In this document: in pieces, positions 1-64,000 of the stretch | Position numbering within the stretch: the stretch's first letter is position 1 | Layout: each line of letters opens with the position of its first letter | Assembly: GCA_963664225.1 (NCBI GenBank) | Contig: OY760937.1 | Span: 1-64,000 of the forward strand | Origin: Verrucomicrobiia bacterium | GTDB taxonomy: Bacteria > Verrucomicrobiota > Verrucomicrobiia > Limisphaerales > UBA1319 | Reading direction: 5' to 3' | DNA: 64,000 nt | Notes under the pieces: generated by a model | Told to the model about the DNA's origin: nothing | The model's input: the letters and a program-made list of their open reading frames with translations, nothing else | Databases searched by the model: none | Position numbers and translations under genes: made by a program

Positions 1-179
1 AGTTTGAATCCCCAACCCGTCCAGAGACCAATGCGATATCCAGATGACGAAGACCAAGCTAATGACCCTCGACGAGTAACCAGTCCTTAAACGTATGACC
101 AACCCAAGCGCACCCAATGCCAAGCGGTTTTCCAAGCCCATTACCCGTCTATTGGACACGATCAGAGTAACTCGAACGT

Positions 180-605
180 GTGTTGGGGATGGCCTCAATG
201 ACGACGAACTCACCCTGGTTGTTACGCGAAACGGCCCTGCCGGACCGAAGAGGGATTCACATTTCTGAGTTTTCCGCAGCGGGGATAACAACGTTGAATG
301 TTCCCCATCAGGACCCTGGCCGAACTGGTATTCAACCCAGGGGCTGGATCACGGTGGAGAAGAAAAGGATTGCCGAGGCGATTGCAAAGAAATACGGGCT
401 ACTGGTCGGTGAACCACCTGATGAACTATCGATCACTCAATTTTCGGCTTCCGATTTGCCCGGCATACACCATCACCTGGAGTTAAGGGAAATCGTTGGG
501 GACGCCATCATTGTCGCCCACCCCCAATTACATCAAAGTGCGCATGTTCGGGGCGAGCCCCCGAAAGCCGATACGTTTGGGATCCGAATAAACCCGTGCT
601 GTTAG
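180..605 (+). CDS. hypothetical protein
   Basis: 141-aa ORF with protein-like composition; no motif recognised. Confidence 0.3.
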   Translation: MLGMASMTTNSPWLLRETALPDRRGIHISEFSAAGITTLNVPHQDPGRTGIQPRGWITVEKKRIAEAIAKKYGLLVGEPPDELSITQFSASDLPGIHHHLELREIVGDAIIVAHPQLHQSAHVRGEPPKADTFGIRINPCC

Positions 606-702
606 GCCCCAGATTTGCTAAATCACCTTTCGGACTTGTATCAGCCGTGACGCTCAACTCGAAACCGTACCCCACTCATTGACAACAAGCTGTTAAATTG
701 TA

Positions 703-1918
703 ATGCAACTTAATAACCAGACTCCTGAAAATTTTGTAAGATGGAAAACAATTCTGCCAGCCCTCTTGTGCGGGCTTTCCATGACCGCCTGCAATCGCCA
801 GGTCCAAGCTCCGCCACCCCGAGTACCAGAGGTGACAACGGTGACGGTAGCCCAGCAACAGGCCCTTGCTGACCATCGAACTGCCTGGACGCACCTCTGC
901 ATATCGCATTGCTGATATCCGGCCTCAGGTCAACGGCCTCATACAGAAGCGCCTTTTCACTGAGGGCACAGACGTTCAAGCCGGCCAGGAACTTTATCAA
1001 ATCGATCCTGCTCCCTTTCAGGCGGCACTTGACAACGCCAAGGCTGCACTTGGCAGGGCTGAAGCCAACCTGCCTGCCCTTCAGTCGAGGGCGGATCGTT
1101 ACAAGGAAGCACTGACTGACAAAGCGATCAGCCAGCAAGATCTCGATGATGTCTCCGCCGCCCTGAAACAGGCCAAAGCCGATATTGCGTATTACCAGGC
1201 ATTGGTGGAGACAGCCCGCATCAACCTTGGATACGCTCATGTCGTGTCGCCAATCTCCGGCCGTATCGGAACCTCCACAGTGACGGATGGCGCCATTGTG
1301 ACGGCGTATCAGCCGACGGCGCTGGCTTCCATTCAGCAATTGGATCCTATTTATGTGGACGTGCCCCAATCCACCACCGACCTGCTCCGATTGAAGCGCC
1401 GCCTCAAGGAAGGTCAGATCAACCATAGCGGAACAAACATGAACGTGGTGCAACTTCTTTTGGAGGACGGCACAACGTATGCTCAGGAGGGGACCCTCCA
1501 ATTCCGTGATATCTCGGTGGAGCCAACCACAGGATCAGTGATTCTGCGAATGGTCTTTCCCAATCCCAACGGAACTCTTCTGCCGGGAATGTTTGTGCGG
1601 GTGTTGGTCAAGGAAGGTGTTAACGAACAGGCCATCCTGATTCCCCAGCAGGCGGTATCGCGCAATAACAAGGGAAATCCCGTGGCTCTGCTTGTGGACG
1701 CCGACGGCAAAGTTCAGCAGCGGTCACTTACCGTTGATCGGAGCCTTGGGAACAAATGGCTCGTCAGCTCAGGTCTTGCTGCTGGCGACCGGGCCATCAT
1801 TGAGGGGATACAGCGTGTGCGACCCGGAATGCCGGTCAAAGAAGTTCCTTCCATTACTGAAGGAAGAGAGAGAGAGCCACTAAACCAAGCGGCCCAAGCG
1901 GCCCCAAAATCGAACTAA
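703..1918 (+). pseudogene. acrA: RND efflux periplasmic adaptor (AcrA/MexA family lipoprotein), split by a +1 frameshift at ~863-865
   Basis: The 703 frame encodes a signal peptide and lipobox (LSMTAC) and PEVTTVTV. The 866 frame continues LTIELPGRT...IRPQVNG...LYQIDP. Removing one C from GGCCC joins the two. Confidence 0.85.
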
Positions 1919-1930
1919 CACAGACACTTT

Positions 1931-4900
1931 ATGATCTCGAGATTCTTTCTGCAACGGCCGGTATTCGCGTGGGTTGTCGCCGTCGTCATCATGGTGTTGG
2001 GCGGGTTGGCCATTTACAACCTGCCCATTGCCCAGTATCCAGCCATCGCTCCACCTTCCATCCGCATTGTGGCCTTTTACCCTGGAGCCTCTGCGGAGAC
2101 GGTGGAGAACAGCGTTACCCAGATCATCGAACAGAAGATGACCGGCCTGGATAAGATGATCTACATGTCCTCCACCAGCGATTCTGCCGGCAGTTCCATG
2201 ATCGAACTGACTTTTGCCCCTGGGACCGATCCGGACATTGCATGGGTCAAGGTGCAGAACAAGCTCCAGTCGGCCATGGCCAGCCTTCCGGAAGTGGTCC
2301 AGCAAACAGGCGTCGATGTCGGAAAAGCCACAAAAAACTACCTGCTGGCAGTGGGCCTGATCTCTGAAGACGGCAGCATGAGCGACATCGATTTGCGGGA
2401 TTACGCTCAATCCAAACTCGAGCAGGTTCTTGCCCGCGTGCCCGGTGTGGGTGAAATCCAGGAGTTGGGTTTCCAGTATGCCATGCGCGTCTGGCTCGAC
2501 CCGGACAAGCTCACCAATTACCGCCTGACCGTCGAAGATGTGGTTCTGGCACTGCGGGCCTACAACGTGGAAGTTTCCGCCGGCCAGTTCGGAGGGGCAC
2601 CGGCGAGGAAAGGTCAGCGATTAAACGTCAACATCATCGTGCAGAGCCTCCTTAAGACTCCTGACGAGTTTGCCAACGTTCCTCTGCGCACCAATCCGGA
2701 CGGATCCATTGTGCGGGTCAAAGACGTCGGGAGAACGGAACTGGGAACGGACTACTACGATGTTGATGTCAGATACAACGGGAAGCCTGCCGCCGGCATG
2801 CTCATCCGGATGGAACCTGGGGCGAACGCTCTGGTGACTGCGGATACCATCAAGACCAAATTGGCGGAGATGAGCCGCTACTTCCCGCCGAGAATGAAGG
2901 TCGTGTATCCCTACGACACCACCCCGTTCGTCAAGGTCGCCATCAATGAAACCGTTAAGACCCTGTTTGAGGCGATTGGGCTTGTGTTCGTGGTGATGTA
3001 TCTATTTATGGGGAACATCCGCGCCACACTGGTCCCCACCATCGCTGTGCCGGTGGTCCTCTTGGGCACGTTCGGAATGCTGGGAGCGTTTGGCTTTTCC
3101 ATCAACATGCTAACCATGTTCGCGATGGTGCTGGCCATCGGCCTGCTGGTGGATGACGCCATCGTGGTCGTTGAAAACGTGGAACGGATCATGAGCGAGG
3201 AGGGGCTTTCGCCCCGGGAAGCCACAGCCAAGTCCATGGACCAGATCACCCCCGCCCTTATCGGCATCGGTCTGGTGCTCGCGGCGGTCTTTGGTCCCAT
3301 GGCGTTTTTTGGCGGATCCACTGGCGTCCTCTATCGCCAGTTTTCCGTAACCATTGTCGCCGCCATGCTGCTGTCCGTGGTCGTGGCCTTGATTCTGTCG
3401 CCAGTGTTGTGCGCGACACTCCTCAAGCCAGTGCCCAAAGGGCACGAGTCGGCAGAAGGGGCGATTTGGTTTGTGCGTCCGTTTTTCGTGTGGTTTGATC
3501 GCGCCTTTTGCAGGTTTCGGGACGCCTATGTGAAACTGGTTGGCCACGCGCTTGCCCGGAAACTGCGCTACCTCACGGCGTTCGTCCTGATTGTGGCAGG
3601 ACTGGGATTTCTTTTTGCCAGGATGCCCAAGAGTTATCTCCCGGATGAAGACCAGGGGAATTTATTCGCCCAGATCGTCATGCCAACAGGCGCCACCATG
3701 GAACAGACCCAGGAGGTTGCTGATGAAATCCAACGCTATTTTCAAGAAAACGAAAAGGAGGCGGTGGAATCGTGCATGACGGCTGTCGGCATGGGTTTCT
3801 CAGGCCGGGCACAAAACAACGGCATGGTGTTTGCCAAGCTGAAGGATTGGAAGCTGCGTGAACGTCCGGATTTACGGGTCAAGGCCATCGCCGAACGCGC
3901 CATGGGAGCGATGTCCAAGATCCGCAGTGCCATGGTGTTTGTCTTCCCGCCTCCGTCGGTTATCGAGTTGGGTATGGCCAAGGGATTTGATTTTCAGCTG
4001 CTGGACCGTGGCGGCCTCGGTCATGCCTCCCTGTTGAACGCCCGCAACCAAATGATGAACATGGTGGCGCTGGATCCGAGATTGGTGAATGTCCGGCCTA
4101 ACGGCATGGAGGATGTGCCCGAATACCGGATTGACGTGGACTGGGAAAAAGCCGGAGCGTTAGGAGCACCCATCACCTCGATCCACAATACAATCTCTGC
4201 GGCTTTCGGTGGTGCTTACGTCAACAACTTCATTCAAGGCGGCCGCGTTAAACGGGTTTTTGTCCAGGCGGACACCGACCACCGCATGCTGCCCGAGGAT
4301 CTGAATAAAATCTACGTGCGAAATACCAGCGGGAAGATGGCACCCTTTGCCTCGCTTGCCTCCAGCCACTGGACCACTGGTTCGCCCCGACTGGAGCGCT
4401 ACAATGGGTTCCCGTCCATGAACATCTGGGGCGAGGCGGCGCCAGGCCGGAGTTCGGGTGAGGCGATGCAGGCCATGGAAGAGATTGTCTCCAATCTGCC
4501 GCAGGGGGTCGGCTATGACTGGACCGGGCTTTCGTACCAGGAACGGATGTCCAACGCCCAGTCGGCGCCGCTTTACATCTTTTCCATTCTCGTGATCTTT
4601 CTGTGCCTCGCCGCCCTTTATGAAAGCTGGGCCATCCCCGTTGCGATCCTGCTAGTACTACCATTGGGGATCATCGGCGGCGTCATCGCCTCAACGCTGC
4701 GGGGATTGCCCAATGACGTCTATTTCCAGATCGGGTTGTTGACCACCTTGGGTCTGACCACAAAGAATGCCATCCTCATCATCCAGTTCGCCAAGGCCCG
4801 GGCTGAACAGGGAATGGGCCTTATTGAGGCAACGCTGGAAGCCACCAAACTGCGGTTCCGTCCCATCGTCATGACTTCGCTTGCCTTCGGGTTTGGCGTC

Positions 4901-5104
4901 CTGCCCCTGGCATTGAACACAGGCGCGGGTGCAGGGGCTATGAATGCCATCGGCACCTCAGTGCTTGGCGGGATGATCACCGGCACGCTCCTCGCGATTT
5001 TATTTGCCCCGTTGTTCTACGTGGTCATCGAGAAAACCTTCGGTAAACGCAAATTGCAATCAGAGGCCAACAGCATCGCGACAACTCCATCTGCTAATCA
5101 ATAA
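1931..5104 (+). CDS. acrB: RND efflux permease (AcrB/MexB, HAE1 family)
   Basis: 1057 aa; FFLQRPVFAWV, QYPAIAPP, AIGLLVDDAIVVVENVER, KNAILI, RFRPIVMTSLAF. Confidence 0.95.
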   Translation: MISRFFLQRPVFAWVVAVVIMVLGGLAIYNLPIAQYPAIAPPSIRIVAFYPGASAETVENSVTQIIEQKMTGLDKMIYMSSTSDSAGSSMIELTFAPGTDPDIAWVKVQNKLQSAMASLPEVVQQTGVDVGKATKNYLLAVGLISEDGSMSDIDLRDYAQSKLEQVLARVPGVGEIQELGFQYAMRVWLDPDKLTNYRLTVEDVVLALRAYNVEVSAGQFGGAPARKGQRLNVNIIVQSLLKTPDEFANVPLRTNPDGSIVRVKDVGRTELGTDYYDVDVRYNGKPAAGMLIRMEPGANALVTADTIKTKLAEMSRYFPPRMKVVYPYDTTPFVKVAINETVKTLFEAIGLVFVVMYLFMGNIRATLVPTIAVPVVLLGTFGMLGAFGFSINMLTMFAMVLAIGLLVDDAIVVVENVERIMSEEGLSPREATAKSMDQITPALIGIGLVLAAVFGPMAFFGGSTGVLYRQFSVTIVAAMLLSVVVALILSPVLCATLLKPVPKGHESAEGAIWFVRPFFVWFDRAFCRFRDAYVKLVGHALARKLRYLTAFVLIVAGLGFLFARMPKSYLPDEDQGNLFAQIVMPTGATMEQTQEVADEIQRYFQENEKEAVESCMTAVGMGFSGRAQNNGMVFAKLKDWKLRERPDLRVKAIAERAMGAMSKIRSAMVFVFPPPSVIELGMAKGFDFQLLDRGGLGHASLLNARNQMMNMVALDPRLVNVRPNGMEDVPEYRIDVDWEKAGALGAPITSIHNTISAAFGGAYVNNFIQGGRVKRVFVQADTDHRMLPEDLNKIYVRNTSGKMAPFASLASSHWTTGSPRLERYNGFPSMNIWGEAAPGRSSGEAMQAMEEIVSNLPQGVGYDWTGLSYQERMSNAQSAPLYIFSILVIFLCLAALYESWAIPVAILLVLPLGIIGGVIASTLRGLPNDVYFQIGLLTTLGLTTKNAILIIQFAKARAEQGMGLIEATLEATKLRFRPIVMTSLAFGFGVLPLALNTGAGAGAMNAIGTSVLGGMITGTLLAILFAPLFYVVIEKTFGKRKLQSEANSIATTPSANQ

Positions 5105-6574
5105 ATGAACAAGAAACTTCTTCCGGTGTTGGTTGGAATTGCCGTCGCCTTGGTCGGATGCACCATGGCCCCGAAATATGTGCGGCCGACTGCCCCAATT
5201 CCGGTCGAGTGGCCAACAGGTGCGGCCTACGAGTCAGCAGTGGCGACCAACGCCACCGTTGCTTCGCAGCTCAAGTGGAGGGAATTCTTCACCGACGCGA
5301 AGCTTCAAAAGGTCATCGGGACGGCACTAACGAACAACCGTGATCTGCGTCTTTCAATCTTGAATGTGGAACAGGCACGGGTGGGATACGGTATTCAACG
5401 GGCCAACCTCCTGCCGGTGGTCGATGCCACAGGCAGCGGCAGCAAACAACGGGTGCCTGCGGATCTCTCGAGTTCTGGAAAGAGGCAGACTATTGAGCGA
5501 TATGATGCCAATCTGGGGGTTGCGTCGTGGGAAATCGACTTTTTCGGACGCATCCGCAGCCTGAAGGACAACGCCTTGGAGCAATATCTGGCCACGGAAC
5601 AAGCCCGCCGCAGTGCCCAGATTCTGCTCGTGTCCACGGTGGCCAACACCTATCTGACACTGGCTGCAGTTCAGGAAAACCTCAAACTGGCGCAGACCAC
5701 CCTGGAGACTCAACGAGGCTCTTATGATCTGATCAAACGGCGCTACACGCTCGGTCTTCTACCTGAGTTGGATTTGTTGCGCGCGCAAACCCAGGTGGAT
5801 TCCGCCTGCGGCGATGTCGCTCGTTTCACACAATTGGTGGCGCAGTACCAAAATGCCCTGAACCTACTGGCTGGTTCCACAGTGCCGGTCGAACTGCTGC
5901 CTGCCGAGCTGGGGACGGTTGCTCCCCCCATGGAAGTCCAAGCCGGGCTGACCTCTGAGGTGCTTCTTGGCCGCCCGGATGTTCTCCAGGCTGAAAACAT
6001 GCTCAAGGCCGCCAATGCGAACATTGGTGCCGCGCGCGCGGCGTTTTTCCCGCGCATTTCACTGACTGCCGCGGTGGGGACCGCCAGCAGCGATCTGGAT
6101 GGACTCTTCAAGTCCGGTTCAGGCACCTGGAGCTACGCACCGCAGATTGTGATGCCTATTTTCGACGCACGGGTCTGGGCTGCTCACAGGGGCGCCAGGG
6201 TGCAGCAGCAAATTGCTGTGACCTCATACGAAAAGTCGATTCAAGATTCCTTCCGGGAAGTGGCGGACACTCTGACTGTTCGCGGCACGGTGGGCCAGCA
6301 ACTGGATGCGCAACAATCCCTGGTCAAGGCTGTGGAAAAAACCTATCGCTTATCCACTTCCCGCTATGACAAGGGGATTGATAGCTATCTGAATGTGCTT
6401 GATGCACAAAGGTCGCTCTATGCCGCGCAACAGGGACTCGTTTCCCTCCGTCTGGCAAAACTCGCCAACCAGGTGAGCCTTTACGCCGTGCTGGGCGGCG
6501 GCTGGGAAACGGAAAGTCAATCCAACGGGCCAGATAGTTTGGCTTCTGCCTCAGTTAAGCCAAAAAACAACTGA
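5105..6574 (+). CDS. RND outer-membrane factor lipoprotein (OprM/NodT family)
   Basis: Lipobox LVGC, NNRDLR, SWEIDFFGRIRS, ANANIGAARAAFFP, LYAVLGGGW; third gene of the operon. Confidence 0.95.
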   Translation: MNKKLLPVLVGIAVALVGCTMAPKYVRPTAPIPVEWPTGAAYESAVATNATVASQLKWREFFTDAKLQKVIGTALTNNRDLRLSILNVEQARVGYGIQRANLLPVVDATGSGSKQRVPADLSSSGKRQTIERYDANLGVASWEIDFFGRIRSLKDNALEQYLATEQARRSAQILLVSTVANTYLTLAAVQENLKLAQTTLETQRGSYDLIKRRYTLGLLPELDLLRAQTQVDSACGDVARFTQLVAQYQNALNLLAGSTVPVELLPAELGTVAPPMEVQAGLTSEVLLGRPDVLQAENMLKAANANIGAARAAFFPRISLTAAVGTASSDLDGLFKSGSGTWSYAPQIVMPIFDARVWAAHRGARVQQQIAVTSYEKSIQDSFREVADTLTVRGTVGQQLDAQQSLVKAVEKTYRLSTSRYDKGIDSYLNVLDAQRSLYAAQQGLVSLRLAKLANQVSLYAVLGGGWETESQSNGPDSLASASVKPKNN

Positions 6575-6605
6575 GCGGTAAAAGACACTGAGTCGAGGCA
6601 ACATT

Positions 6606-6848
6606 ATGAACAAAAAGCAGAACAATAAAAAGACTGGCGCCAATAACCCGGAACGTGAGGATGGGTTGACAAAGATCGTCCATGCAAACGCGTCCATTCC
6701 CAGGGACCTCATTCGTCGGCGCGCCTACGAAATCCATATGACGAGAGGCGGTGGCATGGGGCAGGACTTGGATGATTGGCTGCAAGCGGAGCGCGAAATC
6801 AAAGCCGAAATGCAGCATGCCTCCGATTTCTCAAACCCAGGCACTTAA
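6606..6848 (+). CDS. DUF2934 family protein
   Basis: IRRRAYEI...G.DLDDWLQAEREI motif. Confidence 0.8.
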   Translation: MNKKQNNKKTGANNPEREDGLTKIVHANASIPRDLIRRRAYEIHMTRGGGMGQDLDDWLQAEREIKAEMQHASDFSNPGT

Positions 6849-7405
6849 CCATGCGTATGGTCCATTCAAAGAGGATGGAACAGCGGCTGCCGGGAATTCC
6901 AACGTCCAGCCTCGAATTGCTTGCGGCTCAAAAGGGCGACCAATCGGTTCGCATACTGATTGTGGATCACGAAGCCTTCTTGCTGACTTATGTTTGGCAC
7001 CTCACAACCTTTTTTGAGCGTGTATGCCCCTCTGAACAACCCAAATGGAAATACTGGTCCTATGCCGGTATTGCACAGCCGTTGGGAATGGCTACTGCCA
7101 GTCAGGCCGTTGGCACAGCGAACTGGGTCGTGTTCTGCCAGTCAACACCGACGGCCTTGCCGTCGTATGTTCAACGCGGGTCGGAAAGCTGGCTTTCTCA
7201 AGAACGCGAACCACGGGCGTCAGTCGGATTTTTCGACCTCACCGGAGATGAACCGGGTGATGAGAGTAAGGCCCAAGTGTTTTTGCGCAAATTGGCCCGA
7301 AAGGAGAACCGGGTATTTGTGGCGGTTCGGGATTGCCTTTGGGGGGATCGAGGCACCGCGCTGCCTTGTCTCACACACCCACAGACTAGATTGAGATATG
7401 AATGA
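6776..7405 (+). CDS. hypothetical protein (start uncertain, probably downstream of 6848)
   Basis: Longest ORF in the interval, co-oriented with its neighbours. Confidence 0.4.
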   Translation: MAASGARNQSRNAACLRFLKPRHLTMRMVHSKRMEQRLPGIPTSSLELLAAQKGDQSVRILIVDHEAFLLTYVWHLTTFFERVCPSEQPKWKYWSYAGIAQPLGMATASQAVGTANWVVFCQSTPTALPSYVQRGSESWLSQEREPRASVGFFDLTGDEPGDESKAQVFLRKLARKENRVFVAVRDCLWGDRGTALPCLTHPQTRLRYE

Positions 7406-7746
7406 CCGCAATGGGAACCGGACGCAGGAGTTATGAGGATCGTTTTCCACGGAAAATTCCAGCCGGGTGTGACGCGTGGCCTGTTTCGGCTCACCAAGGA
7501 ATACAGTCATTGCCAAACGTCGGATCCCATACATCGAATATTACGCGTGGTCATGCGTCGCGCAAGCGGGAGCCCGCCAGCATCCGCTTCCCGCATGATA
7601 AGGGGGACACACACTAAACTTTCTCGAACGATGGATTTAGTTGTTCCAACGGCTGTCAGCCAAACCTCTCCAGAAGCCACCTATGTGAAGCATTCCTTGG
7701 TTCACGCAAACCAGTCGTAAACGAATCCAATGAAAGGTTCTTCTGC

Positions 7747-8199
7747 ATGTCGTATTACATAAATCAATTTGAAGAAGCGATGTGCGCGTTTGTTACCCAC
7801 GATGGGACGATGTCCCTGGCCGAAACAGCGGCGGCTCAGCAGGATGTCGCGGAATTATTGGCTGCAAAACGATGGAACCGGATTATCGTGAATGTCACTG
7901 CCATGCAATCCGTCCCCAAAGGGGCCGAAGTGTTCGGTCTTGGTAAATCGTTATCTCGAAGCCTGCCTCGGAGCGTCCGAATTGCGCTGGTTGTGCGACA
8001 GGACCAGGCAAAGCACGCCAGACTGATAGAGCAGTTGGCTCGCAAAGGCGGCACATTTCTAACGTATTTCATCGATGCCCAGAAGGCGGAGGTTTGGGTG
8101 CGAAGAACCCCACCGTTAATGCACAACGCACATTTCGAGGTGCCTCAGCACCCAGGAGTAGAACCAACCAAAGCAATGAGAGGAGATTGTGATGCGTGA
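7747..8199 (+). CDS. hypothetical protein (possible STAS/SpoIIAA-like alpha/beta fold)
   Basis: RIIVNV...RIALVV...YFIDAQKAEVWV pattern resembles SpoIIAA-like proteins. Confidence 0.55.
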   Translation: MSYYINQFEEAMCAFVTHDGTMSLAETAAAQQDVAELLAAKRWNRIIVNVTAMQSVPKGAEVFGLGKSLSRSLPRSVRIALVVRQDQAKHARLIEQLARKGGTFLTYFIDAQKAEVWVRRTPPLMHNAHFEVPQHPGVEPTKAMRGDCDA

Positions 8200-8411
8200 A
8201 GAGGTCCAGCAACACTTGGCAATGACCGTGGCAATGTATCCGCCAGGCCACTTGGCTCTGGGTGCCGCCACGGGGCTTGTCCTGCGAAAAGGCTACACTT
8301 CAGCCCGAGTCCAAGAAGATGTTGACCCGTGGCAATACAACCCGAATAACGGCTATCCAGCGGTCGGTAGCAGGTACTGGCACCTGTAGAGCCATAGAGA
8401 ACGGTACGCTT

Positions 8412-8699
8412 ATGCTCATCCTGATTGTCGCTTTCATCGTCCTGGCTGTGGCCTGCGGTTTCCTTTGGCACGATCAGCCCGGCAATGAAAATAACTGTGC
8501 GGTGGACGACGATAACCACAGGAACGAACTGCGGCCAGAACTGGGCCTAAAGAGCCCAAGTATTCCAGCGTCCATACACATATTTCCCGTAGGACCTGGC
8601 GTATGTGGCGAAAGTGATGCGACGCAGGCCAATGGATCGACAGATCCAACGCCAGCCCGGATTAAAGGAAAGACTCAGGCAAACCCTATAAACCCATGA
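8412..8699 (+). CDS. hypothetical membrane-anchored protein
   Basis: ATG followed by hydrophobic LILIVAFIVLAVACGFLW; stop overlaps the next start (ATGA). Confidence 0.35.
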   Translation: MLILIVAFIVLAVACGFLWHDQPGNENNCAVDDDNHRNELRPELGLKSPSIPASIHIFPVGPGVCGESDATQANGSTDPTPARIKGKTQANPINP

Positions 8700-9406
8700 A
8701 ATATCCAAACATTCTTGTTAGTGTTCGCACCCCAAAGCCGAGATCGCGGCCTGCTTTCAGCAGCCTCGACCAGAGACCCCATAAACGATTCCTGGCTTTA
8801 GCAATCTCACTTTTTGTATGCGCCGCCCACGCCCAAGATTCGTCTCCCTTTGCGCCCATGCCAAGCCTTGAGCACGCGCCTGCATTACCAACCCTTCCCG
8901 ATCCGCATGCACTCTTGTCCACAAATTGGAACATGGGCTTCACTCTGGGCGCAGGCTTCGGTGTGAGTGACATGGGCAGCGCTGAATCACACCATCTCAC
9001 GGCAGCTACGCTGCACGTTGGAAAACTGCTGGAGTCGGGAAGGCCGCTTCTCCGCCATGTGGAATTGGCCGGCGAATTGTGGAGTGGCGCACAGTTTCAC
9101 CCCGATAGCGCCTACTTGGTTGGGCTCACGCCGGTCGCGCGCTATCATTTCCTGCCAGGCTCGCGGCTGGACCCATTTATTGACGGCGGCGCCGGTGTCA
9201 CGGCAACTGACATTGGGCGCCCAGACTTGAGCACAACTTTCGAATTCAATCTCCAGGCGGGAGTCGGGTTTCACTGGGTCTTGCGGAAGAATCTCGCGCT
9301 CACATTCGATGGGCGCTACATCCACCTGTCCAATGCGGGTATTGACCAGCCTAATCACGGCGTTAACTCGTTTCTGTTCAGCAGCGGCCTGACTTGGTTC
9401 TTCTAA
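8696..9406 (+). CDS. acyloxyacyl hydrolase / lipid A 3-O-deacylase (PagL family) beta-barrel
   Basis: YIHLSNAGIDQPNHGVNS catalytic motif, LSTTFEFNLQAGVG, C-terminal Phe. Confidence 0.85.
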   Translation: MKYPNILVSVRTPKPRSRPAFSSLDQRPHKRFLALAISLFVCAAHAQDSSPFAPMPSLEHAPALPTLPDPHALLSTNWNMGFTLGAGFGVSDMGSAESHHLTAATLHVGKLLESGRPLLRHVELAGELWSGAQFHPDSAYLVGLTPVARYHFLPGSRLDPFIDGGAGVTATDIGRPDLSTTFEFNLQAGVGFHWVLRKNLALTFDGRYIHLSNAGIDQPNHGVNSFLFSSGLTWFF

Positions 9407-9465
9407 GAGTTTCTCCAGATGAAAACAATAAAGCAACAGGCTCAAGATAATGTCGGAGTTGTGCC

Positions 9466-10089
9466 ATGAAAAAGAATTCCCGATCGTCCCCTCCAGAGCC
9501 TTCACGGCAATCGATGCATCCTGTGAGGAAGCCCGCCCAAGAGGACATCCACACGCCAAGGCAAGTGCGAGCACTCATAGCCGACGATTCTACTTCCGGG
9601 CTAAAAGCCCTCGCTCGAATACTAACGCTCGATGCCAACATTTTACTCGTCGGCACCGCGACCGACGGCTGCCAGGCAGTCCGACAGACTTCCATCCTGC
9701 AGCCGGAATTGGTTCTGATGGACTATCACATGCCCCACATGGACGGCATAGAGGCCACGCGATTCATAAAGCAGTTCAAGAATCCCCCGTTCGTCATCTT
9801 TGTTACCGCAAACAACACGCCGGAATGCCAGGCGCTGGCCAAGGCTGCGGGGGCGGACGGCTTTGTGGACAAGGGCGGAGACCTGCATGGCCAGTTGCGC
9901 ATGGTCTTCCAGGAGCTCTTGGGCTCGTGTCGGAAACCATTCCTTGCCGCGAAGAATCAGATTCCCAAGGCCTCCGTGGTTGCGGCTGATGAATTATATG
10001 AAACTCCTCAAACAAATGTTTATGCAGACCGACAATGCAAAAGCACCCGATATGTGGCCGGTGTGTGGCCAGGCATTATCTGCAAATGA
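9466..10089 (+). CDS. response regulator receiver-domain protein
   Basis: ALIADD, LVLMDYHMPHMDGIEAT, VIFVT, GADGFVDK; no recognisable output domain. Confidence 0.85.
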   Translation: MKKNSRSSPPEPSRQSMHPVRKPAQEDIHTPRQVRALIADDSTSGLKALARILTLDANILLVGTATDGCQAVRQTSILQPELVLMDYHMPHMDGIEATRFIKQFKNPPFVIFVTANNTPECQALAKAAGADGFVDKGGDLHGQLRMVFQELLGSCRKPFLAAKNQIPKASVVAADELYETPQTNVYADRQCKSTRYVAGVWPGIICK

Positions 10090-10255
10090 GCAACTGGTTT
10101 TTGAGGACTCGCGCATTGGGCCTATCGGCCTTGCTCTTCCTCCTGCAAGGCACATGAGCGAAGGTGGTATCGTCGAAAACGAGAGACATCCTGCATGATG
10201 CCCGCATCGGCGAGGCTTCGGAATCCCAGCCCCCATTGAACATTGAGACAAAGGC

Positions 10256-10558
10256 ATGAAGAACAAACTAATACCAACCGTCATCTGTGTGCTGGTGCTC
10301 GTGATGATCAGCCCAACCCCAGCGTTCGCGTCCTCTGAGTGGGAGTCGGACGCGGTCTCGGTCGTGGTCGATGTGACGGTGGCACGTCCGATCACCTGCG
10401 CCCTGACCCTACTTGGATCGGCAGTGTTTGTGGTCAGTCTCCCTGTCACAATCCCATCGGGAAGCGTGAAAAAAGTGGCGCACGCGCTGGTGTTGGTGCC
10501 TGCTAAAGACACGTTCACCAGGCCGGTCGGCGATTTGGACAACTTCTTGGAGGATTGA
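10256..10558 (+). CDS. small exported/membrane hypothetical protein
   Basis: Signal peptide (...PAFA) followed by VARP...LVLVPAKDTFTRPVG. Confidence 0.7.
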   Translation: MKNKLIPTVICVLVLVMISPTPAFASSEWESDAVSVVVDVTVARPITCALTLLGSAVFVVSLPVTIPSGSVKKVAHALVLVPAKDTFTRPVGDLDNFLED

Positions 10559-10777
10559 CCGAGATGCAGGCGAGTAAGTGCACTGTTTCGTGATGAGGGG
10601 CAAGTGCTCTGGATCAGGATCCATTTCCACCCACCTTTCTGAGCCTCGCCGCCCAAATTATGGGGTGTGTTATCTTTTGAATTCAGTAAAGATTATGGAA
10701 AGATTGGTAAAAATCGTTTGTTGTTTTGCTGTTGCCGCTAAAATGGTGATCTGATATGATCGCTAGCTTTAGGAGTT

Positions 10778-10971
10778 ACCCTTTCCGGAAAATATTGCCG
10801 TCTTCCAGCAATTCTTCCAAATATCCATACTTCCTGCATGATATAACAACCACCAGTCGGACAAATTAAAAGAAGGAGAAAGACAGACGGTTCGAAAGAA
10901 GCGGTAGATATCGTTGACTAAAATGTCATTATCGTGTTGTAATGTTCTAACATCATCCACGACACCCAGCA
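10778..10971 (-). repeat. Repeat R1: att-like direct repeat homologous to the 3' end of the LSR at 22470-24311
   Basis: Shares the invariant core AGACAGACGGTTCGAAAGAAGCGGTAGAT (+ strand) and the tail ATCCACGACACCCAGCA with R2-R4. Confidence 0.9.
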
Positions 10972-11080
10972 CGAAGTTTTCTGGCTTTATTGAGCCATTT
11001 GTAAAAATAGGGGGGAATGGGCAATCGGACTCAACCTCTAAACACCGTTCATCCTCGTACTGCGTTCACCTAGAATCGAG

Positions 11081-11224
11081 CTATAGACCCAATTCTTCCT
11101 CGAACAACTCTTGGCTTACATCCCCAAGTCTTTCCTTGATCTCATCGATTTGATCTATGAGGAAATTAAGCTTTTTCACCGGACTCAATTGCCGAGTGTA
11201 ATAACCTACATCATTGTTTTTCAT
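11081..11224 (-). CDS. 47-aa micro-protein, copy A (MKNNDVGYYTRQLSPVKKLNFLIDQIDEIKERLGDVSQELFEEELGL)
   Basis: Below the ORF-track cut-off; paralog at 21022-21162 keeps start, stop and frame with synonymous or conservative changes. Confidence 0.7.
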   Translation of the reverse strand: MKNNDVGYYTRQLSPVKKLNFLIDQIDEIKERLGDVSQELFEEELGL

Positions 11225-11378
11225 AGGCTTTGAATTATTCCACTCACAGTCCGACTATTTCAGTGAACAAAGTTCCGTGGTGAATATGAACTTTGCACGA
11301 TAAGGATATGCCTGAAGTATGTTTGAGAGTAGACGGCAATGTATGCCGTTTGGGGTATGATAATTAATCGCTTTTCCA

Positions 11379-11789
11379 ATGTCATTTCTTCAAAAAAGCG
11401 GTGGTATAATTATGCCAGGGAATCACCTAATGATTAAACAGTCATTCTATTTAAACAAAATGCAAAAATATTCAGTTCAAGAATTCAATGATGATATGCA
11501 AAAAGTGGTCAAATTGATTGAAGATCACAATGACGACGAAGCCCGCAGTTATTTCAATGCGGTCGTATATCAAAAATATTCTGATATCCAAGGATCAGAC
11601 AGCGACAATCCTCTCTCAATAGTTATTCTATTTTTCTTCGATTTGGACGAATATTTGAATAATGAAGGGGCGCGAACACTGGGAGTAACTTCGCGCGAAT
11701 ACATCATCGGTTCTTTCTACAGCGATTACCGGGATGCTTTAACGGAAGCGCTTGTGTTTGAGCAAAAAATCAAATCTAAGCTGCGATAG
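11379..11789 (+). CDS. hypothetical protein (cassette cargo; start may be 11460)
   Basis: 136-aa ORF in AT-rich DNA, acidic and helical. Confidence 0.55.
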   Translation: MSFLQKSGGIIMPGNHLMIKQSFYLNKMQKYSVQEFNDDMQKVVKLIEDHNDDEARSYFNAVVYQKYSDIQGSDSDNPLSIVILFFFDLDEYLNNEGARTLGVTSREYIIGSFYSDYRDALTEALVFEQKIKSKLR

Positions 11790-11811
11790 TTCTGTATCGT
11801 TATATTAATAT

Positions 11812-12036
11812 TTACTTTTTGTTGTAGCTGCGATCCGAAGACTTATCCCCGCCGCTGTATTCTTTGTAGTGACCGGTTGACCTGCTCAAATCGTATGAAC
11901 GATGAGTGTGCTCACTACCCGACGTTGGAGTGATCTTGTCGCCTCGAACGTGATCTCGGTCACTGTTACTTTCCCTGACCTTGGTGCTTCCTTCAGAACC
12001 AGAGTCAGACCTGAAAAGTGTGCTCCAAAAGCCCAT
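11812..12036 (-). CDS. small hydrophilic hypothetical protein (cassette cargo)
   Basis: 74 aa, starts MGFWSTLF; SD-like GAAAGG upstream. Confidence 0.55.
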   Translation of the reverse strand: MGFWSTLFRSDSGSEGSTKVRESNSDRDHVRGDKITPTSGSEHTHRSYDLSRSTGHYKEYSGGDKSSDRSYNKK

Positions 12037-12186
12037 AAACTTACCTTTCTACCAATACAATCGATTTATTTGTCATTGCCCGTTCGGTCAATAAACCGTG
12101 CGGACAGCATAAATTAATCCTGCATTTTCCATATTTCAAATAAAACATTATTAACGCAAATAACGGCACGATCCAAGCGAAGTTTG

Positions 12187-12378
12187 ACCCTCCCGGCAAA
12201 TTTACCCGTCTTCCATCAATTCTTCCAAACATCCATACTTGGAGCATGATACAATAACCACCAGTCGGACAAATTGAAAGAAGGGGACAGACAGACGGTT
12301 CGAAAGAAGCGGTAGATATCGTTGACTATAATGTCATTATTGTGCTGTAATGTTCTAACATTATCCACGACACCAGCA
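12187..12378 (-). repeat. Repeat R2: att-like direct repeat
   Basis: Same invariant core; tail ATCCACGACACCAGCA. Confidence 0.9.
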
Positions 12379-12561
12379 CTCTTAAACAGCACCATATAAG
12401 CTGTGCTGGGAAATAATCCCTTCGTTAAGCCACAGTTTTGTTGGCTGTTTACTTTTTTGGCAAAACATGACCGGAGGAAAACCGGTAAACACCGGTTGCA
12501 AAGTAAACAGTGAACGCAGATACGATTGTACGTTTGCCTGGCTCGTGATAGCGTTTCCGCC

Positions 12562-13035
12562 ATGCCAGACAATCCAAGAATATCAGGAAGGGCCTTGAAA
12601 CATTTGAAGAAGATTTCAGGGCGATCTGCGAATATCAGCGATGAGGCGATTTACGATTTGGGCAAGCGTCTCCTCACTCTTTGTGACGTTTTGACTGAGC
12701 CCAAGGCGGTTTCCAACGATACCCCTGAATTGTCGAATGATGAGCAGGCGGCGATGGAAATCATCTACCAAAGATCTAGGAATGGTGAAACCATGCCCTC
12801 GACACGGGAGCTTGCCCGATTTTTGAAATTCAAATCATCGCGATCAGGATTTTTGCTGCTCGTTCGTCTCCTGGACAAAGGTTTGCTCCGGAAGCGCGGC
12901 AGAAGATTGGAATTGATGAGTGAAATTGAAGGGCATCTTGAGATCCAAGGACAGGGTCCGATCCTTGAGGCGCAAATTGTCCATCATGGCCGTGACAATC
13001 AACCTCTGCTGCTCCGGGGTCGAATCAGTGAATGA
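12562..13035 (+). CDS. LexA-type winged-helix protein with an N-terminal domain like the small LSR-partner protein
   Basis: LSNDEQAAMEII...PSTRELARFLKFKSS...LLDKGLLRK. The N-terminus (ISDEAIYDLGKRLL) resembles 24338-24553 (LSDDEAAEIAIRLL). No peptidase domain. Confidence 0.65.
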   Translation: MPDNPRISGRALKHLKKISGRSANISDEAIYDLGKRLLTLCDVLTEPKAVSNDTPELSNDEQAAMEIIYQRSRNGETMPSTRELARFLKFKSSRSGFLLLVRLLDKGLLRKRGRRLELMSEIEGHLEIQGQGPILEAQIVHHGRDNQPLLLRGRISE

Positions 13036-14325
13036 TTCTCGTATTGCGCCCAAGACATTGTTTTTCCAGGTTGCCCTGCCCGTCTTTACCTGCCCCTTCA
13101 TCCATTGCTCGTAAGGCACTGGGAGGGAAATCTGGCCCATAACGTCAACGAGTTGTCCAAGGAGGCGTCGCAATTCAATGGAGGGTTCGTCACAACCGCC
13201 GTTTTTTCCATGCCCACTGCAATGGTAATACGTGTACAGGAGCTTTTTCGGATTCTTCATCGCTCTGATAGCGGTTTTGCACCATGGGCATTGCACTTTA
13301 CCTCGATACGCAAACTTGAAATGACAAATCGAGCATATCAACTGGTGCTTTTCTTCTGCGGTGATGGCTCTGTCGCAGTTCCCACAGCGGATGAGACCGG
13401 TTAGAGCGAAGGTCTTGCGATTCATTGGCCATTTGTAACCACGGGCCATAAGTCGTTGGACTTCTGCATATTCCGTTTCTGTGACCATGGGTATATGTCT
13501 GCCGGTATGCCAGATGCCACTGGCTTTGGGGTATTCGTATCGTCCAACGTAAAAAGGAGAGGTGAATATATTGTAAATCGTGCTTCGCGACATAGGTTTC
13601 CCTCGGACAGATTTAAATCCAAGGACATTGTTAGCGATTTCCCAGACATTTGCTGGTGTGTATTTTTCGGTGAGCATGAGTTCCCAGCATTTGCGAACGA
13701 TGGGGAAGCGTTTCGGGTCTCTGGCGATTGTTTTGTGACCATTGGGATGGGTACGATTCAAATATCCAAGGGGAGTGCGACCTGGGAACCAGCCCATTTC
13801 CGCTTTGGTCTTGAGTCCTCGTTTAACGTTGCGGCTGAGGTCATCTACGTATTTCTGGGCCATGCCGAACTCCAGATACATCCAAACGACATTGTCTTCG
13901 GCCTGGCTGAATGTCTGAACTGGGGTAACGATGGTGAGACCGTGTTGCTTCAAAGCCCAGATGATTGACCCACCATCAACCGGATTTCTTGCCAGACGGT
14001 CGAGCTTCCAGCAAAGAACGCCTTCAGCTTCGCCTTGATATAGCCGTGTCATCATGGAATTGAAGATCGGTCGAACACCTGGTGCTTTTGCTGATTTGGC
14101 CTCAGTCAGCACTTCGAGAATCTGAATGCCCTGTTGTTCTGCAAAACGCTTGAGTTCAATGACTTGAGAATCGATGGAAAGAATCTGACAGTCTTCGGCT
14201 TCTGAGGATTTGCGGCAATACAGAAAATATTTGCGCGTGGTGGGGATTGCTTTGGGCATGGGACGTATGCTACGCCGGACAAGCTTATCTGGCAAATTCG
14301 GTAACTGTGGATTTGCGAGAACCAT
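12844..14325 (-). CDS. large serine recombinase 2 (coiled coil missing; start may be 14259)
   Basis: YCRKSSE (catalytic Ser), WKLDRLARN, LSRNVKRG, PLGY, GRHIPMV, LTGLIRCGNC...YYHC. Confidence 0.9.
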   Translation of the reverse strand: MVLANPQLPNLPDKLVRRSIRPMPKAIPTTRKYFLYCRKSSEAEDCQILSIDSQVIELKRFAEQQGIQILEVLTEAKSAKAPGVRPIFNSMMTRLYQGEAEGVLCWKLDRLARNPVDGGSIIWALKQHGLTIVTPVQTFSQAEDNVVWMYLEFGMAQKYVDDLSRNVKRGLKTKAEMGWFPGRTPLGYLNRTHPNGHKTIARDPKRFPIVRKCWELMLTEKYTPANVWEIANNVLGFKSVRGKPMSRSTIYNIFTSPFYVGRYEYPKASGIWHTGRHIPMVTETEYAEVQRLMARGYKWPMNRKTFALTGLIRCGNCDRAITAEEKHQLICSICHFKFAYRGKVQCPWCKTAIRAMKNPKKLLYTYYHCSGHGKNGGCDEPSIELRRLLGQLVDVMGQISLPVPYEQWMKGQVKTGRATWKNNVLGAIRESFTDSTPEQQRLIVTAMMDNLRLKDRTLSLDLKMPFNFTHQFQSSAALPEQTFVQETNEQQKS

Positions 14326-14429
14326 GGAGAGGATCTCCAGTAGTCCGTGTGAGCTGCGAGAGACAAATTATCTTGGACCGGAGCTCATTGTATCTAGACA
14401 AGGTGCAATGAATCTTGTAGAATTCATAA

Positions 14430-16265
14430 ATGTATATCTCACGACTGGTCATTCGCAACTTCAGGAATTTCAATCACCTTGATGTTCTAATTCGACCGGG
14501 AGTTACTTGTGTTGTCGGAGAGAACAACACCGGAAAAACGAATCTATTCCACGCTCTGAGGCTGGTCTTGGATGTCAACCTCTCATCGTCCTTTCGGCAA
14601 CTAACCGAAAGTGACGTCCATCGTTGTATAAGCTTAAGCAAGGCGCAGCAGGTTCTGATCTCAGTCGAATTGAAGGATTACGCAACAAAGCCAGAAGAAT
14701 GCGCCATGTGCGGGCTTTGGGAAGTTCAACCGAATGTGGCACGGCTAACGTTTCGCTTCCGTCCACAACAGTCTATCCGTGAGGCCATCGCCCGCGAGGA
14801 ACGAGATCCGAATTCATTAAGTTCTGAGGATTATCGGTGGGAGTTGACTTCTGGTACAAGTGGAAGTGAGAACGACCCTTCCACTGTTGAGTGGGATGCG
14901 CCGTGTGGAGTGGCTGTTAGGTTTCAAGATCTTCAGGCCTTCAAGATCGATTTTCTACCAGCGCTACGCGACGTTGAAAGCGACTTGCGCAACGTGCGAA
15001 CCTCGCCTTTGAGCCGGCTACTATCTGTCATGGATATTCCGCAGGAGGAAAGAGACGCACTTGTTGAAATTATTCGAACTGCCAATAGTAATGTCGAGGC
15101 AAGTCCTACGATCCACACGGCTGGCGAAGCTGTGACAACATCGTTCGCAGATACCGCGGGAACCGCCTTTGCACTACCTGTCAGATTGGGAATGATTGCC
15201 CCGACGTTTGCTTCCATCACCCGAAGCCTTACTCTTCTGTTGAGCAATGGTCCCGTAATTGACTTTGATCCGTCCCGAAATGGGCTGGGTCTTAACAACG
15301 TTCTTTACGTTAGTATGCTCTTGGAGTACTTCCGACGACGTATCCTACGACAAGGTACTGCTGGTCAGCTGCTTTTGATTGAAGAACCGGAAGCTCATCT
15401 GCATCCTCAACTTCAGCGTGTGCTTTACTCCAAAGTTAAGGAGAGCGCTTTTCAAACATTTATTACGACTCACAGTACGCACATAAGCTCGGCTTCACCG
15501 TTCGATTCGTTCGTAATGCTCACGGGTGGTGGGGATATGGCCACCAGCTCGACAGTTGCCTCCAGTATCGCGGCCCTCGGTGAATCAGAGAAGGCCGATC
15601 TCGAGCGTTACTTGGACGCTACTCGTTCTACACTCCTTTTCGCACGCAAAGTCATTCTCGTAGAGGGACCCGCGGAGTTGTTCCTGATCCCACCGCTAGT
15701 CAAAGCGGTCATGAATGTTGACTTGGAACGGTACGGAATCTCCGTAGTGCCGATTCACGGTGTTCATTTTACTTCCTACGCTAAGCTGTTCTCTTCCAAA
15801 GGGCTCCGGAAAAAGTGTGTGATTCTAACTGATGGCGATCTTGTGCCAAGCGACGGGACGAGCGAGGACTGTCAATCCGAAGATCAACCGAAACCCACAC
15901 GGCTCAAGGACCTTAAAGAGTTGGAGAACAGCTATATGCGAGTATTCGCGTGCGAAACAACATTTGAGCGTACTCTCGCCATTCAAGGGTTATTGCCTGT
16001 TCTGGAGGCTGGTGCAAAGGAGTTGGAGGCTCCTCGTTTGCAGTCACTTATTGCAAAAGCAATAACCAGTCTCGGAACGAAGAAGAGTGACGCTCGTATC
16101 AAAATACTGGATGGTATTGGCTCTGCAGTTCTGAACACGGCCAAGCGCTTCGGCAAAGCTCGTTTTGCTCAGGTCGTTTCAAAACACTCTGCTTTAGGTA
16201 GCGATCTCCCTCCTTACATTCGGGATGCTGTTAACTGGCTTATTAACGATGATCCTCACGCCTGA
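14430..16265 (+). CDS. OLD-family ATP-dependent nuclease (ABC ATPase + TOPRIM), GajA-like
   Basis: IRNFRNF, GENNTGKT (Walker A), LLIEEPEAHLHPQLQ, TTHSTH, VILVEGPAE, LTDGD. Confidence 0.9.
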   Translation: MYISRLVIRNFRNFNHLDVLIRPGVTCVVGENNTGKTNLFHALRLVLDVNLSSSFRQLTESDVHRCISLSKAQQVLISVELKDYATKPEECAMCGLWEVQPNVARLTFRFRPQQSIREAIAREERDPNSLSSEDYRWELTSGTSGSENDPSTVEWDAPCGVAVRFQDLQAFKIDFLPALRDVESDLRNVRTSPLSRLLSVMDIPQEERDALVEIIRTANSNVEASPTIHTAGEAVTTSFADTAGTAFALPVRLGMIAPTFASITRSLTLLLSNGPVIDFDPSRNGLGLNNVLYVSMLLEYFRRRILRQGTAGQLLLIEEPEAHLHPQLQRVLYSKVKESAFQTFITTHSTHISSASPFDSFVMLTGGGDMATSSTVASSIAALGESEKADLERYLDATRSTLLFARKVILVEGPAELFLIPPLVKAVMNVDLERYGISVVPIHGVHFTSYAKLFSSKGLRKKCVILTDGDLVPSDGTSEDCQSEDQPKPTRLKDLKELENSYMRVFACETTFERTLAIQGLLPVLEAGAKELEAPRLQSLIAKAITSLGTKKSDARIKILDGIGSAVLNTAKRFGKARFAQVVSKHSALGSDLPPYIRDAVNWLINDDPHA

Positions 16266-16566
16266 ACAACTAGCAGCCGTTAACTGCGATACGAACGCCC
16301 TGGTGGAAGCCTGTCCGGGAAGTGGAAAAACGCGTGCGATTGTTGCAAAACTTCTTCGCTGTGTTGAGGAAGTCCAAGACTCCACTCGGAAGGTGGCGGT
16401 TATCACGTACACAAATGCTGCGGTCTACGAAATTGAATCACGGCTAAGAATATACGGTTCCGTTCACGATCTTGACTCATGTGAAGTGTCGACAATTCAT
16501 TCCTTTTGTCTAAACGTATCCGTCAGGCGAAGTGGCTATAGGCAATGGCCGGGCTGAAGTGGTTAA

Positions 16567-16914
16567 ATGGGGGGCGTGAAGCACCGAACTGCATCCTCAA
16601 ATCGATTTCCGCAAACCACATGTGAACAACGTGCCCAATGGATCCTTCGCTATCACCAGAGTGGATTGACGCGGCGCGCCTTTGCTTCTGAGTATGGCAT
16701 CGGATTGTCCACATTGGGGAGGTGGCTCAGAGACCCGGTGCCCACCGCCGTGGAACCACCCGCACTGCCACGCCTGCAGGAAGTCCCTCTGGCTTCCCTG
16801 CTGGGAAATTCGCCTTGGGCTGCGGAAATCACCTTTGCCGACGGGACCGCGGTGCGCCTGACTGGGGACCTGGCCGACCGACTTTTGCAACCCTGGCTTG
16901 GGGCGCGTTCATGA
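16567..16914 (+). CDS. tnpA: IS66 accessory protein TnpA (HTH)
   Basis: SGLTRRAFASEYGIGLSTLGRW; first ORF in the IS. Confidence 0.8.
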   Translation: MGGVKHRTASSNRFPQTTCEQRAQWILRYHQSGLTRRAFASEYGIGLSTLGRWLRDPVPTAVEPPALPRLQEVPLASLLGNSPWAAEITFADGTAVRLTGDLADRLLQPWLGARS

Positions 16915-17246
16915 TCACGCCCACTGCCGCCACACGTATCTTCGTTGCCCTGGCTCCGATGGACTTGCGCCAGTCCTTTAACGGGCTGTGTGCCTGGGTC
17001 CAGGAGTCCTTGCGTCAGGATCCTCTCTCGGGCCATCTTTTTTTGTTCACCAACAAACACCGGAACCGTCTCAAGGCCCTTTACTGGGACGGCAGCGGAC
17101 TTTGGGTCAGCACAAAACGTTTGGAGCGGGGTCGATTTACCTGGCCACAAGGGGAGGGATTGCAGGCAAACTTGCGCGCCGAGGAACTCAGCGCGTTAGT
17201 CAACGGATTGGAGATCCGCGCACGCAAAGACTGGCGGCGAAACTGA
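16911..17246 (+). CDS. tnpB: IS66 accessory protein TnpB
   Basis: DLRQSFNGL, LFLFTN...LKALYWDGSGLWV..KRLERGRFTWP; ATGA overlap with tnpA. Confidence 0.9.
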   Translation: MITPTAATRIFVALAPMDLRQSFNGLCAWVQESLRQDPLSGHLFLFTNKHRNRLKALYWDGSGLWVSTKRLERGRFTWPQGEGLQANLRAEELSALVNGLEIRARKDWRRN

Positions 17247-17312
17247 AAGATTCTTAAAATAAATTGCGTATAACTATTGACATAATAATTTATATTGTTA
17301 TGAGTAATAACA

Positions 17313-18962
17313 ATGAATCCAGCACCGTCACTGACTCCCGAACTTCTGGCTCAGATGCCCGAGTCCTTCCGCGGTGTCGTCCTCCAGGCCGTTGGTCAGC
17401 TCGAAAGTCAGGTGCAGTCTCTGTCCAGCGAGAACAAGCTCCTGCGCCAGAAAATCGATGCCCTGATCCGCCAGTATTTTGGTTCACCCAAAAACGAGAC
17501 CCTCGATCCCAACCAACTGCTTCTGCTCTTGAGCGGACTGGCAGGAACCTCCGCCCCGGTTGCGGCCACCCCGGTCCAATCCGCCCCGGCTTCCAAAGCC
17601 ACGACAAATCGCAAACCGGCCCGTTCGGGGATTCCGGAGAATCTGCCCATTGAAAAGGTGGTGCTGCTGCCCGACGAGGTGAAAGCCAACCCGGACCAGT
17701 TCCGCCAGATTGACCAGCTGATCACACGGGAATTGGACTATGAGCCGGGCCGGTTTTTCTGGAGGGAAATTACGCGGCCAAAGTTTGTGCGTCGGACTGC
17801 GGCGGCCCCGGCCCCCGAAATTTCGCTCACGACACCGGAAGGCAAGCTGCCGCCGCTGGCGTTGGCCCTGGCAATGACCTCGTTGCCCGAGGTCAGGGAG
17901 GTTCTGATCGCGGAGCTGCCCAACCGGCTGATCGAAAAAGGACTGCCGGGAGTGGGCTTGCTGGTCCACTTGATTTTGAGCCGCTTTGAAGATCATCTGC
18001 CCTTTTACCGGCTGGAAAAGATCTTCCGGGAACGACACAGGGTGCCCATCGCCCGGCAGACAATGGTCGATTGGACCGAACGCCTGGCCGATTGGTTCCT
18101 GCCGGTCTATCGCGAGATGGCCGCTGGACTGCGCGCCGCCAAATATCTTCAAGCCGACGAGACCCCCATTCAATATCTGGACCGGGAAGTGCCCGGGCGC
18201 AGTTGCACGGGATACTTCTGGGTGTATGGCCAGCCAGGCGGAGATGTGATTTTCGAGTGGAAGACCAGCCGGGGCCGGGAAGGACCCAAGGCGTTTCTGG
18301 AGACTTTCAAGGGCAAGCTCCAATGCGATGGCTATGGCGTCTATCAATCTTTGGCTAGGGAACGGGAGGATTGGACCCTGATCGGTTGCTGGGCCCATTG
18401 CCGGCGATATTTCCATAAGGCCAAGGATCATGACCGGCACGCGGCCTGGTTTTTGAAGCAAATCAGCCTGCTCTATGAGATTGAACGACGTCTGAGCCAG
18501 CAGAAGGCCGGGCCCAACCTGCGGGAAGCCGTGCGGGCTGCGGAGGCCAAGCCCGTGCTCGCGCGCATTGGAAGGGCGCTGGAGAAAATCGAGCCCAAGA
18601 TTTTGCCCCAAAGCCTTCTGGGCAAGGCCATCCATTATGCCAGGGGTTTGTGGACAGAGTTGAATCAATATGCCCAGTTCGGGGAGGTGGCGATTGATAA
18701 TAATCCGATCGAGAACATAATTCGGCCCACGGCCATTGGGAAAAAGAACTTCCTGTTCATTGGCCATCCCGAGGCGGGCTGGCGAAGCGCCGTGATCTAC
18801 TCGATCCTGGGCAGTTGTCATCGCCATAAAATCAATCCGGCCCTCTATTTGCGTGATGTGCTCAGCCGCCTCCCCAACATGCAGCAAAGTGAGGTGCCAA
18901 CCATTACCCCAAAAGCCTGGGCCAAGGCACATCCCGAAGCGCTCGCACAGTTGCCCAAGTAA
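17313..18962 (+). CDS. tnpC: IS66 DDE transposase TnpC
   Basis: DHLPFYR, QADET, QCDGY, CWAHCRR, IDNNPIE, GKKNFLF. Confidence 0.95.
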   Translation: MNPAPSLTPELLAQMPESFRGVVLQAVGQLESQVQSLSSENKLLRQKIDALIRQYFGSPKNETLDPNQLLLLLSGLAGTSAPVAATPVQSAPASKATTNRKPARSGIPENLPIEKVVLLPDEVKANPDQFRQIDQLITRELDYEPGRFFWREITRPKFVRRTAAAPAPEISLTTPEGKLPPLALALAMTSLPEVREVLIAELPNRLIEKGLPGVGLLVHLILSRFEDHLPFYRLEKIFRERHRVPIARQTMVDWTERLADWFLPVYREMAAGLRAAKYLQADETPIQYLDREVPGRSCTGYFWVYGQPGGDVIFEWKTSRGREGPKAFLETFKGKLQCDGYGVYQSLAREREDWTLIGCWAHCRRYFHKAKDHDRHAAWFLKQISLLYEIERRLSQQKAGPNLREAVRAAEAKPVLARIGRALEKIEPKILPQSLLGKAIHYARGLWTELNQYAQFGEVAIDNNPIENIIRPTAIGKKNFLFIGHPEAGWRSAVIYSILGSCHRHKINPALYLRDVLSRLPNMQQSEVPTITPKAWAKAHPEALAQLPK

Positions 18963-20719
18963 CCGATGCCTTGTTGCGGGTGACTTCTGAAAGTTGCCAT
19001 ATTCGCCTTTCACGCCGCCAATCTAATCAGGCCAGCCCCACATTGCCTATTGCCACTTCGCCTGACGGATACGTCTAAACAATATTCTCAGCCGCTTTTA
19101 CTGGCGGATTGAAGGATATGAGACGGGATTTAAGCTCATGGCACCTGACAGCGACGAGTTCCGCGCAATTGTTCATGAACTGTGCCAGGACTTTAGCTTG
19201 CGAGTCTCTTCTGTTAAAGAAGAGTTCGAACGACTAACTCGCGCACCAGACGGCGAACCGGTTCTTAGCCGTAGTTCGGGTCTCTCTCGCGAAATTGCTC
19301 TAGAGTTTTGGAACAGGTTGCGTGCGGTACGAGCAGTGGACTTTTCAACCCTGCTCTACATTACGTACCGGCTTCTGAATGATTACCCCAGTCTCCCACA
19401 CGCTCTTGCATGCCGCTTCGAGTGGATTCTGGTGGACGAATTCCAGGATACTACAGACCTACAGGTCGAAATCCTTAGAAAGCTTCACAATGATGGAAAC
19501 GCTAAGTATTTCCTTGTCGGTGATCCGCATCAATCTATTTTCGGTTTTGCGGGAGCGCGCCCCCATTTGATGTCAGAGTTCGCTACTTACATCGGTGCGC
19601 GAAGGGACTTTCGTCTTTACCACAACTGGCGCTCAAATCCTCAAATAGTGGCACACGCGGAATTACTGCGTCCGCGTGATGTCCCTATGGTCGCGAGTGG
19701 GCAAAGTGTAATCAATCCTCATGGGCCGCAATACGTTCATGTCGAAAGCGTAACCAATGCTCTGCAGGACCACTTTTTACCGGGATTGCTTGACCTCGGC
19801 ATTGAATATGGCAACGCCGCGATTTTGGCCCCCGACTGGTTTACCTTATTTCCGATTGGCCGCTTCTTACGCGATTACGGGATTCCCATCATTGGTCCAG
19901 GTGCTAGACCTTATCGAGGCAGCCAACTATTTGCGAGACTGGCAGAGTATGTTTGTGCTTATATTGAAGATCCACAGCCACGGCTAGTGCGTAACATACA
20001 AAGGGAATTGCATCGGCTTCTACTCGAGATAGCAGGTATAGACAGATATGATATTCTAGGCTACACCGGCGCAGTTACTGTGTTTCGCATTTTGCATGAA
20101 GGGCAACGCTTGAGGCTCGCTGTTCCTTCGGCGGAGCAGTGGCTAGTTCGAGCTGCGGCCGAGTTCAGCAACATTCTTGTCGCAGATGGAGTGTTACCAG
20201 TCTCTGCGAGCAACTTGCTCAGCGAATCCGCAGCTGTAATCTGTGAACAGATGCGCAACAGCCGTGACATCGATTTTTCCAACATGACGGTTAGTGATCT
20301 TGGATTGTTTGCCGCGACAGACCAAAGCCTTCAGTTACTTACCATACATGCGGCCAAAGGAAAGGAGTTTGACGCTGTGGCTTTGGTTGGGTTGCATGAA
20401 GGACAACTTCCGAATCGGCGTGCGGAGTCTGTGGATGAGATTGACGAGGCTAAGCGCCTATTATATGTCGGCATTACCAGAGCTAAACGCTTTCTGCTCT
20501 ACGTCACTGATCAAGGAAGATCAACAAATCGTCCCTCGCGCTTTTTAGGAGGTGATGGACTGAATGTGATTGATAACTGTTAACGGACAGTGTGCCGCAT
20601 GGAAGCCTCAACCGTGTTCTGCTTGTTGTTAGTAGGGCTTTGAATACTTTTAAACCAACATCGAAGTTGCTGCCGTCGGCATATCTGTCAGACTTCTTAT
20701 ATTTGCAAAGCGCTTTCTT

Positions 20720-20913
20720 GCCACCTCCAGCAAACTTTCACTCCTACCATCAGTTATTCGAGTGGTCCATACTTCCAGCATGATACAGTAACCACCAGTC
20801 AGACAAATTGAAAGAAGAGGACAGACAGACGGTTCGAAAGAAGCGGTAGATGTCGTTGACTAAAATGTCATAATCGTGTTGTAATGTTCTAGCTTCATCC
20901 ACGACACCCAGCA
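20720..20913 (-). repeat. Repeat R3: att-like direct repeat; homology with R1 continues ~390 bp further right
   Basis: Same invariant core; 20913-21300 aligns with 10971-11360. Confidence 0.9.
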
Positions 20914-21021
20914 AAAGTTTTCTGGCTCTGTTAAGCCAAATGTAAAAGTAGGGGGGGATGGACAATCGGACTCGATCTCTAAATACCGCTCATTCTCGTA
21001 CTGCGTTCACTTAGAATTGAG

Positions 21022-21162
21022 CTATAGACCCAATTCTTCCTCGAACAACTCCTGATTTACATCCTCAAGCTTCTCTTTGATCTCATCAATTTGATCGATG
21101 AGGAAATCAAGCTTTTTCACTGGACTCAGTTGTCGAGTGTAATAACCTATATCACTTTTCAT
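21022..21162 (-). CDS. 46-aa micro-protein, copy B (MKSDIGYYTRQLSPVKKLDFLIDQIDEIKEKLEDVNQELFEEELGL)
   Basis: Paralog of 11081-11224 in the same position relative to the repeat. Confidence 0.7.
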   Translation of the reverse strand: MKSDIGYYTRQLSPVKKLDFLIDQIDEIKEKLEDVNQELFEEELGL

Positions 21163-21442
21163 AGGTTTTGTTTTATCCCACTCACAGGCCGACTATTTCT
21201 GTGAACAAAGTTCCGTGGTGAATATGAACTTTGTATGACAAGAATATGTCCGAAAGGTATCTGATAATAGACGGCAACGTTTGCCGTTTGTGGCAAGATC
21301 GTTACTATTATTTACCAATCCATAATTGCGTCATATCTTAATGTAATATATTGTAATTAAAAGAAAGACGTCTCTGTCAAATTGTGCATAATTTTGCGTC
21401 AGCTATCAGCATGATTGTTAGTGAGACGATAGCGAGTGGTGA

Positions 21443-21795
21443 TTAAGCCCAAACTTGCAAAGAGCAATAGATCACCCAGCCACCTAGGATAGCAAGATAA
21501 AGTAGAACAATAATTGGATATAAAAGTCTGCCAATTACTTTCAAGTCAAGGCAACGGCGGAGCCCTGGAATTTGACACGAGTTATTATGAATTAAAGAAC
21601 ATTCAATTGATATAGATTCAAAGCAAGAAGAGCAATCGTTGCAATTGTCAGATGCCACCAGAAACGATTGGCCTCCTCTCTCCATTTTTCCCAATGGAAT
21701 TTTAGCCATTCAAGTTCAACTTTGTTTTTTTCCGACACGATTAGCAAAACATCGTTTATCCGACACAAATGTTCAACTGAAAAGATTTCAGTCAC
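21443..21795 (-). pseudogene. small two-TM membrane protein, apparently split over two frames
   Basis: Overlapping ORFs 21592-21795 and 21443-21709 each supply one hydrophobic helix. Confidence 0.35.
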
Positions 21796-21815
21796 TCATC
21801 TGGTCCCTGTGAGGG

Positions 21816-22352
21816 TTACAGATAGCCTTTGAATTTCCATCCAATTCTTGCGTAAAGCTCCCAAATGAAAAAGAAGAATCTATTACGCGTCCACCATTGC
21901 GTTGATAAGATTTCATAGGGTACTGACGATACATTCGGGAGATTGATGGTAAACCCGATTTTCTCAGCCACCCAAGAGCATCTGAGAATATGCGCAGGAT
22001 GAGCTACAATAATTGCCTGTCGCAAGTGAGTATTATTGCAGAATTGCCAGGCCTGGCAAAGCACTTCGTACGAAGTTATGTGAGATTGGTTATCATTCTC
22101 CGAAATCACAAGTACAGGTTGAATCGGGATTTTGAGTTTTGTAATTGCTTCAGCCACCTCTCTTTGTGCGATTACTGGAATATTATTCGAAGCCGACATT
22201 CGATAAATTATACGAGCGATTTCTTCATTGCTTACACCCGGACTTTCGCCTTTATTCTTGTGGTTTGCTCCAAACGACATTCCTATGATTACCTGTGCAT
22301 TATAGAGTGGGTCAAGATCGGGAACATAATTCCATTCACATATTATCCTCAT
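21816..22352 (-). CDS. DUF218/YdcF/ElyC-like protein (cassette cargo)
   Basis: TSYEV...QAIIVAHPAHILRC...WELYAR resembles the DUF218 C-terminal motifs. Confidence 0.55.
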   Translation of the reverse strand: MRIICEWNYVPDLDPLYNAQVIIGMSFGANHKNKGESPGVSNEEIARIIYRMSASNNIPVIAQREVAEAITKLKIPIQPVLVISENDNQSHITSYEVLCQAWQFCNNTHLRQAIIVAHPAHILRCSWVAEKIGFTINLPNVSSVPYEILSTQWWTRNRFFFFIWELYARIGWKFKGYL

Positions 22353-22440
22353 GATTACATTATATTATCATATTCATGAAGTTGAAGTTCGCTATCCATC
22401 CGTTCTTGGCCAGAACAACTTCTTGTATGTCATCGTATTG

Positions 22441-22634
22441 CCTTTTGCGGCAAATTGTGACCCCTACCCTCAATTCTTCCGAACATCAATACTTACAACA
22501 TGATACAATAAACACCAGTCGGATATCTTAAAAGAAGGAGACAGACAGACGGTTCGAAAGAAGCGGTAGATATTGTTGACTAGAATGTCATTATCATGTT
22601 GTAATGTTCTAGCTTCATCCATGACACCCAGCCA
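22441..22634 (-). repeat. Repeat R4: att-like repeat forming the 3' end of LSR 1
   Basis: Encodes WLGVMDEART...RKN-stop; + strand tail ATCCATGACACCCAGCCA. Confidence 0.9.
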
Positions 22635-24311
22635 ATGAGCATCATCGACTGTTAATATTGGATTTCGCCCATACAGCGAAACGATTTTATCCGGTTCGAT
22701 TGAATCCTTTTTAGAGTCATGGGTAGTTAGTGCATTTTCCAATATCTCAAACGGTTTTATGGCTTCAATCATGAGTTGTTTGTCCTGGAGGAAAAAGTTC
22801 GATCCAATCGTCGCCAGAATCCTTTTTTTGGTTTTGGAATCGCCTTTCGTAAAATCTTCGCGGGCCGTGCTGGCGAATTCGAAGAATTGCTCTGAGAGCT
22901 CCAGCCATTTGGTCACGCGATGTCCGGTGTCATTAAGCTGTTCTTCCAGACGACTCTTTTCATTCAGTAGGTCTGCCCTTTGCCGTCCGTATTCCTCATT
23001 CGATAACAGGCTGCCATCGCCGTTTTCAGGCGCGGTTTGGAGTTTGATCAGGTTGTCGATTCGTTGAAGACAAGCTTTGTAAGACCGATTCCTCACATCA
23101 ATATCCTCGTCTCGGTTCGTTGATTCCTGTTCATGGAGCAAACGCAGGTATTTGAGCGCGTAATCCTTGAAATGCGCGGAAATATGAATTTGCGACAGGA
23201 GCGCATCAATTTGGTCTTCGATTTTCTTGCTGCTAATGCTTTTTTGAGAGCAATGTGGGTTTTTGCTTTTGGTGCAGTGGTAATAAGTGTAGGAGCGAAT
23301 TGTGGGGTTTGCCATGTTCTCAATGGGAGTTCGGCAACGGGGGCATTCTTTTAAATGTCGATATGCGAATTTGAAATGGCAATTGGTGCACACGAGCTGG
23401 TGCTTTTCCTCAGCGGTCACCATCGATTGGCATTCACCGCAACGGATGAAGCCTGTAAACGGAAAATCAGTGTGAATGCTTGGCCTGGGGTTGCCGTTGC
23501 GGCCAAGCAAGACTTGAACCCGATCATATTCCTGTCTGGTCACCATCGGCTCGTGCTTTCCTTTGTGCCACTGACCGCTTCCTTTCGGTGATTCGAACCA
23601 GCCTGAATAGAAGGGGTTATTGAAAATATGGTATATCGCGCTCCGGCAAAGGGGCTTGCCACCCGTTTTCCGGGTTTGACGCGTGCGAAAGCCCCAATCG
23701 TTATTGACGAGGTCAAGGATTTTGGGCGGTGTATGGAGGCCGGTTAACATTAAAACCCACATGCGGCGAAGGATTTGGAAGCGTTCAGGATCTTTGATGA
23801 GGATCTTTTCTCCTGTCGACATGACGGTGTTGTTCAAATATCCAAGTGGGGCGACACCAGGATACCAGCCATTTTCGATTTTGGTTTTCAGGCCGCGCTT
23901 CACGTTGCGGCTCAGATCATCCACGTATTTTTGGGCCATGCCGAACTCGATATACATGAGGATTACGTTGTCATCCCCGTGGCTGAAATTCTGGGCAGGC
24001 GTCGCGACATGGATGCCGTGTGTCTTGATCGCCCAAATGATTGAACCACCATCCACCGGATTGCGCGCCAAGCGGTCGAGTTTCCAGCAGATGATACCGG
24101 AGACTTCCCCGCGATATATGCGTTGCATCATTGCGTTGAACATCGGTCGCCCGGGTTCCTTGGCTGATTTTGATTCTGTCACAACATCGGCAACCGTAAA
24201 TCCATATTTATTGGCAAGTTCTTGAAGTTCACGGGTTTGGGATTCAATGGAAAGGACCTGCCGGTCTTCGGCTTCTGATGATTTGCGGCAATAGATGAAG
24301 TATTTTGGCAT
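22470..24311 (-). CDS. large serine recombinase 1 (catalytic, recombinase and zinc-ribbon domains with coiled coil)
   Basis: YCRKSSE, WKLDRLARN, LSRNVKRG, GKHEPMV, FTGFIRCGEC...YYHC, long coiled coil. Confidence 0.95.
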   Translation of the reverse strand: MPKYFIYCRKSSEAEDRQVLSIESQTRELQELANKYGFTVADVVTESKSAKEPGRPMFNAMMQRIYRGEVSGIICWKLDRLARNPVDGGSIIWAIKTHGIHVATPAQNFSHGDDNVILMYIEFGMAQKYVDDLSRNVKRGLKTKIENGWYPGVAPLGYLNNTVMSTGEKILIKDPERFQILRRMWVLMLTGLHTPPKILDLVNNDWGFRTRQTRKTGGKPLCRSAIYHIFNNPFYSGWFESPKGSGQWHKGKHEPMVTRQEYDRVQVLLGRNGNPRPSIHTDFPFTGFIRCGECQSMVTAEEKHQLVCTNCHFKFAYRHLKECPRCRTPIENMANPTIRSYTYYHCTKSKNPHCSQKSISSKKIEDQIDALLSQIHISAHFKDYALKYLRLLHEQESTNRDEDIDVRNRSYKACLQRIDNLIKLQTAPENGDGSLLSNEEYGRQRADLLNEKSRLEEQLNDTGHRVTKWLELSEQFFEFASTAREDFTKGDSKTKKRILATIGSNFFLQDKQLMIEAIKPFEILENALTTHDSKKDSIEPDKIVSLYGRNPILTVDDAHWLGVMDEARTLQHDNDILVNNIYRFFRTVCLSPSFKISDWCLLYHVVSIDVRKN

Positions 24312-24337
24312 CGAAATGGATGGGGAACATTCTCATG

Positions 24338-24553
24338 CTAACGTACGGGAAACGGGCGCGTCAACGTACTAGGAATTTGATGAAATAACTCGGCGGTGTC
24401 AACGGGGTGGATGAGAATATCGAAAAACCTCAACAACCGAATTGCGATTTCCGCAGCTTCGTCATCTGAGAGGACAATGCCGTATTCTTCTTGATAGATC
24501 GTCTTGAATTCGGCGATGGCCTGTTGGCTGAGTTTGATGTCGGTTTCCATCAC
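24338..24553 (-). CDS. small LSR-partner protein
   Basis: LSQQAIAEFKTIYQEEYGIVLSDDEAAEIAIRLL; directly upstream of and co-oriented with LSR 1. Confidence 0.7.
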   Translation of the reverse strand: MMETDIKLSQQAIAEFKTIYQEEYGIVLSDDEAAEIAIRLLRFFDILIHPVDTAELFHQIPSTLTRPFPVR

Positions 24554-24997
24554 CTGAGTTTATGGAAAACCGGCTGAGTTCATAGGGGGGAAGGCTTGTC
24601 GTTGGGGACATGTTTTCCAGATGTGTGGATGGCGCAATGTTATGAATTGAAATATTGCCAAAGGCTTGGCTCCGCCCATTCCATCTCAAAACATCTGAAT
24701 CCGAACCAAAGTCGCAAGACAGGTTTCAAGCGATTTTACATCGTAAATTGCATTGGATCTTTTCTTGAGGGGTTACCCCGTAATTGTCCAACCCTCTGAG
24801 ATATGGTGCGTGCGTAAACGGTGTTTTTATCGACCATGTATCGGATTGGCTGCCCAGGCCGCGTTCAGAAAAGTAAGGACTCGCTGGACCGGAGCGTAAC
24901 TTTAAATATTTCGGTAGCGATGATGCGATTTCTATGTTGCATGAGCAAGCCAATGTATATAATGGTCCGTTGGAACAAATTGGGAAGCAAGGTAATC

Positions 24998-27256
24998 GTG
25001 GAGCATTACGCACATACTGTCTTTAAAACTGACGGCTCGCCAGACCCGGACGTATCCCACTGGCAGCCATTAAAAGAGCACTTGCGCAACGTGGCCCAAC
25101 TTGCGGGAAAGCTTGCCACGCCAATGGGAATGAAGGAAGAGGCAGAATTGGCAGGATTACTGCATGATCTGGGGAAATATGCAAAACGATTTCAAGATCG
25201 CCTGCATGATAATTCGATTCACGGCATTAATCATTGGGTGGCGGGTGCCAGAAAATCGGCAGAATTGAATGCCATGCTCGCTGGTTATGCGATTGATGGG
25301 CATCATACCGGCCTGCCAGCCGCACGGACCTTGCGGCAATCGATCCAAAAGATGGCCGATTCCACGCTGGCTAGAGAACTTACGGGCTGTAGCGAATCAG
25401 TGGCCGAACTTATGGGACATCTTGCTGCTTACGGTTTGCAATTACCTGTCGTCTCTCCGCGTCGTAAGGAAACCCTCTTCGCGGCCGCTATGCGCACCCG
25501 AATGCTATTTTCCTGTCTAGTGGATGCTGATTTTCTCGACACTGAAGCCCATTTCAACCCTCAAAACAAACAGCAGCGAGCTGCACTGGCTCTTGATTCA
25601 GAGAAGGCCTTAGCTATTCTAAAGAGTCGCCTGACCGCAATGCCTGCTGACGGAAGTGTAAACAAGCGGCGGCGGAAGCTGCTATCTGATTGTCTCGTTG
25701 CGGCCGCCAAAGCCCCCGGTTTATTCACGCTAACGGCCCCCACTGGTAGTGGCAAGACCCTTTGCTCGCTCGCATTTGCGTTGCAACACATTACAAAGCA
25801 CAACGCCGCTCTTTCTATTAATGACCCAAACCGCTTTTGCCGGATAATTGTGGTTATTCCATTCACCAGCATCATTGAACAAACGGCCCAAGTTTACCGA
25901 AACCTTTTCGAGACAGAATTCGGATCGGACTATGTTTTAGAGCATCATAGTGCCGTTGCTCCGCGTGAGATCGACGAAGACAAAGGCCGGGATGCGGAGG
26001 ACGAGCGATTACGCCGAGCGCGGTTAGCCGCTGAGAATTGGGCGTCGCCCCTGGTGGTGACCACTAGCGTACAATTCTTCGGGAGCCTGTTCAGTCATCG
26101 TCCATCAGACTGCCGCAAGCTGCACAATATCGCCCGATCGGTTGTGTTATTTGACGAGGTGCAAACTTTGCCAGCAAAACTTGTTCCATCGCTCTTGTCG
26201 GGAGTAGGTTTGCTTACTCGTGATTACGGGGCGACCGCGGTATTTATGACGGCCACTCAGCCGGCGTTTGCTGCAGCAAGCAAGGCGCTGCCTTATGGCT
26301 GGAATCCTGTGGAGATATCCTCAGAGCCGGAGGCCATGGCTGAGGCACTGCGCCGCACACATATTGAACTGCCTGGCAAAGACCAGACATGCACATGGGA
26401 AGACATTGCAAACCGGATGCACATCAACCCGCAAGTCCTTTGCGTGGTTAATACAACAAAGGATGCCCGCCACTTGTTTAAAATGGTCTGCGCCCAATCT
26501 GAAGAAGGTTGTTACCATTTATCCTCACGACTTTGCCCCACACACCGGAGGGAAAAGCTGACAATCATACGCGACCGGCTTCGTAACGGCCAACCTTGTC
26601 GCTTGGTTTCCACTCAACTCATCGAGGCTGGTGTTGATGTAGATTTCCCAGTTGCCTACCGAGCCCTCGGCCCGCTTGACTCCATTATTCAAACGGCGGG
26701 ACGCTGCAACCGTGAAGGTCTTCACGTCGAGCCTTGCCCGGTTACTGTATTCCGGCCAGCGAATGGCGGCCTGCCTCGTGGTGCTTATGGCACTGCTCTT
26801 GCCAAGACGGAAGAGTTCCTGGCTCGTTTCCCTGATGCCAGCGCCAGATTGCATCTTCCGGCTTTCTACGCTGCTTATTTTGCGGAGCTTTATAGTCTTC
26901 TCGGTCCACAATCCTGCGAAGACGATCCAGTTTTCAATGCAAGTGCCGCGTTCGATTTTCCCACTGCGACCACGGAATGTCGCTTGGTCGGCGATGACAC
27001 GCGCGCAGTGCTAGTAAAATGGCAACGGGGTGCCCAACTGGCCGAAATCCTCTGTTCTTCGCAACACCTTACTTCTGCTGAATGCCGCGAGGCCCAACGC
27101 TTTTCTGTAAACCTCTATCAAACCGAATTTTCTGAAGCCCAATCCAAAGGGTACATTTACCAGCCTGCCAAAAATTGGGATTTCTGGGTCTGGAACTCCG
27201 ATTACGATGAGAATCTGGGCCTCGGACATCTCGACAGCCAATCCCTTTGCCTGTGA
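24998..27256 (+). CDS. cas3: CRISPR-associated HD nuclease/helicase Cas3
   Basis: YAH, LKEHL, LLHDLGK, GHHTGL, LVDADFLDT, APTGSGKT, FDEVQ, STQLIEAGVD, QTAGRCNREG; GTG start chosen. Confidence 0.95.
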   Translation: MEHYAHTVFKTDGSPDPDVSHWQPLKEHLRNVAQLAGKLATPMGMKEEAELAGLLHDLGKYAKRFQDRLHDNSIHGINHWVAGARKSAELNAMLAGYAIDGHHTGLPAARTLRQSIQKMADSTLARELTGCSESVAELMGHLAAYGLQLPVVSPRRKETLFAAAMRTRMLFSCLVDADFLDTEAHFNPQNKQQRAALALDSEKALAILKSRLTAMPADGSVNKRRRKLLSDCLVAAAKAPGLFTLTAPTGSGKTLCSLAFALQHITKHNAALSINDPNRFCRIIVVIPFTSIIEQTAQVYRNLFETEFGSDYVLEHHSAVAPREIDEDKGRDAEDERLRRARLAAENWASPLVVTTSVQFFGSLFSHRPSDCRKLHNIARSVVLFDEVQTLPAKLVPSLLSGVGLLTRDYGATAVFMTATQPAFAAASKALPYGWNPVEISSEPEAMAEALRRTHIELPGKDQTCTWEDIANRMHINPQVLCVVNTTKDARHLFKMVCAQSEEGCYHLSSRLCPTHRREKLTIIRDRLRNGQPCRLVSTQLIEAGVDVDFPVAYRALGPLDSIIQTAGRCNREGLHVEPCPVTVFRPANGGLPRGAYGTALAKTEEFLARFPDASARLHLPAFYAAYFAELYSLLGPQSCEDDPVFNASAAFDFPTATTECRLVGDDTRAVLVKWQRGAQLAEILCSSQHLTSAECREAQRFSVNLYQTEFSEAQSKGYIYQPAKNWDFWVWNSDYDENLGLGHLDSQSLCL

Positions 27257-27294
27257 ACCCAACTCATTCAAATAATCGAACAACACACGATACC

Positions 27295-28014
27295 ATGACT
27301 ATCCACCTACGAACGTGGGGTGATCTCGCCTGTTTCACCCGGCCAGAAATGAAAGTGGAACGCGTGAGTTATCCCGTAATCACGCCCAGCGCGGCGCGCG
27401 GCCTCCTGGAATCCATTCTATACAAACCACAGTTCCGTTGGAACATCCAACGTATCGCGGTTAAAAAGCCAATTCGTTTTCTTGCCTTCCGGCGAAATGA
27501 AGTCAAAGCATGCCTCTCTATACGCAACACTGAAGCACTGCTGGCCGATGAAAACCGCACGCAGCGAAACACTCTTGCATTGCGCGACGTGGAATATGTC
27601 ATTGAGGCATCGTTGAAACTCACGCCCTTAGCCAATCTGCCACGTCGAAAACCACGTGGTGAGGACGAATCTGAAGGCGATGACAGTCCCGTAAAATACC
27701 TGGCCATGTTCCAGCGTCGCGCAAACCATGGTCAGTGCTTCGCTCAACCTTGCTTCGGTTGCCGCGAGTTTCCCGCCCATTTTGAACTAGCGGACGAAAC
27801 AGCCATGAATGTGACTCCCTGTGTGAATCCTGATGCCGACCTCGGCCTCATGCTTTACGATGTATTCGATCTTGACGTCGGTAAAAACCATATATTCGGT
27901 AAGGTTGAAAAACCGCAGCCCCGAGTCACATTTTTCAAAGCCAATCTCCGGGATGGGGTAATTTCGGTGCCTGATTGGTCCGTTATTAAGAAAGAACTTG
28001 GAGGTGCATTATGA
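27295..28014 (+). CDS. cas5: type I-C Cas5 (Cas5d)
   Basis: WGDLACFTRPEMKVERVSYPVITPSAARG, FGCREF. Confidence 0.95.
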   Translation: MTIHLRTWGDLACFTRPEMKVERVSYPVITPSAARGLLESILYKPQFRWNIQRIAVKKPIRFLAFRRNEVKACLSIRNTEALLADENRTQRNTLALRDVEYVIEASLKLTPLANLPRRKPRGEDESEGDDSPVKYLAMFQRRANHGQCFAQPCFGCREFPAHFELADETAMNVTPCVNPDADLGLMLYDVFDLDVGKNHIFGKVEKPQPRVTFFKANLRDGVISVPDWSVIKKELGGAL

Positions 28015-29765
28015 TGTTGCAGGCCCTGATTTCATATGCCGAACGGGAAGGCCTTGGCGATTCCGATTTTGAAACCGTGGGAGTTCGCTGGTTGATTTCT
28101 TTAGATCGAAACGGTCAACTCGCGGGCAATCCCATTCCGCTCTCAGATGATCCTGATGAGAAAAAGCCGCGTCCAAAGCGAATTGTCCGCCCAAAATCAG
28201 ATCCAGATTTTGTTTCGCATGGTCGCTCTTATTTCCTGTGCGATAGTTTGGAGCGGTCCACCATTTTTGTGGACGACGAGGAAAAACGCGAAAAGCGCCG
28301 GATAAATCAAAAATATTTCGTGAGCCTCCTTGAGCAAGCTGCATTGGATTGCTCAACAGAATCGAATGCACTTCAAGCGCTGGCCGGTTTTCTGTGCAAT
28401 GAAAACATGCTTGCTGAGCTTTATTCCCGTCTCAAGGCTGTAAAGGCAAAACCTAGCGAGAATGTGGCATTTACAGTAGATGGCCAAAATCTTCTGGAAT
28501 CCAATGCTTTGAAGGCATGGTGGCGACAGGCCAGACAATCACAACGCAACGAACAAGAGAAAAATGAGTCCGTCTGCTTGGCCACTGGGAAATACGGTCC
28601 TGTGTGCAGGACAACCGGGTTTATCAAGCTGCTTGGGGAAGACACTAAATTGATATCCTTCAACAAAGAGTGTCCTGCGTTTGAATCTTTTGGTCTTTCA
28701 CAAGCGGCAAACGCGCCGGTTGGAATAGACGCGGAGGAAAAAATGCGCTCCGCATTCAATCGCCTTATCGATGTGAGCCGAAACCAGGGGTTGGTGTTCA
28801 GCAATGCCATCCACCTCCATTGGACACGCCAGCCCATTATTGCAGACCCGATAGACCTCCTCTCCACCGCTGATGAAAAGGCAGTCGAATCTCTGCTAAA
28901 ATCAATTCAGTCAGGGCAGCCTCCTGTGGCCTTTGATGATAATGCCTATTACGCCCTCAGCCTTTCCAGCAATGGCTCCCGTGTTGTTGTGCGTGATTGG
29001 TTGGAAACCACCGTGCCGGAAATGAAAAAACACGTTGCCGAGTGGTTTGAGGACCTCGGTATAATCCATCCTGATGGACATGCCATTAAACGAGATTTTA
29101 AATTTGGTGCGTTGCTCTACGGTATGGTGCGAAAGGATCTTGAAGAGTTACCGCCACAAATTTCAACACAGCTATTGCACGGAGCATTACGCGGACGATT
29201 CGTGCCATTGCCTCAATCTGCACTGTCTGCTGCACTACGTCGATTGCAAGTCGAATTCAAAAAACCCGACGACAAGTCTGATCCCAAATCCAATCCCGCT
29301 CGCATCGCCTTGATTAAGGCGTGCCTGTTGCGCTCTCCCAATCGCTCTACCACAAACAATCAAACATCAACGACAGTTATGACCGAATGCCTGAATTCTG
29401 AATCCCATGATCCCGCCTACCTCTGCGGCCGATTATTCGCAGTCTTCGACCGGCTCCAATACCTCGCTCTTGGCAGTGTTAATGCCGGTGTGGTGGAACG
29501 TTACTACGCCAGCGCCAGCACATCGCCAGCACTGGTAATGGGCCGATTGTTCCGCAACGCCCAGTTTCACCTGGCTAAAGCGGAAGGAGGTCTTGCTACC
29601 AACGTTAGCAAGGATTTTGAATCGATTACGACCACACTTGGTGATAAGTTTCCCGCCTCTCTCAGTCTCGAAGAACAGGGGCGTTTTGCCATCGGATATT
29701 ACCACCAGAAGGCTGAATACCGCCGACGTTCGGCAGAACGCAAAGATGCGGAAGCCAAAAGTTGA
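28011..29765 (+). CDS. cas8c: type I-C Cas8c/Csd1
   Basis: MLQAL, LISFN..AFESFG, AYLCGRLFA, QGRFAIGYYHQ. Confidence 0.9.
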   Translation: MMLQALISYAEREGLGDSDFETVGVRWLISLDRNGQLAGNPIPLSDDPDEKKPRPKRIVRPKSDPDFVSHGRSYFLCDSLERSTIFVDDEEKREKRRINQKYFVSLLEQAALDCSTESNALQALAGFLCNENMLAELYSRLKAVKAKPSENVAFTVDGQNLLESNALKAWWRQARQSQRNEQEKNESVCLATGKYGPVCRTTGFIKLLGEDTKLISFNKECPAFESFGLSQAANAPVGIDAEEKMRSAFNRLIDVSRNQGLVFSNAIHLHWTRQPIIADPIDLLSTADEKAVESLLKSIQSGQPPVAFDDNAYYALSLSSNGSRVVVRDWLETTVPEMKKHVAEWFEDLGIIHPDGHAIKRDFKFGALLYGMVRKDLEELPPQISTQLLHGALRGRFVPLPQSALSAALRRLQVEFKKPDDKSDPKSNPARIALIKACLLRSPNRSTTNNQTSTTVMTECLNSESHDPAYLCGRLFAVFDRLQYLALGSVNAGVVERYYASASTSPALVMGRLFRNAQFHLAKAEGGLATNVSKDFESITTTLGDKFPASLSLEEQGRFAIGYYHQKAEYRRRSAERKDAEAKS

Positions 29766-29817
29766 TATAGTTAAATGATCTCGAACCACAAACCATTAAC
29801 CCAAATCTATCATTAAA

Positions 29818-30687
29818 ATGAACAACCGCTACGACTTCGTATATCTCTTCGACTGCAAAGACGGTAATCCCAATGGTGATCCCGATGCCGCCAACGCCCC
29901 GCGTATTGATCCGCAGGACATGCACGGCCTCGTGTCCGATGTATGCCTCAAACGAAAAATCAGAAATTTCACGTTGCTCGCCAAAGAGGGTGCGCCAGGT
30001 TACGGAATATTTGTCCAACAAGGATCGGTGTTGAATGACCGCATCGCTGAAGCGCACAAGTCTATTGGACATGAGATTGACCCAAAATCTGATAAGAAAA
30101 AGGCCAGTCGTGAACAGGTGGGTGCTGCTCGTGCCGAGATGTGCAAACGTTTTTTTGATGTTCGAACATTCGGTGCGGTCATGTCCACCGGCGCAAACGC
30201 TGGTCAGGTCAGAGGCCCAGTGCAACTCACCTTCAGCCGTTCTATTGATCAGATTCTACCACTCGACTTGAGCATCACTCGCATGGCAGCTACTGAGGCT
30301 AAAGAAGCCGATTCGCCAAATCAAACAATGGGACGTAAAAACCTTATTCCCTACGGACTCTATCGCTGTCATGGTTTCATTAGCGCATATCTCGCCCGCG
30401 AAACCGGTTTCAATGACGCTGACCTTGAGTTGCTTTGGCAAGCGCTTCAACAAATGTTCGACCACGACCGCTCCGCCTCTCGTGGCACCATGGCACCTCG
30501 TAAGATTTGGATTTTCAAACACGACTCTGCACTCGGCAATGCCCCGGCTCACAAATTGTTTGAGAGAATGTCTGTTAAGCGGAAAGCAAATATCGATGTG
30601 GCACGCGATTTCTCCGATTACGACGTAACACCAAAGGCCGAAGCCGAGAAAAGCCTAAAAGGTGTCACATTGATAGAGCTTCTGTGA
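29818..30687 (+). CDS. cas7: type I-C Cas7/Csd2
   Basis: GNPNGDPDAANAPRID, DVCLKRKIR, FFDVRTFGAVM, DHDRSASRG. Confidence 0.95.
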   Translation: MNNRYDFVYLFDCKDGNPNGDPDAANAPRIDPQDMHGLVSDVCLKRKIRNFTLLAKEGAPGYGIFVQQGSVLNDRIAEAHKSIGHEIDPKSDKKKASREQVGAARAEMCKRFFDVRTFGAVMSTGANAGQVRGPVQLTFSRSIDQILPLDLSITRMAATEAKEADSPNQTMGRKNLIPYGLYRCHGFISAYLARETGFNDADLELLWQALQQMFDHDRSASRGTMAPRKIWIFKHDSALGNAPAHKLFERMSVKRKANIDVARDFSDYDVTPKAEAEKSLKGVTLIELL

Positions 30688-31346
30688 CCCCCATCGCAAA
30701 CTCCAAATTGTCGGTCGTAAAATTCCAGGAGCGGGAGCCATTGCCACTCTCGCTCCTTAACGACTTCCTTTTTTGTCCGCGAAGGGCGGCATTGAAGATT
30801 GTTGAAGGATGGCGTTCTGCAAATCAACACACGGAACGTGGGGACATCGTGCATGAACACGCCGACCTACCTGGCTATGAAGTTGCCAAAGGAGTGACAA
30901 TATTGCGAGCGTTGCCGGTGTGGTCGGATCGCCTCGGTTTGAACGGCAAGTGTGATTTCGTTGAGAAGCGTTCGGATGGCTTGCTCTTTCCTGTGGAATT
31001 CAAAGTGGGTAAACGTCGCGAATGGGAAAATGATGATGCGCAACTCTGCGCCCAGGCAATATGCCTGGAGGAAATGTTTCAAATCTCCATTCCATGTGGC
31101 GCGATCTTTCATGCTGAAAGCAGGCGGCGGCGCGAAGTTGACTTCGACGAAAAACTACGAAAGCGAACAGAGGAAGCCATCCGGGTCGTTCACAACATGA
31201 CTGAGTCCGAAAACATACCTCCCGCCCTGTATGTGGAAGACAGATGCGAGGAATGTTCGCTTTTTGACATCTGCCTGCCACGGCTCACCCGGACAGAGGC
31301 AGCGTCAACCACGAAGGCTGCCACACGCCGCTTGTATCAAACCTGA
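30684..31346 (+). CDS. cas4: Cas4
   Basis: FCPRR, GKCD.VE, PVEFK, QLCAQA.CLEEM, C-terminal CEECSL..IC. Confidence 0.95.
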   Translation: MTPIANSKLSVVKFQEREPLPLSLLNDFLFCPRRAALKIVEGWRSANQHTERGDIVHEHADLPGYEVAKGVTILRALPVWSDRLGLNGKCDFVEKRSDGLLFPVEFKVGKRREWENDDAQLCAQAICLEEMFQISIPCGAIFHAESRRRREVDFDEKLRKRTEEAIRVVHNMTESENIPPALYVEDRCEECSLFDICLPRLTRTEAASTTKAATRRLYQT

Positions 31347-31364
31347 AACAACCTTAGACCCACT

Positions 31365-32474
31365 GTGCATGAAATAATCCAAAATACGCTCTATCTGACG
31401 ACCAACGGCACGTTTGTGAGCCGCGATCATCTGACATTGCAGGTGGAAGTGCCGGTCTATCCACCGGACCTGCCGCCCGAGGAACGTTCGCGCGACAAGG
31501 CCATAGACTGGCGAAAATTGCCCATTCCAATTCATCACCTTGAATCCCTCTGCGCTTTCGGACAGGTGACAATCACGCCACCAGCACTTGCTCTATGTTG
31601 GGAACATGGTGTAGCTGTCCATTTTTTGAGTGAGTGGGGTTACCTCCAGGCGCGGTTGACCGGTGTTGCGGACACAAGTGTTACCTTGCGGAGAGCCCAA
31701 TTCCGTGCGGCCGATGTTCCCGAGAAATGTGCTGCCATTTCACGAGCCATCATTGCGGGCAAGATTCAGAACAGCCGCAATTCTCTGCTTCGGGCCGCGC
31801 GAGAAACGGAGGAACCAACCGAGAAAGCCAAACTGGACAGCGCCGCAGACGCATTGGCCCGTCAGATACAGGAGCTCGGACGCTGGAAACCAGAAAGTCC
31901 CGCCACAACTAACGCTCTTGATATATTGCGCGGCACGGAGGGAATGGCCGCGCAGACTTATTTCTCTGTATTCAGTCTGCTGCTCAAACAACAACGGGAT
32001 GATTTCACTTTTGGCAACCGCAGTCGGCGTCCACCACGCGACCGTATCAATTGTCTGCTGAGTTTTCTCTATGCTTTGGTTCGTCATGATTGTGTGACAG
32101 CGCTCACCACAGTCGGTTTGGATCCATTCGTAGGTTTTCTTCATGTTGAACGTCCGAATCGCCCGTCGCTCGCCTTGGATTTGATGGAGGAGTTTCGTCC
32201 CTGGCTGGCCGACCGCCTAGCGGTCACACTTATCAACCGTAAACAGGTTGGTCCTGAGCATTTCCGAGTACGTGAAGGCGGAGCAGTGGAATTCACGGAT
32301 GCAGGCCGCAAATTAGTGATTCAGTCTTATCAGACTCGCAAACAGGAAACTTTGCAGCATCCATTGCTCGATCAACAGTTGCGCGTGGGCCAATTACCGT
32401 TCATACAGGCGCGCATCCTCGCCCGGTTCTTGCGCGGAGATATTGCGGATTACATCCCGCTTGTGCCAAAGTGA
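31365..32474 (+). CDS. cas1: type I-C Cas1
   Basis: NTLY, RGTEG.AA..YF, RRPPRDRINCLLSF.Y, GLDPFVGFLH, LALDLMEEFR. Confidence 0.95.
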   Translation: MHEIIQNTLYLTTNGTFVSRDHLTLQVEVPVYPPDLPPEERSRDKAIDWRKLPIPIHHLESLCAFGQVTITPPALALCWEHGVAVHFLSEWGYLQARLTGVADTSVTLRRAQFRAADVPEKCAAISRAIIAGKIQNSRNSLLRAARETEEPTEKAKLDSAADALARQIQELGRWKPESPATTNALDILRGTEGMAAQTYFSVFSLLLKQQRDDFTFGNRSRRPPRDRINCLLSFLYALVRHDCVTALTTVGLDPFVGFLHVERPNRPSLALDLMEEFRPWLADRLAVTLINRKQVGPEHFRVREGGAVEFTDAGRKLVIQSYQTRKQETLQHPLLDQQLRVGQLPFIQARILARFLRGDIADYIPLVPK

Positions 32475-32501
32475 GGATCATCAACCCTAAACCATAAACC
32501 G

Positions 32502-32792
32502 ATGCTAATCCTCGTTACCTACGATGTTGCTACAGTGGAGAAAGCTGGACAACGGCGTTTGCGACGCGTAGCTCAGGCATGTGAGGATTACGGAGTGCGC
32601 GTCCAGAAGAGCGTATTCGAGTGTCAGGTCGGCCAGACTGAATGGGTGCAACTCAAAGACCGGTTGGTCCGGGAGATCAAGGTGGATGAGGATTCGTTGC
32701 GATTTTATTTTCTGAATGAAACGGCCCGGTATAAGATCGAGCATCACGGTGTGGATAAGCCGTTAGACCTCAGCGAGCCGTTAATCCTGTGA
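32502..32792 (+). CDS. cas2: Cas2
   Basis: LVTYDV, RLRRVA..C..YGVRVQKSVFEC, DSLRFY. Confidence 0.95.
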   Translation: MLILVTYDVATVEKAGQRRLRRVAQACEDYGVRVQKSVFECQVGQTEWVQLKDRLVREIKVDEDSLRFYFLNETARYKIEHHGVDKPLDLSEPLIL

Positions 32793-32978
32793 GATGTTTC
32801 CGCGAATCCCAAGTGTCGGGCCAAACCCGACTGTTTCGCGGAGTGTGGAAATTCCAATGCTTCCAGTGCTTTTCATGTTGCTCTTTGACAAAAACATCGC
32901 TCATCGCGATGTCATATTGGCAAGTTCGCGCAAATGGTGTAGAAAGTTTTTGCAGCTCAATCGAAAGAGAGGTCTGCA
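32793..32978 (+). promoter_or_regulatory. CRISPR leader
   Basis: Non-coding interval between cas2 and the first perfect repeat; the degenerate repeat is at the far end. Confidence 0.7.
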
Positions 32979-35900
32979 GTCACCCCGGTTGAAAAGCCGG
33001 GGTGCGGATTGAAACAACGCGGTGGACCCGCGCATCATGCAGGCGGTGGGTCACCCCGGTTGAAAAGCCGGGGTGCGGATTGAAACTACGATGGTGGTAG
33101 CGATAACAGCTAGTCCACCCAAGTCACCCCGGTTGAAAAGCCGGGGTGCGGATTGAAACCCGTCTTGACCCACCACCCCCTTGAGAGTTTTGGGTCACCC
33201 CGGTTGAAAAGCCGGGGTGCGGATTGAAACACCGCCAAGACGATGGCGACGATAATGGCAGCGGTCGTCACCCCGGTTGAAAAGCCGGGGTGCGGATTGA
33301 AACGCTTCCCTGGCAGTCACCACGGCCTTGGCGCTGGCGGTCACCCCGGTTGAAAAGCCGGGGTGCGGATTGAAACCCCGTTTTCCAATCCGGTGTAGAG
33401 GCAACGGGATGTCACCCCGGTTGAAAAGCCGGGGTGCGGATTGAAACACCTACAAGACCCCGGCTATCATGGCACGGAACCGGTCACCCCGGTTGAAAAG
33501 CCGGGGTGCGGATTGAAACATTGACATAGAAAAAAATAGACCTCATGTCCCCTGTCACCCCGGTTGAAAAGCCGGGGTGCGGATTGAAACACCTCCTCCC
33601 CCCTCTAATTTGAGATTCACCGTCGTCACCCCGGTTGAAAAGCCGGGGTGCGGATTGAAACGTTCCCTTAGATTCCAATGGGGAACACCCTATGCTGTCA
33701 CCCCGGTTGAAAAGCCGGGGTGCGGATTGAAACATCTGTAAATAAATCCACCCCTTCTCATCCGTAATAGGTCACCCCGGTTGAAAAGCCGGGGTGCGGA
33801 TTGAAACACGTCAACCGAAAGCGAAATATCGGTATTGAAACGAGTCACCCCGGTTGAAAAGCCGGGGTGCGGATTGAAACTGATTGTTGGTTCCGGTCAC
33901 ACCGGACGCCACCCAGTCACCCCGGTTGAAAAGCCGGGGTGCGGATTGAAACGACATGCAACTGTGCGTTGGAATGGTTGTCATGTGTCACCCCGGTTGA
34001 AAAGCCGGGGTGCGGATTGAAACAAATATCAATTCCTTGGACAATATGCGCCAGAGATGTCACCCCGGTTGAAAAGCCGGGGTGCGGATTGAAACTGATA
34101 ATCCTCCCATCGATAAAGAATTGGTGCGCGTCACCCCGGTTGAAAAGCCGGGGTGCGGATTGAAACGCATGACAAGCGCGTTCTCTTCGATTGTCATCAC
34201 GTCACCCCGGTTGAAAAGCCGGGGTGCGGATTGAAACTGGAGGTAGTAATAGAGTATCACTTATTTTGTACGAGTCACCCCGGTTGAAAAGCCGGGGTGC
34301 GGATTGAAACGTAACACTCAACTGCAACGCCGCACAACTCACAAGTCACCCCGGTTGAAAAGCCGGGGTGCGGATTGAAACAATGATTCCCTCAAACTCC
34401 GCGTCCGTTCCGAAAAGTCACCCCGGTTGAAAAGCCGGGGTGCGGATTGAAACCAACTCCGCTTCGACCACTTTAAGCTCCGACTCCGCGTCACCCCGGT
34501 TGAAAAGCCGGGGTGCGGATTGAAACAAGCATTTTCGCGGGCATCGACTTTTCCGCATAGCGTCACCCCGGTTGAAAAGCCGGGGTGCGGATTGAAACAC
34601 CATCACAAGGCCGGTGCATGTACACCACAAACGGTCACCCCGGTTGAAAAGCCGGGGTGCGGATTGAAACAGATAATAATCTAGCTTTGTATTGCGTTCC
34701 TCCTCGTCACCCCGGTTGAAAAGCCGGGGTGCGGATTGAAACACCTCCAGTATTGTTTCCAGCATCCAATCCGTGCAAGTCACCCCGGTTGAAAAGCCGG
34801 GGTGCGGATTGAAACACGTCGAACACCGGATTGGTGTTGATCGCATCACGTCACCCCGGTTGAAAAGCCGGGGTGCGGATTGAAACAGCGGGACGGCCAG
34901 TGTGCAGTGCTACGCTTGGGGGTCACCCCGGTTGAAAAGCCGGGGTGCGGATTGAAACTGCCAGTCCGCCGTGCGCATTGAGGATGGGATGGGTCACCCC
35001 GGTTGAAAAGCCGGGGTGCGGATTGAAACTCCATTTACCGGCTGGCAGTCCCTGAGCGGCACGTTGTCACCCCGGTTGAAAAGCCGGGGTGCGGATTGAA
35101 ACCCAAAACCCGCGTTGGTGGTGGTGGCCTCCAGTAGGTCACCCCGGTTGAAAAGCCGGGGTGCGGATTGAAACTCCTTCCACGCCTCCAAATCCGTCAG
35201 CACCTCCACGGGTCACCCCGGTTGAAAAGCCGGGGTGCGGATTGAAACTCCGTAAAATTCAATCCATGTTCCCCCAGCTCCGGTCACCCCGGTTGAAAAG
35301 CCGGGGTGCGGATTGAAACCGCAATGTGGTGGAGGCTTACAAGTCAGAGTTGGGGTCACCCCGGTTGAAAAGCCGGGGTGCGGATTGAAACACGTTCACG
35401 GTTGCAATGGGTGATCCAAACCACACGTCACCCCGGTTGAAAAGCCGGGGTGCGGATTGAAACAACGAGAGTCAGGCGCTTGAAAAAGTGGTCAAGGGTC
35501 ACCCCGGTTGAAAAGCCGGGGTGCGGATTGAAACTTTGAAACTTTCTTTCAAACGGGTTTGGATCAGGGGTCACCCCGGTTGAAAAGCCGGGGTGCGGAT
35601 TGAAACCAGCAAACCAACGAATGGACGCCGCAACTGGAGGAGTCACCCCGGTTGAAAAGCCGGGGTGCGGATTGAAACGTGGTGAATGTGACGTTCCCTG
35701 TAAGACTCAAGGTGTCACCCCGGTTGAAAAGCCGGGGTGCGGATTGAAACGCTTGCTGCAACGTACTGGGGGATTGTCGCGCAAGGTCACCCCGGTTGAA
35801 AAGCCGGGGTGCGGATTGAAACTTGTTAACAGTTTGCACCTTCCGCAGTACGTATTGGTCACCCCGGTTGAAAAGCCGGGGTGCGGATTGAAACGTCACC

Positions 35901-36614
35901 GTCGTCACGTTGGATCCGGCGAGAACAAGTCACCCCGGTTGAAAAGCCGGGGTGCGGATTGAAACACGCGGTGTTCCTCATGGTAGTGGTGTCAATGGCG
36001 TCACCCCGGTTGAAAAGCCGGGGTGCGGATTGAAACAGCCACCATTGGTACCACCAGGCATCCACCTGGCGGTCACCCCGGTTGAAAAGCCGGGGTGCGG
36101 ATTGAAACTTTCCCAAAGTGATGTACGTCTCGGGAATTTCAGGCGTCACCCCGGTTGAAAAGCCGGGGTGCGGATTGAAACGAGAGCAGCGACGCCTCCA
36201 GGATCCCCGCGTCCAACGTCACCCCGGTTGAAAAGCCGGGGTGCGGATTGAAACCATCTTCACCAATGGCGTCATCAATGCCGACGACAAGTCACCCCGG
36301 TTGAAAAGCCGGGGTGCGGATTGAAACATTTTTTGAGCCATCCCGGATCCCACTTGCGTTCCTGTCACCCCGGTTGAAAAGCCGGGGTGCGGATTGAAAC
36401 AAAAGCCCATTAATACCAATCCTAACATGCAAAAGTCACCCCGGTTGAAAAGCCGGGGTGCGGATTGAAACACATCGCCGATTCCATGCTGATTTAACGG
36501 GTTCATGTGTCACCCCGGTTGAAAAGCCGGGGTGCGGATTGAAACTCAATATTCAGACCCCAATACGCCAGTCGTGCACGCGTCACCCCGGTTGAAAAGC
36601 CGGGGTGCGGATTG
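32979..36614 (+). CRISPR. type I-C CRISPR array, 51 repeats (last truncated) and 50 spacers of ~33-37 bp
   Basis: 37-bp repeat GTCACCCCGGTTGAAAAGCCGGGGTGCGGATTGAAAC with a CACCCCGG/CCGGGGTG hairpin; ~72-bp period; hand count. Confidence 0.98.
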
Positions 36615-36794
36615 TTGCCATGCAATTACGGAGAAGAGGCAAAACCTGATCGTGGCTGAGAGAATTATGGCACACAACTCTTAGGTCATGAAGCGATTTT
36701 TTGATGGCTCTATTCAGAGTCGCTTACGATGAGACATTCAAGGCAGACCGTGATTCGTCCACAAAGTCTTGTCCAACCCTTAAAAACTGTGGTC

Positions 36795-36921
36795 TGATAT
36801 AATGAAGGTCAAAAAGCGCCGATTTCCAAGGCGTTCCAATAAATATTGCCCCAAACGGCAAATATTCCCCCCTTTGTTCGTTTTATCATTTAGGTAATGT
36901 GGAGTTCTGAACTCTCACATT
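36795..36921 (+). promoter_or_regulatory. putative extended -10 promoter and palindromic operator upstream of the HTH gene
   Basis: TGaTATAAT at 36795-36803; near-palindrome AATGTGGAGTTC-T-GAACTCTCACATT at 36896-36921. Confidence 0.45.
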
Positions 36922-36938
36922 GAGTTCTTTCAAAAACA

Positions 36939-37295
36939 ATGGCCTCGCAACAACTTTCAAATTATTTGCGGACATATCGGAAGCGTTCCGCACTTTCTCA
37001 GGATGAAGTGGCGTTTCTTTTGGGTCAAAAAAGCGGAGCCAAAGTCTGCCGATACGAACGGTTTAAGCGAGAACCCGGGCTGCAAACTGTACTTGCCTAT
37101 GTGGCAATCTTCCAAAAACCTGTTTCTGATCTTTTCCCAGGTCTCTATCAAGAAATTGCCGGGAATGTGAGAGCCCGAGCCGCAAAGTTGGCCGTGCAAC
37201 TGAGTAAAAACAAATCGACCAAGGCGGCCATGCTCAAGCGCCAAACGTTAGCCACCATTGTCGACATGGTTTCAAATAATGGAAAACAAACATGA
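36939..37295 (+). CDS. XRE-family HTH regulator
   Basis: NYLRTYRKRSALSQDEVAFLLG...VCRYERFKREP. Confidence 0.85.
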   Translation: MASQQLSNYLRTYRKRSALSQDEVAFLLGQKSGAKVCRYERFKREPGLQTVLAYVAIFQKPVSDLFPGLYQEIAGNVRARAAKLAVQLSKNKSTKAAMLKRQTLATIVDMVSNNGKQT

Positions 37296-37855
37296 GTCGC
37301 AACAGGACAGAGCATCTCCGCGTTTTAGGAATCGCTCCATCAACGCGGGGTTTTGGCTTTGTGTTGATGGAAGGGGAGAACACGCTTGTCGATTGGGGTG
37401 TCAAAGCGGTGAAAAGAGACAAAAATGCCAGGTCACTCTCAAATGTGGCGAACCTTATTGACCTTTACAGGCCGGATGTGGTGGCCCTTGAGAATACGCG
37501 CTTAAAGGAGTCACGGCGATCTGTGAGAATAAAGGAGCTAGTCGAGGGGATTATCGTTTTGGCTAAAAGCCAAAATATTCGAGTTAAGTTGTTCTCGCCT
37601 AAGAAGTTAAAAATACAATTTCTGAATGATGAATATGGGACAAAACAGGCCATGGCTGAATCTTTGGCGGCTCGTTTTCCTGAAGAATTAGGTTTTCAAC
37701 TTCCAAAAAGACGGAGGATTTGGATGGGGCCAGATTATCGAATGGATATTTTCATTGCGGTGGCTCTAACTCGGTACTTTCTATGTGCTCGGCAAAAACC
37801 GGGTAATTCCGTTATGGTGCGAACCACAAAAGTATGTGAAGTGTGCAAAGATTGA
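37292..37855 (+). CDS. RuvC/RNase H-fold protein with degenerate catalytic motif
   Basis: RVLGIAPSTRGFGFVL...RPDVVALE...GTKQAMA matches RuvC-type motifs, with GIAP in place of GIDP; ATGA-coupled to the HTH gene. Confidence 0.7.
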   Translation: MSRNRTEHLRVLGIAPSTRGFGFVLMEGENTLVDWGVKAVKRDKNARSLSNVANLIDLYRPDVVALENTRLKESRRSVRIKELVEGIIVLAKSQNIRVKLFSPKKLKIQFLNDEYGTKQAMAESLAARFPEELGFQLPKRRRIWMGPDYRMDIFIAVALTRYFLCARQKPGNSVMVRTTKVCEVCKD

Positions 37856-37913
37856 ACGAATTACGGTTCATTTTCACATCAATCCGTCTTTGCTTCATTG
37901 ACATAACGCCACG

Positions 37914-38567
37914 GTGGGTTTGGAAAGCATTCTGATACACAAGAAAAGAAAATATCACATTTCGCTTCAATTCGGTGAAATATCTGTTACATCTCATTTG
38001 GAAACATTAAATAGATCACGAAAAAAGAATGGTTTAATGTCTTACTCAGGCTTAATCTCGCTAGAGAGGGCTCTCTTGGAGTCGTTAAGAATTGTTGTCG
38101 GCCAGCATTCCAATACCTCCCAGATTTGGCGTGGCAATTTCGTCGCCACGAATACCGATCCTACAAAGCCAGCAAAACATTATATAAACGTCTTTCGGTT
38201 TCCAAAGCTAAACAACTATCTCGACGATTCATTCCAACGAAACCGCAATACGGACATCAGGATAAACAGCGTTGTTGTTTATGAGTTAGTTAAAATACAT
38301 ATCAAACAACTTTCGCGTGCTGGGTGGCTGAGACATGAAAATGAAGCTGGGCAGCGTTATTCACAACACTCGCATGTCGATCATACTTTCCAAAACACGA
38401 AGAGGCTGCCCTCCTTGAAGCGAAGTTGTGGAGACTATAAAACATCACACATCGATCAAAACCATATTCGCACTTCGCGATGTGCAAATACGCTCAATCG
38501 GTTTCACTCGCTAGTTTCCAACCTGCTTGGAAGTTATCTAGTCAGCCAAAATGCAAAGTCCACATAA
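37914..38567 (+). CDS. hypothetical protein
   Basis: 217 stop-free codons in AT-rich DNA; no motif; start uncertain. Confidence 0.3.
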   Translation: MGLESILIHKKRKYHISLQFGEISVTSHLETLNRSRKKNGLMSYSGLISLERALLESLRIVVGQHSNTSQIWRGNFVATNTDPTKPAKHYINVFRFPKLNNYLDDSFQRNRNTDIRINSVVVYELVKIHIKQLSRAGWLRHENEAGQRYSQHSHVDHTFQNTKRLPSLKRSCGDYKTSHIDQNHIRTSRCANTLNRFHSLVSNLLGSYLVSQNAKST

Positions 38568-41500
38568 TATTATGAACAAACACACAGCCACTCCAAAAGC
38601 TGGAAAATGCAAGGCGGTGTCAGCCACTGAACTCGTCAGTATTACAAACATGTTACACAAGCAGTTGGAGTGTCTGAAGTATATTGGCGGAAAAACGACT
38701 GCGGAAAAACCTACAGGCGAAGGTGTTGACATCAATATTCTCCTACTTCCATGCCTTGCACTCGATTTTCGCCAGTACAACATTGGAAAAGGAAAGCGCG
38801 TTTGCACGGTAGGAGGGCGCGCTGCACGCATGGCCTGCGCTCTCTTACATTTACAGGATCAAGAAGATGGCACTTATCGCATACAACTATTGGCTCGCAC
38901 TGGAGAGCTCGGAAGGATATTGCTTGCCAATGAATTCACCGCAGAAAACGCCGTTCGTCACCAGCGCAACCTAAACCTTGACTTAGTCTTTACACGACCA
39001 GGAGAACCACGGTGTGTTATCTTTAAAAACAAGGGAGCGCATCCAGATTCGCCCGGCCCATTAAAAGAGAACGAACTGCGACTCGAGGATCTTAAAGATC
39101 CAAGAGTTGGGCGTGCCATTAGTCGTGCGAAGGCAATTTGCTTCACCTCCATTAAATTAGATCAACATCTCGATCTTATAGAGGAACTTGCAAACTACCT
39201 CAAACCTCAGGAGACTCCCATTTTTCTTGATCTGTTGAGATCAGGGCCAAATAGCCTTGTGGTTAAGTTGTTCACGAAGATAAAAGCTATTAAGGGTGTG
39301 CCCCCATTGCACCTATTCGTTCCAAGCGATATAACAAACAAGTTGTGTCGCCTTGCCAAAACAAAAACCATCCATGAGATGTGCCATGCTTATAACATTC
39401 GTGTTATCACATATTCCAACAATTCCTCTACATTAACTGTCACTGGTCCGAAAGGCATAGAACACTACGCTTCAGGAATAAAACCCATAAAAGGTGAAGA
39501 CATGGGAATTCGATTCAAAGCGGGTGTTGTCTTAGCTGAAAGCCTATATCAGGCGATCATAACACTGGACATCAAAAATGAATTAGGTAGTAAGATGTTG
39601 GCATTCTGGAAGGATGCTCATTGGGAAAAAGTCATAGGTTATGGCGCGGCTATGGCATCAGCGATCACTTTTGAAGCCGACAAACACGAAGGTTATTGTT
39701 CACTGGAACAGTTGGTTTGTAGGGCAGGGAATAAATCGGAACACTATCCGGACAACACGACAGTCTCCCTTGTCCGAAACGGAATGTTTCCCGAGTTTCC
39801 AGCTCCGAAACATTCGACTGAGTTTGTTCTGCATCCTGAACATATGGGAGATGCTGCCCAACTTGCCGGTTTTCGTCGTGGTTCAGCAGATGCATCGCGA
39901 ACGGCCCCTTCATTATTATATAACCCAAAACTTTCGCTGTGTGCAAAGCCCAATCCAAAATGTGACTTCTGCCCGAAAAGGAACGTTGAACCATCTACTC
40001 CTTCAGCCGCTGTTATGATCGACCTCGACAGCACTCTAATGAATTCCACCGCCGAGCGCAGAAAGGCGGTCTCGGTTGCGCTACGAAGGCTCGTCAGTTC
40101 GCTAGAGAAGATAGGCTATAATGTTGCTATTAATTATAATTCCGAAGGAAAAGAAGAGCCTCTAGGTGAATTTTTTGATAAAAATATATATTCTCTGTGG
40201 TCAGTCTTTAAGTTAATGGGCAGAGGCGATTTCCGGCAGCAATGGAATCATCATGGCTGGTACGCTTCTTTCATAATTCTTGCCCATGAGCCAGGCTTGC
40301 TAGAGGATTTAGTTAATGGCAGCAAACACTTTGTTGCTTTGTGTGAAGAAAATCCTTGGGAACAGGCGCGCGACAATTATGGCCAACAGAATATAGAGTC
40401 TTTGCAAAAAACAATTTGGTGGCAAATGTTCGCCAATAAATATGACGAAGTGCTAAAGCTATATGGTGACTTGATTAAGACTGCACAAGCAAACTTTGAG
40501 GGTGTTGAATTGACTCCGTATAAAGAGGCACGTGACTTTTTGAAATCGCTGAAGGATAGCGGGGCATTTTATTTGTATGTGGTTTCAGAAGGCGATCCAG
40601 CAACTCAATGGTTAAAGTTAAAAAGCACTGGTCTTGCTGATTTTATTGGAAGAGATCATCTTTTGACTACTGGAGAGGCCGCAGAACCGGTGAAGGAGCG
40701 GCAGCAACTTAGCGATGAACAGAATGCCATATCCAAACAATATACAGAAGCTGTCCGTCGGCAGCAATCGGCCGACCAAAGAGTTTTTGACTCAGGCGGT
40801 CTCCATAGAGTGCTCGTGGCTAGACTTCGCAATAATGAGGCTAGCGCAAGAATTGCGAGTGAATTATCGCGTCGCAGCCAAGCTGATGAGATGGAATTAC
40901 CAAGTCTTGAGGCAGCCACAAGGCGTCTTGAACTCTATCAACAAGCAATATTATTCGCCAACGCCGTTATCACTCGCATGGCGAAAAAGCGAGGCAAACC
41001 ATTTTACGCAGCAGTAGTGCGGGCGATCTTACGTAAGCCACATTCCCCTCTCAATGAGTTACGGAATTTCTCACGTCTGATGGATAAACCACGAAATCAA
41101 GAGATGATCAAATTTGCCATGATTGGAGACAGGCAAGATAATGACATTGATCCCCCATCTGAACTCTTGGGAAGAGAACATTTACTCTCCATTCGTATAC
41201 GCTCGGAGCGCGATAGCAAACAAACCAAGAATAAGGAGTTCCCGCCCAATTACATAGTCGAATCACTCGCACAAGCTAAAGCGATAATATTGAGCAAAAA
41301 TACGTGGGATCATATTTGGTGTAAAGACGCTCCACCGATATTTAACTGGCGTAATATGCCGGAGCCTGGAGGAAATAGTCGAAGTTATTTCGACAGTAGC
41401 GATAACACAGTGTGCCTTGCTGTATTGATTGCTGGAATAATATACGCAAGTCGACCAAGCTCGTTAACGAGGAAAATATGTGCTGGTGTTCTACTTGAAC

Positions 41501-41868
41501 AATTCGCATCTCAGTCAGATAAATGGCAAAATGATGGTGACGCCGATAAAGCCTTGAGTACATGCTTACAACCGCCTTTTGATGATCATGACGATTTTGA
41601 GCGCGTAGTCTTAGTAGAGCGTGTGTTGTGTGCTTTGGTATTGAGCGCACAGGTGTGCTCTGACCCATTACTGAGGCGGTTAGCAGATAGAATTGCGGTT
41701 AAAATCTCCGAACTTTATGGAGAATTGAAACGAATGCCATTGTCGACCGAGCCTATAGCGTTTGAACGAACAACTGCCTTCTTAGAAATGGGGGCCGCGT
41801 TACGTACATTTGCGGATAATGGTAGTGATTTTGCGAAGAATATCGCACGAAACGCTTTGGAAGACTAA
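38551..41868 (+). CDS. degenerate PfkB/ribokinase-like domain fused to a HAD-family hydrolase (1105 aa)
   Basis: PfkB-like GGRAARMACAL...LARTGELG and EDMGIRFKAG. HAD motifs IDLDSTL, VVSEG, K(P) and MIGDRQDNDI. Confidence 0.7.
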   Translation: MQSPHNIMNKHTATPKAGKCKAVSATELVSITNMLHKQLECLKYIGGKTTAEKPTGEGVDINILLLPCLALDFRQYNIGKGKRVCTVGGRAARMACALLHLQDQEDGTYRIQLLARTGELGRILLANEFTAENAVRHQRNLNLDLVFTRPGEPRCVIFKNKGAHPDSPGPLKENELRLEDLKDPRVGRAISRAKAICFTSIKLDQHLDLIEELANYLKPQETPIFLDLLRSGPNSLVVKLFTKIKAIKGVPPLHLFVPSDITNKLCRLAKTKTIHEMCHAYNIRVITYSNNSSTLTVTGPKGIEHYASGIKPIKGEDMGIRFKAGVVLAESLYQAIITLDIKNELGSKMLAFWKDAHWEKVIGYGAAMASAITFEADKHEGYCSLEQLVCRAGNKSEHYPDNTTVSLVRNGMFPEFPAPKHSTEFVLHPEHMGDAAQLAGFRRGSADASRTAPSLLYNPKLSLCAKPNPKCDFCPKRNVEPSTPSAAVMIDLDSTLMNSTAERRKAVSVALRRLVSSLEKIGYNVAINYNSEGKEEPLGEFFDKNIYSLWSVFKLMGRGDFRQQWNHHGWYASFIILAHEPGLLEDLVNGSKHFVALCEENPWEQARDNYGQQNIESLQKTIWWQMFANKYDEVLKLYGDLIKTAQANFEGVELTPYKEARDFLKSLKDSGAFYLYVVSEGDPATQWLKLKSTGLADFIGRDHLLTTGEAAEPVKERQQLSDEQNAISKQYTEAVRRQQSADQRVFDSGGLHRVLVARLRNNEASARIASELSRRSQADEMELPSLEAATRRLELYQQAILFANAVITRMAKKRGKPFYAAVVRAILRKPHSPLNELRNFSRLMDKPRNQEMIKFAMIGDRQDNDIDPPSELLGREHLLSIRIRSERDSKQTKNKEFPPNYIVESLAQAKAIILSKNTWDHIWCKDAPPIFNWRNMPEPGGNSRSYFDSSDNTVCLAVLIAGIIYASRPSSLTRKICAGVLLEQFASQSDKWQNDGDADKALSTCLQPPFDDHDDFERVVLVERVLCALVLSAQVCSDPLLRRLADRIAVKISELYGELKRMPLSTEPIAFERTTAFLEMGAALRTFADNGSDFAKNIARNALED

Positions 41869-41929
41869 TGGTCTATTGTAACTTGATTTAGTAGATGGGA
41901 CATTTAAGGGCGACATAATGTAATCAAAA

Positions 41930-43348
41930 ATGAATTCAGACGCTGATTATAAGATAAAAGAAGTGCGGCATTTACTTGATAGTAAGCAATTTAAGGAAGC
42001 CGATGTATTTGTGCAGATGTTGGAGGATGGTTGGCTGTGTTATGTTCTAAAGGCAGACATCTGTATTGCCAAAATGAACGAGGCTAGCATTCCGCGCAAA
42101 AACATCCCGTCTTATAGCGAGAAGGCACGCACATTATGTATGCGTGCGTGGTTATCGTTGTATAATGATTCGGGTCAGGAAAGTGTGGATAAGTATCTTA
42201 GTAAAATAAAATCACAATTAAGAGACATCCTCAAAACGGAGCGCATTTGCTGCGCGCTTGGCGTGGAACGATTGAAAGAGGATGAAGTAATTCAAAAGTT
42301 TTATATAGATAGACCTGACATCCAGCGGTGTAGTCTAGGTGAGCAGTCGCTTAAAGCTCGCGATCGGCTTAAAGGTGGACTTTGGCCATTGCGGACAATT
42401 GATTCCAGTGAATATTTCCTCAAGTTTCTAAAAATATATTCATCCTATACTCCGCTAGTCTCAAGTGACAATGTGGCGCAGCATGGTGGAGGCTATTTTG
42501 CTTGCTTTGGAGGCTATGGCTGCGTTATTGACCCGGGACATCACTTCCTCGATAACTTCTTCCGCTACGGACATTCTATCCACGATATTGATTGCGTAGT
42601 AATTACTCACTTTCACGACGACCATTACGCGGATTTTCTCGCTTTACTGTCATTACTTCATCAGAGATCGAAGCTGGTAAAAACGAAAGACGGCAACAGA
42701 AAACAATCCTCCGATGAAGTTCACAAACCAGGAAGACGGCTTCGAAAGAAAGTTGATTTCTTTTTAGATGCAACGAGCTACGAAATGTTTGCATCATTGC
42801 TTTGTCCCAATAAAGGTGGAGTAAGAAAAGTTCGGTTTTGTCGACGCTTTGAAAAACTCAGTCCGGATGGTCCAATTATATCATTAGCTAAAGGGATAAC
42901 AATGAGACCAATATGTACTCAACATAATGTCTTAGGACGCAATTCTGGTGTGGGTCTTCTCTTTATGATACCGCGTCGTAAAACGAGTGTTCTGATCACC
43001 GGTGACACTGCATGGAAAGGTTGCATGCCTGAGGCTTATCGCGAATTGGCCTCTTCGATAGGCAATAAGAACTGTGTGGTAGTAGCTCATGTGAGCACTG
43101 CGTATGAGAAAGAGGTAATTGGCGGATTTTACAATAATCACTTGGCGATTCGGGGTCTTTGCCGGGTTATCGCGGCGATGAGACCAAAGCAGGTAATCCT
43201 GTCTGAAATTGGTGAGGAGTTGAGGGACAGCATCAGTGGCTTAAAAGACATTATTAAAACAGTTTATGGGTGCAAGTGTTATGTTGGATGGATTGAACAG
43301 GATTACAGTGAAACAAAGCGTGACAAACCGTTTACATACAATTTTTAA
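41930..43348 (+). CDS. metallo-beta-lactamase-fold hydrolase with a helical N-terminal region
   Basis: GGGYF, VIDPG, ITHFHDDHYAD, TQH, ITGDT, VVAH, NNHL. Confidence 0.85.
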   Translation: MNSDADYKIKEVRHLLDSKQFKEADVFVQMLEDGWLCYVLKADICIAKMNEASIPRKNIPSYSEKARTLCMRAWLSLYNDSGQESVDKYLSKIKSQLRDILKTERICCALGVERLKEDEVIQKFYIDRPDIQRCSLGEQSLKARDRLKGGLWPLRTIDSSEYFLKFLKIYSSYTPLVSSDNVAQHGGGYFACFGGYGCVIDPGHHFLDNFFRYGHSIHDIDCVVITHFHDDHYADFLALLSLLHQRSKLVKTKDGNRKQSSDEVHKPGRRLRKKVDFFLDATSYEMFASLLCPNKGGVRKVRFCRRFEKLSPDGPIISLAKGITMRPICTQHNVLGRNSGVGLLFMIPRRKTSVLITGDTAWKGCMPEAYRELASSIGNKNCVVVAHVSTAYEKEVIGGFYNNHLAIRGLCRVIAAMRPKQVILSEIGEELRDSISGLKDIIKTVYGCKCYVGWIEQDYSETKRDKPFTYNF

Positions 43349-43636
43349 TCGGGCCGCCTTTAATCTGGTTGATTCGGAGATAATTCTGGTTATTCGTAAC
43401 CACATAAAACCACTAGTGCTTTCCCAATGACAATGAAAAAAACCGCAGCCAGCACTTAGGAATTGACTGGCTATGAGTGCAAAATGACGTTTTCATTGGC
43501 ATTTGTTGTGTTCATGAAAAATCGTATTTGCCCATCGAATTGGTGGTGCGATTTTATTCGCAAAGGAAAGACTTGAAGGTGATAATCTGTGCCTTTCTGA
43601 CTCACATTTGCAATGGGAACATTTAAGCTGTAACAA

Positions 43637-43906
43637 TTAGATCGGTGCTTTTGCTTCCAAACAGCTCCATAAGCATTTTGAGTTATTTCTCGTTCGGTTG
43701 GGCAGTGCCTTTAACCCGTGATTTGACCAAACGCGCTGGTATGCCGATTTCATTGGCCAAGAAACAGAGCTGAAGGTCTGTTCGTTGGATTTGGAATTGA
43801 ATTCATTTGCTGAGTGAGCTTCCTTGCCGACGTAAACGTTTAAACCATTGCTTCCTTGAGTTTCTGAAGTGTATTTTCTCGAAATCGTGCGGGTTGCAAT
43901 GCTCAA
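43637..43906 (-). pseudogene. degenerate XRE-HTH remnant
   Basis: An alternative frame reads LANEIGIPARLVKSRVKGTAQPNEK-stop-LKML, HTH-like with an internal stop. Confidence 0.35.
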
Positions 43907-44445
43907 CAGTGATACTCTCCCCGATTATGGAGTCTGTGGTCAACGACTCCTAGTCGCTTGAGTTTAGCCAGGGAATTAGCAGTTGGCACACGCCGATTTG
44001 TCTCCCAGTTTTTGATTGTCTTTGCGACCACCCCGAATTCTTTGGCAAATTCCTTGCGCGTTTTTCTCAATTCGAGTCGCCTTTTTAGTAATGATTCCCC
44101 GAAAGTTATGGGGTCTTTCTTTGTTAAAAAGGCAACATCGATGGTTTCGTTGCCTAAGGGCCTTCCGAGCGCTGGATTGGTGAAAGGATCATAACCCAGA
44201 TAGGCTGTAATCTTAGGCTGTTCTGACCAACATGGATAGACCCGGTCGCATTCCCAAAGGCTCAGCGTTCGTGAGCTAATCCCCAATTTGCGAGCAGCTT
44301 GCGCTTGGCGAATTCCCGTTTGAAAACGTTTCTTTTTGAGATGTTCGCCGAGAGTTGAAGGCTCCTTTGGAATTGGAAGACTATGCGTCCAGACTGGCGC
44401 AACATTTTTGCGAGCAACGTTTACAACGAGGTCACAAGATGGCAA
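43903..44445 (-). CDS. tandem XRE-HTH protein at the island end
   Basis: TLGEHLKKKR..QAQAARKLGIS..TLSLWE and TFGESLLKRR..EFAKEFGV..TIKNWETNRRVP. Confidence 0.8.
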   Translation of the reverse strand: MPSCDLVVNVARKNVAPVWTHSLPIPKEPSTLGEHLKKKRFQTGIRQAQAARKLGISSRTLSLWECDRVYPCWSEQPKITAYLGYDPFTNPALGRPLGNETIDVAFLTKKDPITFGESLLKRRLELRKTRKEFAKEFGVVAKTIKNWETNRRVPTANSLAKLKRLGVVDHRLHNRGEYHC

Positions 44446-44454
44446 CGTCGCGCA

Positions 44455-44927
44455 GTCCGGATGGAAAAATGCCGTCCGAGTCGCGCAGCACGCCGCACGA
44501 AATCCAGCGTTACCTGGGACGCATTTCCGGGCCGCTGCTCGATCGCATTGACATTCATGTGGAAGTTCCCGCCGTGCCGTTTCGAGAGATGGCCAACGCG
44601 CGTCCGGGAGAAAGCTCGGCGCGCATCCGCGAGCGCGTGGTGGCGGCGCGGGAACGTCAGCAGAAACGTTTCGCCCACCGGAAGGGTGTGAGTTGCAATG
44701 CCCGCATGGGCACGCGCGATCTCAAGACGCATTGCGTTCTCGAGTCCCACACCCTCGAATTGCTCAAGTCGGCCATGACCGATCAGAACCTGAGCGCCCG
44801 CGCCTACGACCGTATTCTCAAAGTCTCGCGGACCATTGCCGATCTGGACGGGCGGGACGCCATTGGCGTGGAGCACGTCATGGAAGCGGTGCAGTTCCGT
44901 TCGCTGGACCGCCAGATTTGGACGTAA
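44455..44927 (+). pseudogene. comM: 3' fragment of ComM/YifB (Mg-chelatase-like AAA+ helicase)
   Basis: IQRYLGRISGPLLDRIDIHVEVP, ESSARIRERV..AR..Q, LSARAYDRILKVSRTIADL; no Walker A or N-terminal part upstream. Confidence 0.9.
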
Positions 44928-44990
44928 GGCGTCCTTAGGTTCCGGATTTATTTCCGCCTTTGCTCGGAATGTGCCGGTGGAAGTGTCTTA

Positions 44991-45155
44991 AACCCGAAAT
45001 CCGAAATAGGAACGGCCCATCTGACGCAATCATTTGGCCATCCATGGTTTGAAACCGGCTGTGGAGTATTGATTTAATACACCTTCGCCGATTGCAAATC
45101 ATGGCTGTCTCAAAGCATTGCATCGTCTTGACCATTCTTATTTCGGATTTCGGGT
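44991..45155. repeat. small inverted-repeat-bounded element (MITE-like)
   Basis: Perfect 17-bp IR ACCCGAAATCCGAAATA (44992-45008) / TATTTCGGATTTCGGGT (45139-45155), extending imperfectly inward. Confidence 0.7.
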
Positions 45156-47130
45156 GTGCGCCAGTGAAATTGGTAGCCTCGTGGGTGAAAGTCCCGCCGG
45201 TCGAATTAGACGGTTCACGACCGAAATGCAGCGTCCGGGACGAGGCCGTGAGGCCGAACCACAAGCGGGACGCTGAAAGAACTGTCGGGTCGTAACGAAA
45301 GTAAACCTCATCAAATGAGCTCCGAAACCGAAATAACCGGTAAGCCGAGCCGCTACCCGAACGGCGAAGGCAGAAACGCGGCGTCATCAAATCGTCAAAT
45401 GGGCGCTGTTGATTCCGGCGGAGTCAGCGAGGGCGACACGACAGGAAGGGAAACCAAGGTAAGCTGGGAGATCTCTGGAGGCGGGGCGATAAAGCCTCAA
45501 CCGCCGGTGCAAGGAGGAACACCCTCCGAGGCCGCACGGGCAGCCAGAGAAGTCGGAGTCTTCCATAGTAGCGAAGAAGCTGGGGCGACCAAAACCCCGG
45601 CGGAGCCAAGGGAAGGCACTTGGATCGAAGCGAATCAAAACAGCGAGGGACAGGGAGATGGCCTTGAGGGAGTGGAAACACTTTTTCAACGGATAACAAC
45701 CCCGATAAAAGTTCAAAAGCTGCAGCGAGCGCTATATTGCAAAGCCAAGGCTGAGCCGAAGTATCGGTTTTACAGCCTCTACGGAGAACTGCTGCGGAAG
45801 GACGTGCTGGAAACGGCAATGGCCTCCGTGGCGCACAACAATGGCGCGGCTGGGATCGACGGGCAGACATGCGACGTCTATCTTGCCAGCGACGAAGCCT
45901 GGGACCAATGGCGGAACCAACTGCTGGAGGAGTTACGCACGAAGAAGTATCGGCCAAGCCCGGTGAAGCGTGTGTATATACCAAAAGGAGACGGGAAGCT
46001 GCGACCCCTGGGCATCCCGACAGTGAAAGACCGGGTGGTGCAGACAGCGGTGGTGATTGTATTGCTGCCGATTCTGGAAGCCGATAGTCATCCGAACAGT
46101 TACGCCTATCATCCCAAACGCAATGCCCACCAAGCAATGGAGGCGATCAAGAAGGCTACGCTGACAGGACGCGTCGAAGTTATAGACGCGGACTTAAGCG
46201 GGTATTTTGACAGCATTCCCCACAGGCGTTTGTTGCGCATAGTGGCCAAGCGGGTCAGCGATGGAACAATTCTCAAGCTGATCGCAGGATGGCTGCGCGC
46301 GCCCGTGAATGAACCGCAAAGCGACACAGGGAAAGGCGGGACAAAGGGGGGGCAAGGTCAGAATCGACGGGGGACTCCGCAAGGCGGGGTTGTATCGCCG
46401 ATTTTAGCCAATGCATACCTCAACCAGTTGGATTGGGAAGTCAACGAACGCTGCGAACTCAAACCCGTGATGGTGAGATACGCGGATGATTTCGTGATAC
46501 TCGGACAGCCGGGGCAGGGACGGGAACTGATGGAACGACTGGAACGATGGCTGAAGCAACGCGAGTTAGTGCTCAACGAGAAGAAGACCCGCTTGGTGGA
46601 CCTCCGCCAGGATGGCATCAAATTCTTGGGATTCGCGCTAACAATGCGACAGGGGAAGGGGAAATGGAAATATCCGCATGTGGAACCCCATCCCAAGAGC
46701 CAGAAGAAGTTTCGAGACGGGATTCGGGAGAAACTCAACCGAAGCACGCTATGGCGTGATATCGGAGAGGTGATTCCCGAGCTCAACAAGAAACTCAAAG
46801 GTTGGAAGGGTTACTTTCACTACGGGAACAGCACCAAGGTGATGGGCCAGATGAACGAATACGTCAGCAGCAAGTTACAACGATGGTTGTGGCGCAAACA
46901 CGGATGTAGTCGGGCGCAATGGTCCACATACCCCAAGGAGGATCTCTATGAGCGTTATGGTTTATACCAAATGCCGGAATATGCGGCATGGAAACGATGA
47001 CGTCGAAGCGATGCAACGTATGATCCCCGGAGAGCCGGATGCGGGAAAACCGCCTGTCCGGTTCGATGAGGGGCGAAATGCGACGGTCATTGGCCACGGC
47101 CATTCAATCCGTCCATTTCGCCTACTCTAC
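45156..47130 (+). mobile_element. group II intron
   Basis: 5' GTGCG; domain V GAGCCGGATGCGGGAAAACCGCCTGTCCGGTTC at ~47032; domain VI ending CCTACTCTAC; internal RT ORF. Confidence 0.9.
45315..47000 (+). CDS. ltrA: group II intron reverse transcriptase/maturase without HNH domain (true start probably near 45670)
   Basis: RPLGIPTVKDRVVQ, DADLSGYFDSIPH, GTPQGGVVSPILAN, RYADDF, FLGF, GWKGYF. Confidence 0.95.
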   Translation: MSSETEITGKPSRYPNGEGRNAASSNRQMGAVDSGGVSEGDTTGRETKVSWEISGGGAIKPQPPVQGGTPSEAARAAREVGVFHSSEEAGATKTPAEPREGTWIEANQNSEGQGDGLEGVETLFQRITTPIKVQKLQRALYCKAKAEPKYRFYSLYGELLRKDVLETAMASVAHNNGAAGIDGQTCDVYLASDEAWDQWRNQLLEELRTKKYRPSPVKRVYIPKGDGKLRPLGIPTVKDRVVQTAVVIVLLPILEADSHPNSYAYHPKRNAHQAMEAIKKATLTGRVEVIDADLSGYFDSIPHRRLLRIVAKRVSDGTILKLIAGWLRAPVNEPQSDTGKGGTKGGQGQNRRGTPQGGVVSPILANAYLNQLDWEVNERCELKPVMVRYADDFVILGQPGQGRELMERLERWLKQRELVLNEKKTRLVDLRQDGIKFLGFALTMRQGKGKWKYPHVEPHPKSQKKFRDGIREKLNRSTLWRDIGEVIPELNKKLKGWKGYFHYGNSTKVMGQMNEYVSSKLQRWLWRKHGCSRAQWSTYPKEDLYERYGLYQMPEYAAWKR

Positions 47131-47290
47131 TAAAAAAAAGAGTGGAAGTAACGGCTTCATAATACCTTCAGCACGACTCGTTCTGTCACCGCAAAGATCC
47201 GTGCATCTGTCATTTGACGAGTCGGCATGCGCCGCGTATATAATTAGAGAAAGGTAAAGTAGGTATAACCACAGCTAAACAAGGAAAACT

Positions 47291-47881
47291 ATGAAGACGC
47301 AAGTTTTATTCACGGCGTTGATGGCCTGTGGCGTGGCCGCGCAGGCCATTCCCATCACATACAAGGCCGTTCTGAATGGCGCAACCGAATCCCCTCCAAC
47401 AGCCTCCCTGGGCACAGGTTTTGCAACGGTGATCTTCGATGACGTTGCCAATACCATGAGGGTGGAGGTCAGCTTTTCAGGGTTGACGGGAACCACCACT
47501 GCCTCGCACATCCACGCCGCGACTGCAATTCCGGGGACCGGTAACGCCGGGGTGGCCACAACGGTACCGACCTTCACCGGCTTTCCACTTGGGGTCACGA
47601 GCGGCACTTATGACAACACGTTCGATTTGACCCTGTCGTCCAGCTATAATCCGGCTTACGTCACGGCCAACGGGGGGACGATTGCGAGTGCGGAAGCGGC
47701 GCTTGGGGCGGCGCTTGCGGCAGGGAAATCGTATTTGAACATTCACACGACCACAAACCCATCGGGAGAAATCCGCGGATTCCTCGCGGTGCCAGAAACC
47801 GGATCGACGCTCGGGCTCCTCGCCTTGAGCTTCTCCGGGTTGTGTTTCTTATCACGGTCCCGGGTTGCACACACAACCTGA
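47291..47881 (+). CDS. CHRD-domain protein with PEP-CTERM-type sorting signal
   Basis: LNGATESPP, ASHIH, YLNIHT...PSGEIRGFL, then VPETGSTLGLL + TM + basic tail. Confidence 0.9.
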   Translation: MKTQVLFTALMACGVAAQAIPITYKAVLNGATESPPTASLGTGFATVIFDDVANTMRVEVSFSGLTGTTTASHIHAATAIPGTGNAGVATTVPTFTGFPLGVTSGTYDNTFDLTLSSSYNPAYVTANGGTIASAEAALGAALAAGKSYLNIHTTTNPSGEIRGFLAVPETGSTLGLLALSFSGLCFLSRSRVAHTT

Positions 47882-47917
47882 ACACTCCAGGTGCGCGCGC
47901 GCCAGCGGAGACAGGCT

Positions 47918-48889
47918 CTAAGCCGCTGGCGTGTTTTTGGCCTCCAGTTCCTGGAGCCACTTTACAAACCGGGGAATGCCCGCTTCGATTTTCACCGAGG
48001 GATTGTAACCCAGCAGAATGCGGGCTTTGTCCACATTCGCGAAAGTCACGGGCACGTCTCCCGGCTGAAGAGGCAGGTGATTGAGAACCGCTTTCCGGCC
48101 CAGGGCCTGTTCCAAAAGATTGACCAGGCGGCTCAGGGAAACCGTCTGGGATTCGCCGAGGTTGAACACCTGGTAGCCGAGTTCCTTTTGGGTGCAGGCC
48201 AGGATGCCATCGACGATGTCGTCGATAAAGGTGTAATCGCGCCGGGTGGAGCCATCGCCGTAAAAGGGAATGGGCTGGCCCGCCATGATCAGACGCGCGA
48301 ATTTGTGAATGGCCAGATCCGGGCGCTGGCGGGGTCCATAGACGGTGAAAAAGCGGAGCATCGCCACGTCCATTCCGTAAATGTGATGATAGACATGGCC
48401 GAGGGCTTCGCAGGCCAGTTTACTGGCGGCATAGGGCGAGATGGCCTGAAAAATGGGATCGCTCTCCGTGAACGGGACTTTGGAATTCACACCATAAACC
48501 GACGAGGAAGAGGCGATGGTGATTTTTTTAACGCCCGAGAGGCGGGCCGCTTCGAGGATGTTCACCGTGCCTTCCACGTTGACCCGCTGGTAAAGGGCGG
48601 GTTCCTCCAGGCTGGGCCGCACGCCCGCGCGGGCCGCCAGGTGAATGACCTGGTCGAATTGGACGGATGCGAAACAGGCGTCCACCACGGCGCGATCCGT
48701 CAAATCGCCGCGCATAAACTCGAATGCGCCCCTCGCGGAACGCACCTCGGCGAGGTTGCGTTCCTTGATGAGCGGATCGTAGAAAGCGTTCAGATCGTCC
48801 AGGGCGCAAACGCGATGGCCGCATTGCAGCAATCGTTCGCACACATGGGAGCCGATGAAACCCGCGCCGCCTGTTACAAGGAAGTTCAT
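47918..48889 (-). CDS. NAD-dependent epimerase (UDP-glucuronate 4-epimerase-like)
   Basis: TGGAGFIGS, HLAARAGVRPS, SSSSVYG, YAASK, RFFTVYGPRQRPD. Confidence 0.9.
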   Translation of the reverse strand: MNFLVTGGAGFIGSHVCERLLQCGHRVCALDDLNAFYDPLIKERNLAEVRSARGAFEFMRGDLTDRAVVDACFASVQFDQVIHLAARAGVRPSLEEPALYQRVNVEGTVNILEAARLSGVKKITIASSSSVYGVNSKVPFTESDPIFQAISPYAASKLACEALGHVYHHIYGMDVAMLRFFTVYGPRQRPDLAIHKFARLIMAGQPIPFYGDGSTRRDYTFIDDIVDGILACTQKELGYQVFNLGESQTVSLSRLVNLLEQALGRKAVLNHLPLQPGDVPVTFANVDKARILLGYNPSVKIEAGIPRFVKWLQELEAKNTPAA

Positions 48890-48905
48890 GTCCCGGCATT
48901 GTTTT

Positions 48906-50696
48906 TTACCTGCGATCCGATGTCAACGAAAAGGGGACTTCGTGAATTTCCCGCGCGAACACCTCCTGATAAAATCCGCCCTTCCGGAGCAACGCCTCAT
49001 GGGTTCCCTGTTCGGCGATGCGGCCTTCCTTGAGCACAATGATCGAGTCCGCGTGTTGCACCGTGCTGAGGCGATGGGCAATGACAAAAGTGGTCCGCTG
49101 GGCGCACAAGATGCGCAGGGCCTCTTCGATTTGACGCTCTGTCTGGGAGTCCACACTGGCCATTGCGTCGTCCAGAATCAGGATGCGCGGATTCATCAGG
49201 AACGCCCGCGCGATGGCGATGCGTTGTCTCTGGCCGCCGCTCAGGGAAATGCCGCGTTCGCCGATCATGGTGTCGTAGCCCTTACCCAGCCCGGTGATGA
49301 ACTCCTCGGCCTGGGCCAGTTGGGCGCACTTTTCTATTTCGCCACGGCTGGCGCCGGGATTGCCATAGGCGATGTTTTCCGCGACCGATGCGCTGAATAG
49401 AAACGTTTCCTGGAAAATCACACCCACCGCGCGCCGCAGTTCCTCCAGCCGCAATTCCCGGATGTCCACGCCCTCCACGAGAATGCGTCCGGCAGAGACT
49501 TCGTAAAAGCGCGGGATCAAATGGACCAGCGTGGATTTGCCCGAGCCGGTCGGACCCACCACGGCAATGACCTGGCCCGGTTCCGCCCGGAAGCTTACCT
49601 CCGTGAGGGAGGGTTTATCGGGCCGGTATTCGAAAGAGACCTTGTCAAACACCACAGCGCCCCGGCCCGCGGGCAGGGAGCGTTTGCCGGATTGGATGGA
49701 GGCCGGCTCGCGCAGAATCTCAAGAATCCGTTCCGCGCTGGCGCTGGCGTTTTGAAGAATATTGGTGAACTGGCCGACCATGCCCAGGCGGTGTCCGATG
49801 GCCATCAGGTAGAAAATCACCTTGGCCAGGTCGCCGATTGGCATGCGACCGTCGATCACAAGGCGTCCACCCACCCACAGCACCAACGGCGTGCTCAGAC
49901 CGAACACGAATTGGGCCAGAGGAACGCGCGCGGCCCAGTAATTCACCGTTTTGAGCAGGTGATCGAGAAAGATTTTCTTCTTTTCGCGAAATTTGCCGAT
50001 TTCGGAGTTTTCACGCGCGAACGCCTTCACCACGCGGACCCCGGCGATGTTCTCCTGAATGACGGTTGTCATCGCGCCATGCAGGTCATGGACATGCCGC
50101 CACTGGGGCTGGAGTTTGCCCGCAAATATGCCGATCAAAACCAGCGTGGGCAGGATGCACGCCAGAGTCAGGCCGCCCAACAGCGGATGGATGGAAAAAA
50201 TGAGGACGATCGTGAGTAATAGAGTCACGCTGATGTCCACAGTCAGCAGGAGGCAGGCAAAAAGAAAATCCTGAAGCCGGTAAACGTCGGAAGTGGCCCG
50301 TGTGATCAATTCCCCGCTGCGTGTCTGGTCGTGGTAGAGAAAAGAGAGCCGCTGCAGCGCGTCGTAAATGGCCGCGCGAATGTCGCCAAGGGTTCTTTGA
50401 ACGAGCCGATTTCGCATCGGCCCCAGAACGAATCCCACGGCCGCGCGCAAGGTTACCAGGCCCAGAAAAAGCCATAACGCGTGGGAAAGGTTGAAACCGG
50501 GAACGCCCGGGATCGATTTCCTCAAACCAGTGATGGCGTTGCCCAGAATCTGGGGCAGCGTCATTTCGATGGCGATATTGACCAGCAGCAAGCCCAGGCA
50601 GCCGGCCACCTGGAATGGATAGCGCCTCAAAAATACAAGGATGCCGAGCAAATTGCCCGGCTTGACCCGTGATTTTGGCTTGGATTGTTCGGCCAT
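48906..50696 (-). CDS. ABC transporter, fused permease/ATPase (MdlA/MsbA-like)
   Basis: TM domain; GPTGSGKS, LSGGQRQR, ILDD, IAHRLST. Confidence 0.92.
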   Translation of the reverse strand: MAEQSKPKSRVKPGNLLGILVFLRRYPFQVAGCLGLLLVNIAIEMTLPQILGNAITGLRKSIPGVPGFNLSHALWLFLGLVTLRAAVGFVLGPMRNRLVQRTLGDIRAAIYDALQRLSFLYHDQTRSGELITRATSDVYRLQDFLFACLLLTVDISVTLLLTIVLIFSIHPLLGGLTLACILPTLVLIGIFAGKLQPQWRHVHDLHGAMTTVIQENIAGVRVVKAFARENSEIGKFREKKKIFLDHLLKTVNYWAARVPLAQFVFGLSTPLVLWVGGRLVIDGRMPIGDLAKVIFYLMAIGHRLGMVGQFTNILQNASASAERILEILREPASIQSGKRSLPAGRGAVVFDKVSFEYRPDKPSLTEVSFRAEPGQVIAVVGPTGSGKSTLVHLIPRFYEVSAGRILVEGVDIRELRLEELRRAVGVIFQETFLFSASVAENIAYGNPGASRGEIEKCAQLAQAEEFITGLGKGYDTMIGERGISLSGGQRQRIAIARAFLMNPRILILDDAMASVDSQTERQIEEALRILCAQRTTFVIAHRLSTVQHADSIIVLKEGRIAEQGTHEALLRKGGFYQEVFAREIHEVPFSLTSDRR

Positions 50697-50839
50697 GATG
50701 CGGTTTGCGGGATGGATTGAAGCCCGTGCAACCGTATGTTGCCGGTCTTTCAAGCCCCCATTGTGTAACACTCAGGCAAGCTTACGCAAATCCCGGCCAC
50801 CATGCAAAGTGGAAGAGGCCTATGAAAAACACCGCTGGT

Positions 50840-51526
50840 TTACGCGCTTTTCGCTGCGGCGATGAAGGCGCGGACTTTGGTGGGATCTTTTTTGCCAGGA
50901 GCGGCTTCCACGCCGCTGGAGACATCGACGGCATGTGGACGGACGCGCTGGACGGCTTGGGCGACATTTTCGGGCGTCAGACCGCCGGCCAGGACAATCG
51001 GGCGCTGGAATTCCCTGGCTGCAATCGCCAGGTCCCAATTGAATGCCGCGCCGGTGCCGCCGCGATTTCCCGCCACATAGGCATCCAACAGCCATGCGTC
51101 GGTGCCGTAGGGCGCCAGATTCGCCACACTGTCTTTGTCCCGAATGCGCATGGCCTTAATGCCATGCACGCGGAGTCGTCCGGCAGCGTCGTGGGGAGGC
51201 ACCAATGGAGTGTGTTCGGCAGACGTAATTGAATGCAGGGACAGGGCTTGAATCCACTCCGGCGACTCTTCGCCGTGGAACTGGATCGTGTTAAAACCAG
51301 CCATGCGAATGGCTTCCATGACAAATTCCGGCGTGGGATTCACCAGAACCGCCACTTTCGCCAGAAGAGGCGGAAGCAAGGCGATGATTTCCCGCGCCTT
51401 CGCAAGGGTGACGTGGCGCGGACTGGCCGGGCAAAAGACAAAACCGAGCGCGTCAGCCCCTGCGGCGACCGCGTCCAAGGCGTCTTCAATGTTTGTGATT
51501 CCGCAGATTTTGACGTTGCAGGGCAT
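50840..51526 (-). CDS. trpF: phosphoribosylanthranilate isomerase
   Basis: VKICGIT, GADALGFVF..SPR, QFHGEE, GGTG..FNW, LAGGLTPENV, DVSSGVE. Confidence 0.95.
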   Translation of the reverse strand: MPCNVKICGITNIEDALDAVAAGADALGFVFCPASPRHVTLAKAREIIALLPPLLAKVAVLVNPTPEFVMEAIRMAGFNTIQFHGEESPEWIQALSLHSITSAEHTPLVPPHDAAGRLRVHGIKAMRIRDKDSVANLAPYGTDAWLLDAYVAGNRGGTGAAFNWDLAIAAREFQRPIVLAGGLTPENVAQAVQRVRPHAVDVSSGVEAAPGKKDPTKVRAFIAAAKSA

Positions 51527-51545
51527 GATGGGAAAAATTGAAGAT

Positions 51546-51623
51546 TGGTCGGGGCGGTGAGATTTGAACTCACGACCTCGTGGACCCGAACCACGCGCGC
51601 TAGCCAGGCTACGCTACGCCCCG
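51546..51623 (-). tRNA. tRNA-Pro (CGG)
   Basis: CGGGGCGTAGCGTAGCCTGG...CGTGG-TTCGGGT-CCACG...GTTCAAATC...CGCCCCGACCA. Confidence 0.95.
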
Positions 51624-51697
51624 AACCAAATTCGGTCCACAATCTGCCCGTCCGCGTCGCTGATTGCAATCATGAATTTTTGAGGCGGCGAAATTCA

Positions 51698-53719
51698 TCA
51701 TTTCAACGCGGCGATGGCGGCGTCGAGTTGAGTGCGACTGCCGAGGAGCAGAATCTTGTCGCCGGATTGCAATTCCTCATCGGGACCGGGATTGACGATG
51801 CTTTGGCCCTTTCTCTCGATGGCGACAATGCTCGCGCCCGTCTGGGTGCGGAGCTGGAGTTCGTGAATGAGTCTGCCTGCGGCGCGGGATTGGCCGCCAA
51901 TTTCCACGGTCTCCAGATCGGCGTTTCGCAACAGCGGCGGAAGCGCGGGAGCCAGGAGGTTGGGATTGACCGGCGGGGGCTGGGTGAGCGTTTCCTGCAG
52001 AGCGGCCTGGGCCTTGGAATAAACCCGGATGAACGAGCGTCGCAGGAGCCAGGCAATGAGCCCGACGAGCACCATCAGAGTGAGCAAGACTCTAAAGGTG
52101 GGCAACAGGGTGGAAGTTAGCGCGAGCACATAAAAACCCAGGACCGCTGTTCCGACGATGCCGATCACCTGCGCGACAATGGACCGGATGGCGGCGGTGC
52201 GTTCACCGGCTGCGGCCTCGGTGACACGTATTTCCGCAATCAACATTCCCAGGGCCTGGAGCTTGCGCGAGGTGGCAATGAACAGCGGGAGCGAGAAAAT
52301 GACCGCTATAAACCAGAGCACGCTTTTCAGACCCACGGTGCTGAACCCCAACTTGGTGAGCCACAAAGGAGGGTTTTGGCCAACATACACTGCGGCGATG
52401 AAAATGCCGGTCATGAGCGCGATATTGAGCGCCATTTGAAGAGCCCAGAGGCGCATCAGTTTGGTGGCCAGATTCGAGCTTTTTCCTGTGCCAAGCTGCC
52501 CAATCCATTGCGTGTAAAGGGACATGGAGTGGGTGAGCCAGCGCGGCGCCATACGGTCGAACTGAAGCACCGCGCCATCCGCGCTTCGGATCAGGTAAGG
52601 GGTAAGCAGGGTGGTGATGGCGGATACCGCGACCGCGATGGGATAAAGAAAGGTGCTGGTGACATTGAGCGTGACTCCGAGCGAGGCGATGATGAACGAA
52701 AACTCGCCGATTTGCGCCACGCTCATGCCCACGCGCAGAGAAGATTCCCGATCGTAGCCGCCCAGGAAGGTTCCGGTGGCGCAGGTGATCACCTTGAAGA
52801 AAATGACCGCCAGGGTGATGACCACCACGGGCAGCCAATGGACCACGAGCATTTTCGGGTCGATCAACAAACCGATGGCCACAAAGAAAATGGCGCTGAA
52901 CATGTCGCGCACGGGTTCAATCAGCGTTTCGATGCGATGTATCTCACGCGCCTCGGCAATGACCGCGCCAATGATAAACGCGCCCAAGGCAACGCTGTAA
53001 CCGAGTTTCGCCGCCAGCAACGAAACGCCAAAGCAAAGCCCTAGGACGCTAATCAGCAGCATTTCGTTGCTCTTGAATCTGGAGACGTAACCGAGCAATC
53101 GCGGCACTGCAATGAGCCCGGCCACCAGCACCACGATCAGGAAAATGGCCAGCTTGCCAAGGGTCACACCCACGGTTCCCAGGCTCAAGGTTCCAGTCAT
53201 GGCGATGCCCGAGAGCAGGGCGATCATGGCGATGCCCAGAACGTCCTCGATGATCAAGATGCCAAAAATCAGTTGGGCAAATTTGTCCTTGGTGCGGCCC
53301 ATTTCCGTGAGGACCTTGATGATGACCGTGGTGGAGGACATGGAAAGCATGGCGCCGAGAAAGAGGCTGTCCGTGGTGCTCCAGCCAAAAAAGCGGCCCA
53401 ATTCGTAGCCGACCCAGCCCATGCCCAGTATTTCCATTGACGCGGCAATCACGGCCGTGCCGCCCACTTTTTTGAGCTTGCGCAGGCTGAATTCCAACCC
53501 GAGCGAAAACATCAGGAGAATGACGCCGATTTCAGCGAGGGTATTGATGCTTTCCTCGCTGGTGATCATCGAAAAGGGCGGCGTGTGCGGGCCCACGATG
53601 AAGCCCGCCAGAATATAACCGAGTACCACCGGCTGCTTGAACCGATGGAAGAGGATCGTCACCAGACCGGCGACAATCATCACCACTGCCAAATCCTGTA
53701 AAAAGGCGATTGGATGCAT
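51698..53719 (-). CDS. CPA2 cation:proton antiporter with C-terminal TrkA-C/RCK domain
   Basis: QPVVLGYILAG, LGLEFS, SSTTV, ILIIED, QIGEFSF, IVNPGPDEELQSGD. Confidence 0.9.
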   Translation of the reverse strand: MHPIAFLQDLAVVMIVAGLVTILFHRFKQPVVLGYILAGFIVGPHTPPFSMITSEESINTLAEIGVILLMFSLGLEFSLRKLKKVGGTAVIAASMEILGMGWVGYELGRFFGWSTTDSLFLGAMLSMSSTTVIIKVLTEMGRTKDKFAQLIFGILIIEDVLGIAMIALLSGIAMTGTLSLGTVGVTLGKLAIFLIVVLVAGLIAVPRLLGYVSRFKSNEMLLISVLGLCFGVSLLAAKLGYSVALGAFIIGAVIAEAREIHRIETLIEPVRDMFSAIFFVAIGLLIDPKMLVVHWLPVVVITLAVIFFKVITCATGTFLGGYDRESSLRVGMSVAQIGEFSFIIASLGVTLNVTSTFLYPIAVAVSAITTLLTPYLIRSADGAVLQFDRMAPRWLTHSMSLYTQWIGQLGTGKSSNLATKLMRLWALQMALNIALMTGIFIAAVYVGQNPPLWLTKLGFSTVGLKSVLWFIAVIFSLPLFIATSRKLQALGMLIAEIRVTEAAAGERTAAIRSIVAQVIGIVGTAVLGFYVLALTSTLLPTFRVLLTLMVLVGLIAWLLRRSFIRVYSKAQAALQETLTQPPPVNPNLLAPALPPLLRNADLETVEIGGQSRAAGRLIHELQLRTQTGASIVAIERKGQSIVNPGPDEELQSGDKILLLGSRTQLDAAIAALK

Positions 53720-54000
53720 TTATGTTATGGATCGACTTCCAGCGGCACGACCCGCGCGAACGTTTTGTCCCGAGCTATTTTAGCCGAAAGCGCGCAGAAT
53801 CCAAAACTTGTTTCCGCGATACGGAGGATTTTCAATGAAATCGTGGAGACCGAAAAGGGAGTTTGAACATGGATGGGAAGGGTGGACGGGATTCTTAACG
53901 ATGGATTCACTGATAATGGGGGCGCTGGAGTGGGAGAATCGCCTGGTGGGTGGCTTGGAGATTGGTTGCTTTGATTTTGGTCCTGTGTTTGAGTCGATTC

Positions 54001-54732
54001 GTGACCGGAACGATTATTAACGTGGCGCTTATTTTTTTGGGAGGCGGGATTGGCCTGACCACGCGTCCGATTTCCCCGTCCAGTCAGAAGGCGTTGCGGA
54101 ACCTTCTGGGCGTGTTCACGATTTATGTGGGGTTGAGCATGGCTTGGGGCGGGGTCAATGGCCACTTCCTGGCGGTGCTCAAGCAGATGTCCATCGCCAT
54201 GCTCGCTTTGATGTTCGGGAATTTGACGGGGCATCTGATCGGGCTGCAAAAGGGGTTGAACCGGCTGGGGCAGTATGCGCGGCGCCAAATGGAGCAATTG
54301 GAGCGATTGGACCCATCGCAAAAGGGCAGCAGCAAGGTGGCCGAGGGATTCATCACCTGCACCATCCTTTTTTGCGTGGGGCCGATGGCGATCCTGGGCG
54401 CGTTGCAGGATGGTTTGCTGCATAATCCGAAAACCCTGGTTCTAAAGGGTTGCCTGGACGGCCTGGCCACCATGGCGTTCGTAAAAACTTTTGGACCTGG
54501 TGTTATGCTGGCGGCCATACCCGTGCTGGCCTATCAAGGGTCGATCACTTTACTTTCCCAGTTTTTGGAACCGATTTTCCGCGACCAGGCGCTGCTGGAT
54601 TCGGTGGGTGCGGTTGGCGGCTTGATGGTCTGTTTTGTGGCGCTGGTGATCTTCGAGTTTCGCAAGATCCGGCTCGCCGATTATCTGCCCAGCCTGATTT
54701 ACGCCCCCTTGCTGACCTGGTGGTGGCGTTAG
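54001..54732 (+). CDS. DUF554 family membrane protein
   Basis: GTIINV, GFIT..ILFCVGPMAILGALQDG, K..LDG, YQG. Confidence 0.85.
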   Translation: MTGTIINVALIFLGGGIGLTTRPISPSSQKALRNLLGVFTIYVGLSMAWGGVNGHFLAVLKQMSIAMLALMFGNLTGHLIGLQKGLNRLGQYARRQMEQLERLDPSQKGSSKVAEGFITCTILFCVGPMAILGALQDGLLHNPKTLVLKGCLDGLATMAFVKTFGPGVMLAAIPVLAYQGSITLLSQFLEPIFRDQALLDSVGAVGGLMVCFVALVIFEFRKIRLADYLPSLIYAPLLTWWWR

Positions 54733-54815
54733 GATGGAGTTTTTTACTAAGTCTGGACTCGGATTTGACGGGAGCCTATACAACAGGATCAAGGTTTAAC
54801 AAACGGGATTATGCG

Positions 54816-55925
54816 ATGAGCGAACGAATTGGTATTTTAACCGGCGGCGGGGATTGTCCAGGACTTAACGCGGTCATCCGCTCGGTGGGCAAGTGCGCGA
54901 GCCAGTTGGGATGGGAAACGCTCGGTTTTCTGGGTGGCTTCGAAGGCTTGCTCGATCCGGTTCATTTCCATGTGCTCGATTATCACAACATGGACGGCTT
55001 GCTCCTGCGGGGCGGAACGATCCTTGGCACTTCGAATAAAGGTCATTTCGCGGCCAAGACCGGCCAGGGCCAGGTGAACCAGATTCCTAAGGAAATCATC
55101 GATGCCACGCTTTCGAATTTCAAGCTGTTGGGACTCAAGGCTTTGGTTGTTGTTGGCGGCGATGGTTCGCTGACCATTGCGCAACAGTTGTTCGAGGCGG
55201 GCATGCCGGTTGTGGGTGTGCCCAAAACCATCGATAACGATCTGGAAGCCACGGTGTTCACATTTGGGTTCGATTCCGCCGTGGCTTGCGCCACAGACGC
55301 ATTGGATCGGCTCCACACCACGGCCGAGAGTCATAACCGGGTGATCGTGCTGGAGGTCATGGGTCGTTACGCGGGCTGGATCGCCCTGCACTCGGGCATT
55401 GCGGGCGGCGGTGATGTCATTCTGATCCCGGAAATACCGTTCAACTACGGGGGCATCTGCACCAAGATCGCCGAGCGGGAGGCGCAAGGAAAACATTTCA
55501 CCCTGGTGGTTGTGGCGGAGGGCGCCCGCGAGGAGGGCGGCCAATACATCACGTCCGGGGCGCAGGAATCCAACCGCGAGGCGCGTCTGGGCGGCATCGG
55601 CGCGCGGGTGGCGGCGGAAATCGAGCGGCGCACGTCCAAGGAAACCCGGGTTTGCGTGCTGGGACATCTGCAGCGGGGCGGGGGGCCAACCACGTTCGAC
55701 CGCATCATTTGCACCTGTTTCGGAGCCAAAGCGGTTCAGTTGATTGCCGAAGAAAAGTTCGGTTACATGGTGGCCTTGCGTCCGCCCGATACCGTCGCCG
55801 TCAAGATCACCGAAGCGGTGGGTCGGTTGCGCACGGTGCCTGTGGATGGGGATATGGTGCGCGCGGCACGGTCACTGGGGATTTGCTTTGGCGACGAGCG
55901 ACTTCCAAATCGGGCGCGGCCCTGA
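54816..55925 (+). CDS. pfkA: 6-phosphofructokinase
   Basis: ILTGGGDCPGLNAVIR, GGTILGTS, GGDGS, PKTIDND, EVMGR, LGHLQRGG. Confidence 0.93.
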   Translation: MSERIGILTGGGDCPGLNAVIRSVGKCASQLGWETLGFLGGFEGLLDPVHFHVLDYHNMDGLLLRGGTILGTSNKGHFAAKTGQGQVNQIPKEIIDATLSNFKLLGLKALVVVGGDGSLTIAQQLFEAGMPVVGVPKTIDNDLEATVFTFGFDSAVACATDALDRLHTTAESHNRVIVLEVMGRYAGWIALHSGIAGGGDVILIPEIPFNYGGICTKIAEREAQGKHFTLVVVAEGAREEGGQYITSGAQESNREARLGGIGARVAAEIERRTSKETRVCVLGHLQRGGGPTTFDRIICTCFGAKAVQLIAEEKFGYMVALRPPDTVAVKITEAVGRLRTVPVDGDMVRAARSLGICFGDERLPNRARP

Positions 55926-56359
55926 CGGCCAACGGCTTCAATCGTCACGTTCACGCACAATGCTGCAAAATCACGCGATGCACCATTACAGCAGCATGCA
56001 GACGCTTTTCCAGGGCATCGTGTCAGGGAGCTTTCTGTGTTTATTTCCCTCATGAAACGCCCGTTTTTTTTACCCTTGAATAGGGATTTTCCGGTGGATT
56101 CCGCGCGTCACTGCAAGAGATGAACGACGACGCTGGTGGTAACGGGTTGGGGCTGTTTCTTAAAAAGAGACCGATTGGTCTGATTATTGCTTAACACAAT
56201 GAACCAATGCCCCTCCATCAAATAAGCGCATTTAGCCTTTGCGTGGAGCGTGGATTGTTGCTACTGCTAGAGATCTGATTTCGTGGTGGCAGCAAAGGGC
56301 AGGGGATGCGATGGCGAATTGCCACAAATTCTGTCGAAGATTGTCAGTGCGATAGTGAT

Positions 56360-57364
56360 ATGGGTCGTAAAGAAAAGAAACCAGCGATTGACCGCCAGTC
56401 AACCTCCGTTGTCACGGGGGGCGCCGGTTTTCTAGGGTCGCATCTGGTGGATTATCTGCTGGCCAAGGGGCACAAAGTCATTGCGATTGACAACTTTGTG
56501 ACCGGCAGCGTCGATAATATTGCCCATCATGGGGGAAATCCGAATTTCAAATTCATCCAGCAGGACGTGACCGAGTTTGTGTTCCTGGATGTGCCGGTCG
56601 ATTACGTCTGGCACTTTGCCTCCCCAGCCAGTCCGGTGGATTACCTGGAATTACCGATTCAAACGCTCAAAGTCGGTTCGCTGGGCACGCACAAAGCCTT
56701 GGGATTGGCCAAAAACAAGGGGGCGCGGTTTTTGCTGGCCTCGACTTCGGAGATTTACGGGGATCCATTGGTGCATCCCCAGACCGAGAGTTACTGGGGC
56801 AATGTCAATACCATCGGGCCGCGGGGTTGTTACGATGAGGCCAAGCGGTTTGCCGAGGCCTTGACCATGGCTTACCACCGCGAGCATGGGATCGCCACAC
56901 GGATCGTGCGAATTTTTAATACTTACGGGCCCCGGATGCGCGTCAATGACGGACGGGTGGTGCCCGCTTTTGTGAGCCAGGCTTTGCGCAATTCCCCGAT
57001 CACGGTTTTTGGTCCCGGGACGCAAACGCGGTGCTTCTGTTTTTACTCGGATTTGATCGAGGGGATCTACCGATTGATGATGAGCGAGGTGTCCGAACCG
57101 GTGAATTTGGGAAATCCGGAAGAATACACGATGTTAAATTTTGCGCGCGAGATCATCCGGGCCACGGGATCGCGAAGCCGGATCGTGCACAAGGCGTTGC
57201 CTCAGGATGATCCAAGACAGCGGCGTCCAGATATCTCCCGTGCGCGCAAGGAGTTGCGATGGGCACCAGAAGTTCCGTTGGCGGAAGGACTGGAGCGGAC
57301 CATCCCTTATTTTAAGGGGAAGGTTCTGGGTAAATTGACGAAGCGGGGAGGAATTAATTCATGA
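56360..57364 (+). CDS. UDP-glucuronic acid decarboxylase family (extended SDR)
   Basis: [51 protein letters not shown]. Confidence 0.92.
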
Positions 57365-57495
57365 AAAGGGAACTTTTCTGTTTGACCCTGTCACCGATTT
57401 TCGATAACCACATTCGCCGCTTCACAAGAGAAAATGCCGATAGATCGGTTGGTGCTTGGTCGTGGCGAAAATTTTGTGCCGGATGGGACAAGTAA

Positions 57496-59355
57496 ATGTT
57501 AAAGTCGAAATCATTTTTAGGCCTAGATTTTGGGGCGGGCAGCCTCAAAGCCGGTGAGTTTGAACTGACCGAGGCCGGCGGCTTGTGCCTGAAGAATTTC
57601 GGGGTGATCCCGCTGGGCCTTGAAGGGTCGCAGGATAACCTGCGTGAAGGGGTGTTGATCAAGGCCTTGCAGGAGCTGGCTGCGAAGAAGGGTTTCAGCT
57701 CCAAAAACATCAATGCCTGCGCGCCCGGGTTTCAGGTGTTTTCGAAGTACGTAAAGCTGCCGCCGGTGGATACGTCCAAGGTCACCCAGATCATCCAGTA
57801 CGAGGCTCAGCAGAACGTTCCATTCCCCTTGGAAGAGGTTGTTTGGGATTATCAGATTGCGGGAACGCTGCCCAGCGGCGAGCTGGAAGTCTTCCTGGTG
57901 GCGATCAAGTCCGATCTTGTAGAGGGGTTGTTTAAAGTGGCTGAGAGCGGCGGTTTCAGGCTCCAGTTGGTGGACGCCTCGCCGGCGGCGTTGGTGAACG
58001 CATTTCGTTATAATTACGCGGATTTGGACGGTTGCAGCATGTTGCTGGACATCGGCGCCAAGACCAGCAACGCCTTGTTCTTCGAGAAAAACAAATCGAG
58101 TTCGCGCGGAATCAATATTGGAGCCAACTCCATCACGCAGGATTTTGCGGCGGAGGCCAAGATGCCCTTTACCAAGGCCGAGGCGTTTAAGATTGCCGAG
58201 GGATTTGTAAGTCTTGGCGGCGCTTATGAAGAGCCTGAGAATCCGCAGCAGGCCCAGATCTCGAAGATCGCGCGGCAGGTGATGACCCGCCTGCACATTC
58301 AGGTCAATCAGACCATTCAATTTTATCGGGGTCAGCAGGGTGGTTCGGCCCCGCAGCGGCTTTTTTTGGCGGGCGGTGCATCGCTGATGCCTTATACGGC
58401 CCAGTTTTTCTCGGAAAAGCTCAATATTCCGGTGGAATATTTCAATCCATTGCGCAACGTCCAGATCGATCCGGCGGTGAATCTGGAGGAGTTGGCGCGT
58501 GTGGCTCATTGCATGGGTGAAGTGGTGGGATTGGGACTGCGCAATCTGGCGCAATGCCCGATTGAGTTGAACCTGCTGCCCAAGACCATTCGCAAACGCC
58601 AGCAGTTCAACCAGAAGAAACCGTATTTCGTGGCCACGGTTTTGAGCACCGCGCTTGGGCTGGCGGCCATGGGCTGGTTTTACGATTCGCGGGTCGTCAC
58701 GCCCAAGAACGAGGCGGCGGCCCAGATTCAGGCGCAAATCGCGCCGTTGCAGCAGTTGTGGGATAACTCCATCAGCCCTGCAATGACGAAGATCGACACG
58801 CTCAAGAAAGAGGCCGATCAGGTTTCCGATTGGACAAACGATCGCGTTTATTGGATCAAAATCATCACCGAGTTGCGCAACTCCCTCATTGAGGCCGAGA
58901 CCAAAACAGAGATGGTTTTCAAGGATTCAGGCCTTAAGTCCGGTGTCTGGGTTGAAAGAATGCTTCCAGATGTACCCGGGGCGGATGAGGAGGGAATGCC
59001 GCAAGCCACAACGGCGACACGGGGTCGATTTGGCGGGATGGACGCGGCGATGCTGAAACGCTATGGCCTGGCGGCACCGGCGGCCGCCGGACCTGAAGAT
59101 GCGCCCAAGGCGGCCAAATCGACCAATGAGATCGACACGGTCAATTTGACTTGCGCGGCGGTTAACTTGAAGAAGTTTTCCCCCACGGCCAATCGTGTCC
59201 TGATCGACGCCCTGCAGGACAGCCTGCAGTCACGCACCAATCTATTCGTTCCTGCGGAAACAAAGACCGGCGCGACCTTTACCGAGCCGGATGCCGAAGC
59301 TTCAACCTTTTATTTTGAATTTAAGCTCAAGTTAAGGCGGCCCATAAAAATCTGA
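57496..59355 (+). CDS. pilM: type IV pilus assembly protein PilM with PilN-like C-terminal extension
   Basis: LGLDFGA, YEAQQNVPFP, LDIGAKT, LAGGAS, GLGLR; then LNLLP + TM + periplasmic region. Confidence 0.85.
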   Translation: MLKSKSFLGLDFGAGSLKAGEFELTEAGGLCLKNFGVIPLGLEGSQDNLREGVLIKALQELAAKKGFSSKNINACAPGFQVFSKYVKLPPVDTSKVTQIIQYEAQQNVPFPLEEVVWDYQIAGTLPSGELEVFLVAIKSDLVEGLFKVAESGGFRLQLVDASPAALVNAFRYNYADLDGCSMLLDIGAKTSNALFFEKNKSSSRGINIGANSITQDFAAEAKMPFTKAEAFKIAEGFVSLGGAYEEPENPQQAQISKIARQVMTRLHIQVNQTIQFYRGQQGGSAPQRLFLAGGASLMPYTAQFFSEKLNIPVEYFNPLRNVQIDPAVNLEELARVAHCMGEVVGLGLRNLAQCPIELNLLPKTIRKRQQFNQKKPYFVATVLSTALGLAAMGWFYDSRVVTPKNEAAAQIQAQIAPLQQLWDNSISPAMTKIDTLKKEADQVSDWTNDRVYWIKIITELRNSLIEAETKTEMVFKDSGLKSGVWVERMLPDVPGADEEGMPQATTATRGRFGGMDAAMLKRYGLAAPAAAGPEDAPKAAKSTNEIDTVNLTCAAVNLKKFSPTANRVLIDALQDSLQSRTNLFVPAETKTGATFTEPDAEASTFYFEFKLKLRRPIKI

Positions 59356-59356
59356 T

Positions 59357-60328
59357 ATGCAATGGATTAAAAGCAATCTGATCCTGGTGATCAGCATCGT
59401 GGTTTCCCTGGCTTTGATCGGGGGATCTGGATTCTATTTTTATTCCAAGATCAGTTCCGAGCAGGAGGCCGCAGCTCAACTGGCACAGGTGCAGACAACC
59501 TTGCAGGATTACCAAAACAAGATTCCTTCCGCCACGAAAGCCAATGTCGAGGCTGCTCTCGGGGTGCAGAAGCAATTGCTTGAGTTCAAGTCCAAGGCGG
59601 AAAAGTTTTTTCCGGTGTTAAGCACCAACAAATCCGAGCACGTCGATGATTTTGGGCCTTATCTTCTGACATCCTTGTACAACTTGCGCCGCGAAGCGCA
59701 AAGTTCGAGCACCATGCTGCCAACAAATTTTTCCTTCGGTTTTAGCGTGCAACGGGAATTGCTGCAGTTCGACACTCCGAAAATTCCATTGCTGATTCTG
59801 CAGCTCGATGATGTAAAAGCTCTTTGCTCGGTGCTTTATAAAGCCAAAGTGTATGAAATCATGCAGGTTCGCCGGGCCATGACGGCGACCCAGGATACCA
59901 CATCCCAACCCACCCAGCCCCAGGATTATCTGACAAAGCGCACCGTGGTGACCAACGATGTCGTCAATGCGATGATTTCCCCCTACGAGATCATCTTTAA
60001 ATGCGCCAGCACCGAATTGGCTGCGGTGATGGAGGGACTGGCCCATTCTTCGAACGGTTTCATCGTAAAATCGGTGCGGGTTGAGCCGGCCGAAGTCCCT
60101 GGACAGGAGTCGGATGTGTCGAGTCCTACAGGCGAATCAGCGAGCGCGCGCGCAGCGCTGGCTGCACGCTATGGATTGGGACGGGGACGCCGCATGGCCC
60201 AGCCCGGCGGTGTGCCTGCGACTGGAGTTCCCGCGCCCGTCAAAAAGGGTCCCGGGATTGTGCTGATGGAAAAACCGCTTGAAGTCGATATGATGGTGGA
60301 TGCGGTCAAGCTCAGCCCCACAAAGTAA
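59357..60328 (+). CDS. pilus-associated protein (Amuc_1100/PilO-like)
   Basis: N-terminal TM, coiled coil, FSFGF, FIVKSVRV; position after pilM. Confidence 0.65.
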   Translation: MQWIKSNLILVISIVVSLALIGGSGFYFYSKISSEQEAAAQLAQVQTTLQDYQNKIPSATKANVEAALGVQKQLLEFKSKAEKFFPVLSTNKSEHVDDFGPYLLTSLYNLRREAQSSSTMLPTNFSFGFSVQRELLQFDTPKIPLLILQLDDVKALCSVLYKAKVYEIMQVRRAMTATQDTTSQPTQPQDYLTKRTVVTNDVVNAMISPYEIIFKCASTELAAVMEGLAHSSNGFIVKSVRVEPAEVPGQESDVSSPTGESASARAALAARYGLGRGRRMAQPGGVPATGVPAPVKKGPGIVLMEKPLEVDMMVDAVKLSPTK

Positions 60329-60347
60329 TTTTATTTTGCCCAAGCTA

Positions 60348-61112
60348 ATGGAGTTCATAAAAAATCACTACGAGAAGGTGCTGTTGAGCCTGGTTTTGCT
60401 GGGATTGGCGGTCACTGTGGCGTTGCTGCCAACCAAGGTTCAGAGTGTGGATACATCCGCCCAGGGCGGACCTCAAAAACCACTGACTCCAATGGATTTG
60501 CGCACGAATGAAGCGGCCCTGACCAATCTCAGCTCCCTGCCTCAAGTCGTTTTTTCGGGTTCCAACAACGTCTTTAATCCAGTTCAATGGCGGCGCAAAG
60601 CGGACGGCAGTTTGTGGAAGATCATTTCTCCAAACGAGGTTGGTCCGGGCGCGGTGCGCATCACCAAGACCAACAGCCCGCTTTATTTCAGTTTGTCGTT
60701 CGATGGGGTCAATTTGCCCAATTATCAGATTGGGGTGACGCAGGAGACGAACAAAAACGCGAATTTGCGAGGCAAAGTGGCTCGTTACGGCGCGTTAAAC
60801 GAAAAGACGGAATACTTTAAGATTACGAAGATTGTTGGCGCGGTCGAGGCCCCCGACGCGCTGGTGCTTGAGGTGGGAGACCTCAAGGAGCAAGCCACAG
60901 TGAGCAAGGAAAAGCCATATAAGGTGATCGCCGGTTACACGTCCGATCTGGCTTATCCGCCGCAAAACCTGGCGTGGCGTGAAAAAAGGGTGGGGGACAG
61001 TCTGGTTTTTGACGGAGACACAAACAATATCGTTGAAATCACGGCCAACGAGGTTGTATTGTCCGCCAGTTCAGGTAAACGTACCACTATCAAGTATAAC
61101 GCCGCGCCGTAA
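60348..61112 (+). CDS. pilus-cluster protein (Amuc_1099-like)
   Basis: MEFIKNHYEKVLL + TM; lies between the PilO-like gene and the secretin. Confidence 0.6.
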   Translation: MEFIKNHYEKVLLSLVLLGLAVTVALLPTKVQSVDTSAQGGPQKPLTPMDLRTNEAALTNLSSLPQVVFSGSNNVFNPVQWRRKADGSLWKIISPNEVGPGAVRITKTNSPLYFSLSFDGVNLPNYQIGVTQETNKNANLRGKVARYGALNEKTEYFKITKIVGAVEAPDALVLEVGDLKEQATVSKEKPYKVIAGYTSDLAYPPQNLAWREKRVGDSLVFDGDTNNIVEITANEVVLSASSGKRTTIKYNAAP

Positions 61113-61121
61113 TACTATTTT

Positions 61122-64000
61122 ATGTCTGTAGTAAACCTATTGTCACGTTGCTTTGTGAATGGCACCACGGCCACCGTGGGCGTGTGTTTATATCTTGCGA
61201 TCGCCACAACGGCTTCCGCGCAAACCGCTTCGCCAGCCCAGGCGGCGGAGGAGGAGTCTGTGCGGCGCCAGGAGAACACGATTCTCTTGCGCCAACGGCT
61301 GGCGCAAGCGGAGGCCGCCCAAAAGGCGGGCGACAATGCCAGCTCGGCGCGCCTGTTTCAGGAGGCTTATTCATTATCCCAACGCATCGGTGACGTCGGC
61401 GTGGAGAAGGAGACCCAAAGGACGGTTGCCGGATTGTCCGATGTGCAATTGAAGCTCGCGCAGCAGGCACAGAACCAGGGGGATCTGGCCAGCGCGGAGA
61501 CCTGGGTGAACCGGGTGCTCGCCGTGGATCCCAAAAACCAGGCGGCCCAGAATTACAAGAAGACCGTCCTCAAGCTGCGCGAGGCGCAGAAGGGGCGCAT
61601 TCCGAGCGATGAGATGAAGGCGCGCGTGCCCGAGATGGTCACCGAAAAAGTGGCAACCGCCACGCTGGTTCAAGACGGCCGGATGCTGATGGAATGGGGC
61701 AAGCTCGATGAGGCCGAGAAGAAATTGCAGCAGGCCTTTGAGCAGGATGCGGGCAACGCCGCCGCAGTTCACTATTTACGGCTGGTCAAGGAGAAGAAAT
61801 ACGAGCAGGAGGCCCGGCGCCGGAGCATCAGTTCCTCGGACAAGCTGGTTAAAGTCGAGGAGGCTTGGAATCCCCCCACACAAGGGGCTCTGCTTCCTGC
61901 GGCCAATCCTTTTGCGACGACCAATTCGGCCTTCACGGGTCCCGGTCGCCAGATCATTCAGCGCAAGCTTGAGCGGATCAAAATCAACGAGGTCCGCAAA
62001 TTGGAGAACCTGCCGCTGGGTTCGGTGGTGGCTTATTTGAGCGAGGAATCGCGGCTGCGCGATCCTGACAAGGAAGGCGTCAATTTCATTATCAGCACGC
62101 GCATCGACAAGCCGTCTCCCCAGAACCAGCTTCAACAGCAGACGGATCCGGCGACGGGCCTTCCGGTCCAATCGGCCGCGCCGTCTCTCCAGCCCGTGAC
62201 CGATCTGGCCAACGATGTGAATGTGGCTTTTTCGTCTCCGTTGCGCAACATGAGCTTGAGCGACATGCTGCACGCCATCACCCAGGTGGCGCAAGCCTCG
62301 CCGAATATGGAGTTCTACGGTTTGAAGTATTCCATTGAGGAATACGGGGTGGTGATCTCGCAGAAAACCCGCGAACTGGAGCAGTTGTTCAGCAAGCAAT
62401 TCCGGGTGGATCCGAACACCTTCCTGCAGGGTCTGGAAAGCGTCCAATCCATCAATCCCGCCAGTGCCGCCACGGGTGGTAATAATCAGCAAAACGGTGG
62501 CGGCGGCGGCGGTGGTGGATTTGGTGGCGGCCAGGGCGGCCAGGGTGGTTACGGTGGAAGCACCGGCGGTGAGATTCCGCGTGTCACAGTGGCCGCTTAC
62601 GGTGGCAGCCAGAATCAACAAGGCGGCGGCGGATTTGGCGGTGGCGGTGGTGGCGGCTTCGGTGGTGGTGGCGGCGGCTTTGGTGGCGGTGGCGGCATCG
62701 GCGGCGGTGGCGGCCAGGGCGGTTACGGCCAGGGCGGTCTGACGGCGGTGACGCGTCAAACCCAGATGAGCGATGTGCAGACGTTGGTTCGCAATTTCTT
62801 CGCTCAAGCCACGGGAATCTATTTTGCGGGCGCTGGCGCCAATGGCCAGGGTGGTGGCGGCCAGGGCGGTCTGCTTGGTGGCGCCGGTGGTTTCGGCGGC
62901 GGTTTCGGCGGCGGCCAATTTGGTGGCCAGCAGGGACTCCCAGGCCAGGCGGGCACCGGTCAGCAGCAGGGAATCCGAACGATGTTTTTCAATGATCGCA
63001 CGGGTGTCTTGTTTGTCCGGGCGACGATGGAAGAGTTGGATTTGATCGAGCAAGCGGTGCAGGTTTTGAATCTGCCGCCGCCGATGGTCAATCTCGAGGC
63101 GAAATTTGTTGAAATCAGCCAGGAGGATAACAAATCCCTGGGCTTCGATTGGATTCTTGGAAACTTCCTGATGGGTGGGGGTAATGTTGGCGCCCAGGGC
63201 GGCTCGGCCCCATCGTTCAGCGGTTCCCCTTCGGCGGCCAATCCGAGCGGCATTTTCCCGGGTGCGGGTGGTGCGGCGACCACGGCCTCATCGGCTTCAG
63301 ACGGTCTGTTGACAGGCGGTTTGCGCAACAACTCCACAACGGTGGGGACGATTACGGGTATCATGACCGATCCCCAATTCCGATTGGTCATCAAGGCCTT
63401 GGAACAGCGGACGGGTGTGGATGTGATGTCCGCGCCTAATGTGACGACACTCAGCGGTCGCCAGGCGCAGATTCAATCCACGGTGCAGCGTCAGATTTTT
63501 GCCAGTGTTTCCGCTGGAACCGGCGGCAACAATTTCAACAACCAGTCAGGTGGTGGCGTGGGTGGAACGGTGTTGAACCAGGCGGTCTCGCTGTTGCAGC
63601 CGTCCACGGTGCCGTTGCCGACGGGTCCCACACTGGACGTCATTCCTTATGTTTCCGCGGATGGATACACAATTCAGATGACCTTGATTCCGTCGATTCT
63701 GGACTTCCTGGGCTACGGCAATCCTGACATTGCGGATGCCGCCGCGTATGAGGCGACGATTCAGGCGCAAGCGGGTCAATCCCGTTCGCCGGTGCCGCTG
63801 CCGCGCATCCTGGTTCGTCAGATCACGACCTCCGCCACCGTATGGGATGGTCAGACGGTTGTTTTGGGCGGATTGATTTCTGACGATGTGCGCCGGACTC
63901 GGGACAAAGTCCCCGTTCTGGGCGACATCCCATTGCTGGGACGTTTGTTCCGCAGCGAAAGCAGCGGGACGGCCAAGAAGAACCTGGTGGTTTTTGTAAC
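61122..64000 (+). CDS. secretin (PilQ/GspD family) with TPR-like N-terminus and Gly-rich inserts; runs off the window end
   Basis: Not in the ORF track because it has no stop in the window. Read by eye: signal peptide, VNLEAKFVEI, SAPNVTTLSG, GPTLDVIP, WDGQTVVLGGLI, DKVPVLGDIPLLGRLFRS. Confidence 0.9.
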   Translation, partial: MSVVNLLSRCFVNGTTATVGVCLYLAIATTASAQTASPAQAAEEESVRRQENTILLRQRLAQAEAAQKAGDNASSARLFQEAYSLSQRIGDVGVEKETQRTVAGLSDVQLKLAQQAQNQGDLASAETWVNRVLAVDPKNQAAQNYKKTVLKLREAQKGRIPSDEMKARVPEMVTEKVATATLVQDGRMLMEWGKLDEAEKKLQQAFEQDAGNAAAVHYLRLVKEKKYEQEARRRSISSSDKLVKVEEAWNPPTQGALLPAANPFATTNSAFTGPGRQIIQRKLERIKINEVRKLENLPLGSVVAYLSEESRLRDPDKEGVNFIISTRIDKPSPQNQLQQQTDPATGLPVQSAAPSLQPVTDLANDVNVAFSSPLRNMSLSDMLHAITQVAQASPNMEFYGLKYSIEEYGVVISQKTRELEQLFSKQFRVDPNTFLQGLESVQSINPASAATGGNNQQNGGGGGGGGFGGGQGGQGGYGGSTGGEIPRVTVAAYGGSQNQQGGGGFGGGGGGGFGGGGGGFGGGGGIGGGGGQGGYGQGGLTAVTRQTQMSDVQTLVRNFFAQATGIYFAGAGANGQGGGGQGGLLGGAGGFGGGFGGGQFGGQQGLPGQAGTGQQQGIRTMFFNDRTGVLFVRATMEELDLIEQAVQVLNLPPPMVNLEAKFVEISQEDNKSLGFDWILGNFLMGGGNVGAQGGSAPSFSGSPSAANPSGIFPGAGGAATTASSASDGLLTGGLRNNSTTVGTITGIMTDPQFRLVIKALEQRTGVDVMSAPNVTTLSGRQAQIQSTVQRQIFASVSAGTGGNNFNNQSGGGVGGTVLNQAVSLLQPSTVPLPTGPTLDVIPYVSADGYTIQMTLIPSILDFLGYGNPDIADAAAYEATIQAQAGQSRSPVPLPRILVRQITTSATVWDGQTVVLGGLISDDVRRTRDKVPVLGDIPLLGRLFRSESSGTAKKNLVVFV

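Follow-up and report, generated by a model that had tools for sequence, protein, structure and literature searches.

Repeat-bounded units in tandem behind a large serine recombinase gene of a Verrucomicrobiia bacterium, probably stacked at an attachment site within its reading frame

In a 64,000-nt stretch of a Verrucomicrobiia genome contig (OY760937.1 of assembly GCA_963664225.1; here termed the window), we identified four related copies of a sequence, named R, one of which is the 3'-terminal part of a gene for a large serine recombinase (LSR1). Related copies recur in other genomes, and R is positionally equivalent to a tRNA-Gln gene, with its 5' start coinciding exactly with the start of that gene in relatives. 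We consider it probable (roughly 70%) that the array arose by tandem accretion, with units, both autonomous and non-autonomous, added site-specifically at an attachment (att) site inside the recombinase reading frame.

Repeat copies and units in the window

A direct-repeat search of the window yielded one family with four copies of 187 nt each (R1, 10780-10966; R2, 12188-12374; R3, 20722-20908; R4, 22442-22628), spaced by 1408, 8534, and 1720 nt. R2, R3, and R4 show 89, 82, and 84% identity to R1, respectively. A profile of 16 sequences, made up of 12 copies that came from two genome-contig and six metagenome loci and of the window's own four, whose matches are thus partly by construction, hit the same places on the minus strand (10776-10971, 12184-12374, with R2 as a feature taken to 12378, 20718-20913, and 22438-22633; E values of 1e-48 to 1e-52), and no further full copy was found in the whole 5,783,426-base genome. 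The edges are sharp and common to all four copies, which also share an invariant 29-nt core (10881-10909, 12289-12317, 20823-20851, and 22543-22571). Four same-orientation repeats of ~190 bp with such a core had been proposed in a preceding sequence-only reading and are confirmed here. R consists of the final ~49 to 53 codons of LSR1 and a conserved non-coding tail of ~30 to 35 nt, here named site C. R4 spans the stop codon of LSR1 and is, as claimed before, the 3' end of this gene; R1 to R3 are orphan copies. R1, with a tRNA-like start, 49 conserved codons, and a site C tail, constitutes the last junction of the array.

The predicted module of ~390 bp common to units 1 and 3 was recovered next to R1 and R3. 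Module 1 (10972-11366) and module 3 (20914-21304), both on the minus strand, are 85% identical, with repeat blocks of 245 nt (87%) and 149 nt (83%). Each contains a micro-ORF on the minus strand (11081-11224, 47 aa; 21022-21162, 46 aa) and an inverted site C motif, which is site C-like in module 1 (11331-11357) and exact in module 3 (21273-21296). The cargo of unit 1 (11379-12247, both strands) comprises ORFs at 11379-11789 (plus strand, 136 aa), 11812-12036 (minus, 74 aa), and, doubtfully, 12041-12247 (minus, 68 aa), and that of unit 3 (21443-22352, minus strand) comprises ORFs at 21443-21709 (88 aa) and 21816-22352 (178 aa). The cargo ORFs of both units gave no family match, and in agreement with the sequence-only reading, no recombinase domain was found in units 1 and 3.

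Unit 2 carries the genes ascribed to it, i.e., a second recombinase gene (LSR2, 12844-14325, minus strand), a convergent LexA-like helix-turn-helix (HTH) gene (12526-13035, plus strand; a weak match with an E value of 0.005), and a Gabija pair (14430-20583, plus strand). In the latter, gajA (14430-16265), encoding an ATPase-TOPRIM protein, lies beside gajB for a UvrD-like helicase, which is split into two parts (16225-16557 and 19138-20583) by an IS66 element with inverted repeats at 16506-16547 and 19041-19082. PADLOC scores were 770.6 bits for GajA and 523.3 and 132.7 bits for the C and N parts of GajB, respectively.

On the other side, just upstream of LSR1 (22470-24311, minus strand), a gene for a 71-aa protein (24338-24553, minus strand) is found, which is conserved at this position in 51 fetched loci. 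Between this pair and a further site C (36846-36869, minus strand), which shares the ~30-nt motif of the R tails, lies a type I-C CRISPR-Cas locus (24821-36614, plus strand) with Pfam matches for all seven of cas3, cas5d, csd1 (cas8c), cas7, cas4, cas1, and cas2 and a CRISPR array at 32979-36614 (period of ~72). An HTH gene (36939-37295) and a RuvC-like gene (37292-37855) follow on the plus strand (36939-37855) and are conserved core partners of the LSR1 family (33 and 29 loci, respectively).

The recombinases and their tRNA targets

LSR1 (613 aa) and LSR2 (493 aa), a short LSR without R, both contain an N-terminal resolvase catalytic domain (Pfam PF00239; 4.9e-21 and 5.8e-20, respectively), followed by PF07508 (Recombinase) and PF13408 (Zn_ribbon_recom), and gave weak, sub-threshold matches to XisF, CcrB, and CcrC models. 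About 60 to 75 residues of LSR1 (around positions 405 to 480) are absent from LSR2 in the alignment and may represent the coiled-coil insert of the zinc-ribbon domain. Among 8000 scored database proteins, 6253 fell into the LSR1 family at E <= 0.001. The family is mostly verrucomicrobial, with R as a discrete module within it, and the LSR1 clade points to a large, hitherto undescribed group of serine integrases. Four tail types cover 94 of the best 120 homologs, and the C-terminal tail is an antisense tRNA-Gln translation in two of these 120, or three if P0087 is counted, whose tRNA-encoded tail was missed by the tail-sorting pattern. P0001, a protein with 92% identity to LSR1, has an R that resembles R2 (90%) more closely than R4 (75.5%), so R is exchanged as a module.

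We compared 80 homologous LSR loci from genome contigs (designated L plus a number) and found the LSR stop codon inside an antisense tRNA gene in 19 of them, the tRNA being Gln, Asn, Trp, Asp, or Ser. The first ~20 to 30 nt of R resemble a tRNA 3' end. In L025, L048, and L028, a common LSR 3' flank is followed by tRNA-Gln in the former two and by R in the latter, and the two sequences are alike over the first ~17 nt and share a TCGAAC motif. Similarly, the window, L044, and L114 have homologous sequence at the right end of the LSR2/LexA-like element as far as a single position, behind which the window continues with R2 but L044 and L114 with tRNA-Gln; the LexA-like protein has 66 and 40% identity to its homologs in L044 and L114, of which the latter matches Pfam LexA_DNA_bind at 9e-8. 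L103 harbors an orphan R, 2 kb without an LSR, and then tRNA-Gln, and L025 an R at 4739, an element, and then an LSR fused to tRNA-Gln. On this comparative evidence, the clade of LSR1 is one that targets tRNA genes antisense to the recombinase, with tRNA-Gln as the target of the closest relatives.

These comparisons modify the earlier picture in two respects. The junction sequence does lie inside the LSR frame, as proposed, but it is not peculiar to LSR1 and represents the tRNA-type site of the family. Unit 2, previously regarded as a cassette, belongs to a separate short-LSR plus LexA-like element type. While arrays of relatives are anchored at the 3' end of a tRNA gene in the 19 loci mentioned, neither a tRNA nor a tRNA remnant was found beside R1 at the end of the window array. 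The DNA beyond R1 is unrelated, which places the array outside its canonical setting; it may have been moved as a block or rearranged.

Recurrence of R and a model of stacking

Recurrence of R-cargo-R arrangements with variable cargo beside LSR homologs, suggested earlier as a check, was observed in L045, L105, L019/L022, L043, and L103. Downstream of the LSR, an additional R with differing cargo is present in L045 (NYN genes), L105, L019, L022, L043, and L050, and the first five of these loci have a direct repeat at each junction, as does the window with its four copies in one orientation. R-bearing units without a recombinase are units 1 and 3 and the 2-kb unit of L103, extending from R to tRNA-Gln. 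In L021, L028, L035, and L041, neither a second R nor a tRNA was present, although each of these loci has a complete LSR-R followed by 10 kb of DNA. Furthermore, orphan R copies with unrelated upstream sequence and an identical 5' edge occur in at least nine distinct metagenomic loci. R is under purifying selection, with dN/dS values of 0.07 to 0.38 among seven metagenomic orphans and 0.11 to 0.80 in the window, and most orphan copies retain an open frame. Within arrays, the two R copies match fully for 32 nt (L045) or 33 nt (L105) from their start and diverge thereafter. Among assembled contigs over the region, we found no unit circles and no empty sites.

In the stacking model, the LSR1 clade would have its att site within the end of its own reading frame and, as chromosomal partner, the 3' part of an antisense tRNA gene. 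R would be the element-side sequence right of the crossover, which most likely lies within its first ~30 nt, and would combine a start of ~20 to 30 nt mimicking the tRNA 3' end and T-loop, ~50 codons completing the recombinase, and the ~30-nt palindromic site C. On integration, the R of a unit would be placed at its far end; the recombinase frame of the unit to the left would then read into its new neighbor, either the tRNA or the R of the next unit, and repeated integration at one site would stack units head to tail. Read in the direction of the LSR, the window would contain the LSR1 element (HTH, RuvC-like gene, and CRISPR-Cas), R4 with two small genes and a module, R3 with Gabija, LSR2, and the LexA-like gene, R2 with small genes and a module, and finally R1. 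The order of arrival of these units is inferred, as would be any present-day activity. LSR1 or LSR2 presumably catalyzed the joins, and the module units, having no recombinase, would need one in trans. As known serine integrases are described to join attP and attB and not to act on the product sites, R-to-R joints would need a regenerated, still usable target. Besides this requirement, several findings speak against the model, namely the missing tRNA at the end of the window array, the lack of unit circles and empty sites among the contigs, and the four loci with neither a second R nor a tRNA. Moreover, a crossover at the R start leaves the 29-nt core and site C, also present upstream of the LSR, unaccounted for, and LSR1 and P0001 disagree in the ~8 codons directly ahead of the proposed crossover. 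The earlier inference of stacked units is largely supported, with the repeats as unit junctions, but not the cassette status of unit 2 or the full integron analogy.

By this model, members of the LSR1 clade would be tRNA gene users whose reading frames cross their own attachment site and which sustain small satellites that have no recombinase. This offers a concrete, testable route by which defense genes (Gabija, NYN, Shedu-like, and CRISPR-Cas) would be gathered into islands, in Verrucomicrobiota as in other phyla that have received little study, and natural pairs of short sites and matched enzymes are of possible interest for serine-integrase tools. More tentatively, and with doubts prevailing, the last ~50 LSR residues could be an exchangeable module that reports the integration state, a switch setting activity or direction, which satellites of R plus cargo exploit and by which the integrase builds defense islands. 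Free or stacked copies would end in the R peptide, with its at least four types of conserved tail, and tRNA-joined copies in an antisense-tRNA tail, and islands would grow one cassette at a time and could even take in an entire CRISPR-Cas locus. Exchange of the C-terminal tail upon integration would then be a possible built-in direction control, of which we know no report for serine integrases. Att sites within an integrase gene occur in Mx8 intP and SSV1-type integrases, and some mycobacteriophages display integration-dependent immunity. As in those cases, integration would alter the 3' end of an attP-spanning gene, so that the free and integrated proteins differ; however, those are tyrosine recombinases or repressors, whereas the window encodes a serine integrase. 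Our literature search retrieved no report of such an attP-spanning, integration-altered gene end for a serine integrase.

Known systems and alternative explanations

By analogy, the array is best read as resembling SCC islands, ssrA islands, and cis-mobilizable elements (CIMEs) more than integrons. At rlmH, recombinase-less pseudo-SCC units of SCCmec occur. In the ssrA-specific islands of Dehalococcoides, DsiB, a CcrB-like large serine recombinase, adjoins the attachment site, several islands follow one another downstream of a small RNA gene, with the 3' end of this gene directly repeated at the boundaries of each, and some have no integration module (PMC3146451). The window array shares with them the serine recombinase beside an att site and the tandem, repeat-bounded units, some without a recombinase. 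The Dehalococcoides repeat measures 20 bp and is not crossed by the recombinase frame (PMC3146451), whereas the window repeat of ~190 bp encodes the last ~50 residues of LSR1 and is under purifying selection; the target in the window's relatives is a tRNA, and the end of the window array has no RNA gene. CIMEs are likewise described as att-retaining units without an integrase that are movable in cis or in trans (PMC5704250). ICE/IME accretion and CIMEs mostly involve tyrosine integrases and short repeats in a host gene, while the window repeat is part of the recombinase gene.

It is possible, but we regard it as unlikely, that the locus is a dedicated cassette platform, an integron-like system driven by a serine recombinase, with the LSR1 gene as fixed capture site, R-bearing cassettes non-autonomous by design, R × R recombination as the normal event, and the tRNA link ancestral. 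The dominance of R-type tails among close homologs over the two or three tRNA tails and the purifying selection on orphan R copies agree with this explanation, as do the largely defense-like cargo (Gabija, NYN, Shedu, AbiEii, and CRISPR-Cas) and the identical 32- to 33-nt blocks within arrays, which suggest cassette-recombinase matching. Like an integron, the array is ordered and built mostly of recombinase-less units, each with a recognizable, sharp-edged site, and to this extent the integron analogy drawn earlier is justified. In contrast to IntI, however, the recombinases are serine and not tyrosine enzymes, none of six R copies has an attC-like hairpin fold (z of -1.14 to +1.46 against shuffles), and the units hold two to five ORFs on both strands, one including its own LSR, instead of a single promoterless ORF in one orientation. 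The recombinase does not act as a fixed gene of a platform, a promoter-plus-attI layout is not in evidence at the candidate platform, and like units lie at plain tRNA-Gln without an adjoining LSR1-type gene in L103, L114, and L044.

Still less probable is the formation of joints at site C instead of the R start, whereby each unit would end in its own R as a linked gene end or accessory binding region. Site C (TTGCC-N6-GGCAA) is palindromic and conserved though non-coding, and homology stops directly behind it in all contexts. At least 12 loci have a further copy ~430 nt ahead of the LSR start, and in the window, the CRISPR-Cas block separates this upstream copy from the sequence next to it in relatives. 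The R copies of L113 and L114 are 97% identical, with differences concentrated within site C, and inverted site C copies bound module plus R. On the other hand, the LSR-attached R of L019 and L022 has no site C although a cassette follows, LSR2-type elements have R at the far end and not behind the LSR (window and L114), and the tRNA of relatives is joined at the R start, not the R end. Inside cassettes, the motif sits between divergent HTH and small-protein genes, as expected for an operator.

Very improbable, finally, is an origin of the repeats as remnants of LSR genes that were duplicated, decayed, and were reshuffled through homologous recombination, without any site-specific event: the R copies are similar and long enough for RecA-type exchange, distal copies in L019 and L022 are frameshifted, and in run X10, one low-depth contig of 255 nt links modules 1 and 3 through 33 letters common to both, but independent decay should leave ragged ends, whereas most orphans are open-framed and selected, the 5' edge is the tRNA gene end in relatives, and both edges are constant across more than 10 unrelated contexts.

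The repeat R and the layout of its array

A repeat search of the window revealed a single repeat family, with four 187-nt copies in direct orientation (R1 to R4) at 10780-10966, 12188-12374, 20722-20908 and 22442-22628, spaced by 1408, 8534 and 1720 nt, with copies 2 to 4 being 89, 82 and 84% identical to the first. A DNA profile built from 16 R sequences, which include the window's own four and thus match them partly by construction, gave minus-strand matches at 10776-10971, 12184-12374, 20718-20913 and 22438-22633 (E 1e-48 to 1e-52), and a scan of the 5,783,426-base genome with this profile found no further full copy. R4 spans the stop codon of LSR1, a large serine recombinase of 613 amino acids (22470-24311, minus strand) with Resolvase, Recombinase and Zn_ribbon_recom domains (Pfam), and R therefore comprises the final ~53 LSR1 codons and ~35 nt past the stop. 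All four copies share an invariant stretch of 29 nt. Furthermore, R1 and R3 are directly followed on the plus strand by a module of ~390 bp; the two versions (modules 1 and 3) are 83-87% identical and encode a micro-ORF of 47 or 46 amino acids with mostly conservative differences. The sequence-only reading had described a ~190-bp sequence in four same-orientation copies, R4 as the 3' end of LSR1, a 29-bp invariant core, and a ~390-bp module with a micro-ORF at two of the repeats, all of which are recovered here.

In the direction of the LSR genes, which run from right to left across the window, the region opens with an HTH gene and a RuvC-like gene (37855-36939), followed by site C, a palindrome of ~30 nt that also forms the tail of R (36869-36846), and a complete type I-C CRISPR-Cas locus with its array (36614-24821). 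The 71-amino-acid gene, LSR1 and R4 come next, then two small ORFs, module 3 and R3, then gajB (split by an IS66 element), gajA, LSR2 (a second large serine recombinase, 493 amino acids), a convergent LexA-like gene and R2, and finally small ORFs, module 1 and R1. PADLOC scored GajA at 770.6 bits and GajB at 523.3 and 132.7 bits, in line with the earlier description of unit 2 as carrying LSR2, a LexA-like gene and a Gabija-like pair. The five small cargo ORFs and the micro-ORF had no match in Pfam, NCBIfam or PADLOC and no relative in the fetched loci. Rfam at gathering thresholds gave no match in 10-25 kb, and its sole matches elsewhere were tRNA-Pro and a group II intron.

The CRISPR-Cas locus, which holds about 50 spacers, separates the upstream site C from the 71-amino-acid gene and LSR1. 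Since these lie only ~430 nt apart in ~30 relatives, the CRISPR-Cas locus looks like cargo inserted there. The HTH gene (33 loci) and the RuvC-like gene (29 loci) are conserved partners of the LSR1 family; the latter, with weak RuvC matches (3.3e-7 in NCBIfam), is a Holliday-junction-resolvase-like gene within a serine-integrase element. The IS66 element in gajB (16506-19082) has 42-nt inverted repeats, and in two public sequencing runs (X6 and X8) its contigs are about 5-10 times as deep as the flanks, which indicates several copies in the genome.

Recombinase tails, R and tRNA genes in related loci

Relatives of LSR1 are numerous: of 8000 candidates scored, 6253 proteins reached E ≤ 0.001. 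The top 120, many from Verrucomicrobiota MAGs, are 59-92% identical to LSR1. Their aligned bodies match well and are followed by a hypervariable linker of ~35 residues and a conserved tail that opens with a G-x-x-D-D-V-R-T motif. Sorted by sequence pattern, the tails of these 120 comprised 30 of the window type, 40 of a shorter, 10 of a cysteine-rich and 14 of a fourth type, with 24 unsorted; in two, the tail is the translation of an antisense tRNA-Gln, as it is in a third protein (P0087) that the pattern missed. Proteins that share a linker type differ in their tails, which indicates that tails were exchanged close to the motif. The relative P0001 shares 92% identity with LSR1 across 455 residues, and by manual count its R agrees with R2 at 44 of 49 positions; with R1, R3 and R4 the counts are 43, 41 and just 37. 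Viral contigs contained a single close relative, so LSR1-type elements are not typical phages.

Searches with R DNA and R peptide were negative in 9 further genomes from the family and in 400 others sampled from the phylum, which does not show absence, because relatives surfaced in MAG and metagenome collections. When metagenome contigs were scanned with five aligned R peptides (four from the window and one from the species-genome locus L028), 19 loci emerged, four of which represent one sequence and two another. R forms the LSR end in three of them (L104, L105 and L107), and at least nine distinct loci contain R without an LSR body in front, here called orphan R (L102, L103, the second copy in L105, L106, L108-111, L112, L113, L114 and L115/116). 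The sequence upstream of orphan R is unrelated from locus to locus, and the copies in metagenome loci have a common start and a common end ~38 nt past the stop. Small stand-alone R proteins numbered only eight, including the window's own ORF, so R is not a common free-standing gene. In the related genomes of L106 and L110, R and a downstream element of ~240 nt flank the same aminotransferase/pentapeptide block on opposite sides, and the position of a xerC-like gene is swapped; L110 has the 240-nt element once more, next to a distant LSR.

We also fetched 80 loci around LSR homologues from species genomes, and five of these contain a second R downstream of the LSR. It lies 1.55 kb away in L045, together with NYN-domain genes, 1.1-1.4 kb away and partly decayed in L019 and L022, and 8.3 kb away in L043; in L050, the C-terminal part of the LSR is shifted by 3.4 kb. 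The metagenome locus L105 contains two R copies at a distance of 1.5 kb. The recurrence of R in tandem beside LSR homologues with variable cargo, which had been proposed as a check, is thus seen, for example, in L045, L019/L022, L043 and L105. Paired copies are identical over their first 32 nt (L045) or 33 nt (L105) and ~75-82% identical thereafter, and in the window R3/R4 and R1/R2 pair up within the first ~32-33 nt.

In 19 of the 80 species-genome loci, the LSR stop codon lies inside a tRNA gene of the opposite strand as identified with ARAGORN. The tRNA is tRNA-Gln in L025, L036 and L048, tRNA-Asn in L042, L054, L067, L071, L074, L076, L083 and L096, tRNA-Trp in L069, L070, L077, L081 and L088, tRNA-Asp in L072 and L098, and tRNA-Ser in L093, in each case antisense to the LSR. 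In L052 and L085, a tRNA lies at the LSR end or just before it. The tRNA-Gln starts at locus position 11680 in L025 and 11678 in L036, and R starts at 11678-11679 in R-bearing loci. Upon alignment, L025, L048 and L028 share a common LSR 3' flank that continues into tRNA-Gln in the first two and into R in L028. The first 17 nt of R resemble the 3' end of this tRNA, after which both carry TCGAAC, the T-loop in the tRNA and the center of site A, a palindrome at the V-R-T codons, in R.

The LSR2-type element provides an independent case for the equivalence in position of R and tRNA-Gln. Past the LexA-like gene, the right ends of this element in the window, L044 (whose LexA-like protein is 66% identical to the window's) and L114 are homologous up to one point, beyond which tRNA-Gln follows in L044 and L114 and R2 follows in the window; the R belonging to the element is found at its other end in L114 and the window. 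The metagenome locus L103, with an orphan R (10002-10197), ~2 kb without a recombinase and then tRNA-Gln (12192-12263), represents a recombinase-less unit at a tRNA. L025, with a short-type R (4739-4833) followed after ~5 kb by an LSR fused to tRNA-Gln, has the appearance of one autonomous element.

Probable tandem accretion at a tRNA-type site

We consider it probable (roughly 0.7) that the region arose by site-specific tandem accretion of units at a tRNA-type site. The attachment site of the clade would lie inside the recombinase frame, and its chromosomal partner would be the 3' part of an antisense tRNA gene. R would then be the element sequence right of the crossover, which integration would carry to the far end of the element, and the recombinase frame would afterwards run into the tRNA or, if another unit enters the regenerated site, into the R of that unit. 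Such a mechanism would account for the sharp 5' edge of R, corresponding to the tRNA gene end, and its tRNA-like start, for orphan copies, arrays and R units without a recombinase, and for the tail exchange between closely related recombinases. The view taken in the sequence-only reading, that mostly non-autonomous units are stacked at an att site within the LSR gene, was largely right; tandem accretion at a tRNA-type site is the better frame and replaces the analogy to an integron array. The data show sequence relationships; that LSR1 or LSR2 catalyzed the joints, the order in which the units arrived and any activity today are inferred.

The crossover falls most likely in the opening ~30 nt of R, a placement to which we give about even odds. 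A site-pattern analysis of the four window copies did not place it, informative sites being sparse. For the 29-nt core as the crossover point, the observations point both ways: it is under constraint as DNA and several LSR tail types diverge directly after it, but relatives join tRNAs at the start of R rather than at this core.

R copies evolve as coding sequence. Their dN/dS values were 0.07-0.38 in the 19 defined pairs from seven metagenomic orphans, with two more pairs saturated; the four copies of the window gave 0.11-0.80, the pair in L045 0.20 and that in L105 0.50. Third codon positions vary little or not at all at site A and at site B, the Y-H-F-F-R codons of the 29-nt core, where these positions are invariant across 16 copies. 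This suggests that the DNA is under constraint, too. Folding of R as single-stranded DNA was within chance in six copies (z −1.14 to +1.46), and AlphaFold predicted three helices for the R peptide (mean pLDDT 75.6). On the strand opposite the LSR, all four copies retain TTGACT, an 18-nt spacer and TGTAAT (e.g., 10910-10950, plus strand), an arrangement that resembles a sigma-70 promoter directed away from the R tail and may be due to chance, because it lies within coding sequence.

Several points do not fit the accretion reading. No tRNA or tRNA remnant was found beyond R1, where unrelated DNA follows, and the two tRNA-Gln genes of the genome, at 178.9 kb and 3.90 Mb, have no island beside them. 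An inversion of 10.8-179 kb, considered on visual inspection, may have moved the array away from the tRNA-Gln of the genome. In four loci, a complete LSR-R is followed by 10 kb of sequence with neither a second R nor a tRNA. Serine integrases are reported to be inactive on product sites, so stacking requires that the regenerated site is still usable as a target. Site C is conserved and non-coding, and homology ends there. It recurs ~430 nt upstream of the LSR, between the divergent HTH and 71-amino-acid genes, in at least 12 loci, and also between divergent HTH/small-protein gene pairs within the L019/L022 cassettes; it may be an HTH operator or a second recombination site. The 29-nt core and the position of CRISPR-Cas by the upstream site C are likewise among the points that do not fit.

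The closest described cases include SCCmec composite islands, integration-dependent immunity, and the integrases of Mx8 or SSV1, whose genes contain the attachment site. Also among them are the islands stacked at ssrA in Dehalococcoides; these involve a CcrB-like serine recombinase and 20-bp repeats of the ssrA 3' end, and some lack an integration module (PMC3146451). A further close case is the general scheme of accretion and cis-mobilizable elements (PMC5704250). An R-type system is not covered in the available sections of a report on small serine recombinases as defense markers (PMC13552941). The full-text literature searched, which leaves most subscription journals outside and does not prove absence, contained no description of a serine integrase with a frame spanning its attachment site, nor of a tRNA-targeting LSR clade like that of LSR1 or of R-type satellites.

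To look for signs of activity, assembled contigs of four public runs were aligned to the region. The region was whole in two runs, with contigs broken at the repeats, as is expected for repeats. Runs under two organism labels contain 94-99% of the words sampled from it. In run X10, one 255-nt contig (depth 4.35) joins 11262 to 21201, in modules 1 and 3, across 33 shared letters; we take it to be an assembly artefact or a module-by-module homologous deletion. In three runs, contigs lead straight from 9459 to 10192, omitting 732 nt of the response-regulator gene, and show many letter differences from the window between 9385 and 10411. Either the flank exists in a second, diverged version or this is variation between strains next to R1.

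Neighboring features of the window and genome

The comM gene (Mg-chelatase-like) is split, with its C-terminal part at 44355-44927 (plus strand) of the window and its N-terminal part of 358 codons 1.57 Mb away on the other strand (genome positions 1611834-1612910, minus strand). The N-terminal part adjoins a third LSR of 500 amino acids and ICE-type genes for a Replic_Relax relaxase, two TrwB-like ATPases, a primase, ArdC and RadC. An ICE appears to have entered comM and then to have been divided by a large inversion; a misassembly is possible. The R array may lie inside or beside this ICE.

A low-GC block (43-45% G+C) at 37914-43348 without a PADLOC match encodes a 217-amino-acid ORF, a protein of 1105 amino acids with a weak HAD-hydrolase match, and a metallo-beta-lactamase-fold protein of 472 amino acids, and may be an undescribed defense or cargo system. 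The group II intron at 45188-47130 has Rfam matches to D1-D4 and domain V-VI and contains a reverse transcriptase/maturase ORF (45315-47000).

Follow-up and report, generated by a model that had tools for sequence, protein, structure and literature searches.

A conserved two-gene cassette encoding a kinase-like HAD phosphatase protein and an MBL-fold protein, a candidate nucleotide-directed conflict module

Two adjacent open reading frames, here called gene A and gene B, lie on the forward strand of the window, the 64,000-nt stretch of DNA that was analysed. Both are real and intact; ORF calls and translation place them where the preliminary description had located them, with gene B downstream of gene A across a gap of 61 nt (41869-41929). 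An alternative start for gene A at Met8 (38572) yields a product of 1098 aa, the length of the protein database entry (P0003). The genes, their parts and the ORFs that precede them are as follows.

36939..38567, + strand: context ORFs immediately upstream of gene A, namely HTH (118 aa), RuvC-like (187 aa) and an unknown 217-aa ORF (Pfam/NCBIfam)
38551..41868, + strand: gene A, an 1105-aa PfkB-like, HAD phosphatase and C-terminal helical protein (ORF call and translation)
38725..39735, + strand: ribokinase/PfkB-fold domain, gene A residues ~59-395 (VIA-align, Foldseek, motif mapping)
39940..39972, + strand: tri-Cys linker CAKPNPKCDFC, gene A residues 464-474 (semi-conserved Cys columns)
40006..41310, + strand: HAD phosphatase core with large helical cap, gene A residues ~486-920 (Pfam, NCBIfam and PDB profile matches)
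40690..40977, + strand: helical-hairpin insert between HAD motifs II and III, gene A residues 714-809 (AlphaFold2 secondary structure)
41311..41865, + strand: C-terminal, mostly helical domain, gene A residues 921-1105 (AlphaFold2 helices 956-1104)
41930..43348, + strand: gene B, 472 aa (ORF call and translation)
41930..42394, + strand: N-terminal all-helical TPR-like domain, gene B residues 1-155 (AlphaFold2 helices 3-150)
42395..43345, + strand: MBL-fold core, binuclear, predicted phosphodiesterase, gene B residues 156-472 (Pfam, Foldseek, motifs)

The pair had been called AT-rich, and GC content is indeed 0.43-0.45 across 38-44 kb as compared with 0.55-0.60 beyond 44 kb. The upstream HTH, RuvC-like and 217-aa ORFs gave no tblastn match at other loci of the family and fall outside the conserved pair.

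An AlphaFold2 model of gene A was built from an alignment of 22 sequences (pLDDT 80.9, pTM 0.84). The ribokinase-like N-terminus proposed earlier is recovered by structure: VIA-align superimposed model residues 60-392 on Giardia ribokinase 6whj (Z 23.4, rmsd 3.7 Å, 288 residues), and among the PDB matches listed by Foldseek there were only PfkB kinases, with TM-target values up to 0.71. The Pfam PfkB model (PF00294) did not detect this domain. The fold is common to gene A and the PfkB/ribokinase family over ~290 residues (Z 18-23), and the GG motif (G88, G89) and the strand-1 Asp are retained, whereas the GAG of that family has become D-x-P and its catalytic Asp has become Glu, or Ile in the window protein. 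D317-M-G-I320 aligns with the G-A-G-D ("DGAGD/NGAGD") of the ~890-aa relatives P0216 and P0224, as expected from the motif replacement first noticed in the sequence. Across the 22-member gene A family these columns read D/x/P/E; the catalytic-Asp column holds Glu in 20 of 22 members, Ile in the window protein only and Ala in one, and a conserved Arg-Phe-Lys follows the Glu. The family alignment shows no conserved NXXE. Of the proposed inactivity of the kinase fold, the alignment establishes only that the GAG anion hole has been lost, since Glu persists as the catalytic-base residue in most of the family. Judging from the alignment, the kinase fold of the family may still be active, with the Ile-bearing window protein as an outlier. 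Pfam PfkB does pick up the ~890-aa relatives with canonical GAGD (21.2 bits for P0216, 25.3 bits for P0207), which may therefore be true kinase-phosphatase fusions.

The Cys-rich linker that had been pointed out has low pLDDT in the model, and the columns of C464, C471 and C474 contain Cys in 16, 18 and 21 of the 22 family sequences, respectively; it is possibly a metal knuckle. The HAD module that follows has all four motifs intact, in agreement with the preliminary description: motif I is D491xD493xT495, motif II S679, motif III K813 and motif IV G859-D860-R861...D865, and each of D491, D493, T495, S679, K813, D860 and D865 is found in 22/22 sequences. A cap motif, R562/W565/N566/G569/W570/Y571, is likewise invariant in the family. 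Gene A scores 26.2 bits against Pfam PF00702, just under the cut-off of 26.4, and matches NCBIfam TIGR02253 with an E of 9.9e-10; profile matches in the PDB are YfnB and PH1655, and the affinities of the module are with TIGR02253, YjjG nucleotidase, YfnB and PH1655. The anticipated coiled coil between motifs II and III appears in the model as ~95 residues of long, antiparallel, coiled-coil-like helices (714-758 and 763-809). The C-terminal region, which had also been read as helical, is kept across the family; both it and the hairpin are missing from P0216 and P0224.

For gene B, 88 other homologues were found, and the AlphaFold2 model has a pLDDT of 86.6. The TPR-like reading of the helical N-domain draws on weak TPR matches in one homologue (P0029) and on fusions of related MBLs to long TPR arrays. 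The N-domain is missing from ~340-aa family members such as that of locus L030, and so is not essential to the core mechanism. The core scores 30.6 bits against Pfam Lactamase_B_2 (cut-off 27) and has the intact THFHDDH previously reported (H227-F-H229-D-D231-H232), followed by H332, D359, H387 and H404; in the gene B family alignment D201, H227, H229, D230, D231, H232, H332, D359, H387 and H404 are each conserved in 54/54 sequences. At only 12-15% identity, its Foldseek matches include YhfI (6kns, TM-target 0.85), BA1088 (1zkp, 0.80), Apyc1 (7u2r, 0.72) and PhnP (3g1p, 0.69), with Apyc1 7u2s and the PhnP-family diphosphatase 6b9v also structurally near, and with tRNase Z and RNase Z-tRNA structures (2e7y, 2fk6, 1y44, 4gcw, 3zwf). 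The YhfI/BA1088/Apyc1/PhnP enzymes span TM-target values of 0.67-0.85 as against 0.58-0.71 for RNase Z. By sequence profile, the PDB matches include Apyc1 (7u2r, 7t28) and touch RNase J, and the best weak NCBIfam match is RNase Z. Apyc1 is described as a phage anti-Pycsar cyclic-nucleotide phosphodiesterase (PMC9117128). The preliminary description had left gene B as a nuclease or phosphodiesterase effector; since small-molecule and RNA-end phosphodiesterases (YhfI, Apyc1, PhnP, RNase Z) are the enzymes nearest to its predicted fold, the second term is the better supported of the two. The MBL clade of gene B also holds metabolic (PhnP) and RNA-processing (RNase Z) enzymes.

Gene A has 21 full-length homologues at 28-36% identity. 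As had been predicted, the two genes occur together: an MBL homologue lies directly 3' of the gene A homologue in the window and at L001, L002, L003, L008, L010 (as a fragment), L011 and L030, which is 8/8 loci with downstream sequence (L009 ends within gene A), with intergenic gaps or overlaps of no more than 64 nt. The pairing persists at ~20% identity, as hhalign matches both L011 genes to the family, gene A with a probability of 99.9 and gene B with one of 100. An indirect sign of pairing is that 16/21 gene A homologues match an MBL-family member in exact longest-contig size. The genes are thus adjacent wherever the family occurs, and its distribution is rare and patchy. A profile search gave 336 matches in 1.84 billion representatives. 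The paired loci come from several phyla, and the labels of homologues include Chitinispirillaceae, Armatimonadetes, Verrucomicrobia and Chitinivibrionales. The pair was not found in any of 40 close relatives of the window genome searched, and in the order of L001 the family is present in 2/81 genomes, the L001 genome itself included. No gene A was found in 2.9 million viral contigs, 50,697 phage genomes or 72,556 plasmids, and no gene B in the same phage genomes or plasmids; the sole viral-contig relative of gene B is a TPR-MBL fusion without gene A, adjoining an integrase and two C5 methylases.

Neighbourhoods were compared for the window and seven other loci. Profile searches confirmed the defence island in the window, with Gabija (GajA, E 2.7e-232, and GajB) and a type I-C CRISPR-Cas system (Cas3c, Cas5d, Csd1, Cas7, Cas4, Cas1, Cas2 and a 51-repeat CRISPR array); the island also has two serine recombinases, an IS66 element and a group II intron. 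Type I-C CRISPR makes no cyclic oligoadenylate. Mobile-element or restriction-modification genes adjoin four of the six other loci with scanned flanks: an HNH_2 endonuclease and integrase, together with QueC and a radical-SAM gene, at L008, an N6-methylase fragment at L001, and transposases at L011 and L002. This context is not uniform. L003 has a sugar ABC transporter on one side and genes for URO-D and nitroreductase on the other, L030 adjoins a Calx-beta-type surface protein, and L002 adjoins glycosidase and housekeeping genes. The surroundings of L003 and L030 are thus ordinary metabolic or surface-protein genes. The flanks differ at every locus examined, and the pair has no metabolic partner, transporter or regulator in common from one locus to the next.

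We interpret the pair as a conserved, horizontally mobile two-gene cassette, most likely a nucleotide-directed conflict (anti-phage defence) module, a function that we infer and hold tentatively, at a little short of even confidence. In the proposed mechanism the MBL protein would hydrolyse a nucleotide at a phosphodiester or pyrophosphate linkage; candidate substrates are cyclic mono- or oligonucleotides, dinucleotides, molecules derived from NAD and cyclic-phosphate ends. The HAD domain would then strip the resulting phosphomonoester, so that both enzymes jointly destroy a nucleotide pool or signal; this step is suggested by its closest relatives, which are small-molecule nucleotidases and phosphatases, and by the invariant Arg/Trp/Trp/Tyr cluster of the cap. 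The degenerate kinase fold, which keeps the ribose-side features D72 and G88-G89 and lacks the canonical phosphoryl-transfer site, may serve as a sensor or substrate holder that binds the nucleoside or ribosyl part and gates activity, while assembly would be mediated by the coiled-coil insert together with both helical domains. The HAD-plus-insert module of gene A recurs behind EAD7 and HEAT in P0159 (EAD7 E 2.1e-21) and behind CHAT and HEAT in P0155, at 244-269 bits to the family profile. These fusions, the island, the sporadic distribution and the mobile or restriction-modification neighbours lend indirect support to a conflict or defence role.

Several known systems resemble the pair in part. 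DS-9 is a validated two-gene anti-phage system of a metallophosphatase and a HAD phosphatase whose targets are stated to be unknown (DefensePredictor, PMC13092281). It shares the plan of a binuclear-metal phosphoesterase with a HAD phosphatase; however, its esterase is calcineurin-like where gene B has an MBL fold, and the available account mentions no PfkB-like domain, coiled-coil insert or 1,100-aa HAD protein, which sets it apart by description. Chp proteins are described as CARF-HAD phosphatase effectors of type III-A CRISPR-Cas that dephosphorylate and deplete ATP, dATP and IMP and arrest growth (PMC12715507). They are likewise HAD phosphatase immune effectors controlled by a ligand-binding domain, for which the PfkB fold is the candidate sensor here, but as described they have a CARF sensor, transmembrane helices, cA4 binding and no MBL partner, and the CRISPR system near the pair is of type I-C. 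EAD7 is reported to recruit effectors in conflict systems (Kaur et al. 2020, PMC7159879). The window protein, unlike P0159 and P0155, is without EAD or CHAT and has no adjacent NTPase, vWA or GTPase core, and K813 is invariant in gene A whereas the derived HAD described in that work is without the motif III lysine. The enzymes that best match the gene B core, whose metal-binding motifs are all present, are stand-alone proteins of ~240-270 aa; gene B is longer by a helical N-domain of ~155 aa and has an obligate neighbour of 1,100 aa.

An unlikely alternative is that gene B is an RNase Z-like or DNase-like killing nuclease acting on tRNA, RNA or DNA, with gene A as its sensor and regulator and the HAD domain processing 3'-phosphate or cyclic-phosphate ends or serving only to regulate. 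The DxDxT phosphatase of polynucleotide kinase-phosphatase processes such ends. The tRNase Z and RNase J matches and the TPR-MBL fusions, including the one beside an integrase and methylases, fit this account, but the YhfI-to-PhnP group ranks ahead of RNase Z in structure and the nearest relatives of the HAD domain are capped small-molecule phosphatases. Capped HAD phosphatases generally exclude macromolecular substrates. MBL-fold proteins are proven defence nucleases once licensed by partners, yet those described are reported to be similar to ComEC and RNase J, which form another branch (bioRxiv 10.1101/2025.11.14.688446).

More doubtful still is an ordinary if rare metabolic role in salvage or detoxification of a nucleoside, sugar phosphate or phosphonate-like compound, with the MBL protein opening a cyclic or diester phosphate like PhnP, the HAD domain acting as the phosphatase and a sugar being bound or phosphorylated by the kinase-like domain. 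Each of the three folds is classic for enzymes of small-molecule metabolism, PhnP and 6b9v match gene B, the ~890-aa relatives may be genuine kinase-phosphatase fusions, and metabolic or surface-protein genes lie near L003, L030 and L002. Against this stand the absence of any conserved partner among the varying flanks, the extreme rarity and patchiness, the low GC and island location, and the fusion of the HAD module to EAD7 and CHAT elsewhere; the hairpin, tri-Cys linker and extra helical domains would also be unusual in a salvage enzyme. Least probable, and quite improbable, is a counter-defence role for a mobile element, in which an MBL enzyme like Apyc1 would break down the cyclic nucleotides that act as immune signals (Pycsar, CBASS, type III CRISPR) and the HAD domain would finish their breakdown, either to protect the carrier element or to reset signalling in the host itself: structures of Apyc1 rank among the best gene B matches and transposases or integrases adjoin several loci, but the searches of viral contigs, phage genomes and plasmids returned just the TPR-MBL fusion, and at ~1,600 residues with sensor-like domains the pair is, to our knowledge, far larger than known anti-defence enzymes.

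The preliminary description did not recognise the architecture as a named system, and this has held: PADLOC v2.0.0 gave no match for gene A and a 13-bit partial match only for gene B, and no description of the pair was found in the literature. The PADLOC result speaks against a known system and gives no support for defence as such. With the nucleotide-directed conflict module as the preferred reading, the pair is most likely an undescribed module of this kind that would act by degrading nucleotides.

The two open reading frames proposed in the preliminary description, gene A at 38551-41868 (1105 aa) and gene B at 41930-43348 (472 aa), are both present on the plus strand and separated by 61 nt. 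If translation starts at 38572 instead, gene A has 1098 aa, as in the protein collection. The AT-richness ascribed to the pair is real, with a GC content of 0.43-0.45 across 38-44 kb versus 0.55-0.60 downstream. At the junction of the two genes no convincing plus-strand terminator was found, and the promoter calls of the scan were no better than those in shuffled sequence. The pair was also said to lie in an island with CRISPR-Cas and a Gabija-like pair, and the region of ~10-47 kb is indeed a mobile and defence island with Gabija and CRISPR-Cas.

Features of the island around the gene pair
12844-14325, minus strand: serine recombinase, first in island order
14430-16265: GajA (PADLOC E 2.7e-232)
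16225-16557: 110-aa ORF upstream of the IS66 insertion
16506-16547 and 19041-19082: terminal inverted repeats (42 nt) of the IS66 element
16722-17246: TnpB-like ORF of the IS66-family element
17313-18962: IS66-family transposase
19138-20583: downstream GajB ORF, matching GajB model positions 111-588
22470-24311, minus strand: second serine recombinase
After the second serine recombinase: Cas3 and the full type I-C set (Cas5d, Csd1, Cas7, Cas4, Cas1, Cas2)
32979-~36650: CRISPR array, 51 copies of the 37-nt repeat GTCACCCCGGTTGAAAAGCCGGGGTGCGGATTGAAAC, period ~72 nt
36939-38567, plus strand: HTH (118 aa), RuvC-like (187 aa) and 217-aa ORFs, directly upstream of the pair
After the pair: divergent HTH gene, then group II intron reverse transcriptase
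~45017-47070: group II intron, RT/maturase ORF 45315-47000

The Gabija helicase gene gajB is interrupted by the IS66-family element (affected span 16225-20583), and with gajB split in this way the Gabija system of the window is probably inactivated. Two large serine recombinases (12844-14325 and 22470-24311, both minus) flank the Gabija segment on both sides, an arrangement that points to a separate integrated element within the island. The CRISPR array lies directly 3' of cas2 in a complete type I-C locus. Of the six runs found, none was listed as RNA. Metagenome contigs from four runs over 30-48 kb reproduce the assembly of the window with the array collapsed and the intron multi-copy; the short-read contigs join 32978 to 36582 in two of the runs. 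The summed contig depth of the group II intron is ~460-870 versus ~23 in the flanks (run X1), and many contigs terminate at the intron borders.

The three genes immediately upstream of the pair are close-packed, with a 4-nt overlap followed by a 58-nt gap. The RuvC-like protein matches NCBIfam RuvC at E 3.3e-7, well under the cut-off, and the 217-aa ORF has no family match in Pfam, NCBIfam, PADLOC or PHROGs; neither has relatives in the viral-contig scans. The HTH, RuvC-like and 217-aa genes were considered as core members and rejected because tblastn gave no match to them at the other loci. They may have a lineage-specific role in the window genome.

The domain structure of gene A was examined with an AlphaFold2 model built from a 22-sequence alignment (pLDDT 80.9, pTM 0.84). 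In this model residues ~59-395 adopt a ribokinase/PfkB fold. The best VIA-align match among 48,161 chains was the Giardia ribokinase 6whj, with 288 residues aligned at Z 23.4 and an rmsd of 3.7 A; adenosine, pseudouridine, guanosine and sugar kinases come next among the matches listed (Z 18-22). All 50 VIA-align matches listed are ribokinase-like kinases (49 of the PfkB family and one YjeF-family protein), and the Foldseek matches listed are all PfkB kinases with TM-target up to 0.71. These structural comparisons agree with an N-terminal domain of the ribokinase alpha/beta fold. The family profile misses the domain: PF00294 gives no match to gene A at E <= 0.01, and a whole-genome search with the same profile found 10 other genes, gene A being absent. 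An hhalign comparison with six PfkB proteins encoded in this genome was insignificant (probability 0.28) and sets VGGRAAR of gene A against GGKGAN.

The preliminary description had claimed that the catalytic GAGD is replaced. This is correct, because the DTxGAGD motif is absent and the window protein reads D317-M-G-I320 in the columns where the distant relatives P0216 and P0224 carry GAGD, while the 22 close family members have D/x/P/E there and, next to it, the near-invariant residues R-F-K-A-G. In 3/22 members the first GAGD column is G. No conserved N..E of an NXXE motif is visible in the expected strand, residues ~253-262, by sequence alignment alone (alignment A1). The GG dipeptide (G88, G89) is kept in 21/22 members, the remaining one having a gap, and the strand-1 Asp D72 in 20/22. 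The kinase fold of gene A lacks the anion hole. The proposed inactivity of the kinase has good support in the case of the window protein, the only member with Ile in the catalytic-base column; for the family as a whole, in which this column is Glu in 20/22 and Ala in 1/22, we infer it.

The remainder of gene A is as it had first been drawn: a Cys-rich linker (C464, C471 and C474 are Cys in 16, 18 and 21 of the 22 family members), intact HAD motifs I-IV (D491, D493, T495, S679, K813, D860 and D865, each 22/22), a coiled-coil insert between HAD motifs II and III, predicted by AlphaFold2 as a hairpin of helices 714-758 and 763-809, and a predicted helical domain from ~921 to the end. The HAD cap cluster R562/W565/N566/G569/W570/Y571 is invariant. 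Profile evidence for the HAD domain is borderline in the window protein (PF00702 scores 26.2 bits, with the cut-off at 26.4) and present as a precomputed PF00702 call in 17/21 homologues. TIGR02253 matches at E 9.9e-10, yet far under its cut-off, and a PDB search with the single sequence gave a marginal HAD match only. Since the Foldseek and VIA-align lists for gene A are full of kinase-domain matches, they barely probe the HAD, hairpin and C-terminal parts. When the C-terminal domain was searched against atlas features, the best scores were 0.76-0.77, under any useful level.

Gene B was modeled from a 54-sequence alignment (pLDDT 86.6); in the model, seven helices (3-150) precede an MBL core. 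The MBL motifs described at the outset are intact, with ten metal-site and motif residues each conserved in 54/54 sequences; the HxHxDH, His, Asp and His metal ligands are present, and Lactamase_B_2 scores 30.6 bits against a cut-off of 27. Structure searches matched gene B best to YhfI of B. subtilis (TM-target 0.85) and BA1088 of B. anthracis, followed in order by Apyc1, an arylsulfatase-annotated MBL protein, PhnP, Igni18 and tRNase Z. Sequence-profile matches are weak and agree (8gyg, 7t28, 1zkp, 6kns, Apyc1). Model and profiles place the predicted protein in the phosphodiesterase branch of the MBL superfamily; its likeness to the cyclic-nucleotide phosphodiesterases Apyc1 and YhfI is one of fold (TM-target 0.67-0.85, 12-15% identity) and of weak profile matches. 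The helical N-domain is missing from family members of ~340 aa and replaced by long TPR arrays in others of 644-1097 aa. One such TPR-array and MBL fusion (1097 aa) lies at 4907-8200 of the viral contig L015, flanked by a tyrosine integrase (DUF6538 and Phage_integrase) and two C5 cytosine methylase genes; a gene A homologue is absent from this contig. Complex prediction with gene A residues 480-1105 and gene B residues 1-160 scored 0.00, which is uninformative either way.

The proposed pairing holds outside the window. In tblastn searches with the window proteins, a gene B homologue was found directly downstream of the gene A homologue at 8/8 loci with downstream DNA (the window and contigs L001, L002, L003, L008, L010, L011 and L030); L009 was left out of this count as its sequence ends inside gene A. 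The two genes overlap by up to 64 nt (called ORFs) or lie up to 61 nt apart. L011 represents a deep branch of ~20% identity, in which the hhalign match to gene A has probability 99.9, extends over profile columns 16-887 and takes in the kinase-like part; the MBL protein matches with probability 100. The pair is kept at this distance, and the coupling is therefore old. At 1-2150 of L002, the contig start, the gene A homologue is cut to its C-terminal 298 residues beside an IS3-type (rve) transposase; this is either a decaying copy or an assembly break, and the MBL gene is intact.

The family is rare. A word-indexed search found 21 other full-length gene A proteins among 5.8 billion clusters, and an exhaustive HMMER search of 1.84 billion representatives gave 336 matches at E <= 0.001, of which 135 were at E <= 1e-30. 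These comprise ~30 full-length close relatives, the others being fragments and a second tier of 1,100-1,460 aa. Members are assigned to Chitinispirillaceae, Armatimonadetes, Verrucomicrobia and Chitinivibrionales. The MBL profile (E <= 1e-10) was found in 0/40 relatives of the window genome (one of the same genus, eight of the family, 31 of the order) and in 2/81 genomes of the order of L001, the genome of L001 itself counted. No two loci share flanks. At 4/6 of the loci below, mobile-element or restriction-modification genes flank the pair, which is suggestive (not statistical), and two loci look ordinary.

Neighbours of the pair at other loci
L001: N6-methylase fragment, glycan-binding proteins
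L002: IS3 transposase, then glycosidase and housekeeping genes
L003: sugar ABC transporter, URO-D, nitroreductase
L008: HNH_2 endonuclease, integrase, QueC, radical-SAM gene
L011: DDE transposase
L030: 1550-aa protein of unknown type, Calx-beta-like protein

More distant relatives share the HAD module of gene A in other contexts. P0216, P0224 and P0207 belong to a sub-family of ~850-920 aa with a canonical GAGD PfkB domain and the same HAD type. The Pfam PfkB profile detects two of these ~890-aa relatives weakly (P0216 at 21.2 bits, P0207 at 25.3 bits), and the sub-family has neither the coiled-coil hairpin nor the C-terminal domain. It may represent an ancestral, active fusion of a kinase with a phosphatase. 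Among 47 second-tier long relatives scanned with Pfam (17 + 30), P0155 (1463 aa) carries CHAT and HEAT and P0159 (1172 aa) EAD7 (E 2.1e-21) and HEAT, in both cases ahead of the same HAD-plus-insert module; P0225 carries a methyltransferase, P0216 and P0207 have the PfkB domain noted above, and the rest show HAD only or nothing. A fusion of gene A with gene B was looked for in the best 150 of the 336 HMMER matches, and an MBL domain was found in 0/47 of the scanned proteins. CHAT is a caspase-like protease typical of NTP-dependent conflict systems. EAD7 recruits effectors into such systems, according to Kaur et al. 2020 (PMC7159879). The two architectures link the HAD clade to caspase- and EAD-based conflict systems, and these predicted fusions are the strongest single hint that the clade is used as a conflict effector.

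No named system had been recognised in the pair, and PADLOC v2.0.0 likewise has no model for either gene. In PADLOC-DB v2.0.0, gene A matched 0 families and gene B gave one partial RTasMBL match of 13.2 bits with no qualifying stretch. Full-text literature searches found no description of a PfkB-like/HAD and MBL pair, though supplements could hold candidate lists; PMC11676413, retrieved for 'pfkB' with defence, contains in the excerpt available unrelated gene names and not this pair. DS-9 is described in excerpts of PMC13092281 as a validated two-gene system of a metallophosphatase and a HAD protein whose in-cell targets are unknown. Its partner is a calcineurin-like metallophosphatase, whereas gene B has the MBL fold, and no metallophosphatase family was reported on gene B at E <= 10. 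The CARF-HAD effector Chp acts as a phosphatase on ATP, dATP and IMP, and the abstract of PMC12715507 describes its in-cell targets as only partly defined. By analogy, DS-9 and Chp would be the nearest functional counterparts of the pair.

Taken together, the pair is a genuine, conserved and undescribed two-gene module of known enzyme folds in a new arrangement, with two intact hydrolase active sites, obligate gene adjacency and a rare, patchy distribution. The initial proposal of a defence or nucleotide-sensing pair is partly supported, in its anatomy, pairing and island setting; the function itself we infer. Our leading reading, tentative and at slightly under an even chance, is a nucleotide-directed conflict module in which MBL and HAD deplete a nucleotide pool or signal under the kinase-like domain. 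The MBL protein would open a nucleotide phosphodiester or pyrophosphate bond and the capped HAD would strip the exposed phosphate, while the kinase-like domain would serve as a sensor, or hold the substrate, by binding its ribosyl or nucleoside moiety, and the hairpin and helical domains would mediate assembly. In a conflict with a phage or some other element, this would deplete a nucleotide pool or destroy a nucleotide signal. We also entertain, as doubtful, a new immune module in which a non-catalytic nucleoside-kinase fold acts as receptor of a nucleoside or nucleotide that is made by the phage or induced by infection, and licenses an MBL-then-HAD cascade from nucleotide pool or signal to nucleoside and phosphate; the GAGD-keeping ~890-aa relatives could then be an ancestral, ATP-burning kinase/phosphatase futile cycle.

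A nucleic-acid-targeting version of the same idea seems rather unlikely; known MBL-fold defence effectors are protease-licensed dsDNases, likened to ComEC and RNase J in bioRxiv 10.1101/2025.11.14.688446. A role in rare metabolism is unlikelier still; should the pair prove metabolic, it would be an oddity of rare environmental bacteria. Counter-defence or signal quenching is improbable. Relatives of gene A were absent from viral contigs, and tblastn matched neither gene in phage genomes or plasmids, with no PHROGs match for either gene.

Because the HAD Asp pair and the MBL His/Asp cluster are invariant and the substrate space is small, the question is directly testable by standard assays. We know of no earlier case of a ribokinase-fold domain recruited as a conflict-system sensor; if the pair serves in defence, it would be the first. 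It would then also join DS-9 and Chp as a third case of immunity by a phosphoesterase plus a HAD protein, unrelated to them in structure. The EAD7- and CHAT-fused relatives tie this orphan pair to the effector-sharing network of complex conflict systems (Kaur et al.).
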